Source: Macrostomum lignano
Lineage: Eukaryota
DNA: 64,000 nucleotides
Direction: 5' to 3'
Assembly: GCA_002269645.1 (NCBI GenBank)
Contig: NIVC01000166.1
Location: 62,001 to 126,000 of the forward strand
Part shown: positions 1 to 64,000 of the stretch, one piece after another
Position numbering within the stretch: the stretch's first letter is position 1
Layout: each line of letters starts with the position of its first letter
Position numbers and translations under genes: made by a program
The notes under the pieces: generated by a model
Seen by the model: only the letters and a program-made list of their open reading frames with translations
What the model was told of the DNA's origin: nothing
Database searches by the model: none

Positions 1-184
1 GTAACAGTGGCTTATTCAAAAGCAATTGCTTTTTCTAAGTGCATTTTGTTGTGCTTGAACAGAGTGGCGAGGTAGGAATGATATACGTTTGTGCAGCCCC
101 TAAAATTCTTCAAACTTTCTCAGACATATTGTATCGATAATATTCCACAGGGGGTGCTGCTTAGTGCTTACCATTCATCTGACC

Positions 185-1015
185 AACCCCATGCTAGGCG
201 CGCTGGGCCTCTCTAATTTCTCCAGTTCAACCGACCCGACTCGCACCCCTACCCCCTCACCCTGTTCATTGCGCGCTGGGCCTCTAATTTCTACAGTTCA
301 ACCAACCCGACTCGCACCCCTACCCCCTCACCCTGTTCATTGCGCGCTGGGCCTCTAATTTTTCCACTTTAACCAACCCGACTCGCACCCCTACCCCCTC
401 ACCCTGTTCATTGCGTGCTGGGCCTCTCTAATTTCTCCAGTTTAATCAACATGACTCGCACCCTACCCCCTCACCCTGTTCATTGCGCGCTGGGCCTCTC
501 CAATTTCTCCAGTTTAACCAACCCGACTCGCACCCCTACCCCCTCACCCTGTTCATTGCGCGCTGGGCCTCTAAATTTTCCACTTTAACCAACCCGACTC
601 GCACCCCTACCCTGTTCATTGCGTGCTGGGCCTCTCTAATTTCTCCAGTTTAATCAACATGACTCGCACCCCTACCCCCTCACCCTGTTCATTGCGTGCT
701 GGGCCTCTCTAATTTCTCCAGTTTAATCAACATGACTCGCACCCCTACCCCCTCACCTTGTTTATTGCGCGCTGGCCTCCAGTTTAACCAACCCGACTCG
801 CACCCCTACCCCTTCACCCTGTTCATTGCGCGCTAGGCCTCTCCAATTTCTTCAGTTCAACCAACCCGACTCGCACCCTTACCCCCTCACCCAGTTCATT
901 GCGCGCTGGGCCTCTCCAATTTCTTCAGTTCAACCAACCCGACTCGCACCCTTACCCCCTCACCCTGTTCATTGCGAGCTAGGCCTCTCCAATTTCTCCA
1001 GTTCAACCAACCCGA
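185..1015. repeat. ~62-bp tandem minisatellite (ccaacccgactcgcacccctaccccctcaccctgttcattgcgcgctgggcctctctaatttctccagtt), ~13 imperfect copies
   Basis: Unit visible directly; the ORFs here are repeat translations. Confidence 0.9.
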
Positions 1016-4000
1016 CCTGCTAACTTTCCAGCCGACCCACCCCAACTCCTTGCACCGCCTCACCTCCACCACTCCCATCGCCACTCTGCCCTCGTATCTC
1101 CGCACTGTTCGGCGGGGTTCTGCTACAGCTAACCCATACTACTGAAGATATTTCTTAGAATCTGCAAGAGAGGTACTAAAACTTATAAACAGGCTTACAG
1201 GACCAACGATTAATCTAGGTCGGGTTCCCAAAGGGTTCCATCCCTGTGGCTGTGGGTCAGCGCCGTTGCTAATGCTGCGCCCATTCACCGCGCACGCTCT
1301 CTCCGCCCAGGGACTGCGACCGGCTTCAGTTATTTTTCATTTTCTCAGAGCCTGTCCTGCGGCTCCACGAGCATCATCTATGGCATCTCCTGTAACCAGT
1401 GCCACCCTGGGAAAATCCTATGTGTAGAGATGACAAAAGGACGATGAGAGACAGAATGGACCAGCATAGGTCACATTCTCACCCCCAACCACTCGATTGC
1501 AAGCATTGTCACCATTGCTATTTAGCAAGTTCTAAATAACAACAAAATCGAACTAAAGAAATAAGTCTGGATTAAAAAACTGGAGACTGACAAACAACCG
1601 GGTACGAATATCAGGGTTGACAACCATCTTCTCCGGCCCATCTCGCTGGTCCTTCCTTTTCAACCCATCTTCGGTCTGGCTCTCCAACTTCAACACCTGC
1701 ATTTCATTTAACCGTTGTACTTTAAAAAAAACTCTTTTTTTTTAATACACCAAATACTCTGTCAAATAAAAATAACTGGTTGAAAGCCTCTGGGACAAGG
1801 TAGAGCTAGATAGAACAGATCATTAGATGCACACCCATCATACATACAGCTCTCACCGATTTTATCAGTTCGACAAATCATATATGTACTTAAAAGGCAA
1901 ATTTTCATCGCATTTATTTACGATTACGATTACGATTACGATTACGATTTATTTACGCATTCATTTACGCATTCAAATACGCTATTTATTGATCTGACGA
2001 AGAGCCTAAATGCTTGAAAGAGGTTGCCAATTTTAGAACTGTTGTGATTCGAAAAAAATAAGTCGTAATAAATGAATTTTATTTGTTATAACGAAGAGAA
2101 GGGAAAATGCACGTACTTCAGGGCATTGTTAAATATTACTGAGTGATACAATTGATGAGGACGCACTTTTTCCCAAATCCCGCGCTAGCACATGGGCTCT
2201 AAACTTACTTGCCTACTAACCGTGGGCAGTGGGCATTTTTATCCTTTTTCTGCGAATTGTCATAGAATCTATACTAGATATAATGTCTGGCCATACTAGT
2301 AGTCATAATAACATAGGCGCAGCTTTTTGGGTCATAAATCATCGCTTTCGAAGCTGATCTGACAGCCACCTGCGCCTCACTCAGTGTTGAAGCGGGCGCC
2401 GGATGGTCTGAGAGGATGCGGGCGGTAGCTTTTTTCTCATCATTTTGACAGGCCATCAAGATTCATGAGGTCAGAGCCTATTGTTCGGATTCACTCAAGC
2501 GTGTGACAGCTTTGACAGCTATGCGTTTTACCCCTAAAAGTACCTTGGGATTAGCGATTAGCGATTTCTCTTCATTATCTTCACTTTCTATTTAATAAGA
2601 GCTTTCTAATGTATATTTTTTCATTAATTTCTGTCAATCCTACGCGAAAAGTCATAAATCATTTTGTTGCGATTTTGAGTGATTTATGGCCGCACCTGTC
2701 ATCTTTTTACGACCCTGTGGGAACTGATAGGATCTCTCGGTCACGTGATTCTGGGTAGCAACGAGCTTAGCCAATCAGAAAATTCGGCGCTCATTTTAAC
2801 AAAACGGCTCAGCCAATCAGAATCGACGTGTTCCGTTATAACAAACTGCGGTCCAGTTGGCGGCTATTTAAACCGGAGTTTTTGGCCCGCTCGGACGCAA
2901 CTTCTTCTTACTTTGGCTCGGGCCCAGCGCACAACTTCTGGTTCCCGGAGCACGACCGTCGTTTCTTGATCCCCGGATTGCAACTTCCCCCATCATCATC
3001 AAGGACGAGTCCCCCGGTCGACAGCAGCGAACATCCAGTTAAGAGCATCACCTGCTAGCTAACAGCGAAGATTGTGACAGCATCATCCCGAGTCTACAGC
3101 TGCAGAGCATCGAGCCGATTCGGTCACTGTGGATTACCTGGTCTCCGGCTGTTGAGTTTCTGATTGGTTGGGTGAGAGGCTACCTAGACTTGCTTGATTT
3201 GGTGATCCCTTTTCTGTCCCCTGTTGCAGTAGCTGAATTAGGCGCACACTTTTGCTCATTTTGTTCAGTAGTGCTGTTGCTGAGGCAGGAATCATTCAAT
3301 AATACTGCTAGTAGTCTAAGACTCCAATTCAATCTAAAGTGTGAAGTGAACTAAGGAGAAGGTTAAATCTAACAGTTATCTTTGTCGGCTTTATTTCTTT
3401 GTTCGCCGATGGCTCAGATGAGTAGCTAAGCTAGTAGGCGCCGGTCACAGTGGACCAATGGCAAGGCAGTTCTCAGTCGACCAATCTAACAAATCAGTGA
3501 GCAAAACTGCCAAAAGTGCAGAATCGGCGCCAGAGATGTACTTTGTGCACTCTAGGGTAGCCAAGCGGCTCGGGTAAATGAATCATGCGGTCTCTGAAGT
3601 TCGAGTTAGCCTATCATCAGCGCTATGAGAGGCTAGTTGGCGCGTTGAAGGCTAAAAGTACATATCTTCGTATTTAGCAATGTAATAGTACATGTAGCTA
3701 CCCCATAGACTCGCCACCGCAAGAATCCCCTGCACAAGTCCCCTCTGTACCTGCATGGCCAACGCGATCTAGTCCCAGCAGTGTCCCTTATCATCGGCTA
3801 TGACTTCGAGATTGACAGCAAAAAGACACTAGTTGGCAGGTAAGTGCAAAGCCCCTTCTAGTCGGAAGCCCGATTTCGAGAGTCCCGGTGTGGTGAGCCA
3901 GGGCGCACGGGCTGGTGGCAGCGGGTTAGTTGATCTGCGGATTAGCTAATTTCTACTTTCAAAATTCTCCCTGCTCGTCTCTCGCTGTCCCTCTCTTAGC

Positions 4001-4571
4001 TATAGGACCTAGACTGCTCGCCACACGATCAAGCTACCATGGGGCTGACCATCTGACAGGAGTGGGGGGCCAGGTCTCTAATTGATTTATTTCTGAGCCT
4101 GAGGCCCGAAGGCTTCCCTAACAAGGAGCCCGAAGGTCGAAACTCATCACAATAGATAATTAAAATATCAATCCTAACTAGCACAAGAACTCCGAGTGTA
4201 AAAAGGAAGTCAATACGCCGTGACCTCTCCACTTCTCTTCCCTCTCCTCTCTGTAGTACATGTATGTAGTGGATATCTGGTTTCTCTCTGTATTGAATTT
4301 ACTCCGCAAGCAATCTGTAAAGAAAGTATTCGTTATAAACAAATAAAACAATATTAAATTAGTATTCATTGCACTTTTGAATAGTAAATATTATTTCTGT
4401 ATTTTTATAAAAAAACTACGCTTGCCGTGCGAACTTTATTAATTCATTGATTAACTGCGAAGCTACTAATGAGTAGTACATTTCAGTATTTATGAGTCAC
4501 GTCTAGTTTAAAATAGGATCCTTTGAGATAAAATGTGAAACACAATGCGAGCGCAATCGAGTTATGGCTGG

Positions 4572-13050
<8,479 letters not shown>

Positions 13051-13944
13051 GGGAGGATCTGTTCCGAGTTTATCTATTTAATTTTAAGTGTATTTTACCT
13101 ACTCAGTTGCAATAAAAGTTTTTCGCGAACTAACTGAATGTATTAACACTAAAGTTACATGCTACTGATTCCAGTTTGCGGTCAGTTGTCAATGCTTGGA
13201 AAGATTTTAGAAGTCAAGAGCATAAATTCTCTCAGTTTGCCTATTTTGTGTACGTGTAAGTCAGCTCAATCTGACACTGTTATCTCTCACTGCACAGCTA
13301 TAGAATTACTTGCAGTATGTGCTCATTTCCACTGCTGCAAACTTCAGTGAAACAAAAAAAGTTAAACGATAGTGTCAGTTAGTCCACTTTTCCTCCATAT
13401 TCCCATTAACGATTCTATCTATAGGCTCGTACGAGCGATATTATGTAATAAAAAATGATTATGACAGCTGCTTTAACTTTGCTCTGAAATTACGAGTATA
13501 AATGTTCTGGAGCCGAACGAATGGCCATATGACCTAAAAAAGCTCTCTTTCTACGAGCGTACTCCAAAATTCCGACTCTCAATTTGTACACTCGGGTATT
13601 TTTAGCGCAATAAAAATTGTTAGAGCAAACTCTGCCATTGAAATCAACGCTAGCTGTATTCTCATTCTGAAACACGGATACTGGAATAACTAGATGGGCC
13701 ACTCAGGTATATATGCTTGGTAAAAAGGCTTTCTACTTTCAGTTCAGTAGCAAAGAAGAATACATAAGCTATTTTATAATAGTTAAGGCAGCTGAAATGA
13801 CTTTGATAAGCTTTAGAAGCCCAGAGCTTGCAGGCATAAACAACTTGCTAATTGGTTCAGCAGTAATGTACATTGGCCAGTCCACTGAAGTCTACAAGGC
13901 AGCTTTAGGGTGGAAGTCCGAGAGAAAGACAATAAAAATTGGGT

Positions 13945-14490
13945 GGCGGGAATGGGAAGAGAGATGGGGGATGGGGAGAGAGATGGGGGATGGGGAGAGA
14001 GATGGGAAGAGAGATGGGGGGATGGGGAGAGAGATGGGAAGAGAGATCGGGAGATGGGGAGAGAGATGGGAAGAGAGATGGGGGATGGGGAGAGAGATGG
14101 GGGATGGGGAGAGAGATGGGAAGAGAGATAGGGGATGGGGAGAGAGATGGGGGGATGGGGAGAGAGATGGGAAGACAGATGGGGGGATGGGGAGAGATAG
14201 GGAGAGAGATGGGAAGAGAGATCGGGAGAGGGGAGAGAGATGGGAAGAGAGATGGGGGTTGGGGAGAGAGATGGGGGATGGGGAGAGATGGGAAGAGAGA
14301 TGGGGGATGGGAGAGAGATGGGAAGAGAGATGGGGGGATGGGGAGAGAGATGGGAAGACAGATGGGGGATGGGGAGAGATAGGGAGAGAGATGGGAAGAC
14401 AGATGGGGGATGGGGAGAGATAGGGAGAGAGATGGGAAGAGAGATGGAGGATGGGAATAGAGATGGGGGATGGGGAGAGAGATGGGGAGA
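13945..14490. repeat. Purine-rich GA/GGA low-complexity tandem repeat
   Basis: gggagagagatggg units; all overlapping ORFs are repeat translations. Confidence 0.9.
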
Positions 14491-14799
14491 GCATTTCAGC
14501 ATTTCAACGCTTCCATTCCGTGCTTCAAAAACATTTGCCAGTTATTTCTCGTAATTCTCTGTTTAGCCAGGTCCATTCTTGACAGACAGCTCACATTTCA
14601 GATGGTTTTTAAAGGAGTCTGGGCTACATGTAAGGGGACGACAAGCTTTTGTGTTTGCGGATGAGAAGACTGGGTGAATTTTCTGACTGACACACTGGCT
14701 GAGAGAGTTCCAGTGTGTTAGTGGGACCATCTGTCGGACTAAAATACACATTCCTGACAATTGCTTTGCGTGTACTTTCTGGCTTCTGAACTCTCGTGG

Positions 14800-15790
14800 A
14801 AATCTTGTCAGATATTAGAGACATTCTCTGACAAGAAATCTTGTCAGATAGTAGAGAGATTCTCTGACTGGTAATCTTGTCAGATAGTAGAGAGATTCTC
14901 TGACAAGAAATCTTGTCAGATAGTAGAGAGATTCTCTGACAAGAAATCTTGTCAGATAGTAGAGAGATTCTCTGACAAGAAATCTTGTCAGATATTAGAG
15001 AGATTCTCTGACTGGTAATCTTGTCAGATAGTAGAGAGATTCTCTGACAAGAAATCTTGTCAGATAGTGGAGAGATTCTCTGACAAGAAATCTTGTCAGA
15101 TAGTAGAGAGATTCTCTGACGGGTAATCTTGTCAAATAGTAGAGAGATTCTCTGACTGGTAATCTTGTCAGATAGTAGAGAGATGATCTGACTGGTAATC
15201 TTGTCAGATAGTAGAGATACTCTAGTTGGGATCTTGTCAGATAGAGAGATACTCTAGTTGGGATCTTGGTAGATAGAGAGATACTCTTTTTGGGATCTTG
15301 GTAGATAGAGAGATACTCTTGTTGGGATCTTGTCAGATAGTAGAGATACTCTAGTTGGGATCTTGGTAGATAGAGAGATACTCTTTTTGGGATCTTGGTA
15401 GATAGAGAGATACTCTTGTTGGGATCTTGGTAGATAGAGAGATACTCTTGTTGGGATCTTGGTAGATAAAGAGATACTCTAGTTGGGATCTTGGTAGATA
15501 GAGAGATACTCTTGTTGGGATCTTGGTAGATAGAGAGATACTCTTGTTGGGATCTTGGTAGATAGAGAGATACTCTTGTTGGGATCTTGGTAGATAGAGA
15601 GATACTCTTGTTGGGATCTTGGTAGATAGAGAGATACTCTAGTTGGGATCTTGGTAGATAGATCTTGGTAGATAGAGAGATACTCTAGTTGGGATCTTGG
15701 TAGATAGATCTTGGTAGATAGAGAGATACTCTAGTTGGGATCTTGGTAGATAGAGAGATACTCTAGTTGGGATCTTGGTAGATAGAGAGA
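14800..15790. repeat. 36-bp palindromic tandem repeat grading into a related ~31-bp unit
   Basis: cttgtcagatagtagagagattctctgacaagaaat, then gggatcttggtagatagagagatactcttgtt. Confidence 0.9.
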
Positions 15791-16169
15791 AAATCTTTGT
15801 CATGGACAAAAACTTAAAAACAGCAAAAAAGACAATAATTAGTGAATGCCTTCTTCCGGGCCGAACCCGGCAACAAAAGTCACGCGCAACTCTTCATCTT
15901 CATCAGTGTCTTCTATTTGCAAAGAAGAAAATTCGTAGATAGAATTATTTTTATAGAAATTTTTACGTTCGTACGTTATCCAAAAGTAACTCCTGCAAAC
16001 ATATTTTTAATGGCATTTCGGAACTCGACAACAAGCATTTTTGAAACGGTATATCAATTCAGTGTAAAGTTAGTATTTTTTTGTTTTTTTAGCTGTTATT
16101 GACTCATCACCGCGTCTTCCAAATTAATCTGATAATATTTTCTTTTCCCTGATCCCATTTTCTTTGATC

Positions 16170-16820
16170 CCTTCTCTAATCCGTTCTCTAATCCTCTTTT
16201 CTAATCCCTTCTCTGAGCCCTTCTCTAATCCCTTCTCTAATCCCTTTCTCTCTGATCCCTTCTCTGATCCCTTCTCTAATCCCTTTCTCTCTGATCCCTT
16301 CTCTAATCCCTTCTCTAATCCCTTTCTCTCTGATCCCTTCTCTGATCCCTTCTCTAATCCCTTTCTCTTTGATCCCTTCTCTAATCCCTTCTCTAATCCC
16401 TTTCTCTCTGATCCCTTCTCTAATCCCTTCTCTAATCCCTTCTCTGATCCCTTCTCTAATCCCTTCTCTAATCCCTTTCTCTCTGATCCCTTCTCCAATC
16501 CCTTCTCCAATCCCTTCTCTAATCCCCTCTCTAATCCCTTTCTCTCTGATCCCTTCTCTAATCCCTTCTCTAATCCCTTCTCTATCCCTTTCTCTCTAAT
16601 CCCTTCTCTAATCCCTTCTCTAATCCCTTCTCTAATCCCTTCTCTATCCCTTTCTCTCTGATCCCTTCTCTAATCCCTTCTCGAATCCCTTCTCTAATCC
16701 CTTCTCTAATCCCTTTTCTGATCCCTTCTCTAATCCCTTCTCTAATCCCTTCTCTAATACTTTTCTCTCTAATCCCTTCTCTAATCCCTTTTCTGATCCC
16801 TTCTCTAATCCCTTCTCTCT
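16170..16820. repeat. 12-bp tandem repeat aatcccttctct
   Basis: Dozens of imperfect copies. Confidence 0.92.
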
Positions 16821-16901
16821 GATCACCAACGTTTCCCATGTCTAGTCTCAAATCCCGAAACCGCTAACCCTTGCGCCCTCTCCCTCCCCACCCGTCTCCG
16901 C

Positions 16902-19900
16902 TCAGCAGAATCCGTGCAGCTCGGCGAATTCCTCCGATGTGAGCTGAACTCCCGCCACGGCGAGGCAGAGAATCCTGCCAGTCAGGCTGAAGCTCCGATC
17001 GCTGGTGAACCCGATGCGAAACTCCGACACTTGGATTGAAGACGGCGAGATGTCAGAGGAGTTCACGGCGGGATGACGGCTGCCGTTGATGTACATCTGA
17101 TAATCGGAGCTCCCGAAGCTGAAGCCAACGCTGCCATAGAAACCGTGCGTCCATGGTAGAACGTCGGATTTGAAAGATTTTTGGCGAGACTGCGACACAG
17201 AGTAGATGGGGTGAGTCACCACCAGGCTGCCTGATATCTGCATGGGGCCGTTTTTATTGTGGATCAGTTTAACTACAGATCACCGCTCACTCCACTGTGC
17301 TGCAACCCCTGCACACCCCAATGTCTCTCAGTGTGCTGCAACCCCTGCACACCCCAATGTCACTCAGTGTTCTGCAACCCCTGCACACCCCAATGTCACT
17401 CAGTGTTCTGCAACCCCTGCACACCCCAATGTCACTCAGTGTGCTGCAACCCCTGCACACCCCAATGTCACTCAGTGTTCTGCAACCCCTGCACACCCCA
17501 ATGTCTCTCAGAGTGCTGCAACCCCTGCACTCCCCATTGTCACTCAGTGTTCTGCAACCCCTGCACACCCCAATGTCACTCAGTGTTCTGCAACCCCTGC
17601 ACACCCCAATGTCTCTCAGTGTACTGCAACCCCTGCACACCCCAATGTCTCTCAGAGTGCTGCAACCCCTGCACTCCCCATTGTCACTCAGTGTGCTGCA
17701 ACCCTGCACATCCCATTGTCACTCAGTGTGCTGCAACCCTGCACACCCCAATGTCACTCAGTGTGCTGCAACCCTGCACACCCCAATGTCACTCAGTGTG
17801 CTGCAACCCCTGCACACCCCAATGTCACTCAGTGTTCTGCAACCCCTGCACACCCCAATTTCTCTCAGTGTACTGCAACCCCTGCACACCCCAATGTCTC
17901 TCAGAGTGCTGCAACCCCTGCACACCCCATTGTCACTCAGTGTGCTGCAACCCCTGCACACCCCAATGTCACTCAGTGTGCTGCAACCCCTGCACACCCC
18001 AATGTCACTCAGTGTGCTGCAACCCCTGCACACCCCAATGTCACTCAGTGTGCTGCAACCCTGCACATCCCATTGTCACTCAGTGTACTGCAACCCCTGC
18101 ACACCCCATTGTCACTCAGTGTGCTGCAACCCTGCACACCCCATTGTCACTCAGTGTACTGCAACCCCTGCACACCCCATTGTCACTCAGTGTACTGCAA
18201 CCCCTGCACACCCCATTGTCACTCAGTGTGCTGCAACCCTGCACACCCCAATGTCACTCAGTGTGCTGCAACCCCTGCACACCCCAATGTCTCTCAGTGT
18301 ACTGCAACCCCTGCACACCCCATTGTCACTCAGTGTGCTGCAACCCTGCACACCCCATTGTCACTCAGTGTGCTGCAACCCTGCACACCCCAATGTCTCT
18401 CAGAGTGCTGCAACCCCTGCACACCCCAATGTCACTCAGTGTACTGCAACCCCTGCACACCCCAATGTCTCTCAGAGTGCTGCAACCCCTGCACTCCCCA
18501 TTGTCACTCAGTGTGCTTCAACCCTGCACACCCCATTGTCACTCAGTGTGCTGCAACCCCTGCACACCCCATTGTCACTCAGTGTTCTGCAACCCCTGCA
18601 CACCCCAATGTCACTCAGTGTGCTGCAACCCCTGCACTCAAACGTCTAGATCTCACCCAGAGCATACCTGATACATGATAAACCTTTCGATAGCAGTCAA
18701 ACTGTCGTAAGCCACCAGAAAATCGGAGTCTTCACTGCCGGCCAATTTCTGCAGTTTAAGCAGCACGGAAATGGCGCCGCCATTTGCCAGCAGAGACGCC
18801 AGATTGCCGCCAGGAATGGCGATGCGGATGTAGGTGCCGTAGCCGCCGCTGCTGCTACTCAGGTCCGGTTGAACAAACAGCCCACTGGAGTTCCTGACGG
18901 CTCCGATTGACTCCACCTTGCCAATTGGTGATAACTGATTGATAATTAATTCTCTTAGCTGACCTATGAACAGCTATAGTAGAAGCATGCTGCATTTCAA
19001 GGTAAATGGATCGCGGATTTTACATGAAAAGCTCAGGTACTGTCCTAGAAGTTGGAGGAAATCTATTAAAACTTCTAGAATAATGCTTTTAATTGATTTT
19101 TGTTTTGTCAGCAATAGATTTGGTCTTGCCCATGGAAATACGAGCTTAGACGGAGAAAGGCAAGCGAGTGAATAATTTGGCCATAGACATCCGCACAAAG
19201 GATACCAGCAGCAAACTCTCCCATAGGCTCTCTCTCTCTCTCTCTGAGTTTTCAAAACTGCTATCGAATTTCTGAGCTCATTGGAATCATGCTCAAACAT
19301 CGAATTTCATGCAGTAAAGGTCAGACTTACCTACTCTATCTATACAGAATGGTCTCAAAACTACGCCACCAGTATGGACCTCGTCTTGTTCATTTAATCT
19401 ACAAAAATCTTGAGCAGTACATTATTAGCCTTGCATTAGCTGAGGAATCAGCCTAAGGGTTGGACACAAATTTGAGGGCAGGACGCGCCTCAAGGCCGGC
19501 TGGAGTCGCCGAAACGGTGTAGGTTGCCTGCAGTGTCAGAAACAACAGCATCTCCTGCACCAGCTTGGGGACAGTGCGACTCTCGGTAAGGTGACCCAGC
19601 TGGAGTCGCCGACAGCGTAAAGGGTGTACAATAATCAGCAAAGGTGCACACACTCACCTGAAAGCTGCTCCGGTTGACCAGATTCCCGAAGCCGTACCGA
19701 TAGCAGTGCAGCAGCAGCAGCTTGGCTGCCAGCTCCGGCCGAGGCCTGGGAACTCGCAGATAGGCGGTCGAATTGCAGCTTCCTCCTCCATCGGTGCTCG
19801 TCCAGGACTCAATCCAGCGATGTTCGGTGGCCAGCAGACACTCCCCAGTCTTGAAGGCCACCGCTGAGCAGTTGTCGCTGGCGGCGCACTCCACATGACA

Positions 19901-20071
19901 GGTTCGAACCGAGGAAATGCCGCCTGATAGCTTCCGAACCTGGTCAGCGGACCCAGCCGTCGTCCACTCGGAGCTCGCCGGGCAGAGGTCGGGAGCCGAA
20001 CCGAACTCGTAGCTTTTGATGGCGCCTGCCAAAGCAACGGTCCAGCTTGCGAGGGCCAGGCTTAGCAACAT
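16902..20071 (-). CDS. Secreted protein: signal peptide + PAN/Apple-like domain + ConA/LamG/pentraxin-like C-terminus, 332 aa. Exons 20071-19658, 18916-18668, 17237-16902
   Basis: Three phase-0 GT-AG exons of 414, 249 and 336 nt. Hydrophobic N-terminus MLLSLALASWTVALA; CHVECAASDNCSAVAF..GECLL cysteine pattern; beta-rich YQMYING..FRIGF C-terminus. Domain names come from motif recognition only. Confidence 0.7.
17290..18640. repeat. 36-bp tandem repeat gcaacccctgcacaccccaatgtcactcagtgtgct (intronic)
   Basis: About 37 copies; lies inside intron 2 of the PAN/LamG gene. Confidence 0.93.
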
Positions 20072-20399
20072 AGTTTATCCGAATGTCTCCTTTGCAAAGC
20101 TCAGAATTTCGTTGTCTGTAGGCAAATTTGATGCTTTTGGATGAAAATCTCTCTTTGGGTTTTGTGTGTTTGTTAATAACAATACCTACTAAAGAATCTG
20201 TTGTCCTTGGTTACCAATCCTATCCAATCATCTGCGCATTGGGAAGGGATGGAGAAGGGGAGAAAGGGGAGAGAGATTAAAGGAAGACTGAGTTAAAGTA
20301 CTTTCGTTTGGAAGAGTTTATTACGATTCTTGCGAGCAATATCATTTCTAAGAATTTTTTCTTTTTGGAGTGTTGAAATACCATCCCTAGGTATACATG

Positions 20400-21190
20400 T
20401 AGCATCTCTAGGTATAAAATCTCCAGGTAAAAGATCTCTAGGTAAAATAAGATCTCCAGGTATAAGATCTCCAGGTATAAGATCTCCAGGTATAAGATCT
20501 CCAAGTATAAGATCTCTACATTAGGTATAAGGTCTCTAGGTATAAGATCTCCAGGTATAAGATCTCCAGGTATAAGATCTCCAAGTATAAGATCTCTACA
20601 TTAGGTATAAGGTCTCCAGGTATAAGATCTCCAGGTATAAGATCTCCAGGTATAAGATCTCCAGGTATAAGATCTCCAGGTATAAGATCTCCAGGTATAA
20701 GATCTCCAGGTATAAGATCTCCAAGTATAAGATCTCTAGGTAAGGTCTCCAGGTATAAGATCTCCAGGTATAAGATCTCCAGGTATAAGATCTCCAGGTA
20801 TAAGATCTCCAGGTATAAGATCTCCAGGTATAAGATCTCCAGGTATAAGATCTCCAGGTATAAGATCTCCAAGTATAAGATCTCTAGGTAAGGTCTCCAG
20901 GTATAAGATCTCCAGGTATAAGATCTCCAGGTATAAGATCTCCAGGTATAAGATCTCCAGGTATAAGATCTCCAGGTATAAGATCTCCAGGTATAAGATC
21001 TCCAGGTATAAGATCTCCAGGTATAAGATCTCCAGGTATAAGATCTCCAGGTATAAGATCTCCAGGTATAAGATCTCCAGGTATAAGATCTCTAGGCAAG
21101 ATATCCAGGTTTAAGATCTGTAGGAATAAGATCTCCATGTACAAGATCTCTAAGTATAGGATCTCTAGGCAAGATTTCTAAGTGTAAAAC
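20400..21190. repeat. 15-bp tandem repeat ggtataagatctcca
   Basis: About 50 copies. Confidence 0.95.
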
Positions 21191-21914
21191 CTCTAGGTAC
21201 ATATCAATAGTACTTTTTTTAAAAAAGCAATGCTCAAGCAAGACTCAGATTTAATTCTTAGGAATAGTAATACCTTTAGCAATATTGAAAGTGTCTTTTT
21301 TCTAAGACCAAGCACTCGGTCCCTTGTCAGAGAAGTTATTGTACAATATCTTTTGACACACAAAATGCCGAACTTTCTTCCCTGGAGCACAATTTCTTTA
21401 TGTTGAAAATGCAATTCCGAGTGCTTTAATTAGAAATCTGATTGACTTGGGTCGATTGGTTAAAACCTGCAAAGGACCTTGTTGTACCTCGAAAAAACTT
21501 CAATGCGTAGGTGGGAACAAATAAGGAAGAATGCTTTATGCCTGAGAAATCTTGAATGCCACAGGCGCATGTCAATATTCTCTTTCTAGTAAGAAAGTCG
21601 CACAAGTGGCTGATAGTCGTTACAGATGGCTACTCATGCGAATCTGCAATGCTGCTGTGGTAAAACAATGGAAAACTGGCACTGAAAATGTACTTGCATT
21701 TCTAATATGCGCGTCACTCAATGCTCAATGCTTTCTGATTCTATTGAATAGGAGCTCATTCTATTGTGTCTCGCTTCCTTATCTGTTTACGAGTACCCTT
21801 TTGAAGCCGCGAGACAGCTGGCTTCTGCAAGACTTTTGCATACCTGTACTCGTACCTCTGCCCACTGCCACTTCCAGTATTCCATATTTCATCTATTCCC
21901 AGCTGACTCACAAT

Positions 21915-22310
21915 CTCACTCAATTTCCATTCCCATCTCACTTACTTTCCATTCCCATCTCACTCAATTTCCATTCCCATCTCACTCACTTTCCATTCCC
22001 ATCTCACTCACTTTCCATTCCCATCTCACTCAATTTCCATTCCCATCTCACTCAATTTCCATTCCCATCTCACTCAATTTCCATTCCCATCTCACTCAAT
22101 TTCCATTTCCATCTCACTCAATTTCCATTCCCATCTAACTCAATTTCCATTCCCATCTCACTTACTTTCCATTCCCATCTCACTCAATTTCCATTCCCAT
22201 CTAACTCAATTTCCATTCCCATCTCACTTACTTCTCACATCTCACTTCTCACATCTCACATCTCACTTCCATTCCCATGCTCTTATCTCCCACTCCCCAT
22301 CTCCCACTTC
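21915..22310. repeat. 22-bp tandem repeat caatttccattcccatctcact
   Basis: About 14 copies degrading at the 3' end. Confidence 0.88.
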
Positions 22311-23035
22311 CCACGCCCTCACTGGTCAAATTCAAGAACGCAAATACTACATTACTAAAACTAGCGATTTAAACGCTATTAAGCAATATTTAGCGATTTC
22401 TGAATACAAAAAGTTAATAAAAGCAAAAGTTAAAAGCTTCTTCTTCGTAAAATAGGCCATTCTTCTACAATGCCAACGGGGATCTCATGCAAACACCAAA
22501 GCTTTGTGGGTTTGAATCGGTTTGCAGGTTTGCCCGCGCCCTGCTGTTCCTTCATGCATAGCATCTATTCCCATCTTTTTTGGCTACAAATCACCCATCC
22601 ACCATGTCTAACCTCCGATCTCCCACGTCTAATCTCAAATCTCGCATATCTAATCTACGATCTACCATATCTAAACTCCAATCTCCCAAATCTAATGTCC
22701 AATCTTCCATATTTAAACTCAGATCTCTCATATCTAATCTTCGACCTTTTATATGAAATCTCCGATCTCCGCATCTCCGATCTCCCTGATCTACAATCTA
22801 ATCTCACTTATCTCACTCTTGAGATCTCGTGAATAATATTGACGGTACAAAATTGCCAGCAAACCGTTCTCATAATTCAAAACGATTTAACCCTTTATCA
22901 GTGTGAAATGACTCGTTTTTCCCTTCATTATCGCTCGTCTTCACTTCGCTCAACTCGCTTCGCTCATCCTCGCTTCATTTCGGTCAATCTCCCCATTTCA
23001 CACTTACAACGATTAATTCCCATTGAATTATGAGA

Positions 23036-23223
23036 ATACGCTCTCGTCGTTCGCTTTGGTTTGCTGGCAATTTTGTACCGTACCCAACACTTCCAACTCT
23101 ACCCAACTCTACCCAACTCTACCCAACTCTACCCAACTCTTCTAACACTTCCAACTCTCCCCAACTCTCTATAACCCCAGGCCGCGCCGCAGGCGCGAAG
23201 GGTCTTTTTCTGTTATTAAAAAT
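23036..23223 (+). repeat. Polinton left TIR (visible part), containing a 10-bp ctacccaact array
   Basis: Reverse complement of 54158-54345, apparently identical by eye. Confidence 0.95.
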
Positions 23224-23536
23224 GAACCGAGTTTACACCTTTTCTGTTAGTGATACTTTTGAGACTGTTGCTAAAAACGCAGAGATAATAAAACAACATA
23301 TTTTGAATGGAATAATTGATGAAGTTTATTTAAAATATGATGATAAGAACGAACTAAAACTTTATCCTTTAGAGCTGGATGGTTTGTATGATCTAGAACA
23401 AGAGGGAGAGTTAATATTTCAACTTGGAGATTATTTAAATTCGGATGATTGGGAGGTTCGTTCAGATGATTCTAACTCAACAAATAGCTCATATGAAACT
23501 AGTGATTCGGAGAATGAAATTGAAATTTTTATGTAA
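23222..23536 (+). CDS. Polinton hypothetical protein, 104 aa, acidic C-terminus
   Basis: ATG in the taaaaATG context at 23222; the listed upstream extension of the ORF is TIR sequence. Confidence 0.6.
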   Translation: MNRVYTFSVSDTFETVAKNAEIIKQHILNGIIDEVYLKYDDKNELKLYPLELDGLYDLEQEGELIFQLGDYLNSDDWEVRSDDSNSTNSSYETSDSENEIEIFM

Positions 23537-23545
23537 AAAATGGAA

Positions 23546-25122
23546 TTAGTTCGCAGACATTAGCTGGTTCTCATAAAAAGAACCTAATATTTCTTCACCA
23601 TCCTTATCAGCAATTATATAGGTTGTAGGATTTGTATTTAAAACTTTACTGATAGTAAATTTCTCACTTATTTTCCAATATCCTTTTCTTCCTTTTTCAA
23701 ACTTATCTTTCCATTTATAGTTATAAACAGAATCACCAACTTTAAAACCTTTAGTTTTCTTTTTTTCAAATTCTCCAAAAGTAACTTTAACATTTTCAGG
23801 ATTGATATAAGCTTGTTGAGGACTCATCTTTATAGCCGAATGATATGCGTAATTATAATCTTTCACTACGTCTGGTAATATTTTTACCCACTTTTGGTTA
23901 CCATTAAGACTAAACTGAAACCACAGTTTCTTCCCCAAAGTTCGATTAAATCTTTCTATTAATGCGTTTTTACTTTCTCCATAAATAGAATAAATTTTAT
24001 TAATATACTCCCCATTCGCGTCTTTTTTCCTTTCTTGTCCTTTTTCAAAATGATACAATTTATACATATGAGGATTGTAAAATTATTTTCCCTCATCAAC
24101 ACATAACCTTTCGCTTTTTTCTCCAAGACTTCTAAAAGCATCAGCAACCTCCTCTCCTTTTTTGGATTTCAAAGGAACAGCCCACGCGTATCTAGTAAAA
24201 CCATCTAATATGGTTAAAATATATTTATATCCTCTGTCGCTCGGCATCGACATTAAATCAGCATACCAAATTTCATTCTTTTTGAAGTTCATGATTTTTC
24301 TATAAAATTTAGGTTTTCGATATTCTTTATGAAGAATCTTTGCTTCATCAGAACTTAACCCACTACCACTTAACAACAAACAATCGACACAATTATTTCC
24401 ATGTTGGTTGTAATTAATTCCTAAACCAAATTTAACTTTAGATTGCAGAATCTTTTTCACCATCCACCTAGTTAATCTTTGGCTTACCGATAATCCTTGT
24501 AAGTTATCTAATCCTTGAATCATTTTTCTATCGGCTTCATGTTTTAATCTTAATGCTTCCTCGGGTGAGTTCTTGTCAGCATCTCTGTATGCTAAGTCAT
24601 GATAATATGCTAACCAATCAATACCGTTAATGGGAATTGAATCAGCTTTTGGAGTGTCATCAGGATTTAATCTCAAATCTAACCTAGTGCCGGGCAGTTT
24701 ACCCTCAATCTTTCGAAAGAGGCTGGAACACACCTTAAGCGGTTAAATTACCGCCCATCTCCGTCTGCTCTCTGAACCTTCTCCTTATCTGCCGACTTAG
24801 GAGCTTGGCTGCGCATTGCCACCTTGTCTTCAAGCTTGTTACCGTTGGGAAGAGGAGTTACCTCTGTTCCTTCAAAAGATTTCTCAATTGAAGTGGTACT
24901 TGAAGCTGTATGACGGGTTTCACGCAATTTGAAGATGTCGCCACAAATAGTGACTAGCAAGGACATTGACTTCCTCACTCAGGCCACGGGGTAACCTGTG
25001 AAATTATGCGATGGCAGGTGTAATTCATTTGTATACCTTCCAGTAGTAAAAATACTCGGTAAGCTTGTTAATCCTTTTTGAACATCTAAAAATCCTCCTT
25101 CAAATACTAATTGATTGCTCAT
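23546..25122 (-). pseudogene. Parvovirus-type PLA2 fused to retroviral-type (rve) integrase. Exon 1 25122-24994, group I intron, exon 2 24694-23546, with one in-frame TAA at 24085-24083
   Basis: Spliced product MSNQ..ELHLPSHNFTG|PGTRLDLRL..PINGIDWLAYYHDLAY (PLA2), then WYADL..LTILDGFTRYAWAVPLK..VDEGK*FYN..IERFNRTL (DDE). The two listed ORFs are in the same frame either side of the stop. Confidence 0.9.
24695..24993 (-). ncRNA. Group I self-splicing intron, subgroup IC1-like, 299 nt, no internal homing endonuclease
   Basis: Exon ends in U and intron ends in G. P AAAUUGCGUGAAA (24930-24918), Q AAUGCGCAGC (24817-24808), R GUUCAGAGAGCAGA (24777-24764), S AAGGUGUGUUCC (24736-24725). P1, P3, P4, P5abc, P6, P7, P8, P9, P9.0 and P10 all pair by hand. 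Confidence 0.92.
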
Positions 25123-25672
25123 TTTTAATAGTCTTAAAAATACATGATAGCACTAATTGTTTTGCAAACTCTTCAATGGTTGGTTGTTTAACTTTTTTAT
25201 AGTGATTATCTACGCTAGTTAAGTATCTTTTATTTGTCCAATGTTCAGACTTTTTTATCTGATCTTCGTCTTTGTAATTAAATGAAGAAGCGGGAATGAA
25301 ATGATCAATATGTAACATTCCAGTATAATCTTTTGACACATAATAATTTCTTGTGAAATTTATCCAATCAAAAAAGAATTCTTTTGTGCAACCAAGATAT
25401 GAGATATTGTCCTTGTCATTAAAATTTTTCAACGCCCAATTTATTCTATTTCTAATTAAAACAATATGTTTGTAATTATCATCAGTGTGACACTTATTTT
25501 TTCTATATTCATTCCATTTATCTTTATTGTTTTTTATCCAAATAGTAGATGAGGTATTATGACAAGATCGACAATCATTTCTAAATTTTTTTGAATCATT
25601 TCTCCAAAAATAAAATTCTTTCGTCATTGGTTTTTCTTGTTTACACTTAGTACAAATCTTTTTAGTTTCCAT
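25100..25672 (-). CDS. Free-standing HNH (HNN) endonuclease with N-terminal CxxC..CxxC zinc finger, 190 aa
   Basis: CTKC..CRSC plus LHIDHFIPASSF..HWTN..DN, matching the giant-virus-type HNH family pattern. Confidence 0.8.
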   Translation of the reverse strand: METKKICTKCKQEKPMTKEFYFWRNDSKKFRNDCRSCHNTSSTIWIKNNKDKWNEYRKNKCHTDDNYKHIVLIRNRINWALKNFNDKDNISYLGCTKEFFFDWINFTRNYYVSKDYTGMLHIDHFIPASSFNYKDEDQIKKSEHWTNKRYLTSVDNHYKKVKQPTIEEFAKQLVLSCIFKTIKNEQSISI

Positions 25673-25695
25673 TTTATAAAAAATAAATTTAACAA

Positions 25696-26370
25696 TTAAT
25701 TAATTCCAGTATGTCCAGCAGCTTTCGCAGCAGCTAAAACAAGTTTTCGTGGAGTTTTAAATCCTTCTCCAACAGCCGGTTTGTTATTTATAGAATCAAC
25801 AATCCTTTTATATAAACTTGTATTTTTAACAGCTCTTACTCCTAACTCATCATAAAAAATTTTAGCACTTACTAATTCATCTCTAGTGTATAAATCGGGG
25901 TTAAATTTTACCCTAGGGTTGGTAATAATATTATATGCTCCACCCAATTCTCTATATAGTTCATCCCGATTTTTATCAACTCCACCAATTCGATAATTAC
26001 CACCACCTAAATCTGTCACAGCAATACTAGTTGGTGCAGGTCTCGGATATTCATCAACCCCATCCCTTTCTGCACGTCTAATTTCTGCAACTCTCAATAA
26101 TGCTTGATCAGTCTCATAAGTAGGCGGCTCATCTAAAAGTTCATCCTCTTTTGGCTCAGTATTCTTAGCAATTTTTTCCAGAAGGTCTTTATCTGTTTTT
26201 TCTAGTTCACTAATTTTCCCCGTAATAGGATTAACAAAAGGAGCAGCAAATCTTTCGCCAGCTAATTGTATTCCTAACTTTCTTTTTTGCAAATTTCTAA
26301 CAAAATCAGAATATCTTTGCTTTTCTTTATAAATCGCTAACTCTCCATCAACATCCATAAATTGACTCAT
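25696..26370 (-). CDS. Polinton conserved (probable virion core) protein, 224 aa
   Basis: C-terminal LVLAAAKAAGHTG resembles the LLxASKxAGNTG motif of Polinton accessory proteins; aaaaaATG start. Confidence 0.55.
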   Translation of the reverse strand: MSQFMDVDGELAIYKEKQRYSDFVRNLQKRKLGIQLAGERFAAPFVNPITGKISELEKTDKDLLEKIAKNTEPKEDELLDEPPTYETDQALLRVAEIRRAERDGVDEYPRPAPTSIAVTDLGGGNYRIGGVDKNRDELYRELGGAYNIITNPRVKFNPDLYTRDELVSAKIFYDELGVRAVKNTSLYKRIVDSINNKPAVGEGFKTPRKLVLAAAKAAGHTGIN

Positions 26371-26405
26371 TTTTTAACATAAAAAAACTTTTTTAACTTA
26401 AAAAA

Positions 26406-27878
26406 ATGGCTGAAACAAAAACTATGTGGAGTGATAAATTTCATTTCAAAAAGCACCGTCAGTATATTAATGAGGTCAGGGCAAAAGATTTAAATTTTAC
26501 TCTACCAACAAGTGATAATTCAAATAACTTTACTACCGGAACGGTAACTTTTGACATCGGCGCAACCAACACTATATTGGATATGAAAAATGCGTTTTTC
26601 CGCGTTAGATGGTTGTATACTAGAAATGATGGAACTGCTCTTGCAGCCGGCGATATCGCAGATCGTTCTGGAATAATAATAGAAAATGATTGGTTTTATA
26701 AATGTTTTTCCCAAGCCCAACTGTCAGTTAATGGAGCCGAGGTTGAGACAGCATCAAACCCCGCAGAGATTAATGGAGTTTTGAAACATTTAAATTATAC
26801 TTATTTATCAAAACAAGTTGGTGATAATGTTGGGTGGATGCCTGATAAGGGTAATGGTCAAGCAGTAGTTTTCCCTAATGTACAAAACGCAGCTGGTGCA
26901 GATACCGCAGCTCTTATAGCTTATCTTAATACCAATATAGTTCCAGTTGTAACCACCATGACTAACACAAAAGATATTAATACAGGTTTTATAGATCGTC
27001 AGAATAAATTCCCAGTCGCGGTTTTAACCACGGCAACCGCATATGAGCAGGACTTTTCAATCTTCCCACTATTTGGGTTCTTCTCACCAAATCGAGTATG
27101 GAAAGGATTAAAATTTGGGATACAGTTGCAAATATCTGGTGGATATCAGCCTAGGATACTTTATGGAACCTCAATTTCAACCGATATAGCAGTTCGTATA
27201 GATTCAATTCAATTAGTCGTACCAACTATTGAGGTAACAGCCCCACTTTTAAAACACATCGATAATCAGTTAACGCATGATCAGGAAATATTTTATTTGA
27301 ATCGTCGACACTTTATGCGAACCATTAATAATAACCAGGATTCATTCCAGTGGCAGATAATTACATCAAAACGTCGGGTGAGATATATTTTTGTTTGGTT
27401 TAAAATAACAAACAGAAGGAGTAAAATAACAAATGGAGATTTATATTGGCTTCAATCGGGTGACATAGCAGCACAAGCAGTTACCGCAACAGACAATGCG
27501 GTTTCGGCTATTAACGAGTTTAATGTTCAGAATATCCGCCTGCAGGTTGATGATCAATATTATCCGGTTAAAGACCCCCTAAATTTAAATATAGCAAATA
27601 ATAATGTTAATGATTTTATAAAATATTATCAAGATTATGTCAAAAATGAAGCGTTTGCCGTCCCTCAGTACACACCCACAGAGTTTCTAAACATTCATCC
27701 AGTGGTTGTTTATGATCTAACGGCACAGAAAGAAAACGTAGCCAATGTTGGACTTAATTACATGTTAGAGATTAATAAAACCGGTAATCAGGCAATAGAC
27801 GCACACGTATTGTTTCTAGAGGAATATATGTCAATTGCTAAAGCTGATGGCACGATTGTTCGGGACGCCCCGCTGTAA
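26406..27878 (+). CDS. Major capsid protein (double jelly-roll), 490 aa
   Basis: Size, beta-rich composition, FSQAQLSVNGAEVE and IRLQVDDQYYP segments, position next to the ATPase and penton. Confidence 0.8.
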   Translation: MAETKTMWSDKFHFKKHRQYINEVRAKDLNFTLPTSDNSNNFTTGTVTFDIGATNTILDMKNAFFRVRWLYTRNDGTALAAGDIADRSGIIIENDWFYKCFSQAQLSVNGAEVETASNPAEINGVLKHLNYTYLSKQVGDNVGWMPDKGNGQAVVFPNVQNAAGADTAALIAYLNTNIVPVVTTMTNTKDINTGFIDRQNKFPVAVLTTATAYEQDFSIFPLFGFFSPNRVWKGLKFGIQLQISGGYQPRILYGTSISTDIAVRIDSIQLVVPTIEVTAPLLKHIDNQLTHDQEIFYLNRRHFMRTINNNQDSFQWQIITSKRRVRYIFVWFKITNRRSKITNGDLYWLQSGDIAAQAVTATDNAVSAINEFNVQNIRLQVDDQYYPVKDPLNLNIANNNVNDFIKYYQDYVKNEAFAVPQYTPTEFLNIHPVVVYDLTAQKENVANVGLNYMLEINKTGNQAIDAHVLFLEEYMSIAKADGTIVRDAPL

Positions 27879-27903
27879 AATTAGTTAAATTATTTCATTA
27901 AAA

Positions 27904-28665
27904 ATGGTAAAAGCAAAACACAATATTATATTTCCAAACGATCCTTTTCTTTGTTTAGTAATTGGTGGGTCGGGCAAAGGAAAAACACACTTTGTTTACG
28001 ATTTATTAACAACAGATGGAATGTTAGACTATAATAATTTATTAATATATACTAACAAACCTAGAATAAAATATTATGAATTTCTTAAACATGGATTAAA
28101 AAACAAATTAAAAAAAGATATCATGTTTAGAATGTTAAGAGCATATGAGCAATATGAGGACGATGATGAACCAAGATTTACACTCGATGACATTAAGGAT
28201 TTATGTAAAACAACGGCAGAAAATCCAGAAAACACTAACAACCGAGCCCCAACTGTTAGAGTATCAACCCGATTATCCTATGATCAAATTCCAAAACATG
28301 ATAAAACACTAATTATTTTTGATGATTGTATTAACGACGGCGATCAAGAATTGCAAAAGGAAATTTTTGTTAGTGGTAGAGGAGACGGAATTGGAGCTTT
28401 TTATCTAACTCAATCCTTTAGAGAATTAGAATCAATTATAAAAAAGAATGCTAGTTGTTGTGTAATGTTTGATTTGGATAACTATGATTTACAAAATATA
28501 CACGCTAGATTTAATCCTGGATTGGATGTAAAACCATTCAAAAGTATGTGTAAAAAAATTTGGGATGATAGTCAATACAAACATATATACATGTATATCA
28601 ACCCTAGGTTAGAAAGGAAAAATCGAATCTTAAAAGATCTGATAAAAGAAGACGATGAGGAATAA
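27904..28665 (+). CDS. A32/FtsK-like genome packaging ATPase, 253 aa
   Basis: Walker A GGSGKGKT, Walker B IIFDD, GR..LTQS motif C. Confidence 0.92.
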   Translation: MVKAKHNIIFPNDPFLCLVIGGSGKGKTHFVYDLLTTDGMLDYNNLLIYTNKPRIKYYEFLKHGLKNKLKKDIMFRMLRAYEQYEDDDEPRFTLDDIKDLCKTTAENPENTNNRAPTVRVSTRLSYDQIPKHDKTLIIFDDCINDGDQELQKEIFVSGRGDGIGAFYLTQSFRELESIIKKNASCCVMFDLDNYDLQNIHARFNPGLDVKPFKSMCKKIWDDSQYKHIYMYINPRLERKNRILKDLIKEDDEE

Positions 28666-28680
28666 TTCTCCACTATAAAA

Positions 28681-29466
28681 ATGGCTACAAATTTGGATAC
28701 TATAAAGCAATTGGTAGATCGAACTAATTCAAAATTTAGTACAACCTTACAGTTTATAATGACAAGAAGTGAGCAACTGATTCAATTGCGCGATCCGTTA
28801 CAACTCGATCAAAGCCTAAGTTATCAAATAGGTTTGATACTATTTTCAGTTTTTAACATGCCTCAATTAATTAATGCAACAAATAATCAATTTAGATATT
28901 CTAAAGATTCAGGAGCCAATTGGACAACATTTAGTGTTAATCCAGGAGCGTATTCCTATACCGATTTGAATGCTTATATAGAAGGAGAATTAACAGCTAA
29001 TGGCGATTGGGTAGCAGGCGCGATTGTTATAGGGGTTGATTTACCATCTGGCAGATTCACGCTATCACTAGAATCTGGATATCAGGTTGATTTCACAATT
29101 GCAAATTCACTCAGAACCATACTAGGATTTAATTCCCGAATAGTTACCGCATCAAGCACCGGCGATACCGTGGGAAATATTGAGGGTGGAGTTAATACAA
29201 TTAATATAACAACCGACATATCAAACGGTGGTTATATAACAGATGATAACGGAGTTTTGGTTCAACGTGGAATTATTTATTCAATCCCGTTTCTTGCTGT
29301 TCCAATTGGAGAGAAAATGATTGTTTCACCCCAAACCCCAATATATTATCCTTTAAATCAATATAGTGTTCAATCAATTTATATTAGGATCGTAGACGAA
29401 AGTGATAGATTAATAAGTTTTGGTGGGCAGTCAATAACGGTAATTTTACGTATAAAACAGGTTTAA
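28681..29466 (+). CDS. Minor capsid protein (penton, single jelly-roll), 261 aa
   Basis: NNQFRYS..PGAYS..DLN, INITTDI, YYPL..SIYIRIVDE..ISFGGQ..VILRIK pattern of Polinton mCP. Confidence 0.8.
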   Translation: MATNLDTIKQLVDRTNSKFSTTLQFIMTRSEQLIQLRDPLQLDQSLSYQIGLILFSVFNMPQLINATNNQFRYSKDSGANWTTFSVNPGAYSYTDLNAYIEGELTANGDWVAGAIVIGVDLPSGRFTLSLESGYQVDFTIANSLRTILGFNSRIVTASSTGDTVGNIEGGVNTINITTDISNGGYITDDNGVLVQRGIIYSIPFLAVPIGEKMIVSPQTPIYYPLNQYSVQSIYIRIVDESDRLISFGGQSITVILRIKQV

Positions 29467-29467
29467 T

Positions 29468-29524
29468 CGTATCTTCGATACGCGTGCTTCGCACGATCGA
29501 ACCAAAGGTTCGAGGACTTCGTCC
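29468..29524. other. Four abutting perfect triloop hairpins in an intergenic gap
   Basis: cgtatc-ttc-gatacg, cgtgc-ttc-gcacg, tcgaacc-aaa-ggttcga, ggac-ttc-gtcc. Confidence 0.85.
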
Positions 29525-29540
29525 GTTTCCCATAGTAAAA

Positions 29541-29726
29541 ATGGGTAATAATAATAACAATGGTTTAAAAAAACAATCAGATAAAGTTCAAAACGCAAAG
29601 GATAATTATGAAATCGAACTAACAAAATTGAAACAATTACAAGCAGAAAAAATCCGAAAGGAACTATTAAAACCCGCACCTACGAAACTAACTAAAACCA
29701 AGAGTTTTTTCAGGAACATAAAATGA
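29541..29726 (+). CDS. Small basic coiled-coil protein, 61 aa (MGNNNN..)
   Basis: aaaaATG context at 29541 just after the hairpin cluster; overlaps the protease start. Confidence 0.45.
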   Translation: MGNNNNNGLKKQSDKVQNAKDNYEIELTKLKQLQAEKIRKELLKPAPTKLTKTKSFFRNIK

Positions 29727-30160
29727 CTATGAATTGGCAGTTGTTCAAACAAAGATATGGAACAGACACAACAAGCAATATCGAATTAACAAATTGGGCG
29801 CGGCAGTTAAAAATAAAACCATTCAGATGTGTTATGCGGGATGAGATAAAAGACTTACCAAAATATGGATCTTTCATTGTTAATATTGAAACAACAAAAG
29901 AAAATGGTGTTCATTGGTCAGCAGTTTATTCAAAACCCAAACTTGTTTATTTTTTTGATTCATACGCGCTTCCTCCGTTACAGGAAATAAAAGACAAATT
30001 TAATCATACTAAAAATCGTTTATGTGGAGATCACCACGAACAATTTCAAACATTTGATAAAAGTTATTGCGGGCAAGCGGCGTTGTATTTTTTATATAGA
30101 ATTAACAACTCGAAGGAAAGACCCGAAGACTTTAAGATAATTTTAGATTCTATAAAATAG
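29723..30160 (+). CDS. Adenain-like cysteine protease, 145 aa
   Basis: GVHW, FFDSY, Q..CGQ catalytic His/Asp/Gln/Cys motifs. Confidence 0.92.
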   Translation: MTMNWQLFKQRYGTDTTSNIELTNWARQLKIKPFRCVMRDEIKDLPKYGSFIVNIETTKENGVHWSAVYSKPKLVYFFDSYALPPLQEIKDKFNHTKNRLCGDHHEQFQTFDKSYCGQAALYFLYRINNSKERPEDFKIILDSIK

Positions 30161-30170
30161 ACAGTAAAAA

Positions 30171-32156
30171 ATGTTATTTTCTGGAACGCCCTCATGGAAT
30201 GGAACATCAAGTACTGGTGGTGGTACAAGTGGTGGAATAAGTGTTACATTCGGAGATAATCGATATATTAATGAAGATGAAGGTTATAAAAAAACTGAAA
30301 TTGATACTAAACTAAATTTGAAACGGAATGTTGCAGATTCTTATACCAAAACCGAAATTGATAATTCATTAAATTTAAAACGCAATACAGTCGATTCTTA
30401 TATCAAAACTGAAATCGACACATCATTAAATTTGAAACGGAATGTTGCAGATTCTTATACCAAAACAGAGGTTGATAATTCATTAAATTTGAAAAGAGAT
30501 ATAACTGATTCATATACAAAAACAGAAGTTGATAATGGGTTAAATTTAAAAAGAGATATAACCGATTCTTATTCTCGAACTGATTCTGATTCGCGTTATG
30601 TTCAAACCACCGCAACCGGAACCTTAGATATGGACAACAATCGAATTATAAATGTTGCAATTACAACGAATAACTCGGTAGTTGATAAGAACTATGTCGA
30701 TAATCAGGTTGGTAGTCGTAATGGCAATATCAATATGAATAATTTTAAATTAACAAATTTATTGTTTGGAACAGAGGACACAGACTCGGTAAATCTAGGG
30801 CAAGTCAACGCTCGAGCTAATGTAACAGACGCCGATATTTTTGCCACGCCGCTTACATCAAATACTTCAAATCCAGATGTTGTTCTTACAGCATCCGAAA
30901 ATAACAACGATGCTTTTCGAGTTGGAGATGGAAGCCTTGCGACACAATGGTCACCAAATACCGGAACCACAACCAATATGGAAATACAATTTGAATTTTT
31001 AGGTTATAATCGAAGAATAAATGAATTAAGAATTACAGGCAGCGCAACAATTGATATTCCATCGGGATGGTCGGTTCGCGCAAAAAATGTTGCTACCGAT
31101 GCATGGACGGTATTACGAACGTCGGGATCGCCAATTCAAGCAACTTCATTAGCATTAACTAATTTAACGGTTAATTTTTGGAAATATTATAGCGTTTTGT
31201 TCCCAAATGGTGGGACAGTTACGCAACCTATCGAAGTTCGCCTGATACAATTATTTGAACACCGAGTTGAAATTCAAGATCTTAATTGGCCGAATCAAAT
31301 ACTTTCCGCAACCCCACGAGCATACGTAGATCAGTTAGCAACCCCAACTTCAAATGGTAGAATGTCTGCGGGTGATAAAAATAAATTAGATAACATTCCT
31401 GCAATTGATGCCGCATTATTCGAGCCAGTAATTTGTAATTGGACTGGATATCAAAATCCAACAACTGCCGGAGATATATATCCAGTTGGTTCTTTAATTG
31501 GCGACGCTTCTTATATCGATTATCAAAATGGTGCTAGAATTACTCGTGAAACTGGTGGTGTCAGTGGGGCATTACAATTTAATTTCACACATTTTCAAAA
31601 TATATCAGCGTCTTTCTATTTCCGAGTTGCCAATTCTGGAGGAACTGGCGCAGATGCGGTTTGGTTTTATGCATATTGTCACGAACGACCAACAAGTGAA
31701 AGCGGGGCTGGTTTAGCAACAGACGCTGTATTGATAGTATTTGCGAGTGAGTGGCATGATAAATTTGGCCTACTTTGGAGTTCTAAAAAATCAGACGGAT
31801 CAAGCCGCGCGGATGTTAATACTGGCGCGGATCAAACGGTAGACTATGCAAATATTGATAACGGTGATTGGCATTTATTTGAAATTAATATTTTAAATCA
31901 AAGGGTTTGGTATAGAATACATTCATACAATGTTTCAGCCGATTCTTATACTCTCATTGGCCAGAACGTTTTCACATATGATAGTGGAAATTGGGGAACT
32001 TTAGATAAATCTGGAACCCTTATGGGTTTTGGTGCTCGAACCGGAGGAGCAGATGCTGCACATTTTATTCGTGGCGCCGCCGTTTGTGGTAGCACATCGT
32101 TTGGTTATGTTTTTCCCTCTACTGGTTATTTGGAAAAACCTCCTGTAGCAATATAA
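30171..32156 (+). CDS. Fibre / receptor-binding-like protein, 661 aa
   Basis: About five 19-aa YTKTEIDNSLNLKRNVADS repeats, DSVNLGQV neck-like motif, discoidin-like middle (DGSLATQWSP) and ConA/L-lectin-like C-terminus; domain names are inferred. Confidence 0.65.
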   Translation: MLFSGTPSWNGTSSTGGGTSGGISVTFGDNRYINEDEGYKKTEIDTKLNLKRNVADSYTKTEIDNSLNLKRNTVDSYIKTEIDTSLNLKRNVADSYTKTEVDNSLNLKRDITDSYTKTEVDNGLNLKRDITDSYSRTDSDSRYVQTTATGTLDMDNNRIINVAITTNNSVVDKNYVDNQVGSRNGNINMNNFKLTNLLFGTEDTDSVNLGQVNARANVTDADIFATPLTSNTSNPDVVLTASENNNDAFRVGDGSLATQWSPNTGTTTNMEIQFEFLGYNRRINELRITGSATIDIPSGWSVRAKNVATDAWTVLRTSGSPIQATSLALTNLTVNFWKYYSVLFPNGGTVTQPIEVRLIQLFEHRVEIQDLNWPNQILSATPRAYVDQLATPTSNGRMSAGDKNKLDNIPAIDAALFEPVICNWTGYQNPTTAGDIYPVGSLIGDASYIDYQNGARITRETGGVSGALQFNFTHFQNISASFYFRVANSGGTGADAVWFYAYCHERPTSESGAGLATDAVLIVFASEWHDKFGLLWSSKKSDGSSRADVNTGADQTVDYANIDNGDWHLFEINILNQRVWYRIHSYNVSADSYTLIGQNVFTYDSGNWGTLDKSGTLMGFGARTGGADAAHFIRGAAVCGSTSFGYVFPSTGYLEKPPVAI

Positions 32157-32172
32157 AATATTTATATATAAA

Positions 32173-32499
32173 ATGGCTTTTAGTAGAACTCCATCGATTC
32201 GACAAAATAATGTTATTATTCCAATTCCTAAACAAGAATCAAATATAAAAACTTTTAAATCTCATACGCGAATTTTATTTAGTGGAGTGAATGTCCAGGA
32301 TAATAAGAAACTTCAAGAATTAATTAAATTATTAAAAAATCATATTATACTTCAAGAGTTTTGGAAAATAGGTTTTAAATGGGAGAAAAAAGAAAGAATA
32401 ACTCCAATACAATACCTATTGAGCTCAGGACAAATCCCCAAAGAGCGCGGGGAATTCATTTTAGTGCTATTAAAAATAGACGAGAATGTCGGTGTCTGA
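32173..32499 (+). CDS. Polinton hypothetical protein, 108 aa
   Basis: tataaaATG start; tightly packed between neighbours. Confidence 0.55.
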   Translation: MAFSRTPSIRQNNVIIPIPKQESNIKTFKSHTRILFSGVNVQDNKKLQELIKLLKNHIILQEFWKIGFKWEKKERITPIQYLLSSGQIPKERGEFILVLLKIDENVGV

Positions 32500-33141
32500 A
32501 GCAGATAAAAGGGAACGTGACCATTTTAATTATGTGCATGTTACATGTTAAGTAATGTTGATCGTATTAACTATGATTATGATTTATATGCTAAAAAAGT
32601 AAGAAGGATTTCAAACCATATCAGAAATATGGATTTTTTCAATATTGGATTTGGAAGCTTATCAATGTAATGTGTAATCGTTTTAGGTATTTTACAGTCA
32701 ATTCCAACTCTTAATTTATCTCAATTATTTTTAGGTATTTCAATTGGCTCAATATCAGGTTTTGAATTAATCAGAAACTTATCAATACTTTTAGCAATTA
32801 AATTATATCTTAAAAAAAGAAAGGAAAAATATAAATCATTAAGAGACGTTGCAAAACAATATAAAAATCAGTTATATTTATATGTGCAAAAAATATTAGA
32901 TGATGGAGAGATAACAATTCATGAGTTATCAACTGCGGTTGAGTTATATGAAAAATATTTAAAAGATAAAAATAGAATTTTGGATGTTGAAACTTTTACC
33001 GATATGGAATTAAAAGAATTACGTTTGGACAAACCCAAAGCTCCACCTATAGAAACATTAGGTATTTACGAACCCGAAACTATTGGTACTGGGGTACAAA
33101 GCCCGCGATCAGGAAGTGCTGTAGAACTTAACGTTGTTTAA
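32486..33141 (+). pseudogene. Disrupted Polinton membrane protein (two hydrophobic segments + ILDDGEITIHEL motif)
   Basis: Frame change near 32535-32550 and a TAA near 32668; the continuous reading gives FNIGFGSLSM*CVIVLGILQ..LFLGISIG..VQKILDDGEITIHELSTAVELYEKY. Confidence 0.55.
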
Positions 33142-33651
33142 TCATGACAAGTCATGTGTACAAAGTACAGTTTTTCTAACGCATATGTTATGTATTCTTC
33201 CCAAAGTGGTAACTCTCTTGTAATCTTAGGTTTAAATTTTTTATCAATACATAAAAATTTCAATGACTTTTTCAATAACATTTCGTTAGGTATGTTGCCT
33301 ATCCTTATAAACTTTGTATTCACTCGCAAAAGAAAATTGAAATAATATCCAACTAAAATTAAAATCCTTTCAGCGTCTTTCGAACTTAATCCCTTTCCTT
33401 TATTTAAATGGAAAAAGTTATTATATAAATAAACATTATTTCCGGGAATTAAAATTGGATGAGAAATGTCCCTTGTAAGATTTCTTAAAATTGTGTTTTT
33501 AAAATAGTAATATGAGTTTTCAATCTTTTTTTATTTTTTCAAATTGATATACTTTAGAACATGAATAACACATATGATATATATCTCCGTTTGCTGTTTG
33601 ACCTCTATGCATAGTCACGTTACATTTTTTACATTCATAAATGTCTTTCAT
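33138..33651 (-). pseudogene. ~170-aa protein with N-terminal zinc ribbon, +1 frameshift in an A homopolymer near 33530
   Basis: MKDIYECKKCNV..MCYSCSK then a poly-A slip; span is 514 nt = 3n+1. The frameshift may be a sequencing error. Confidence 0.5.
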
Positions 33652-33677
33652 TTTTTTGTTATTTTTTTAGATTAAAA

Positions 33678-34010
33678 ATGGAGAGCTGGTTTAAAACCGA
33701 TTCTAATGTGATTAATTATCTCACACCCAATATGTTGGAGAATAAAGAATATAATATTATATGTTTGAGACAGGTTAAATTTATTGGACTTCAATCGATA
33801 TTTTTACAATTGGATGGAAATACAGTCCTATGTCTAAGTGGGAATGGTGTTAAAAATTTTCCAGTTTTAGTTATTAATAAACCGAAAATGTTTGTTATGA
33901 AATATAGTCAGGGGGATGGGTTGCAATTTAAACTAAAACAAACAAATAATAAAAAGAGTGACAGGACTGTAAAATTGGCTGCCGTTTGGGAGACTGGCGA
34001 AGATGACTAA
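33678..34010 (+). CDS. Polinton hypothetical protein, 110 aa
   Basis: taaaaATG start; overlaps the next ORF. Confidence 0.55.
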   Translation: MESWFKTDSNVINYLTPNMLENKEYNIICLRQVKFIGLQSIFLQLDGNTVLCLSGNGVKNFPVLVINKPKMFVMKYSQGDGLQFKLKQTNNKKSDRTVKLAAVWETGEDD

Positions 34011-34383
34011 ATTTTTTTATAAGAAAATGGAGACAATAAAAATCCTAATTACAAAAAAGCGCGAACTTAATGATATTAATAAAAAAATAAATACTATGTT
34101 TTATAGTGAGTATGGGGATGATATGTTTCCTATCCGATACGAGTTGGATAAAAGAAAGCGTTTTATAAAAGCTGAGATTGCTTATGCTGAAGCAGTAATT
34201 GAAATTGAAATCGATCGACTTGTTACGAAAATAAAAATACTTAGGAAAAAAATAAAAGATTGTGAGGAAAATTGGTGTTCTATAAAATCGAACGAAGTTC
34301 GCGACCCTGCGGGGCGATATGAAATCGAAATAGTGGATATTATGCTTAAACAATTACATGCTTTGGTTTTTTTCAAGTGCTAG
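34003..34383 (+). CDS. Polinton hypothetical coiled-coil protein, 126 aa
   Basis: ATGA-type overlap with the previous ORF; converges on the PolB stop. Confidence 0.5.
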   Translation: MTKFFYKKMETIKILITKKRELNDINKKINTMFYSEYGDDMFPIRYELDKRKRFIKAEIAYAEAVIEIEIDRLVTKIKILRKKIKDCEENWCSIKSNEVRDPAGRYEIEIVDIMLKQLHALVFFKC

Positions 34384-34628
34384 TTCATCAATATCGAACT
34401 CAAAACAATTATAATCAACATCAAATAGTAAACTTTTATAATATTCAATTGAATGCTCGTGCTGTGGTTTGTCATCAAAATAGTTTTTAAAGAATGGTTT
34501 CATAACTCCGTTTTTATCTGGTTTCTCTCTTTTAAATGTGTTTATCGTAGAGGTATATGTTTTTGATATTGTTGATCCGCTTTGGGGGATTATTATCCCA
34601 CCTTCAAACGATCGTTTCCACGGAGCAT
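34354..34628 (-). pseudogene. Detached C-terminal ~91 codons of the Polinton PolB
   Basis: Joining 49335 to 34628 across one TA copy gives in-frame IKVNN-NAPWKRSFEGGIIIP..NQSM*. Confidence 0.88.
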
Positions 34629-36668
34629 TACCCTTACTGCCAGTTTATGTTGTACCAATATTGACAGTGTTGCATAGATATTGCCGTGACATTTTATGTT
34701 TCAGCTACATTGTAACAATGTTGCCGTGACAACATTTTATTTTGTAGTGGTATTTTACTATTGAGGCTGCTTATAGTAGAACATAAGGGCACATGACCTT
34801 GCTCAAAAATTAGAAAATAATAAAACCATTTAGCTGGTAAAAGGCTGTTTCTTTGAAAGTAGCCAAGGCACAGAAAATTTATATTTAAGTACAAATTTTT
34901 TTGTCGTTTTTTAGGCCTTAATAAGTATTTTCTTTTGTTAATGTTAGAAGAAGTGTATTGCTCAATACAATTTATCGTTTATAAAACTTAAAAGATGTAA
35001 ACAATACATGGATAAAATTTGCATGGATAAAATTCTTGAGCTTGCTTGTAGCCCTTGTTAGATAGTTCTTGTTAGAACAGGCTAATATTTGGTTATTGTA
35101 GAGTCTAACACTACTTATGACATTTTTCAATATTCAAGTCACTAGTTACCTCATTGTTTTTTAAACAGTTCTATAGTCCCAGTCTTTCTTAATCTTAACT
35201 TAGCTAGACAACCAGACAAAGGCATAGCTAGGCGTCATTTATTTTCAGACCTTGCTGCCCTAGTAGATAGTTTTGGATGTGTTCTAAGCTTTATTTAAGT
35301 ATTTTAGGCATTTAATTTATAAAAAATTATAGTATGTAATGTAGGTAGGCCATTTTTATTTTAATTTAAGTTGGTATTAAAAATTGGATAGGCTAGGCCT
35401 ACAATTAGAACTTAGTAGCCTAGATGGTAGGCCTAACCTAGCTTGAACTATAAAACTTTGTATGCTAGCATGTGCTAAATCTAAGTTTATATATAATTAA
35501 AAAAATTAGGCCTACACTTGAAGCCTAGGTTTAAATGAATAATTCCAACTGGACTCAACTTATTGTAGTATTGAGCCATTATTTTTGGTTTTTTCATCTA
35601 TATTTTACTATAGGCAAAGGTATAGGGAGGGAGGATAGGGGGATGTATCCTTCCCTAAAGAGCCTAACTAATTTTTTTTGTTGCCTTTTGTTGCTATATA
35701 TGCTACCATGTAACTCTATCATAATACTTTTACCTTGGTATACCTTCCATAAAAAATTCTCCTTGGTATATCCCCTGTAGGAAATTCCTAGCTACACCTA
35801 CTGACTATAGACATAGCCATGGGGCTTATAAGTTATCAAGAATAATTAAAATATTTAAATAGTATATAGTTTTTCAAATATAATTTTATTATATCCCTAT
35901 TTACGAGTATTTAGGTATTTTAATTATGTTGATTTCAAAATATTTTCTTGAATGCCCTTTGATTTTTTTCTATATTGGCTATTTTAGCTTAAACCTAATA
36001 TTTATATAATTGCTTAATTTATTATATACTAATTAGGCCTATTTACTGTTTTGGAAAAAAATTATTTTCATAACTAGGGGGGGGCCTATTGGGTGGTCAT
36101 GTTAGCTGGCTGCATGTGTACTCAATCAGTTAGTTCATGTACTTTAATTTAATAGTTGTGGGTTGCTATGGCCCTGAGTATCAGTTCTATTAGCAAAGAA
36201 CAATCTGGGCCAATCTGGACTGTGCTGCCCTAGGGCTAAGGGATAAGGTCAATGGAAAAAAGCTAATATATATTGTCCATCAAAAGTTCTGAAACCCTTG
36301 CTACAATGCCTTCTAGCAGATATAATTTCAGTCTGTTTCAATTGTAACTTGATTCAAATGAAAGCTGCAGATCTCAGCTCCATAATATGGTCAAGAAAAA
36401 GTTTATTCAAAGAAGCGCGTGTGAACAGGCCAGTGTTATGTATATAAAGGTTAGAGAAAAAAGTGAGGAAAAGACTAAGAAATGCATCTACTAAGAATGC
36501 ATCTTATTTACAAATGTATCATACCATTAAGTAAAGTTTAGATATAACTACTTATGTATAAGCAATGTATATATCCTTTGTGATATAGTCATTGTCATAT
36601 GGGCTATATTCTTCAGTTTTCACATTAATATTCAATAAATCAAAAACTTTTCAGATCTTTACAAAATC

Positions 36669-38858
36669 ATGGAGAAGCAAATGAGCAAACGTACTATTCA
36701 GAGGCAAGCATTATCTGAGTACTATATGGTCCAAGACCAGAGAAGTTCTGCATCTGCTTCTGAATATCCTAATATAGGACTATCAGTTGACCAAGTACTA
36801 GAAGCTCAAGATTCCTGTGTATCTCTGTCTAGCAACCAACAAGAAGTTGAAATGGAAGCAGATATAGGATCTAAAGAGTTTGAAGTGGTACAGGCTCTAA
36901 ACCATTTTGGTAAGTTAATTTGTGGTTAACTGTTTAGCCATTTTTTGCTCTACTATAGATGAAATATATTTTGACTCCCTAAAAATTGTCACACTTTTCA
37001 GGTTCAAGTAATGCAAGCTTTCAAAGTAGTGCTAATCTATCTGATCGAGGCTCTGAATTTTCGGCTATGGAGTCTGAGCTTAACTTGATTGACCGTAGGG
37101 AGCAACTACAAACTGCTCTCTGTGATTGGGTCAAAGCAAAAGATCCAGACACTGCAATGGTTAATGATTTACTTCATCGCTTGGAAGCCATTGAGCCTGG
37201 CCTGCCACGTGACTATCGTACTCTGATGAAAACTGAACGCAAAGTATCTGTAAAAACTGTTGAACCTGGCCACTATTACCATTTTGGTGTCAAAGCTGCT
37301 TTAAATTTTGTACTGGCTAATCGTCCATCTTTGTTGCTGATGAGTACCGTTTTTTTTTCATCTTTTTATTGATGGTGCGCAGGTCTATCGGAGCACAACA
37401 TGTACCCTTTGGCCAATTTTTGGACGCCTAAGGGACCTTCGTGACTGTTCTTTTATCATCGGCATCTATTGTGGCGATTCGAAGCCTGCCTTTGTTAATG
37501 ACTTTCTGGCTGATTGCATAGCTGAGCTGCACAGTTTAATCTCAGCTGGATTCATAATGCCAAATGGAAAATGTGTTCCCTTTATTTTGGAGATGGTAAT
37601 GTGCGACACACCTGCTCGATCCTATGTTAAAAGTACCAAACATTGCACAGGCTACTTTTGATGTGACAAATGCGTAGTCGAAGGCGAGTATGTTGCACGT
37701 AGGGTCTGTTTTGTCGATGTTTCTGCACCTCTTCGCACTGATGATATGTTCCGCACGCCTGAAGCCTATATAGGCCACATTCGCAATCGCCAACAAAGTC
37801 CGTTTTTGTCCTTAGCAATAGACGTGATCAAGTGCTTTCCATTAGATCCCATGCACCTGATTTATGAGGGCGCTGTTTTCAGAATTTTAAAGTCCTTATC
37901 TGCCGCACATGTTGACTACCGCGTCCCTTCGCTTTCTATACGGCAAATCAGCACAACATTAACGTCTCTGAGATCATGTATAACGCACGATTTTCCTCGT
38001 CGGCCGCGATCCCTTAATGTTTTAAAACTCTGGAAGGCAACAGAATTGCGCATGTTTATCTTATATCTTGCACCTGTTGCTCTGAAGGGAATTGTTAGTT
38101 CTGTTATGTACCAGTTAATTCTCTCATTGCACACATTCACATTTCTTATGTCGCATCCCGTTTTATGTTCGCATTATTGCGATTTCTCAGAGGACCTCAT
38201 CAAGTGGTTTGTTTCTGAGTGCACAAAAGCATGGGGCCCAGAGTTCATTGTATTTTCGATTCACGCCCTAATCCATGTGCCGAATGACGTGCGACTGTTC
38301 GGTTGTCTCGAAAATTTTAGCTGCTTTTGGGGTGAAAACTTTATACGCTTTTTTACTAAGTTTTGTAGAGGCCCATCATTCACCCTGCAACAAGTTGTCA
38401 AGCGAGTTCTAGAAAGAGATGTTACCCTAGGCTATTTTGATAAGTTTTCTGGAACTCAGAATGTGTCTTTTTCTGGAATTAGACCCATTCCTAACATTAC
38501 TGTCCATCATTTATCTATCTCCGGAGCCTTTTCAAAAGTAATTCTGCCTGATCGACACACATTCATTTCCAATTTACATCCGGATTGCTATGTTTTTACT
38601 AAGCAAGGTGCTGTTGTTTGCGTGAAGCATATTTTATCATGCGTTGATAATAGTTTCATTCTAGTTGGTCTACAGTATCGCCGTATGGAACCATTTTATG
38701 ACAGCGCTGTCAATTCGTTAGATATAAATATAGTAGTTGTTAGCGATCTCTCTCGTGATTTGAGCTTCATCCCATCTGCCGATTTATTGTGCAAAGGGAT
38801 GCTTTTGAAGCAGCGCGAAGGCGGCTTAGTAGCACTTCCTATTTTGCACACCTTTTGA
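36669..38858 (+). pseudogene. EnSpm-type DDE transposase; intron 36910-37001, +1 slip in poly-T at ~37350-37358, TGA at 37659
   Basis: FIDG, CDTPARS..K..GYF*CDKC, DPMHL, WKATELRMF, HALIHV..FSCFWGEN motifs. Confidence 0.88.
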
Positions 38859-38897
38859 AATTTGCCTGTTCAAGCGTTCCGATTTAAATTAAGTTTC

Positions 38898-41457
38898 ATG
38901 ATGTCATCTTCTGACTCTGATCAAGAAGAGCCATCGATGCCTGCTCTGACCTATGCTCTCGTTTTATTCGCTGCCGACCGTTCTTTCGATTTGGTACTCA
39001 AAACATGGTTCAAGTCCCCGACGACTGTGCTGTGGCCCCCAAGACGAGCGTATGAGAAGGCAATCGATGGACGGATCGCTCCAGACGAAAATTGGACTCT
39101 ACACGAGGTGATCGTATTGGCACAGCATGGTACGTAAGCTGGTTTTTCTCAGTTCAGGGTTTGTTTCCCGTTTAGCATATACTTTTAAAGAGTTTCAAGA
39201 GTAAATATGTTTGTCATTTTACTGTAAAGCATGGTTAATAGTGACTTGTGAAGTTTCAAAGCCCATATATGTATGCCTATGTATGTATAAAATATAGGTT
39301 TTTTGCACTTGGTTTGTATTTTTGTTTATTACTTGTTTATTTATAACTGACATTATTACAAATTACATCGTACAATAAACAACTAAAAAATGTATCGCAT
39401 AATACTGATATGAATTAAAGTGCTCAATTATGACCTGCCAGGGAAAAATATTTGCATTACATTGCGCTTCTCGTTATATAACCTCTCAGATTCATGGCGC
39501 TCGGCTTTAAAATTAAGAAGTCGTTATGAAAACAAAGGTGACGTCGTATCTACGGACTGCGAAGTGTCGAGGCATCGTCCACCTGCTGATGTCTTCATCG
39601 ATAGACACAGTAATTGTCTGGACGAGGAGATCGAATATTCAAGGAATCGCAAATCAAGATCGAGATTACCAGCTGGTGAACCGACTGTGGTACCCAAGGC
39701 ACCAAGGCTGCAGACTGTACTGCAACAATCACATGCTTCGAACATCCGCCCTGGGCCCAACAGCAACAATTCAGCTACATCAGTTATTACCGCACCATGT
39801 GGGATTTTATCAGCTCGTGCTGCGGCAATGCCATCATCAGCTGGCGCTGCGGCAGTGTCATCATCTGCTGGCGCTGCGGCAATGCCATCATCAGCTGGCG
39901 CTGCGGCAGTGTCATCATCAGCTGGCGCTGCGGCAATGCCATCATCAGCTGGCGATGCGGCAATGCCATCATCAGCTGGCGCTGCGGCAATGCCATCACC
40001 AGCGAATCGTAACCGGTCTGCTCTGCCGTCTGCAGTGTCGTCGCCGGGCTTACGAAATTCACCATCGGTCGAACTGTCGCCTTTCGCAGCTGCAAATACA
40101 CAGTCACTTCTGGTGACTCTCGGCGATTTGTACGGAGAACAACCTGATGTTGCTAGTCCAGGACAATCGTCAACTGTAACTTTGGCAGAAGTTGCTTCTA
40201 TGATTTCCAAAATAGAAGGTAACAGTTATGATATTTTTTTACCCTACCAGTAAATGCTGCTTACAGATAGACTCACTATTTACTCCTTAGATCCAAATTC
40301 ATGAATCCACACTAAATATTAAAATGAATCTGTTCATTGACTGACATGACTATAGCTTATACTCATTTTATATTTTCACAACAACTACGCTTTGATTTTT
40401 TATGAGAAAAATGGTTTGTCTCGTATAGAAGTATATTTCTCAGATACATATATAGCAAAAACATATAATATGCGTATAATAAGCAAACAACGATTTTATT
40501 TTTCTAATATTTCAGCGTCGCAGCGGGCGACGTATCTTAAAGTGTGCAGCATCGATCGGCGACTTCAATCGATTGAGCAGCATATCTCCTCAAACCCATT
40601 GCCCGCTGCTCATTCTGCTGCTGATAGTCGACAACACCAAATTCCTACTGACAAAGCCATTTTGGGTGGCTTGCCGTTCAACTCCCCGGAGGGGCTTCTA
40701 GCATGGAGCCGTCAAGTCAAGGAGGATCGAAAGTCAACAGAGACTGTGGTAAATATTCGTTAAATAAAATGATACAGCTAGAATGCAATGTGCACTGTAA
40801 TTAAAGCCACTGATTTCTTTTTTTGCTAGAGATTTCTGATTCTTTAAAATATCGTACAATGATAGCAAAACGATTTGCAAGCTTTGATAGATTCTTATAA
40901 GAAGCTATCTAACAAGACTTCTTTCGACTTCAATTTTGTGATCAACCAACATCAACATTTCAGTTCGCCTTTCTCCGTCGGTTGGGTGGAAAGTCTGTTT
41001 CAACGCAAGTAAGCACCCTTATGTACCAACTGATGACCGACGGATTGGCTAAGCAGTACAGCCTTCGTGGTGCCGTTCGTAGGGGTGTGTCCAAACTGCC
41101 GTTTGAAAACCTTGGACTTCTCCCCCTTATCAAAAGTAAGAAAAGCAGAATGTAATGCCCATTAGTTTCTAATTCAGACGTTGAAATAGTCCATTTGTGT
41201 TCGATTTAATTTATAATTCAGGAATTCTCTCGTTCTCAGATGTCGTATGGACGGCCCATAAGACGGCGACAGGACTCGCGATCGAGGAAGCCGTGGGCGA
41301 GCATCTGCGCTTTGCCGCCGTTCGAGAACGTCGCAAAGCTGAACGCGCCTCTAGTGGGCAAAATGCTGCCGATTCTGGTGTTGGTCCTAGATTGGACGGC
41401 GAAGGCGATGCTGAAGGTTTCGGTGCTGACGACGCTGACGAAGAAGACAATTATTAA
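38898..41457 (+). CDS. EnSpm second gene (spliced; DUF4806-like C-terminus; 27-bp AAAMPSSAG repeat)
   Basis: GT-AG exons; LVLKTWF..VLWPP N-terminus and FLRRLGGKSV..LAKQYSLRG..KLPFENL C-terminus; internal exon limits approximate. Confidence 0.65.
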
Positions 41458-42136
41458 TGGCGTGTAAAATCAATCGCAATGTACCAAGTTATTTTGTCAA
41501 CATCCAGCTGTCCGAATTTCTTTGATTGTTTGATAGCAAAGGACATTTTTGTATTGAAGCCTCTAGTTGTGGGTGAATATAAAAAAATGATGCTGCAAAG
41601 TGATTTTCCTTCTTAAAGCCGCTTTGTATGACTTTGTATGCCATATTATTTCCCCCTTATCTAAGTTATATTTGCATACCATTGACTTACAAATTTACAA
41701 CAAACCCTATTGACATCTCTTTGCGCAGTAAAAACCATTTGCAATTTATTCTGTTTTGAAGTAAAATTCCATCTAGAAAAATATAAAACCAACAACTTTT
41801 TGTTGTACTTCGAGTGCGCCATTTTGTTTCATTCTTCCTATTGAATTGGATTAAAGCTGCAGGGTGGTCTTGCGTCTCGTTTTGTTTTTTTCAGAATATT
41901 AAAACAATCTACTACAAATTAAATAATCTCGCTGCATTACTATCAGTAGGAAGAAAAGAGATTTCAAAATGTTGTTATGTCAACATTGCTTTAATGTTAT
42001 GGCAACATTATATAGCAACATATGACAACATTTGCAACGACAAAAAATATGTTGCCGCAACATTGACATCAACAATTCAGCAACATTAGATATCAACGTT
42101 GTGACAACATTGTGGCAATATACCTGGCAGCTAGGG

Positions 42137-43756
42137 TATTATTTACTTTTATTGACTGTCCATCATATAAAGTTTTAAACGATGCAAAATTAATCTTATC
42201 ATTTGCACATCCTTTAACTGTTTTTTTCTCTTCCATAATAAAATCATCTTTCAATAAAAGACAATATTTAATTTTAGGAGCGATAAAATATCCGAATATA
42301 ATTCCACCCTCTCCATAATCGTTTTTTCCTTGACTTAAATTATTTCCGACATGTCCGTTTTTATTTAATGTATCCCAATGTTTTTTATGTATATATAACG
42401 AATCCGTATCACCGTAATAAATTTCTGGAGTTTTTGAACCGTCTATAGAGGTGATAAAATTATTCATGATCCTTCTTGAATGAGCTAAGATAAATATTCC
42501 TAATTGTGCCGGACAAAGGTCTGATATAGGACTATCTTCGTCTTCGATATATTCTTTTGTGTCTTTATTTTTTTCAACATAATATAAATCGTCACATATT
42601 TTCTCATATGACTTGATTGTGTCATCGTATTCTGTTTTTAATGTATTCAAATTCCAGAGATGTGTTGAGAATGTAATGTCTCTTTGAACTGTTTTACCAT
42701 ATAATGAATTTAATAGTGTTTTTACCAATTCAGAACCTGCCTCGTTATTTTCTTTTTTAAATACTTTTCTCATTTCAAAAAGGTTTGTAATATAATTTTG
42801 AAACGGAGAGAAATCGTAATTTTTCTCATATACAATTCCACTATATATCTTTAATATTTTTCCACCCATTCTTACAATTTCTTGTATGTCTACGGAACAT
42901 AAGGTGTCGATTACCTTTCCGTTTCTAAACCTATTTAATGTTTTTGTTTCATTTGCTTTTGTTTCCGGATTGTAAAATTTCTCTTTATCTTTCGATGGGA
43001 GATGTTGGAGAAAAACGCTAGTTGGGTTCTCATACATAATCTTTAAAACCGCTGTTTTTGGTCGAAAGGTTTGTGAATTAAATTGTGTCAAGAAATCTTT
43101 TTCCTCGCTTATATCAAAAACTCTTGCTGTTTCTGCTCTTGGATATTCGCTATCCTTATCAGACATGGCGGATGGGTACAATGAGACTCCATCAAAATTC
43201 ATTAAACAATCTGATGCGGTACCCAATTGGTTTTTTAATTTAATTGCGATTTTCTTTTTTTCTTCCATATCGCTTTTGAGATAAGTTGATATAACCTCGC
43301 ATGGGTCGCTTGTTGGTATTTTTAAATGGTCTTTTACAACGTCTACAATTGTTCGAAAACAGTCACTTTCATATTTATTTATTAGTGCAAATACTCTGCC
43401 TCCTTTGACTGCGTCCCTCATAAACCTTCTTATATAAGGATTGGTATGAGAGTGAACCGAAAATTCTTTTTTTAATAGTGTTTGGTATTTCATTTTTTCA
43501 AGTTTGCTTAAGTCAAAATAATCTTCGATTTTCAACGGAGATATTATTTCTTCAATTTTTTTTATATAAATACTTTTTTCTTTTGTCTTTAGGTATTGTT
43601 TCATTTTGTCTTCGACTCTAACAAAATCTTTAAACCAACATTTTAATGTTAAGCTCGAACATGTAAGAGTATCAAACATTGTCATTCCACCAATTTCATA
43701 TGCTATTTCATTATATTTATGAATACAGGCGCATAAAGAAATAAGATCAAATTGTA
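42137..43756 (-). pseudogene. Duplicated internal PolB fragment (polymerase palm region)
   Basis: Translation identical to the matching part of the 49291-52686 ORF. Confidence 0.92.
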
Positions 43757-46700
43757 TAAGCAATGTATATATCCTTTGTGATATAGTCATTGTCATATGG
43801 GCTATATTCTTCAGTTTTCACATTAATATTCAATAAATCAAAAACTTTTCAGATCTTTACAAAATCATGGAGAAGCAAATGAGCAAACGTACTATTCAGA
43901 GGCAAGCATTATCTGAGTACTATATGGTCCAAGACCAGAGAAGTTCTGCATCTGCTTCTGAATATCCTAATATAGGACTATCAGTTGACCAAGTACTAGA
44001 AGCTCAAGATTCCTGTGTATCTCTGTCTAGCAACCAACAAGAAGTTGAAATGGAAGCAGATATAGGATCTAAAGAGTTTGAAGTGGTACAGGCTCTAAAC
44101 CATTTTGGTAAGTTAATTTGTGGTTAACTGTTTAGCCATTTTTTGCTCTACTATAGATGAAATATATTTTGACTCCCTAAAAATTGTCACACTTTTCAGG
44201 TTCAAGTAATGCAAGCTTTCAAAGTAGTGCTAATCTATCTGATCGAGGCTCTGAATTTTCGGCTATGGAGTCTGAGCTTAACTTGATTGACCGTAGGGAG
44301 CAACTACAAACTGCTCTCTGTGATTGGGTCAAAGCAAAAGATCCAGACACTGCAATGGTTAATGATTTACTTCATCGCTTGGAAGCCATTGAGCCTGGCC
44401 TGCCACGTGACTATCGTACTCTGATGAAAACTGAACGCAAAGTATCTGTAAAAACTGTTGAACCTGGCCACTATTACCATTTTGGTGTCAAAGCTGCTTT
44501 AAATTTTGTACTGGCTAATCGTCCATCTTTGTTGCTGATGAGTACCGTTTTTTTTTCATCTTTTTATTGATGGTGCGCAGGTCTATCGGAGCACAACATG
44601 TACCCTTTGGCCAATTTTTGGACGCCTAAGGGACCTTCGTGACTGTTCTTTTATCATCGGCATCTATTGTGGCGATTCGAAGCCTGCCTTTGTTAATGAC
44701 TTTCTGGCTGATTGCATAGCTGAGCTGCACAGTTTAATCTCAGCTGGATTCATAATGCCAAATGGAAAATGTGTTCCCTTTATTTTGGAGATGGTAATGT
44801 GCGACACACCTGCTCGATCCTATGTTAAAAGTACCAAACATTGCACAGGCTACTTTTGATGTGACAAATGCGTAGTCGAAGGCGAGTATGTTGCACGTAG
44901 GGTCTGTTTTGTCGATGTTTCTGCACCTCTTCGCACTGATGATATGTTCCGCACGCCTGAAGCCTATATAGGCCACATTCGCAATCGCCAACAAAGTCCG
45001 TTTTTGTCCTTAGCAATAGACGTGATCAAGTGCTTTCCATTAGATCCCATGCACCTGATTTATGAGGGCGCTGTTTTCAGAATTTTAAAGTCCTTATCTG
45101 CCGCACATGTTGACTACCGCGTCCCTTCGCTTTCTATACGGCAAATCAGCACAACATTAACGTCTCTGAGATCATGTATAACGCACGATTTTCCTCGTCG
45201 GCCGCGATCCCTTAATGTTTTAAAACTCTGGAAGGCAACAGAATTGCGCATGTTTATCTTATATCTTGCACCTGTTGCTCTGAAGGGAATTGTTAGTTCT
45301 GTTATGTACCAGTTAATTCTCTCATTGCACACATTCACATTTCTTATGTCGCATCCCGTTTTATGTTCGCATTATTGCGATTTCTCAGAGGACCTCATCA
45401 AGTGGTTTGTTTCTGAGTGCACAAAAGCATGGGGCCCAGAGTTCATTGTATTTTCGATTCACGCCCTAATCCATGTGCCGAATGACGTGCGACTGTTCGG
45501 TTGTCTCGAAAATTTTAGCTGCTTTTGGGGTGAAAACTTTATACGCTTTTTTACTAAGTTTTGTAGAGGCCCATCATTCACCCTGCAACAAGTTGTCAAG
45601 CGAGTTCTAGAAAGAGATGTTACCCTAGGCTATTTTGATAAGTTTTCTGGAACTCAGAATGTGTCTTTTTCTGGAATTAGACCCATTCCTAACATTACTG
45701 TCCATCATTTATCTATCTCCGGAGCCTTTTCAAAAGTAATTCTGCCTGATCGACACACATTCATTTCCAATTTACATCCGGATTGCTATGTTTTTACTAA
45801 GCAAGGTGCTGTTGTTTGCGTGAAGCATATTTTATCATGCGTTGATAATAGTTTCATTCTAGTTGGTCTACAGTATCGCCGTATGGAACCATTTTATGAC
45901 AGCGCTGTCAATTCGTTAGATATAAATATAGTAGTTGTTAGCGATCTCTCTCGTGATTTGAGCTTCATCCCATCTGCCGATTTATTGTGCAAAGGGATGC
46001 TTTTGAAGCAGCGCGAAGGCGGCTTAGTAGCACTTCCTATTTTGCACACCTTTTGAAATTTGCCTGTTCAAGCGTTCCGATTTAAATTAAGTTTCATGAT
46101 GTCATCTTCTGACTCTGATCAAGAAGAGCCATCGATGCCTGCTCTGACCTATGCTCTCGTTTTATTCGCTGCCGACCGTTCTTTCGATTTGGTACTCAAA
46201 ACATGGTTCAAGTCCCCGACGACTGTGCTGTGGCCCCCAAGACGAGCGTATGAGAAGGCAATCGATGGACGGATCGCTCCAGACGAAAATTGGACTCTAC
46301 ACGAGGTGATCGTATTGGCACAGCATGGTACGTAAGCTGGTTTTTCTCAGTTCAGGGTTTGTTTCCCGTTTAGCATATACTTTTAAAGAGTTTCAAGAGT
46401 AAATATGTTTGTCATTTTACTGTAAAGCATGGTTAATAGTGACTTGTGAAGTTTCAAAGCCCATATATGTATGCCTATGTATGTATAAAATATAGGTTTT
46501 TTGCACTTGGTTTGTATTTTTGTTTATTACTTGTTTATTTATAACTGACATTATTACAAATTACATCGTACAATAAACAACTAAAAAATGTATCGCATAA
46601 TACTGATATGAATTAAAGTGCTCAATTATGACCTGCCAGGGAAAAATATTTGCATTACATTGCGCTTCTCGTTATATAACCTCTCAGATTCATGGCGCTC

Positions 46701-49334
46701 GGCTTTAAAATTAAGAAGTCGTTATGAAAACAAAGGTGACGTCGTATCTACGGACTGCGAAGTGTCGAGGCATCGTCCACCTGCTGATGTCTTCATCGAT
46801 AGACACAGTAATTGTCTGGACGAGGAGATCGAATATTCAAGGAATCGCAAATCAAGATCGAGATTACCAGCTGGTGAACCGACTGTGGTACCCAAGGCAC
46901 CAAGGCTGCAGACTGTACTGCAACAATCACATGCTTCGAACATCCGCCCTGGGCCCAACAGCAACAATTCAGCTACATCAGTTATTACCGCACCATGTGG
47001 GATTTTATCAGCTCGTGCTGCGGCAATGCCATCATCAGCTGGCGCTGCGGCAGTGTCATCATCTGCTGGCGCTGCGGCAATGCCATCATCAGCTGGCGCT
47101 GCGGCAGTGTCATCATCAGCTGGCGCTGCGGCAATGCCATCATCAGCTGGCGATGCGGCAATGCCATCATCAGCTGGCGCTGCGGCAATGCCATCACCAG
47201 CGAATCGTAACCGGTCTGCTCTGCCGTCTGCAGTGTCGTCGCCGGGCTTACGAAATTCACCATCGGTCGAACTGTCGCCTTTCGCAGCTGCAAATACACA
47301 GTCACTTCTGGTGACTCTCGGCGATTTGTACGGAGAACAACCTGATGTTGCTAGTCCAGGACAATCGTCAACTGTAACTTTGGCAGAAGTTGCTTCTATG
47401 ATTTCCAAAATAGAAGGTAACAGTTATGATATTTTTTTACCCTACCAGTAAATGCTGCTTACAGATAGACTCACTATTTACTCCTTAGATCCAAATTCAT
47501 GAATCCACACTAAATATTAAAATGAATCTGTTCATTGACTGACATGACTATAGCTTATACTCATTTTATATTTTCACAACAACTACGCTTTGATTTTTTA
47601 TGAGAAAAATGGTTTGTCTCGTATAGAAGTATATTTCTCAGATACATATATAGCAAAAACATATAATATGCGTATAATAAGCAAACAACGATTTTATTTT
47701 TCTAATATTTCAGCGTCGCAGCGGGCGACGTATCTTAAAGTGTGCAGCATCGATCGGCGACTTCAATCGATTGAGCAGCATATCTCCTCAAACCCATTGC
47801 CCGCTGCTCATTCTGCTGCTGATAGTCGACAACACCAAATTCCTACTGACAAAGCCATTTTGGGTGGCTTGCCGTTCAACTCCCCGGAGGGGCTTCTAGC
47901 ATGGAGCCGTCAAGTCAAGGAGGATCGAAAGTCAACAGAGACTGTGGTAAATATTCGTTAAATAAAATGATACAGCTAGAATGCAATGTGCACTGTAATT
48001 AAAGCCACTGATTTCTTTTTTTGCTAGAGATTTCTGATTCTTTAAAATATCGTACAATGATAGCAAAACGATTTGCAAGCTTTGATAGATTCTTATAAGA
48101 AGCTATCTAACAAGACTTCTTTCGACTTCAATTTTGTGATCAACCAACATCAACATTTCAGTTCGCCTTTCTCCGTCGGTTGGGTGGAAAGTCTGTTTCA
48201 ACGCAAGTAAGCACCCTTATGTACCAACTGATGACCGACGGATTGGCTAAGCAGTACAGCCTTCGTGGTGCCGTTCGTAGGGGTGTGTCCAAACTGCCGT
48301 TTGAAAACCTTGGACTTCTCCCCCTTATCAAAAGTAAGAAAAGCAGAATGTAATGCCCATTAGTTTCTAATTCAGACGTTGAAATAGTCCATTTGTGTTC
48401 GATTTAATTTATAATTCAGGAATTCTCTCGTTCTCAGATGTCGTATGGACGGCCCATAAGACGGCGACAGGACTCGCGATCGAGGAAGCCGTGGGCGAGC
48501 ATCTGCGCTTTGCCGCCGTTCGAGAACGTCGCAAAGCTGAACGCGCCTCTAGTGGGCAAAATGCTGCCGATTCTGGTGTTGGTCCTAGATTGGACGGCGA
48601 AGGCGATGCTGAAGGTTTCGGTGCTGACGACGCTGACGAAGAAGACAATTATTAATGGCGTGTAAAATCAATCGCAATGTACCAAGTTATTTTGTCAACA
48701 TCCAGCTGTCCGAATTTCTTTGATTGTTTGATAGCAAAGGACATTTTTGTATTGAAGCCTCTAGTTGTGGGTGAATATAAAAAAATGATGCTGCAAAGTG
48801 ATTTTCCTTCTTAAAGCCGCTTTGTATGACTTTGTATGCCATATTATTTCCCCCTTATCTAAGTTATATTTGCATACCATTGACTTACAAATTTACAACA
48901 AACCCTATTGACATCTCTTTGCGCAGTAAAAACCATTTGCAATTTATTCTGTTTTGAAGTAAAATTCCATCTAGAAAAATATAAAACCAACAACTTTTTG
49001 TTGTACTTCGAGTGCGCCATTTTGTTTCATTCTTCCTATTGAATTGGATTAAAGCTGCAGGGTGGTCTTGCGTCTCGTTTTGTTTTTTTCAGAATATTAA
49101 AACAATCTACTACAAATTAAATAATCTCGCTGCATTACTATCAGTAGGAAGAAAAGAGATTTCAAAATGTTGTTATGTCAACATTGCTTTAATGTTATGG
49201 CAACATTATATAGCAACATATGACAACATTTGCAACGACAAAAAATATGTTGCCGCAACATTGACATCAACAATTCAGCAACATTAGATATCAACGTTGT
49301 GACAACATTGTGGCAATATACCTGGCAGCTAGGG
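43753..49334 (+). mobile_element. Second, 5'-truncated EnSpm copy created by the duplication
   Basis: Same ORFs and same lesions as copy 1; lacks the left ~1.9 kb and left TIR. Confidence 0.9.
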
Positions 49335-52300
49335 TATTATTTACTTTTATTGACTGTCCATCATATAAAGTTTTAAACGATGCAAAATTAATCTTATCAT
49401 TTGCACATCCTTTAACTGTTTTTTTCTCTTCCATAATAAAATCATCTTTCAATAAAAGACAATATTTAATTTTAGGAGCGATAAAATATCCGAATATAAT
49501 TCCACCCTCTCCATAATCGTTTTTTCCTTGACTTAAATTATTTCCGACATGTCCGTTTTTATTTAATGTATCCCAATGTTTTTTATGTATATATAACGAA
49601 TCCGTATCACCGTAATAAATTTCTGGAGTTTTTGAACCGTCTATAGAGGTGATAAAATTATTCATGATCCTTCTTGAATGAGCTAAGATAAATATTCCTA
49701 ATTGTGCCGGACAAAGGTCTGATATAGGACTATCTTCGTCTTCGATATATTCTTTTGTGTCTTTATTTTTTTCAACATAATATAAATCGTCACATATTTT
49801 CTCATATGACTTGATTGTGTCATCGTATTCTGTTTTTAATGTATTCAAATTCCAGAGATGTGTTGAGAATGTAATGTCTCTTTGAACTGTTTTACCATAT
49901 AATGAATTTAATAGTGTTTTTACCAATTCAGAACCTGCCTCGTTATTTTCTTTTTTAAATACTTTTCTCATTTCAAAAAGGTTTGTAATATAATTTTGAA
50001 ACGGAGAGAAATCGTAATTTTTCTCATATACAATTCCACTATATATCTTTAATATTTTTCCACCCATTCTTACAATTTCTTGTATGTCTACGGAACATAA
50101 GGTGTCGATTACCTTTCCGTTTCTAAACCTATTTAATGTTTTTGTTTCATTTGCTTTTGTTTCCGGATTGTAAAATTTCTCTTTATCTTTCGATGGGAGA
50201 TGTTGGAGAAAAACGCTAGTTGGGTTCTCATACATAATCTTTAAAACCGCTGTTTTTGGTCGAAAGGTTTGTGAATTAAATTGTGTCAAGAAATCTTTTT
50301 CCTCGCTTATATCAAAAACTCTTGCTGTTTCTGCTCTTGGATATTCGCTATCCTTATCAGACATGGCGGATGGGTACAATGAGACTCCATCAAAATTCAT
50401 TAAACAATCTGATGCGGTACCCAATTGGTTTTTTAATTTAATTGCGATTTTCTTTTTTTCTTCCATATCGCTTTTGAGATAAGTTGATATAACCTCGCAT
50501 GGGTCGCTTGTTGGTATTTTTAAATGGTCTTTTACAACGTCTACAATTGTTCGAAAACAGTCACTTTCATATTTATTTATTAGTGCAAATACTCTGCCTC
50601 CTTTGACTGCGTCCCTCATAAACCTTCTTATATAAGGATTGGTATGAGAGTGAACCGAAAATTCTTTTTTTAATAGTGTTTGGTATTTCATTTTTTCAAG
50701 TTTGCTTAAGTCAAAATAATCTTCGATTTTCAACGGAGATATTATTTCTTCAATTTTTTTTATATAAATACTTTTTTCTTTTGTCTTTAGGTATTGTTTC
50801 ATTTTGTCTTCGACTCTAACAAAATCTTTAAACCAACATTTTAATGTTAAGCTCGAACATGTAAGAGTATCAAACATTGTCATTCCACCAATTTCATATG
50901 CTATTTCATTATATTTATGAATACAGGCGCATAAAGAAATAAGATCAAATTGTAAATATTCGTACCATTCGTCCATGCGCTCTATATAGTCGTGTTCGGT
51001 AATGTCGTGAACCATTGAGGTCTTGCACAGATCCTCTCTAATTGTCATTGATGAGCAAAACTTTTTTAAACTCATTGAAGCGTGTTGATATGAACAAAGC
51101 ATCGTAATGGTTTGTTTCGAATCCTTATGATTCTTCTTCTTATCTCTGTTTATAAACGCTCCAACCTCTTTTGTCATATAATCATTTACAAAAGTGATTG
51201 ATAATATTCCTCTTGGGGTTTTAAGAATTTTAATTGGTTTTATATTACAAAATAGTGGTATGTACGAATCGAATCGGGATGCGTTGTGTGCGATCAAAAC
51301 AATCTTTTTTGACCTAACAGTACCAAGGTATTTAAACATTTTTCTAACGCAATCAACCTTTGGTTGCGAGCCTTCGGCACGGTCAAGCTTATCTCCGTCT
51401 GTTTGAAAATCACATCCGCGGTCGGATATCAAGATCTTAGTTAATTTCTTTATTTCCTCTGGGGTTTCGTTACACTTATTAGAAAAGTCGTTATAGTTTA
51501 AAAGACCAACTGCATACGGACATGCTTGTTGATTATAATTTAAATATGTTTCAAAATCAAATATGTATACATTTGATTTATTGGGATTTGTGGGTGTGAT
51601 GAACATTTTTAACTCTTTAACATTTTCGGGCGTTGGGTTTTTAAATACTATTTTATAATTGTCTTTTATCCGTTCGAGGGCGATTCCTCGTTGTTTATTG
51701 GAAATAAGGCAATAATGACCAATGTGATAATCAGGCGTGTGATAGTAATTTATTAATAACCAGTCGTGGTGAATCCCTCTTTGAGACTTTGGTTCAATTC
51801 CACGATTATTAGGGTTATACAGCCCTATATTAAGATTAAAATATTCATTGAATCTTTCAATTCTTGAATTTGTCATTAAACCTCTTTGGGTTCTTGAGTC
51901 GTACAACCAAGCACCATATTCGTCTTTGGATGGGGCATTATCGCCATAAATAAACTGAACACACTTGTAGAAACAATTTCCATCACTAGGTATGTAACAG
52001 TACTCATCTTTATACTCTACAATTTCACACATGACATTTGTTCCCATACCCTGCTTTGACCTTTCATGTTTAAGTATAATTTCATTTGGTGTCATTTTAA
52101 GTCTTCCAGAAAACAAACTTAAATTCATGTCGTAGTTTTCTACCAAATGCTTAAACCAAGCTTGAAACTGACTTATATTATAAAATGTTGCTAAGTATTG
52201 AATTATCTCTTCACGATCATCACCGGTTTTATTATAAAAATATTGTACTCTTGCATTAGTAATTTCAACACTATATCCGTTTGAAAGCTGGGTAATAATA

Positions 52301-52686
52301 AAATCTAGGACGTTCTGCATTGGTTCAAATCGATAAACCCTAATAAACTCTTCTAATGGTTTTTCATCCGATTTATTCCGTAGTTTCCGACGTGTTTGTT
52401 TCTTTTGGTTTTTTTCTAATTCTGCTATTCTTTTTTCATATTCAACCTTTTCTATTAAACGCTTATAAGCTTCTTCTGTCCTTATCCTATTTGCTAATTC
52501 GTTTATTTGCTGTTCTTGTATTTCTCTTTCTCTCTGTCTTTGTCTCTGTCTTTCTCTTGCTCTTCGCAGAAGATGCTGTCTTTGGCGCTGATCAATTTGT
52601 TCAATCTGTCTTTGTAATCGATTGAACTGTTCGCGCTCATTTGCAAGAAGTTGTCGAATCTGATCTGGGCTCAATCTTTGTTCCAT
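49335..52686 (-). pseudogene. polB: Protein-primed family B DNA polymerase (pPolB), C-terminus cut off by EnSpm
   Basis: Exo FDFET, HNASRFD; Pol DGVSLYPSAM, KTLLNSLYGK, YGDTDS; N-terminal coiled coil and DGNC..GHY OTU-like motif. Confidence 0.95.
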
Positions 52687-52774
52687 TTTATAGAATATAA
52701 TTTATATAATATTTGAATTATTGGTTTTTTAATTTTGCGTTTTTGGTGTCCCGACCCACCCCCCCCCCAGGAGC

Positions 52775-53728
52775 CTATTCGAGATCTGCTTTTGGTAACA
52801 GTAATCCATTGCCCATAACGTTTGAATTTAAGAAAATTCCAGATCCTGCTTTTGGTCGCATTTCGAGATATAATCCGCTTCCGTCGTGTTTTTCAATTAT
52901 GTTAAAATCTTTTCCTAACTTATTAAAAATCTTCTGAACTGCTGGCCTAAAATTAGCTCCAATATTATCAAAAAATCCTTTAGCTTTCTCACCCGTTTTT
53001 TCTAAAGTTTGGCCAAATTCATGTAGTTTATCTGCGACAACTCCACTTCCTTGGGTTGTTCCTTGCAAGAGTAAACCTTTTCCGGCTGCTAACCTAGCTT
53101 CTGCATTTCTTTTTTGCTCTGCTGTTGCTGAACTACTATTAATGGTATCAATAAGTTTCTGTTTGAATTGAGCATCCTGTGTTATTTGCTGTCTTTGAAA
53201 TTCAGCATCTCGTTTAGCTTTTTCATCCGCAGCTTTTTTATCGTTTACTGCTTTTGTGATTCCTGCTGCGCCGCCTGCTATTCCACCAGCTGCTCCTATT
53301 CCTGCAAAAATTATTGGTAACAAAGTTGCAAGTGGCAATATACCACCTTGTTTTGCTTTTAATTCTGCTAACTGTTTTCGATTATCATGAATTCTTTTGC
53401 CTGCTAAACCGACTCCTCCGGCTGCTCCGAGGCCTAAAAGAATTGGTAAAATGGGTAGCAATCCTCCGTCCTTTTTAGTGTGAGTCTCCAATAAAAATTT
53501 CACATCAGAGTCTGTCAACCTATAATTTCTACCATGATTCTTAAAGGATATTGGTCTTCCTTCTTGTGCATATTTTGCAGCAAGTTTAAATGTATCGATA
53601 TCATAGTCAAGTTTTTTACCTAAACGATCCAATCTTTTTAACATTGTGTGGCTATGTTTATTATCATCCAAATCTAAAGTGTCTACAATTTCTCCTATAA
53701 AATATAAGCGGTCGTTATCCGTGTCCAT
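52775..53728 (-). CDS. Polinton virion core/membrane precursor with adenovirus pX-like hydrophobic repeats, 317 aa
   Basis: GGLLPILPILLGLGAAGG and GGILPLATLLPIIFAGIGAAGG; several GxG-hydrophobic motifs. Confidence 0.6.
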   Translation of the reverse strand: MDTDNDRLYFIGEIVDTLDLDDNKHSHTMLKRLDRLGKKLDYDIDTFKLAAKYAQEGRPISFKNHGRNYRLTDSDVKFLLETHTKKDGGLLPILPILLGLGAAGGVGLAGKRIHDNRKQLAELKAKQGGILPLATLLPIIFAGIGAAGGIAGGAAGITKAVNDKKAADEKAKRDAEFQRQQITQDAQFKQKLIDTINSSSATAEQKRNAEARLAAGKGLLLQGTTQGSGVVADKLHEFGQTLEKTGEKAKGFFDNIGANFRPAVQKIFNKLGKDFNIIEKHDGSGLYLEMRPKAGSGIFLNSNVMGNGLLLPKADLE

Positions 53729-53738
53729 TTTTATATTG

Positions 53739-54149
53739 TTAAAATTTCTTTAATCCTTTTCCGCCTTTAACTGTGGTTAACATTTTATTAAAATCCTGAA
53801 TATCTTTATTACTTATTGGTGCGCTTTTCGTGGGGGTTTCTGTTGGTTGTGTGGCTTGGGTTGCTTCCTGCGCTAGTTTCAAATCTTTTATTACTTTTAT
53901 TTGTGAGAGGGTGTCGTTAAATTCTCTCAATTTCTTTAGTTCTTCTACTGCCCTCGCTGCTTCAATTCCACCCTTTACAGCATTTGTTATAGAACCTGCT
54001 GCGGAGCCTGCTTGCCCTATAAGACCCATATTATCTTTAACAAAATTTGCTGCTGTTCCAACCACATCAAAAAGCCCCTCACCTCGGTATTCAACTGGGT
54101 CTCCTACCTGCAATTCATTCAGATTTTGCATATGTGTAACGTGTGTCAT
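53739..54149 (-). CDS. Polinton small virion protein with predicted amphipathic helix, 136 aa
   Basis: RGEG-LFDVVGTAANFVKDN; ends KGGKGLKKF. Confidence 0.5.
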   Translation of the reverse strand: MTHVTHMQNLNELQVGDPVEYRGEGLFDVVGTAANFVKDNMGLIGQAGSAAGSITNAVKGGIEAARAVEELKKLREFNDTLSQIKVIKDLKLAQEATQATQPTETPTKSAPISNKDIQDFNKMLTTVKGGKGLKKF

Positions 54150-54157
54150 TTTTGTCT

Positions 54158-54345
54158 ATTTTTAATAACAGAAAAAGACCCTTCGCGCCTGCGGCGCGGC
54201 CTGGGGTTATAGAGAGTTGGGGAGAGTTGGAAGTGTTAGAAGAGTTGGGTAGAGTTGGGTAGAGTTGGGTAGAGTTGGGTAGAGTTGGAAGTGTTGGGTA
54301 CGGTACAAAATTGCCAGCAAACCAAAGCGAACGACGAGAGCGTAT
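54158..54345 (-). repeat. Polinton right TIR, cut by the LTR element
   Basis: Reverse complement of 23036-23223; stops at the TG of the LTR. Confidence 0.95.
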
Positions 54346-55215
54346 TGTGACGTTGTCAGTTTAAGGTGGTCCCGAAAAGGGCCGCTGGACTATATTTTCC
54401 CTTGTAATTTCTCATATTAATTTCTCCAATAGTTTATTTTAACGTTTACTTATAGTAGCGTGCAAATAATTTTTATCAACTGCTAATTCACTGTGTATTG
54501 GATAGACCTTGCGCCCGTCTGTAAATTTTGGCACGATGGATAATTTTAAGTTCTCTCGCCAGCCAATGAAAACCACTCGTGCTTCGCGCTACCCCCCTCT
54601 GCGCTCCTTTATTAAACCCCCCGCCTGGCGGCGGGCACTCCACCTTCCTCTCTCCTCTCTTTCTTATCTGTTCTTCCGTCCCCTTTTGCGTTCTTGTCTG
54701 GCTGCCTCGAGCCTCCTTATTTCTCGCCACGGCCCCTCTGTCTGGGCCGGCCTACTCACACACTTACTTGACTGCCTGCCACTGTCTGCCACGGCTAACG
54801 CCAATCTCACCACTACGCATCTGCCACTATTGTACTCATCGCCGTCTGTTGTACTCATCGCCGTCTGTTGTACTCATCGCCGTCTGTTGTACTCATCGCC
54901 GTCTGTTGTACTCATCGCCGTTACTCACCACGTTGCATCGTCTTGCATCACTCGCCTACCACTCGACTACAATCTCTAACTCACCTTCAATTCAAAACCA
55001 TTGTTGCAGCCGCCAGTGCCCAAAGCGCAATAAGTTCTATATTGATATTAACCGCATCGAATATTGATCTCAACAATAATAACCAACTACGGCCAGTTTC
55101 CGGCCTTGTATGCCAAGTGCTCCGCTACACAAATCCGCTATCAAGACTTGACTCGATTCATTTGGGACTAAAACGGCCCTTTTAAGGGTCACGGACAACA
55201 TCAAATAACGTGACA
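54346..55215 (+). repeat. 5' LTR, 870 bp (tgtgacgt...acgtgaca)
   Basis: TG..CA ends with imperfect 8-bp terminal inverted repeat; followed by the PBS. Confidence 0.9.
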
Positions 55216-55221
55216 TAATTT

Positions 55222-55238
55222 TGGAGGTCCCACCGAGA
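55222..55238 (+). promoter_or_regulatory. Primer binding site complementary to tRNA-Gln
   Basis: tggaggtcccaccgaga is the reverse complement of the animal tRNA-Gln 3' end UCUCGGUGGGACCUCCA (17 nt). Confidence 0.88.
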
Positions 55239-55419
55239 CGCCTACTCAGCACTGCCGGCTCGCAACTAAATCAGTGCCATCAAGACTTCTGCTCAGCCCT
55301 GCCAGCTCGTAATCAGCGCCATCAAGACTTCGTCTCAGTCCTGCCAGTTTGCAACCAAGCACCAGCCACCAGCGAGACTTCTGCTCAGCTCTGCCGGCTC
55401 GTGACTGAGCACCTGCCTG

Positions 55420-55553
55420 CCTGTGCTACGCCTGAGGTTCGGTCCGCAAGGCTGCGAGAGCCTGTGCCACGCCTGAGGTTCGGTCCGCAAGGCTGCGAGA
55501 GCCTGTGCCACGCCTGAGGTTCGGTCCGCAAGGCTGCAAGAGCCTGTGCCACG
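55420..55553 (+). repeat. 41-bp tandem repeat, ~3.3 copies, in the retrotransposon leader
   Basis: cctgtgccacgcctgaggttcggtccgcaaggctgcgagag. Confidence 0.9.
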
Positions 55554-55944
55554 TCAGGCCCAGGGGTCCTGACTGCCCGGCTGGTCTTCGCTCGTCGCCG
55601 CGGGTCGTCGCTGGCCGTCGCCCTGAGCAACGCGCGCTGTCAACTGCGTTGAGCTCGAGCTTACGCTCTGCCAAGATAGCTCCGCTGCGTGTGCCAAGCC
55701 ACGCCAGGTTACGCTGTGCGCTGATTGTTTGTAGGGACTATTGCCTGACAGTTAGTCTGGGTGGTTTGCGTGATAGGACTCTCCCCTATACTAGGCTTTT
55801 TGTGGTTTGCCCCTGTCAGGCACGTATTTTTGTTAGTAGGACGCAATCTCTCTCATCTCTCTCGCGTCATCAACCTCAATTCGTTTTCTCTGGAGCCTTA
55901 TTTTCGCTCACGCTTGGTTCATTCATCTCGCTCAATCTTGCACA

Positions 55945-57066
55945 ATGTCCGACAACGGGGACAACCATGCCGCAGCGTCATTGGCTGACGGGGATGCCGT
56001 CGTGCCAGATCAGGACGCAGTCGATGCCGGTGAGCAGCCAGCAGGTGCAGCTGCTGCCGCCGCGCCAGCTCCTAGTGAGCAACTCTTGTTGACTCAAACC
56101 TTAGCCTCTCTTCACCGGATGCTCGAAGAGCGTCTCGCCGTTTCCTCGCCGTCAGCGCCAATTTCCTCGCCGCCTGCGAAGCCAGACATACGCCTTCGCC
56201 CTCCAATCGCTTATCAGCCGAAGATGAACTTTGATACGTGGGAAGCTCAGCTTACTTCGTATCTAGCCACTTGCCGCGTTCCTGAGGACCAGAAGTCCGC
56301 CATTCTCGTATCTTTGCTGTCAGCCGAATGCCAAGAAGTATATCTTAATTACCGGTGTGACCAGTTGCCTTTCGAATCTGCGCTTCGGCTGCTCAGGGAA
56401 AGGTACACCGATGCCAAGAAGAAGGACAAGGCCTACGTAGAATTAGTTGCTGCCGCCCAATCTCATAATGAGCAAATGTCTGACTTCTTTGACAGACTGG
56501 TCTCCTATTCTAGACTAGCGGGTCTCTCGCTCGCTGAAGCGAAGCCCCTACTCAAGGCCAGATTCTGTCATGGGCTGAGGGATAAGGACCTCGCCGAAAA
56601 GCTCCTCTTATGGGATCAGGAAACCGACAGTGCCACCTCTGCAGAAGAGCTGATGCAGAAGGCCAAAGATCTTGTCGGGGTCCGCCAGCTTCTGAATGTG
56701 CCTTCTACTATAGCCAAGGTTCGTGCCATAGAACCTGACGCTGAGAAGAAAGCGTTAGAACAGAGGGTCGCCGAGCTTGAGAAGATGGTGACCGACCAAG
56801 CCAATAGATTAAGCCAGACCACTCCGCCTGTCACCACCAATCAGGGGCCCGCTTGCACAGAGCCCACTGGGGGCCCACCACAAGTTAGCCAAACCTATAG
56901 ACAGCCTAGGCCAGCTCCTCGCCCTCCGCGGGCTTGCCATCGATGCGGCCAGACCGATCACCTGATCGCTGACTGCCCATCGCCCTCGCCGAGACCACAG
57001 TCGCCAAAGCAGCCCCGGGGGAGCCAAAATCAGCAGCCCAGCCGTGGAAAGTCACGACTGAACTAG
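55945..57066 (+). CDS. gag: Gag, 373 aa, with CCHC zinc knuckle
   Basis: CHRCGQTDHLIADC; capsid-like helical region. Confidence 0.92.
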   Translation: MSDNGDNHAAASLADGDAVVPDQDAVDAGEQPAGAAAAAAPAPSEQLLLTQTLASLHRMLEERLAVSSPSAPISSPPAKPDIRLRPPIAYQPKMNFDTWEAQLTSYLATCRVPEDQKSAILVSLLSAECQEVYLNYRCDQLPFESALRLLRERYTDAKKKDKAYVELVAAAQSHNEQMSDFFDRLVSYSRLAGLSLAEAKPLLKARFCHGLRDKDLAEKLLLWDQETDSATSAEELMQKAKDLVGVRQLLNVPSTIAKVRAIEPDAEKKALEQRVAELEKMVTDQANRLSQTTPPVTTNQGPACTEPTGGPPQVSQTYRQPRPAPRPPRACHRCGQTDHLIADCPSPSPRPQSPKQPRGSQNQQPSRGKSRLN

Positions 57067-60000
57067 GAACCATTGCCACATGGTCTCAGAATTACGGGTT
57101 CATCCAATCTGAGCACCTGCTAGAGAAATTGTTTGTCCACATTAGCCAGCTGTCTCCCAGCCTGCGTAGCCTAGTCGAGCAGCACCGCCTTAGGGGGACT
57201 AGGGTGAAATTCCAGCGCCAGGTCGACCCCGGGCGCCAGCACGACAAGGCCTGTAATGTGCAACCTCAGCCAGGGGACAGTGATCCACAATGCCGACAAG
57301 GAGGGTACACAGCTGACACCTTTGAGTCTAGCTATTTCGTGCAGCTAGGAGTAGGAGACTCTAAAGTTCTGGCCTGTCTAGACTCAGGCGCCAATGCCAG
57401 CATCATGGGTGCTGACGTGAAAGCCAAACTGGTCGCAGCTGACCCCGTCAATAACATATTCACGCCTAGTGCTAATAAACAGCGTGCCACCGCCTTCGGC
57501 GGCTCTCAGGTAGACATCCTAGGTTCGCTACGCTGCGAAATCAACTTAGGTAATACGACTAAACAGCATGTATTCCTAGTCACTGCTTACTGTACCACAG
57601 AAGCCCTGCTAGGCATGGATTTCCTGCGCAGCTTCGAGATGCTGCTAGACTTCAACTCTGGCCGAGCTTTAGTAGCAGGGGTGTCAGTGCCAGTCATTGA
57701 GGGGGACAAGGGAATTTTCCAACTCCGACGAGTGATGGCCGCCGGCACCGTAGAATTGCCCCCGCACTCGGAAACCCTGATTCCCAGTCGTGTCCTCGAC
57801 TCTTCGCCGTACACCTCTGGTATAGTCATGTCCCGGATCCTCGGACCAGAGACCGAACAGTTGGTAGCTAAGACTCTAGACTCAGTTAGCGATACTAACC
57901 ACATACTAGTGCGCGTGCTCAACAGTGGGGAGCAGCCTATTCAGATAACTAGGGGGCAAGAAATTGCCTCATTCCAGGAATTAGATAGCCATGAGGTCAT
58001 AGCTCAGACGACCCTGAAGGAGTCTGACTTTAGCCTGGACAATATAGCTAACCTCACCAGCCAACTCAGTAAACTGCCGCCGCCTAGTAGGGAGTTAGCC
58101 AAATGGCTGACAACGCAGTTCCAACTCGACCAAGCCAAATTGTCTAGGGGCCAACTCGCCACCGTATTGAAACTGCTCAACTACTTCAATAGCCAAATTT
58201 CTAGATCAAACGCAGATTTAGGCCATACCACATTACACGAGATGGGCATAGAGTTAATAGATCCCAAGGCCAAGCCTGTTGCGCAACCATACAGGCGCAC
58301 TACGCCAGCCCAAAAGGAATTCCTAGACCAGAACATAGCGCAGATGCTCGAGCAAGGGGTCATCGAGGAATGCGACTCCGACTGGGTGTCACCTATCGTT
58401 CTAGTCAAGAAGAAGGACGGCACTCAACGCTTGTGTATAGACTATAGGGCCGTCAATAAGCTCATCAAGCCGTGTAGCTTCCCCCTGCCACTCATCGAAG
58501 AATCTTTTGATAGCCTTGCTGGGGCCACTGTATTCTCTAGTCTAGATCTGACCTCTGCGTACTGGCAGGTAGGGATTAAAGAGGAGGCTAGGGACTACAC
58601 TGCTTTTGCCTGCCCCCAGGGCACTTTCCGCTGGAAGGTAGTACCATTTGGGATCAAGACAGCACCTGCCAATTTCGCGAAACTAATGCACAAAGTGTTT
58701 AGGCCTCTCCTGATGAAGGTCAGCCTCATCTACCTAGATGACATCATCATTAAGGCTGTCAACAATGATCAAATGATCGCGCATCTCGCGCTGGTCCTCT
58801 GGCAGCTTAGAAAAGCCGGTCTCAAAATTAAGCCGTCTAAGTGTGAGTTGTTCAAGGACAAAGTTGCCTTCCTGGGGTTCGTTGTGTCTAGCCGGGGCAT
58901 TGAGGCTGACCCAGCAAAAACCCAGGCTGTCCAAGAGTGGCCTAAACCGCTTTCTAAGAAACAGCTCTTATCCTTCTTAGGATTTGCGAATTACTACCGG
59001 AAATTTGTGCCGCGATTCTCAATCATCGCCACGCCTTTGTATGCCTTAGCCAAAAAGGATGCTCCGTTTCTATGGCAACCGCATCATGAACGGGCTTTCC
59101 AAGAACTCAAACGTAGCCTCTGTTCACCACCGATTCTGGCGTATCCAGACCTCTCTGCCAAGGGGCGCGAATTTATTTTGGACTGCGATAGCTCGCTTGA
59201 CGGCACTGGGGGTGTGCTGTACCAGCTCGGGCCAGATGGCCAAGAGCAAGTCATAGCTTACGCATCCAAAAAATTCAACAGTAGCCAGAGAAACTACTGT
59301 GCCACCATGAGGGAGTTGCTAGGGCTCGTTCTGATGCTCGAGCATTTCCGTCCTTATCTATTAGACAAGCCTTTCACTGTCCGGGTGGACGCGGCCGCGC
59401 TCAAATGGCTGCATTCTAAGAAGCATGCCACGGGTATGCTGGCCCAATGGCTTGCCACCATTGAACTGTACCCGCTGAAGGTCCAGCAGTCCACTCTAGA
59501 ACGAATAGCTGAATACGATTTCACAGTCCAGTACCGTCCAGGCGTCGACCACGTGCCTGCTGACGCTCTTAGTAGACTGCCAAAATTCAGAGCCGATCAC
59601 TTCGACTGCCCGACGTGCAGCCAGATTCCAGAATTTAAGGGGAAATTCCTGGACCAAGACCCAAAGCACCGGCGTACGCCCCCCTCTAGGGAACTGCGTC
59701 AGGTGTGCGTCCAGACCATAGGCATTAGCGTAGCATGTCAGACTGACACAGATGCCCCGGCTGAACCAACGCCGAATGTTCGTGCTACTGCTAGCGGTGC
59801 TGTTCCTAGTCCAGAGACTGAATCCCACGAACCTGAACCCGAATCCCAAGTGCCACCTGAGCTCATCTGGGCTCGGAATGCCCAGGACTCCTGTGTTGAC
59901 ATGGCGCGCCTAATCGCCAGTGTCCAGGGTAAGGCTGAGCCATTGTCCAAGGCCGAACTGCAGGGTTGTAGCCGGGAAATGCGTGCACTCTGGGCTCAAT

Positions 60001-61709
60001 TCAAGGACCTTGAAGTAGTCGAGGGCCTATTGTACTTAGCCAAATCTTCCAAAGCCAAGACTGCCAGCAGGCGCCTGGTGGTGCCTGAGACCGCAGACGT
60101 CAGTCATCTGGTCCTTCAGTATCATGGCCAGTTGAACCATTGCGGTATCACCAAGACGATGGCCGCCCTGAAGGCGCGCTTCGTTATTTCCGACTTAGAT
60201 ACTATAGTCAAGGGGGTCCTGGCCGAATGCACCGTTTGCGCCAAGACTAAGAAGTCAAAGCGTAAGCTCAAGGCCCCTATGCAACCAGAACTGTCCAGCT
60301 ACCCGAACCAGGTTGTCCACGTGGACCACGCAGGCCCATTCGAAGAGTGTGAGGGGTACAAGTACCTGCTGGTTATGATTGACCGGTTCACCGGGTTTGT
60401 CGAAGTAGTTCCTGTTCCCGACGTCAGCGCAGAGACCACTGCCACAACCATCCTGACTGAATGGGTCGCCAGGTATGGGATGATGGAGCAGTTGGTGTCT
60501 GATAACGGAACTGCCTTCATCAATAGTACCATGATAGAATTAACTAGGCTCCTACAGATTGACATGGGTCGGATCACAGCCCGTCGCCCTCAGGCTAACG
60601 GTAAAGCTGAGAGGATGATCCAGACGGTGAAAGCCCAGATTAGAGCCATCTGTCTTGAGAGACAATGCGACTGGCCCCTTGCCAGCCGCCTGGCCGCCCT
60701 GTCAATCCGTGCCACAGTCGCGGAATCCACCGGATTTACTCCAGCCAAACTTTTCTTCGGGCGTGAGTTCGAACTGCCGCTCGACCTCTGTCACAATCCA
60801 CCGCCAAATGAGCACTACCAGCCGGAGAGGTACGCCCACCAGTTGCACCGCACGCTAGTCGAAACCTCTGCCCTAGCCCGCCGCACTAGGGGTAAGGCCC
60901 AGGAAAGGCAGAAAAGGTATTACGACCGCCGCGCCCTCCGCGCTGAGTTCCACGAGGGAGAATTAGTCTGGGTCTTGAACCCGAATCACAAGGGCATAGA
61001 ACCCGCTGTGTGGTTGGGGCCATACCGAGTAGTGCAGCGTTGCTCCGAGCGGACTTACCGTTTAGTCCCCGAGTATGGTCTCCTAAACCCAGCAGATCGG
61101 GTGCCAAATCCGCGCCATAACATTTACAACATTGACCGTCTCAAACCGTGTATCAGACAGCCCACTTACCAAGACCTAGTTGACCGGTATGGTGAGGCCA
61201 CCCATGCCAGGTCTCCAGCACCTAGTGTGAACCCGCCCAGCGGACCCACGAGCGAGCTTAGCCTCGTCACCATTCCCCAGACTGACTCTGCCCGGCCAGA
61301 GGGCCCACGCAGAGCACTAGGGCCAAATCCACCACCGCCAGCTTCAGGCGCCTTTGAGGAGGGGGCGGGAGCTGCAGCTGGAGAAGGCCAACCATTCGCC
61401 GAAGCTGGCGATGCTGTAGCCATTGAGGGACAGCCACAGCCAGACACTGACACTGACAGCACAGACACTGACACCAGCCATAGCCAAGACAGCTCAGAAT
61501 CGCTGTACACGGCCTCCTTGGGGGACCCCTCCTCCGAGCAAATAGAACCACCTGAGATTGCTGCGAATCCAGTCGCTGCGCAAGCAGCTGAACCACCAGC
61601 CCCGGCTGACGTACCCAGATCCAGGTACGGACGCCCCATCCGCCCGCCTGTCAGGTACCGGACCTGTCAGGTGTCCGACCTGCTCCAGCAGTGGGGAAGC
61701 AGACACTAA
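56973..61709 (+). CDS. pol: Pol: protease, reverse transcriptase, RNase H, integrase; -1 frame relative to gag
   Basis: LDSGA, YLDD, DCDSS..NYCATMRELL, H..H..CTVC, DHAGP, SDNG, AERM; frame open from 56973. Confidence 0.95.
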   Translation: MPIALAETTVAKAAPGEPKSAAQPWKVTTELGTIATWSQNYGFIQSEHLLEKLFVHISQLSPSLRSLVEQHRLRGTRVKFQRQVDPGRQHDKACNVQPQPGDSDPQCRQGGYTADTFESSYFVQLGVGDSKVLACLDSGANASIMGADVKAKLVAADPVNNIFTPSANKQRATAFGGSQVDILGSLRCEINLGNTTKQHVFLVTAYCTTEALLGMDFLRSFEMLLDFNSGRALVAGVSVPVIEGDKGIFQLRRVMAAGTVELPPHSETLIPSRVLDSSPYTSGIVMSRILGPETEQLVAKTLDSVSDTNHILVRVLNSGEQPIQITRGQEIASFQELDSHEVIAQTTLKESDFSLDNIANLTSQLSKLPPPSRELAKWLTTQFQLDQAKLSRGQLATVLKLLNYFNSQISRSNADLGHTTLHEMGIELIDPKAKPVAQPYRRTTPAQKEFLDQNIAQMLEQGVIEECDSDWVSPIVLVKKKDGTQRLCIDYRAVNKLIKPCSFPLPLIEESFDSLAGATVFSSLDLTSAYWQVGIKEEARDYTAFACPQGTFRWKVVPFGIKTAPANFAKLMHKVFRPLLMKVSLIYLDDIIIKAVNNDQMIAHLALVLWQLRKAGLKIKPSKCELFKDKVAFLGFVVSSRGIEADPAKTQAVQEWPKPLSKKQLLSFLGFANYYRKFVPRFSIIATPLYALAKKDAPFLWQPHHERAFQELKRSLCSPPILAYPDLSAKGREFILDCDSSLDGTGGVLYQLGPDGQEQVIAYASKKFNSSQRNYCATMRELLGLVLMLEHFRPYLLDKPFTVRVDAAALKWLHSKKHATGMLAQWLATIELYPLKVQQSTLERIAEYDFTVQYRPGVDHVPADALSRLPKFRADHFDCPTCSQIPEFKGKFLDQDPKHRRTPPSRELRQVCVQTIGISVACQTDTDAPAEPTPNVRATASGAVPSPETESHEPEPESQVPPELIWARNAQDSCVDMARLIASVQGKAEPLSKAELQGCSREMRALWAQFKDLEVVEGLLYLAKSSKAKTASRRLVVPETADVSHLVLQYHGQLNHCGITKTMAALKARFVISDLDTIVKGVLAECTVCAKTKKSKRKLKAPMQPELSSYPNQVVHVDHAGPFEECEGYKYLLVMIDRFTGFVEVVPVPDVSAETTATTILTEWVARYGMMEQLVSDNGTAFINSTMIELTRLLQIDMGRITARRPQANGKAERMIQTVKAQIRAICLERQCDWPLASRLAALSIRATVAESTGFTPAKLFFGREFELPLDLCHNPPPNEHYQPERYAHQLHRTLVETSALARRTRGKAQERQKRYYDRRALRAEFHEGELVWVLNPNHKGIEPAVWLGPYRVVQRCSERTYRLVPEYGLLNPADRVPNPRHNIYNIDRLKPCIRQPTYQDLVDRYGEATHARSPAPSVNPPSGPTSELSLVTIPQTDSARPEGPRRALGPNPPPPASGAFEEGAGAAAGEGQPFAEAGDAVAIEGQPQPDTDTDSTDTDTSHSQDSSESLYTASLGDPSSEQIEPPEIAANPVAAQAAEPPAPADVPRSRYGRPIRPPVRYRTCQVSDLLQQWGSRH

Positions 61710-63379
61710 CCGCCAGTTTTTCACGCCCCGGGCAAGGCGTAAAACTACCTCCTGTGGCACCTGCCGGCCACAGGTCACTGCGGCACCTGTAGACCGCAAG
61801 CTCACGCCCCGGGCAAGGCGTAAAACTACCTCCTGTGGCACCTGCCGGTCACAGGTCCCTGCGGCATTTGCCAGCCACAGACCACAAAACACAAGCCACA
61901 AGCCAAACTAGTTAATTCAAAAGTAAACTAACTTAAATTAATTCATAAAGCACTTTATGGTCGAAATATAATTATGACATGAATATTATAAATATAATAG
62001 TTGTCAAATATATATTGTAGTAGTTCTCCGCCTGAATCGGCATTGCCATAGTCTATAAGGTACACAAGGGCGCGCATGCCCCTGTAAGCCTAATATGACG
62101 ACAATATGAATAATATATAAATAGTGATGGCATGAATAGTATAAACATAATAGCAAGGACAAAAATAATTAAAATAATTGATAGCTTAGAATAATCCTAT
62201 TGCATCCGTTCGGTGTTGCCGAAGTCGATGAAATGTATAAGAGCGTCACCTCTGACGTTAATACCCCAAAGCCACATAATGTGCATTATACGGTTGGTAA
62301 TTAAAGCATAACTACTGGCGACGAATTAAACTCATAAATAACTCAAAAAGAAAATAAAAACTGAAAAAAGCCATTGAAAACTCGGAAAAAAATGCATATA
62401 GGAATATAGCTAGCTCAGTTCGCTACTCAGCCCATTGACGAGTGCAGCAGCGCCACCTTCGTCAAAAATTATTTGCAGATTTTGGTCATATTTCGCAAAT
62501 TTCATAGTATAGCTATCATAGGTATATATTTGTGGGGCAAAAGTAAGCACTACACACACACACACCGCACGCACGCTTTCTTCTGCCTTTGGCGCGTAGC
62601 GCCATCCTCTGCCTTTGGCGCGTGGCGCCGTTCTCTGCCTTGGCGCGTGGCGCCGTTCTCCGCTTGGCGCGCTGCGCCGTTCTCTGCCTTGGCGCGCTGC
62701 GCCGTCTCCGCCTTGGCGCGCTGCGCCGTGTCTCCGCCTTGGGCGCTCTTGCGCCGTCTCCGCCTTGGCGCGCCGCGCCGTGTCTCCGCCTTGGGCGCTC
62801 CTGCGCCGGTTTCCTTCCGCCTTGGCGCGCCGCGCCGTGTCCCGCCGCCCTTGACGCTTGGCGTCGTTTGCCCGCAGTTGTCCGGACTGTGTCTCTGTGC
62901 CGTGCCTCTGCTCTGCATCCTTTGCCTCATCCATCTGTCATCCTTGTTCTGTGTTTTGCCTCATCCATCGTATCACTTCTGCGCGTCCGTTTGTCGTTTT
63001 TATGATCGCGCGCCGCGCGCTCTGTTCCGCGCTACTTTGTGACCATTATCATATTTTGTTATGTTTTGTAACGCCACCATACTATGCTACTCGCGCTCAC
63101 CGCGCTCTACTGCTCTGTAATCCACCTACCGTCTCCTTCGTAATGTTCTGTAACTTTCTGTAATCCTACCACCTGTTCTGTAATTTTGACTTCGATTATT
63201 CAGCCACTTGTAAGCCTGTGGGTTAGTAATCCCTAAGGCCTCCAGTAATCATATACTCACATAAACTAACTCAACTCCACTGTAATTCATTCTACTGTAA
63301 TTTCATATGCTGCGGTCATGCTGTGTTTCTGCCGTCACCCCGCGTGTTGGTTTTCTTTTGCGTGGCCCTATCCTTTTTC

Positions 63380-63393
63380 GGAAGGGAGGCGGG
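63380..63393 (+). promoter_or_regulatory. Polypurine tract
   Basis: ggaagggaggcggg immediately before the 3' LTR. Confidence 0.85.
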
Positions 63394-64000
63394 TGTGACG
63401 TTGTCAGTTAAAGGTGGTCCCGAAAAGGGCCGCTGGACTATATTTTCCCTTGTAATTTCTCATATTAATTTCTCCAATAGTTTATTTTAACGTTTACTTA
63501 TAGTAGCGTGCAAATAATTTTTATCAACTGCTAATTCACTGTGTATTGGATAGACCTTGCGCCCGTCTGTAAATTTTGGCACGATCGATAATTTTAAGTT
63601 CTCTCGCCAGCCAATGAAAACCACTCGTGCTTCGCGCTACCCCCCTCTGCGCTCCTTTATTAAACCCCCTGCCTGGCGGCGGGCACTCCACCTTCCTCTC
63701 TCCTCTCTTTCTTATCTGTTCTTCCGTCCCCTTTTGCGTTCTTGTCTGGCTGCCTCGAGCCTCCTTATTTCTCGCCACGGCCCCTCTGTCTGGGCCGGCC
63801 TACTCACACACTTACTTGACTGCCTGCCACTGTCTGCCACGGCTAACGCCAATCTCACCACTACGCATCTGCCACTATTGTACTCATCGCCGTCTGTTGT
63901 ACTCATCGCCGTCTGTTGTACTCATCGCCGTTACTCACCACGTTGCATCGTCTTGCATCACTCGCCTACCACTCGACTACAATCTCTAACTCACCTTCAA
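63394..64000 (+). repeat. 3' LTR (truncated by the window end)
   Basis: Matches 54346-54990 apart from at least 3 substitutions and a 38-bp repeat difference. Confidence 0.95.

Follow-up and report, generated by a model that had tools for sequence, protein, structure and literature searches.

Nuclear group I introns have been described as residing exclusively in rRNA genes of eukaryotic microorganisms, where their nucleases are of the His-Cys type and recognize sites of 15–20 bp (PMC3679873). Group I introns of about 300–380 nt have also been reported from integrated Polinton-like viruses of a cryptophyte, a rhizarian and a chlorophyte, those of Rhodomonas occupying a short gene that precedes the capsid gene (PMC12220804). 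The Bodo saltans virus carries both nuclease-bearing and ORF-less group I introns in protein genes, where they have been proposed to act as weapons against competing viruses (PMC5871332), and phages offer examples of collaborative homing and of a free-standing nuclease captured by an intron (PMC3984707).

We examine here a group I intron that interrupts the PLA2-integrase gene of a Polinton located in a 64,000-nt window (the whole stretch of DNA that was analysed), together with its relatives elsewhere in the same genome. What appears to be new is a sister family with an Eco47II-like nuclease gene inside the intron, other copies having the gene free-standing beside exon 1. Strong circumstantial evidence ties the intron family to a short-site nuclease, and we consider it moderately probable that the whole chain holds, namely that the intron is an IC1-like ribozyme in the PLA2-integrase gene of animal Polintons, kept and spread by a restriction-type nuclease. 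Such a pairing of a ribozyme with a restriction-type enzyme was not expected in animal chromosomes.

A Polinton in an animal chromosome and its interrupted gene

The main features of the element and of the interrupted gene, in coordinates of the window, are as follows.

22826..22831, plus strand: left copy of the 6-bp target-site duplication (the right copy lies outside the window, in L277, just after the right inverted repeat)
22832..23238, plus strand: left terminal inverted repeat
23546..24067, minus strand: separate ORF that matches the integrase C-terminal part of the intron-less allele
24083..24694, minus strand: exon 2, with the remaining PLA2 domain and the start of the integrase core; stop at 24083; its first CC is the right half of the split GGNCC
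24994..25122, minus strand: first exon (43 codons) of the PLA2-integrase gene, closing with GGT (24994-24996), which supplies the left half of the divided GGNCC
25100..25672, minus strand: HNH-like ORF upstream of exon 1, a lead only (named clusters at 0.87-0.88; no Pfam hit)
26406..27878, plus strand: 490-aa ORF, probable major capsid protein by position (no Pfam hit)
27904..28665, plus strand: A32-like packaging ATPase (PF04665, E 1.3e-6)
49325..52686, minus strand: protein-primed DNA polymerase B (PF03175, E 5.4e-18)
54143..54346, minus strand: inner portion of the terminal inverted repeat on the right, into which an LTR retrotransposon has inserted

The matches to PF03175 and PF04665 both exceed the Pfam cut-offs, and inserted DNA (about 34641-49324) breaks up the polymerase gene close to its end. 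The 490-aa ORF we take to be the major capsid gene from its position and from the usual layout of such elements, and ORFs without a Pfam hit are of a size and place that would presumably fit capsid proteins and a cysteine protease. The sequence-only reading had recognized a Polinton integrated in an animal genome, and so it is: inverted repeats and a 6-bp target duplication of the Polinton/Maverick type are present, along with the polymerase, the ATPase and the integrase core. That the host is an animal follows from 86 Wnt-family matches in the genome searched (764 Mb in 5269 contigs), compared with none in 14 control genomes; two contigs, C506 and C67, each hold both Wnt matches and intron-bearing copies of the element.

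One intron-less allele of the interrupted gene encodes a 424-aa PLA2-integrase fusion, on which the PF08398 match (residues 31–115, E 3e-8) crosses the junction that follows residue 43. On the truncated exon of the window the integrase core (rve) is matched with E 6.3e-7 and 30.0 bits, the Pfam cut-off being 32.6. The start at ATG 25122 and the end of the 43-codon exon 1 with GGT at 24994 had been placed exactly by the sequence-only reading, which further held that production of both PLA2 and integrase depends on splicing. This is plausible for PLA2, the domain of which spans the junction, and is weakened for the integrase, since a Met occurs within exon 2 at 24523 and, in this copy, the frame of that exon ends at a stop at 24083, the C-terminal part of the integrase being encoded by a separate ORF.

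An IC1-like group I intron

The intron and those of its parts referred to below are the following.

24695..24993, minus strand: group I intron, ORF-less, ending in G (RF00028, 63.3 bits; ends taken from intron-less alleles)
24725..24736, minus strand: J8/7 and the 3' strand of P7, with G 24731 at the position of Tetrahymena A306
24766..24772, minus strand: 5' strand of P7; the G of the guanosine-binding G-C pair is 24770
24828..24905, minus strand: P5abc extension with an A-rich bulge and a GAAA tetraloop (P5a, P5b and P5c pairs kept, with several two-sided changes)

The 299-nt insert begins with U and ends with G, and its G+C content is 47.5%, compared with about 33% for the element; coordinates and base composition thus bear out the earlier description of a higher-GC insert followed by an exon that opens with Pro-Gly. 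The covariance model RF00028 (Rfam) matches positions 24704-25003 of the minus strand with 63.3 bits (E 1.5e-15), above its gathering cut-off of 50 bits, and all 28 scored matches elsewhere in the genome, each belonging to family 2 (see below), likewise exceed the cut-off. The insert was missing from the results of an Rfam scan of the whole 64,000-nt window, which means that a routine scan can miss such an intron, and more cases may therefore hide in animal assemblies. We are practically certain that the insert is a group I intron of the RF00028 family.

Its boundaries are fixed without any assumption by natural intron-less alleles in the same genome, in which the exons are joined at exactly the ends of the insert (L047, L054 and L071 of family 1; also L067 and L068), the join that removal of the insert had been predicted to give. 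Contiguous exons occur in both families, in three of the 40 matches listed for family 1 and in 25 of the 40 listed for family 2.

A 531-nt query retrieved 199 candidates in the genome, and the 40 that were scored are 90–100% identical to it over nearly the whole length. A pattern for the 3' junction of family 1, the family of the window's element, was found at 102 places, compared with five for a control pattern; related copies sharing the intron in family 1 appear to number about 100. Family 2 is a second Polinton family, with an exon-2 protein about 60% identical and an intron at the identical position; in 27 of its 28 matches the two exons could be located, 792–895 nt apart, and two lack the 3' end of the intron. 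Among the 100 family-1 3' junctions listed (three of which may be chance matches), 80 have A rather than G as the terminal base of the intron. The A-ended copies keep all core pairs as well as P9.0; a compensating change was sought in their G-binding pair, which proved to be unchanged. A different core characterizes an intron that we call type B (about 24 copies), and in the four copies inspected two extra bases directly follow the homologous 3' end. An assignment of type B to group IE was considered and dropped, its P7 5' motif being found also in viral introns with an IC1-like P6 motif.

Selection on the host gene was gauged in 27 intron-bearing family-1 copies, where exon 1 shows a pN/pS of 0.32 and the opening 70 codons of exon 2 one of 0.07; the 21 A-ended family-1 copies give the same picture (0.31 and 0.07). 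Between the two families the introns are 81–82% alike and the adjoining 40 exon bases 55–62%. Nearly identical introns are also found in diverged exons, which points to intron movement or recombination, and the purifying signal may for the same reason predate the intron, at least in part.

The group I core folded by hand in the sequence-only reading (P1, P3–P9, P5abc and P9.0) holds across copies. In an alignment of 48 distinct copies (28 of family 1 and 20 of family 2, with duplicates collapsed and with L023 and L028, which have 3' deletions, and L052, of a different type, excluded), the helices P1, P2, P2.1, P3–P9, P5abc and P9.0 show standard pairs in 4209 of 4359 ungapped cells (96.6%), compared with 36–50% in slid controls. 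Two-sided changes were found in 15 of the 91 pairs, the independent events being fewer than the cells counted because the window's copy served to define the helices (P8 is poorly aligned in family 2) and many changes separate the two families. They include four P2 pairs that change together in six rows and three P7 pairs that differ between the families. The U.G pair of P1 at the 5' splice site is present in every row, the G264-C311 pair of the P3–P7 core is G-C in 46 of the 48, and the terminal G occurs in the window's copy and in family 2. The P7 proposed earlier does pair across copies; its reading is atypical at the third-from-last pair, which is G.U in the window's copy only and G-C in 27 of the 28 family-1 rows. 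Less fortunate was the proposed P10, which re-uses a G already engaged in the U.G pair of P1 and, judged by eye, is weak without that G. Covariation between L2 and L5c (P14) was looked for, and none was evident. The folding energy is unremarkable (z -1.72; five of 100 shuffles fold as well).

Introns of subgroup IC1 are characterized by P5abc with an A-rich bulge, a GAAA loop and a receptor-like motif in P6, and by a P9.1/P9.2 extension and P13. The present intron has P5abc with the bulge and the loop, P2, P2.1 and a P6 receptor-like motif (CCUAAG with UAAGG, UAUGG or CAAGG). Just five bases separate P9 from P9.0, so that P9.1/P9.2 is missing; the IC1 assignment of the sequence-only reading is accordingly upheld as regards P5abc and P2.1, and the intron is, to judge from its alignment, better called IC1-like than IC1.

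The deviating J8/7 had been regarded as a reason to doubt the activity of the intron. In Tetrahymena the guanosine site includes the base triple A306-C266-G309 (PMC10020454), and family 1 has a G with a G-C pair at the corresponding position, the window's copy, with its G.U, being the one exception at this pair among the 28 rows. Among the 87 viral cores that could be placed out of 127 motif hits in viral contigs (the pattern demanded a perfect P7), 81 combine C-G with A, four (three distinct) G-C with G and two U-A with A, and none is discordant. The odd J8/7 is thus better read as fitting a swapped, compensated triple of the G site than as decay, and the covariation among viral cores supports, from natural sequences, the fourth of the base triples in the guanosine site.

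A viral donor of the intron was also sought. Viral contigs contain 122 stretches with the core motif, mostly introns of giant-virus type; none of the 80 that were compared lies in a PLA2 gene, and the best are about 70–88% alike over short pieces, so that a donor did not emerge from this comparison. Neither the 12 pattern hits of the PLA2 part nor the eight hits of P0004 in viral contigs revealed a relative, and the 59 loci there with a P5abc pattern showed no blastn similarity to the introns.

The GGNCC site and an Eco47II-like nuclease

The intron splits the Gly and Pro codons of a PLA2 motif, and since a Gly-Pro codon pair always spells GGNCC, a GGNCC site is what it divides. In the 16,628 nt of the window's Polinton proper this word does not occur at all, which makes it the lowest of 256 gapped words; 8.9 occurrences are expected under a gapped model and 16.8 in order-2 simulations, the minimum of which was eight in 100. 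Shuffling the codon order gave a mean of 14.9 sites and not a single zero in 500 trials, and resampling codons with the proteins fixed gave a mean of 5.4, with zero sites in four of 500. At the protein level, Gly-Pro is absent from the 4516 residues of 15 ORFs (8.6 expected). The inserted DNA has 25 GGNCC sites (18.9 expected) and the flanking DNA 81 (73.8 expected); three sites at 36082-36207, considered for a time as belonging to the Polinton, are located in the inserted DNA.

The depletion extends to other copies, which are not independent of each other: family-1 loci have four GGNCC in 107 kb, two of them intron-less junctions, and family-2 loci 14 in 91 kb, compared with 100 expected. An intron-less family-2 copy has a single GGNCC in 10,301 nt, exactly at the insertion point. 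Within the window's element GGCC is near normal (9 vs 10.5 expected), and other words are low as well, namely CCNGG (9 vs 21.7), GGNNCC (10 vs 21.9) and, in the proteins, Pro-Gly (3 vs 8.6).

A candidate for the agent of this loss is encoded by the introns of family 2, which contain an ORF between P2 and P3. It matches PF09553 (Eco47II) with E 1.6e-5 and 25.0 bits, below the cut-off of 25.9. Nine metagenome homologues, 51–58% identical, share with it the residues D65, E76 and K78, invariant in all ten sequences, and PF09553 is on record for two of the nine. The predicted structure (pLDDT 84) has a PD-(D/E)xK motif and a restriction-enzyme fold, so that the nuclease would not be of the His-Cys family of nuclear rDNA homing endonucleases. 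EcoO109I, the site of which is RGGNCCY, is the best restriction-enzyme fold match in Foldseek (rank 2, E 3.5e-4) and the top row in VIA (Z 7.8, in the tool's middling range; rmsd 4.5; 151 aligned). A PDB sequence search with the nuclease profile returned nothing significant.

Nine family-1 loci have a free-standing version of the nuclease gene, about 65% identical, immediately upstream of exon 1, in the slot that the HNH-like ORF takes up in the window, and the PD-(D/E)xK motif is kept in all eight free-standing ORFs inspected; no match to the gene was found in the window. A nuclease gene in or beside the intron, together with intron-less alleles, is the arrangement of intron homing. The 26 contigs with intron-less alleles include none of the 78 with nuclease matches, an exclusion that is partly automatic because the family-2 nuclease sits inside the intron. 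For a homologue of Eco47II, recognition of GGNCC has been proposed ‘without certainty’ (PMC10305163).

A search with the nuclease alignment retrieved more distant relatives at 20 viral and two metagenome loci (28–37% identity). A motif scan of the 20 viral loci detected no intron core, and Rfam at its gathering score, applied to 16 of them, detected no group I intron and one tRNA only. In the neighbourhood of distant viral homologues the depletion of CCNGG exceeds that of GGNCC.

Proposed homing, its rivals and comparison with known systems

The mechanism that we favour runs as follows. The nuclease would cut GGNCC, and intron-less rivals, cut at their single site, would be lost or else repaired from an intron-bearing copy, the repair amounting to homing, which in family 1 would be collaborative. 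A 5-bp cutter could act as a single-site homing enzyme because the elements have purged every other GGNCC; the host genome keeps the word, and the enzyme must therefore be restrained somehow. Intron-bearing copies would be immune, their site being hidden in DNA and restored in RNA by self-splicing, in which two guanosine-dependent steps would remove the intron and restore the PLA2-integrase frame. The precursor is presumably a transcript of host polymerase II, as no RNA polymerase is found among the annotated ORFs of the element. The window's copy, without a nuclease gene of this kind, would be a passive protected passenger. Splicing by at least the G-ended copies seems to us probable. We entertain only tentatively a fuller version, with an active ribozyme and a restriction-enzyme gene drive among Polintons of animal chromosomes, GGNCC purged and Gly-Pro avoided except in the PLA2 site hidden by the intron, in which the A-ended lineage, the commonest, would splice as well, and type B might remove a further 2-nt piece or, with an extended guide pairing, select another 3' site.

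The main rival holds that the intron was once active and that most present copies block the GGNCC site as splicing-dead insertions, protection thus being conferred without splicing. It could draw on the prevalence of the terminal A (80 of the 100 junctions listed), on the extra bases of type B in many identical copies, on the weak P10 and on the Met at 24523; A-ended and type-B copies would still multiply, since PLA2 would not be needed for copying within the genome and the integrase could be made from the internal start. Putative RNA contigs of two runs cross the boundary between the intron and exon 2 unspliced, in the A-ended form, which also fits this rival. Exon joints, searched for with 24000-25800 at 88% likeness in contigs of four of the 24 listed runs, X1, X6 and X9 (putative RNA) and X16 (kind not recorded), were not found, a weak test confined to contigs, as X16 yielded no joint either, although intron-less DNA alleles exist. 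We nevertheless regard protection by mostly dead copies as unlikely, because the A-ended copies have lost neither P9.0 nor any pair of the core and share the same low pN/pS (0.31 and 0.07), and a natural group I intron ending in A reportedly still splices. Somewhat less likely again is that the intron is real and splices while its link with the nuclease is a coincidence, the loss of GGNCC stemming from composition, a lost methylase or a nuclease of an earlier host, and the gene being mere cargo. Such a view could accommodate the partial depletion of CCNGG and GGNNCC, the free-standing members of the nuclease family in giant-virus contigs without introns and the PF09553 score below the cut-off. 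It is harder to square with a complete loss, specific to the four GGNCC words (GGCC being normal), that recurs in both families and that leaves, in the intron-less copy, the insertion point as the sole site, or with a nuclease gene lying both beside and inside the intron.

Two further explanations concern the nature of the insert and of the element itself. The insert might be a spliceosomal intron, or an unrelated insertion, that resembles a ribozyme as a relic or by chance, and there is indeed a GT 2 nt before the 5' splice site; the matching 3' end is AC, not AG, and, judged by eye, use of either of two nearby AG acceptors leads to stops, in keeping with the earlier verdict that no usable GT-AG pair exists. 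As chance is excluded by the covariance score and the covariation, we consider this explanation very improbable. Introns of closely related structure are frequent in giant-virus contigs, and the element might on that ground be suspected to be a contaminating virus or protist sequence outside the animal chromosomes. Its inverted repeats and 6-bp target duplication, the transposon-like insertion and the LTR retrotransposon nested in it, its position in a 700-kb contig and the contigs that combine Wnt matches with intron-bearing copies leave this suspicion with hardly any credibility.

Should the homing mechanism be correct, it would show a restriction-type enzyme with a short site engaged in homing, and a eukaryotic mobile element that avoids restriction sites. 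One and the same nuclease occurs side by side in a free-standing and in an intron-borne state, and if the gene-drive reading is true, both stages of capture survive in one genome. Two old questions also become directly testable: can a group I ribozyme work in polymerase II transcripts of an animal, and is a terminal A tolerated by a natural intron?

The novelty that the sequence-only reading had suspected for an intron in a Polinton has to be narrowed, while the intron-less alleles, the A-ended majority, the nuclease partner and the loss of GGNCC lay beyond what that reading could detect. RF00028 introns also occur in integrated Polinton-like elements of protists (PMC12220804), and the present case differs in its animal host and in its PLA2-integrase fusion gene, the accessible part of that source naming no host protein, nuclease or intron-less allele. 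Within the openly accessible literature searched, we found no report of a group I intron in an animal Polinton or of an Eco47II-like intron nuclease, and the papers on Polintons or related elements that we consulted touch on introns only incidentally. Well over 100 group I introns in a protein gene of an animal nucleus also contrast with the restriction to rRNA genes stated in the review cited above (PMC3679873). With the Tetrahymena intron Tth.L1925 (PMC3679873, PMC10020454) ours shares the U.G pair of P1, P2, P2.1, P3–P9, P5abc, the GAAA loop with a receptor-like motif and a G site of four triples; it differs in residing in a protein gene of an animal nucleus, in lacking P9.1/P9.2, in the swapped fourth triple and in its PD-(D/E)xK partner.

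Nuclease-bearing and ORF-less introns in protein genes are likewise found together in Bodo saltans virus (PMC5871332), which is a cytoplasmic giant virus of a protist with nucleases of the HNH and GIY-YIG types, whereas here the carrier is an integrated animal element. Eco47II (PF09553) and EcoO109I (PDB 1wtd, 1wte) resemble our nuclease in the PD-(D/E)xK motif and the fold, with GGNCC linked to Eco47II homologues; the Polinton protein differs in its length of about 150–175 aa, in being borne by an intron or free-standing in a Polinton and in scoring below the Pfam cut-off. The collaborative homing of phages (PMC3984707) offers a parallel both for a free-standing nuclease beside an ORF-less intron at its target and for a composite intron with the gene inside. 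Unlike in the phages, both states here occupy one eukaryotic genome, and the probable site, only 5 bp long, would be unique through its loss elsewhere in the element.

A second intron type at the same 5' site

Besides the group I intron that splits the PLA2-integrase gene in copies like that of the window (family 1), the host genome (G000) harbours a further form, here called type B, with about 24 near-full matches.

Locus L052, 1780-2113, minus strand: type-B intron; further copies at loci L069, L070 and L072

The type-B intron has a 5' site identical to that of the family-1 intron and shares P2 and P5abc with it, whereas the core is different, and its score of 42-43 bits with the Rfam group I intron model (RF00028) is under the cut-off of 50 bits. 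In all four copies inspected, two extra bases are located two codons past the homologous 3' end, and the 10 bases at the start of the intron form a 9-bp pairing (-14.6 kcal/mol) with exon sequence lying farther downstream. Type B represents either a dead lineage, or a form employing a second 3' site, or one undergoing a second, tiny excision. Two further loci, L278 and L279, contain decayed type-B-like introns with a remnant of PLA2 exon 2; they have no recognisable exon 1, and an Rfam search at E 0.01 gave no match for either.

Variation around the family-1 intron

In family-1 loci, the last 40 bases of exon 1 vary far more from copy to copy, at 65-100% identity to the window, than the 40 bases that open exon 2, at 80-100%. 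The variation at the end of exon 1 falls into a few discrete types, which could be co-conversion tracts. The terminal base of the intron is tied to the first codon of exon 2, A occurring with CCC (20 of 23) and G with CCG (4 of 6). Upstream of exon 1 lies a slot in which an HNH-like and an Eco47II-like ORF alternate, with both together in none of the loci read.

Window, 25100-25672: slot with HNH-like or Eco47II-like ORF; same slot at loci L002, L003, L041, L046, L050, L058 and L060-L062

DNA inserted in the Polinton of the window

Window, 34641-49324: inserted DNA in the polymerase gene
Window, 54346 to beyond 64000 (continuing in L277): LTR retrotransposon in the right inverted repeat

The former insert contains a 7198-bp tandem duplication taking in a segment of the polymerase and an ORF of 370 aa, which we take to be transposase-like and for which a Pfam search returned no match. 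The retrotransposon has LTRs of about 870 bp and gag/pol ORFs. A weak match to the histone 3' stem-loop (55170-55216, plus strand; 25.8 bits, under the cut-off of 34) lies exactly at the point where the first LTR ends on its 3' side.

Comparable introns in other assemblies and in viruses

In four of the nine metagenome homologues of the Eco47II-like nuclease (P0003, P0004, P0006 and P0009), the protein continues into a peptide matching the P3/P4/P5abc read-through, and the nuclease-in-intron form therefore appears, as judged from these sequences, to be present in other public assemblies too. Four viral contigs (L093, L094, L135 and L174) carry independent group I introns combining a G-C pair in P7 with a J8/7 ending in G, and the P7 of the L094 intron is the same as that of family 1.

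Follow-up and report, generated by a model that had tools for sequence, protein, structure and literature searches.

A candidate nuclease–intron conflict module, resembling phage collaborative homing, at the phospholipase–integrase gene of Polintons in Macrostomum lignano

The phospholipase A2-integrase gene of a Polinton family in the Macrostomum lignano genome is split by a group I intron and is preceded by a slot which holds either of two unrelated nucleases. On balance, and with moderate confidence, we read these parts as a nuclease-intron conflict module of animal Polintons that works like the collaborative homing known from phages; we infer cleavage, splicing and homing from the sequences compared here, and membership in collaborative homing is putative. 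The window, which is the whole stretch of DNA that was analysed (64,000 nucleotides, NIVC01000166.1:62001-126000), contains one such Polinton, and an initial annotation of it proposed that the HNH nuclease gene and the intron beside it form a collaborative-homing pair. Part of that proposal stands, as the genome links a nuclease, the intron and a target site to one another; the HNH enzyme was not singled out as the partner, and the evidence points instead to the restriction-type occupant of the slot as the nuclease with which the intron is associated.

The window element is a Polinton (Maverick) with TIRs at 23035-23238 and 54143-54346, a pPolB, a packaging ATPase and an rve integrase, and its features are given in Table 1. 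That its host genome is animal is borne out by 86 Wnt matches. The capsid, protease and fibre labels were assigned from gene order and motifs and had no Pfam match. Window 34631-42092 is an inserted element of ~7.5 kb with a 370-aa frame at 37746-38858 for which Pfam gave no match, and a near-identical tandem duplication of 7198 bp (36555-50950), which may be an assembly artefact, takes in part of pPolB. A gypsy-type LTR retrotransposon with a PNMA-like gag and a long open pol frame lies within the right TIR (54346 to about 63700). The polymerase slot is polymorphic (window 49291-52686 vs L160:3471-7442); the window pPolB was matched in 2 of 15 other elements, and the inspected elements that do not carry it have instead a polymerase-like gene of 1320 aa, which is unrelated and contains an endonuclease VII domain.

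Table 1. Features of the window Polinton and of its phospholipase A2-integrase gene (positions counted from the first letter of the window).
Feature	Position	Strand	Description
Polinton left part	23035-34630		TIR, integrase, nuclease slot, capsid, ATPase, minor capsid, protease, fibre-like gene; GGNCC count 0
Remainder of integrase reading frame	23546-24067	(-)	From frames and Pfam
Exon 2	24083-24694	(-)	Remaining phospholipase domain, then first part of rve integrase
Split GGNCC	24693-24996	(-)	GGT 24996-24994 with CC 24694-24693; phospholipase-motif codons for Gly-Pro
Intron A	24695-24993	(-)	ORF-less group I intron, 299 nt; Rfam RF00028 63.3 bits; terminal G in window copy
P9.0	AG 24724-24723 and CU 24697-24696	(-)	Precedes terminal G
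P7 strands	24726-24770	(-)	GAGCA 24770-24766, UGUUC 24730-24726; guanosine-binding G-C pair; read from sequence and Rfam alignment
P1 helix	24980-24998	(-)	Exon CAGGU and guide GCCUG; U.G at 5' splice site (U24994-G24984); in predicted fold
Exon 1, phospholipase A2-integrase gene	24994-25122	(-)	43 codons, the last being Gly codon GGT; start overlaps nuclease gene
Nuclease gene	25100-25672	(-)	Free-standing HNH-type (beta-beta-alpha-metal), 190 aa; slot holds Eco47II-like restriction nuclease in other copies
Polinton right part	49335-54346		pPolB, pX-like gene, TIR; GGNCC count 0

Intron A interrupts the reading frame precisely, with a U.G pair at the 5' splice site, and its limits (24993-24695) were set by natural intron-less copies. 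Phospholip_A2_4 was matched in an intron-less copy at 31.6 bits (cut-off 23.9), in addition to rve. The RF00028 match of intron A (63.3 bits, gathering 50, E 1.5e-15) was obtained in a 901-base search, and two longer variants of the intron scored 56.8 and 53.6 bits; intron A went undetected when the whole window or 32 kb of it was searched with Rfam. A 3' splice site 9 nt upstream, where the Rfam alignment ends, was rejected because the intron-less copies join Gly-Pro directly and P9.0 precedes the true end. As annotated initially, the intron has no endonuclease of its own, and its internal frame of 76 aa is ribozyme core sequence. Of the 102 intron A copies, 101 share an unchanged P7 5' strand. 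The folding energy of intron A alone is unremarkable (z -1.7), and contigs from 4 sequencing runs of uncertain kind contained no exon joint spanning the intron, a result that speaks neither for nor against splicing. Exon 2 of the window copy has an in-frame stop at 24083-24085, a position at which most other copies are open. We know of no description of group I ribozymes working in animal nuclear DNA.

Group I introns conventionally end in G. The terminal base of intron A is A, not G, in 76 of the 102 copies, and on many backgrounds. The exon start is CCCGG beside 69 of the 76 A-ending introns and CCGGG beside 23 of the 26 that end in G, a link which may reflect better P10 pairing or mere linkage. 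The A-ending introns may splice badly; purifying selection on their exons equals that on the exons beside G-ending introns (pN/pS 0.30 and 0.07 vs 0.30 and 0.06). On the P7 5' strand, the terminal A was not linked to any change of the guanosine-binding site; the other P7 strand (3') was judged by eye only. A group I intron ending in A has reportedly been seen in Coxiella, and the A-ending introns here provide a natural test of the limits of the terminal-G rule.

The reading of the neighbouring gene as an intact 190-aa nuclease, upstream of the intron and on the same strand, was upheld. Its frame is open throughout and contains C7/C10, C34/C37, D123-H124, N147 and N156 (CxxC..CxxC and DH..N..N), and its structure model (pLDDT 92.5) matches HNH proteins of giant viruses and phages. 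There were 38 viral fold matches at E<=0.001, many of them named HNH, and the Bodo saltans virus 'Intron encoded endonuclease' A0A2H4UUB1 was matched at E 2.9e-9, while PDB fold searches with the model returned weak rows only. Pfam gave no match for the protein and a word-index search found no relatives; 4318 relatives were recovered at E<=0.001. The residues of the DH..N..N motif (D123, H124, N147, N156) are invariant across 49 distinct intact HNH genes, and the N-terminal half is more variable than the catalytic half. Purifying selection was detected on both of the slot nucleases (dN/dS 0.27 and 0.49). The overlap and spacing were also as first described, with the phospholipase start codon (25122) placed 23 nt inside the HNH gene at its 3' end, and 106 nt separating the end of the HNH stop from the intron.

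The window HNH is probably a homing endonuclease, the relatives of which appear to be intron-encoded, and its target is probably a longer sequence close to this intron junction. A 37% identical relative, P0006, and its cluster have a C-terminal peptide that is 72% identical over 43 aa to the translated core of the window intron, and this relative, known here from its protein sequence, probably resides inside the intron lineage of the window. Furthermore, peaks of diversity flank the intron junction on both sides (0.21-0.24 vs 0.02-0.15), which would fit a long HNH recognition site at this position.

Genome pattern searches gave 118 matches to exon 2 and 103 to the HNH motif, with 100 of each among the matches listed, and 126 loci were examined. 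Seven incomplete loci were dropped, and the 119 complete loci were classified as HNH with intron A (80), HNH with intron B (14), HNH with no intron (3), restriction nuclease with intron A (21) and other (1). Thirty further loci comprised restriction nuclease with intron A (9) or intron B (7), HNH with intron A (1), truncated copies of the window family, family A (3), and copies of a second family (10). Across both sets the HNH gene occupied the slot in 98 of 136 assessable copies and the Eco47II-like nuclease in 37; these copy counts exceed the number of independent insertions because the assembly has haplotype duplicates.

The intron does not need the HNH gene, and the gene also occurs in copies that lack the intron. 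Co-occurrence, the check suggested initially, fails to single out the HNH, as all 37 assessable copies with a free-standing restriction nuclease have the intron and no HNH. The constant presence of the intron beside the restriction nuclease is a finding of low power, because intron-less family A copies are rare. The intron-less junction pattern was found genome-wide in only three family A copies, all of which carry the HNH gene (two intact, with the catalytic residues kept), and in 19 copies of the second Polinton family (family B). The difference between the slot types in the frequency of intron-less copies, 0/37 for the restriction nuclease vs 3/98 for HNH, is not significant (about p 0.38, calculated by hand). 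The arrangement in the window is nevertheless that of a collaborative-homing pair, with a free-standing HNH gene next to an ORF-less intron. Two intact HNH genes lie on alleles that lack the intron; they argue against the intron as the sole protection from HNH, and they weaken the case for a strict HNH-intron collaboration. This HNH by itself is probably not the partner nuclease.

Of the slot genes next to intron A, 34 of 101 are broken. Identical flanks are common to differing slot and intron states, and slot exchange rests on counts of these flanks; as the family is mosaic in every part inspected, shared flanks need not mean homing. A third slot occupant was seen in L077, where a 155-aa acidic frame is followed by an HNH 3' remnant. 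In L094:1013-1340 and 20 other copies the junction is occupied by a second group I intron, intron B, which has a different catalytic core and the same P5 extension as intron A, an assignment which rests on helices read by eye. Neither intron B nor one of the intron A copies was detected by Rfam. Intron B looks chimeric, and the exon 2 start of its alleles is recoded; these were read by eye as Gly-Ala-Gly-Leu and contain no GGNCC even after splicing.

The Eco47II-like nuclease fills the exact slot of the HNH gene and has the same overlap with the phospholipase start. Pfam RE_Eco47II (PF09553) matched the free-standing form at E 2.4e-4, which is below the cut-off, and an intron-encoded form, described below, at 29.5 bits (cut-off 25.9). 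In a protein atlas clustering the nuclease groups with the Eco47II and EcoO109I families. The top fold match of its model was EcoO109I (Z 9.6, rmsd 3.6, 167 aligned, TM 0.67; next row Z 6.0), with AvaII among the next rows, and the fold is of the PD-(D/E)xK type; a PDB sequence search with the restriction-nuclease profile returned nothing. AvaII recognises GGWCC. The sites of Eco47II and EcoO109I are GGNCC (PMC10305163) and RG^GNCCY (PMC3089450), respectively, and from family, fold and site avoidance we infer that the slot nuclease cuts G^GNCC. If this predicted site is correct, the intron interrupts it: the junction sequence is GGNCC in 100 of 102 intron A copies and in all three intron-less copies. 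No cognate DNA methyltransferase was found in 23 window frames or in 11 frames of one nuclease-bearing element, with several small genes unassigned. The slot nuclease has in common with Eco47II, EcoO109I and AvaII its sequence family, its fold and a predicted GGNCC core, but unlike in type II enzyme systems no methyltransferase was found beside it or in the one element scanned, and protection of the Polinton appears to consist of absent sites together with the intron.

Across the left and right parts of the window Polinton (counted as 23035-34600 and 49335-54346) there is no GGNCC in 16,579 bp, where 8.9 (Markov) or 19.4 (GG times CC) would be expected. The other spacings of GG and CC occur 9-19 times, and GGNCC is the sole zero-count word among 136 spaced four-letter words. 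When the 12 reading frames were shuffled, a count of zero was reached in 0/1000 codon-order shuffles (mean 13.9) and 4/1000 synonymous shuffles (mean 5.1), and the 11 window Polinton proteins contain no Gly-Pro dipeptide, with about 8 expected. The aligned parts of 15 other elements have no GGNCC in 12 cases and one in three (expected 12-19), a count that leaves out the junction site of intron-less copies as it falls between aligned segments. The controls were not depleted, with 48 sites in host DNA, 14 in the inserted transposon, 47 in the gypsy element and 11 in a third Polinton-like stretch. Two restriction-nuclease copies carry one GGNCC each, which may be due to mutation after insertion. 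CANTG and CCNGG are also under-represented in the window Polinton (observed/expected 0.56), less fully than GGNCC.

Family B Polintons have an integrase about 66% identical to that of the window family and no HNH nearby. A genome search with a database relative identified family B alleles whose nuclease frame continues into the core of the intron. Thirteen of these intron-plus alleles were seen whole; the intron is at the same junction, is 869-880 nt long in the nine measured, and has 37 bases that are 100% identical to the window intron. The nuclease which it encodes is 62% identical to the free-standing Eco47II-like form; a 9-bp stem closes the loop that contains it, at a place where the window intron has a short hairpin. 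The same intron-core peptide forms the end of 6/9 database relatives of the Eco47II-like nuclease, known here from protein alone. In L056 (about 2225-2261) a 37-base piece of the intron 5' end was also seen, ~700 bases upstream of a family B gene that has no intron.

Fixed differences between 9-10 intron-plus and 18-19 intron-less family B alleles number three within 30 nt upstream and one downstream at the junction. In the integrase tree, which is poorly resolved, the intron-plus alleles formed one clade in 0% of 200 bootstrap trees. Such junction-only differences resemble a short co-conversion tract in the sequences; most of them could reflect selection for P1/P10 or guide pairing and not co-conversion. 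Family B is also depleted in GGNCC, and of three uninterrupted 9.9-kb pieces two have no site other than the junction, which is one of five sites in the third; a fourth piece, interrupted by other DNA, has many. The family is less clean, with five GGNCC in L193 and three in the L196 capsid gene, and copies of it without a nuclease avoid the word as well. All 19 intron-less family B copies have GGNCC at the junction, and in 18 it is the only site within about 1.4 kb. Three states, intron-less, nuclease beside the intron and nuclease in the intron, thus coexist in one genome.

In the mechanism that we propose, the slot before the phospholipase gene holds either the HNH nuclease or the Eco47II-like PD-(D/E)xK nuclease. 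The latter enzyme, for which no methylase was found, would cut G^GNCC, and the elements would protect themselves by purging GGNCC, down to the avoidance of Gly-Pro. One site persists, at the Gly-Pro of the phospholipase motif. It is split in its middle by the intron, which leaves intron-bearing DNA without a site; splicing would restore the phospholipase protein. In intron B alleles the forced site appears to have been recoded rather than hidden. An intron-less rival, its other sites purged, would be cut once, two bases from the insertion point, and because rivals are purged of other GGNCC a five-base cutter could act like a homing endonuclease. Repair from an intron-bearing copy would then spread the intron (homing), copying with it a nuclease that is inside it or about a hundred bases away, and failed repair would remove the rival (interference). 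The HNH enzyme is proposed to be a second selfish, free-standing homing-type nuclease, which competes for the same slot, would be exchanged on identical flanks, and travels with a gene that is already protected. Against this reading, a five-base cutter with no methylase should also cut the GGNCC-rich host genome, and survival of the host would need tight silencing of integrated copies or action only in the lytic phase; moreover, the 19 intron-less copies of family B persist.

This persistence would be less of a difficulty if the GGNCC cutter were a weapon without homing, degrading the DNA of the host or of co-infecting viruses in a viral phase, with purging and the intron as self-protection, and with introns and nucleases moving by ordinary recombination. 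A short, promiscuous site demands avoidance across the whole element, GGNCC is kept in host DNA and in the third Polinton-like stretch, and endonuclease-mediated interference has been proposed for Bodo saltans virus (PMC5871332). We nevertheless consider this explanation unlikely, as a nuclease inside the intron at the very site, nuclease relatives that run into the same intron core (6/9) and allele differences that cluster at the junction are all marks of intron mobility. Alternatively, it could be the HNH that cuts the junction of intron-less copies, with the intron as protection from this cutting and the restriction-type nuclease as a parallel newcomer. HNH is the commoner occupant of the slot (98/136), the P0006 cluster ends in the intron-core peptide, in a giant-virus contig a relative and a group I intron overlap, and both the diversity peaks on either side of the junction and the more variable N-terminal half are consistent with this, the peaks being expected for evasion of a long recognition site. 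However, all three intron-less family A copies carry HNH, two of them intact, and would need to be protected by polymorphism, and HNH leaves the GGNCC avoidance unexplained; the chances of this reading therefore seem to us rather poor.

Finally, the parts may be accidental neighbours, with an intron fixed, and possibly decaying, at a conserved motif, a slot that is a tolerant landing place for selfish nucleases, and a loss of GGNCC from another cause, such as an enzyme of a former host or helper virus. Conserved motifs are favoured by introns anyway (PMC2988022), about a third of the slot genes beside intron A (34/101) are broken, most intron A copies are without the terminal G, and family B avoids GGNCC even without a nuclease. 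However, one and the same five-letter sequence is the avoided word, the predicted nuclease site and the insertion point; in addition, the nuclease occurs inside the intron, and purifying selection on the exons is the same whether the intron ends in A or in G, and we regard an accident as very improbable.

Collaborative homing has been defined for phage F-CphI and psbA (PMC6083498) and described as a route to mobile introns (PMC2988022); the model goes back to Bonocora and Shub 2009 and Zeng et al. 2009, and is given here as presented in PMC6083498 and PMC2988022. The F-CphI system and the psbA intron of cyanophage S-PM2, as described there, are similar to the Polinton module in that a free-standing nuclease is located by an ORF-less group I intron which interrupts the nuclease site, and a composite mobile intron is likewise a further state of phage collaborative homing. 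Unlike the F-CphI system, the one here belongs to an endogenous virus of an animal nucleus, has two unrelated nuclease folds alternating in the slot and has all three states in one genome, and its likely partner is of the type II restriction type, with a five-base site that would be made unique by genome-wide purging. In the available text of PMC11296320 the collaborative-homing idea is applied to helicase and nuclease genes of entomopoxviruses and not to introns.

Single-protein scans of viral and metagenome contigs and a search of metagenomes with the intron pattern gave no related loci. In IMG/VR, related introns were present in 5 of 7 loci, with segments 72-88% identical to the intron lineage of the window, and the genes that host them are presumably giant-virus capsid and transcription-factor genes. 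These related group I introns lie in giant-virus-like contigs (L216-L222), one of which (L219) has several intron segments, an HNH frame and a GIY-YIG-like frame inside one capsid-like gene. On one IMG/VR giant-virus contig an HNH of the window family overlaps a group I intron. The four related viral loci counted have 3-4 GGNCC each and, unlike the window, show no comparable site avoidance. The intron nucleases of Bodo saltans virus, which has a related HNH family and intron lineage, are described as weapons in the available text of PMC5871332; they differ from those of the window in being intron-encoded, in polymerase or capsid genes.

Group I introns were likewise reported in Polinton-like viruses of protists (PMC12220804), where they are short RF00028 introns (309-376 bp) in elements that also have HNH and GIY-YIG genes. 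These differ from the window in that the reports concern protists only, and the available text of that paper makes no tie to a nuclease, a target site or avoidance; its tables S11 and S12 may list related cases. Adintovirus PLA2X is a parvovirus-like phospholipase domain in animal Polintons, as here, and is described without introns in the available text of PMC8502044; in contrast to that pX fusion, the phospholipase in the window is fused to an integrase and split by a group I intron. A literature search with most subscription journals outside its scope found no report of an arrangement of nuclease slot, intron and GGNCC.

The route from a free-standing nuclease to a mobile intron has been proposed from few phages, and here three states of it can be compared in one genome with more than 100 copies, and are testable with short natural DNA substrates. 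If the reading that we favour is true, site purging together with an intron would be a new means of self/non-self discrimination with no methylation, a restriction enzyme would be acting as a homing enzyme, and group I ribozymes would be working in animal nuclear DNA. It would further imply that Polintons recombine and fight in a shared extrachromosomal phase, with introns that are linked to giant viruses.

Small GC-rich palindromic inserts of ~30-35 bases, in frame and sometimes doubled, were seen at the junction of the nuclease gene and exon 1 (L005, L010, L029), and inserts of the same kind and size were present in the P5 region of the intron (L068, L075). Palindromes of a similar kind are present in the terminal repeats.
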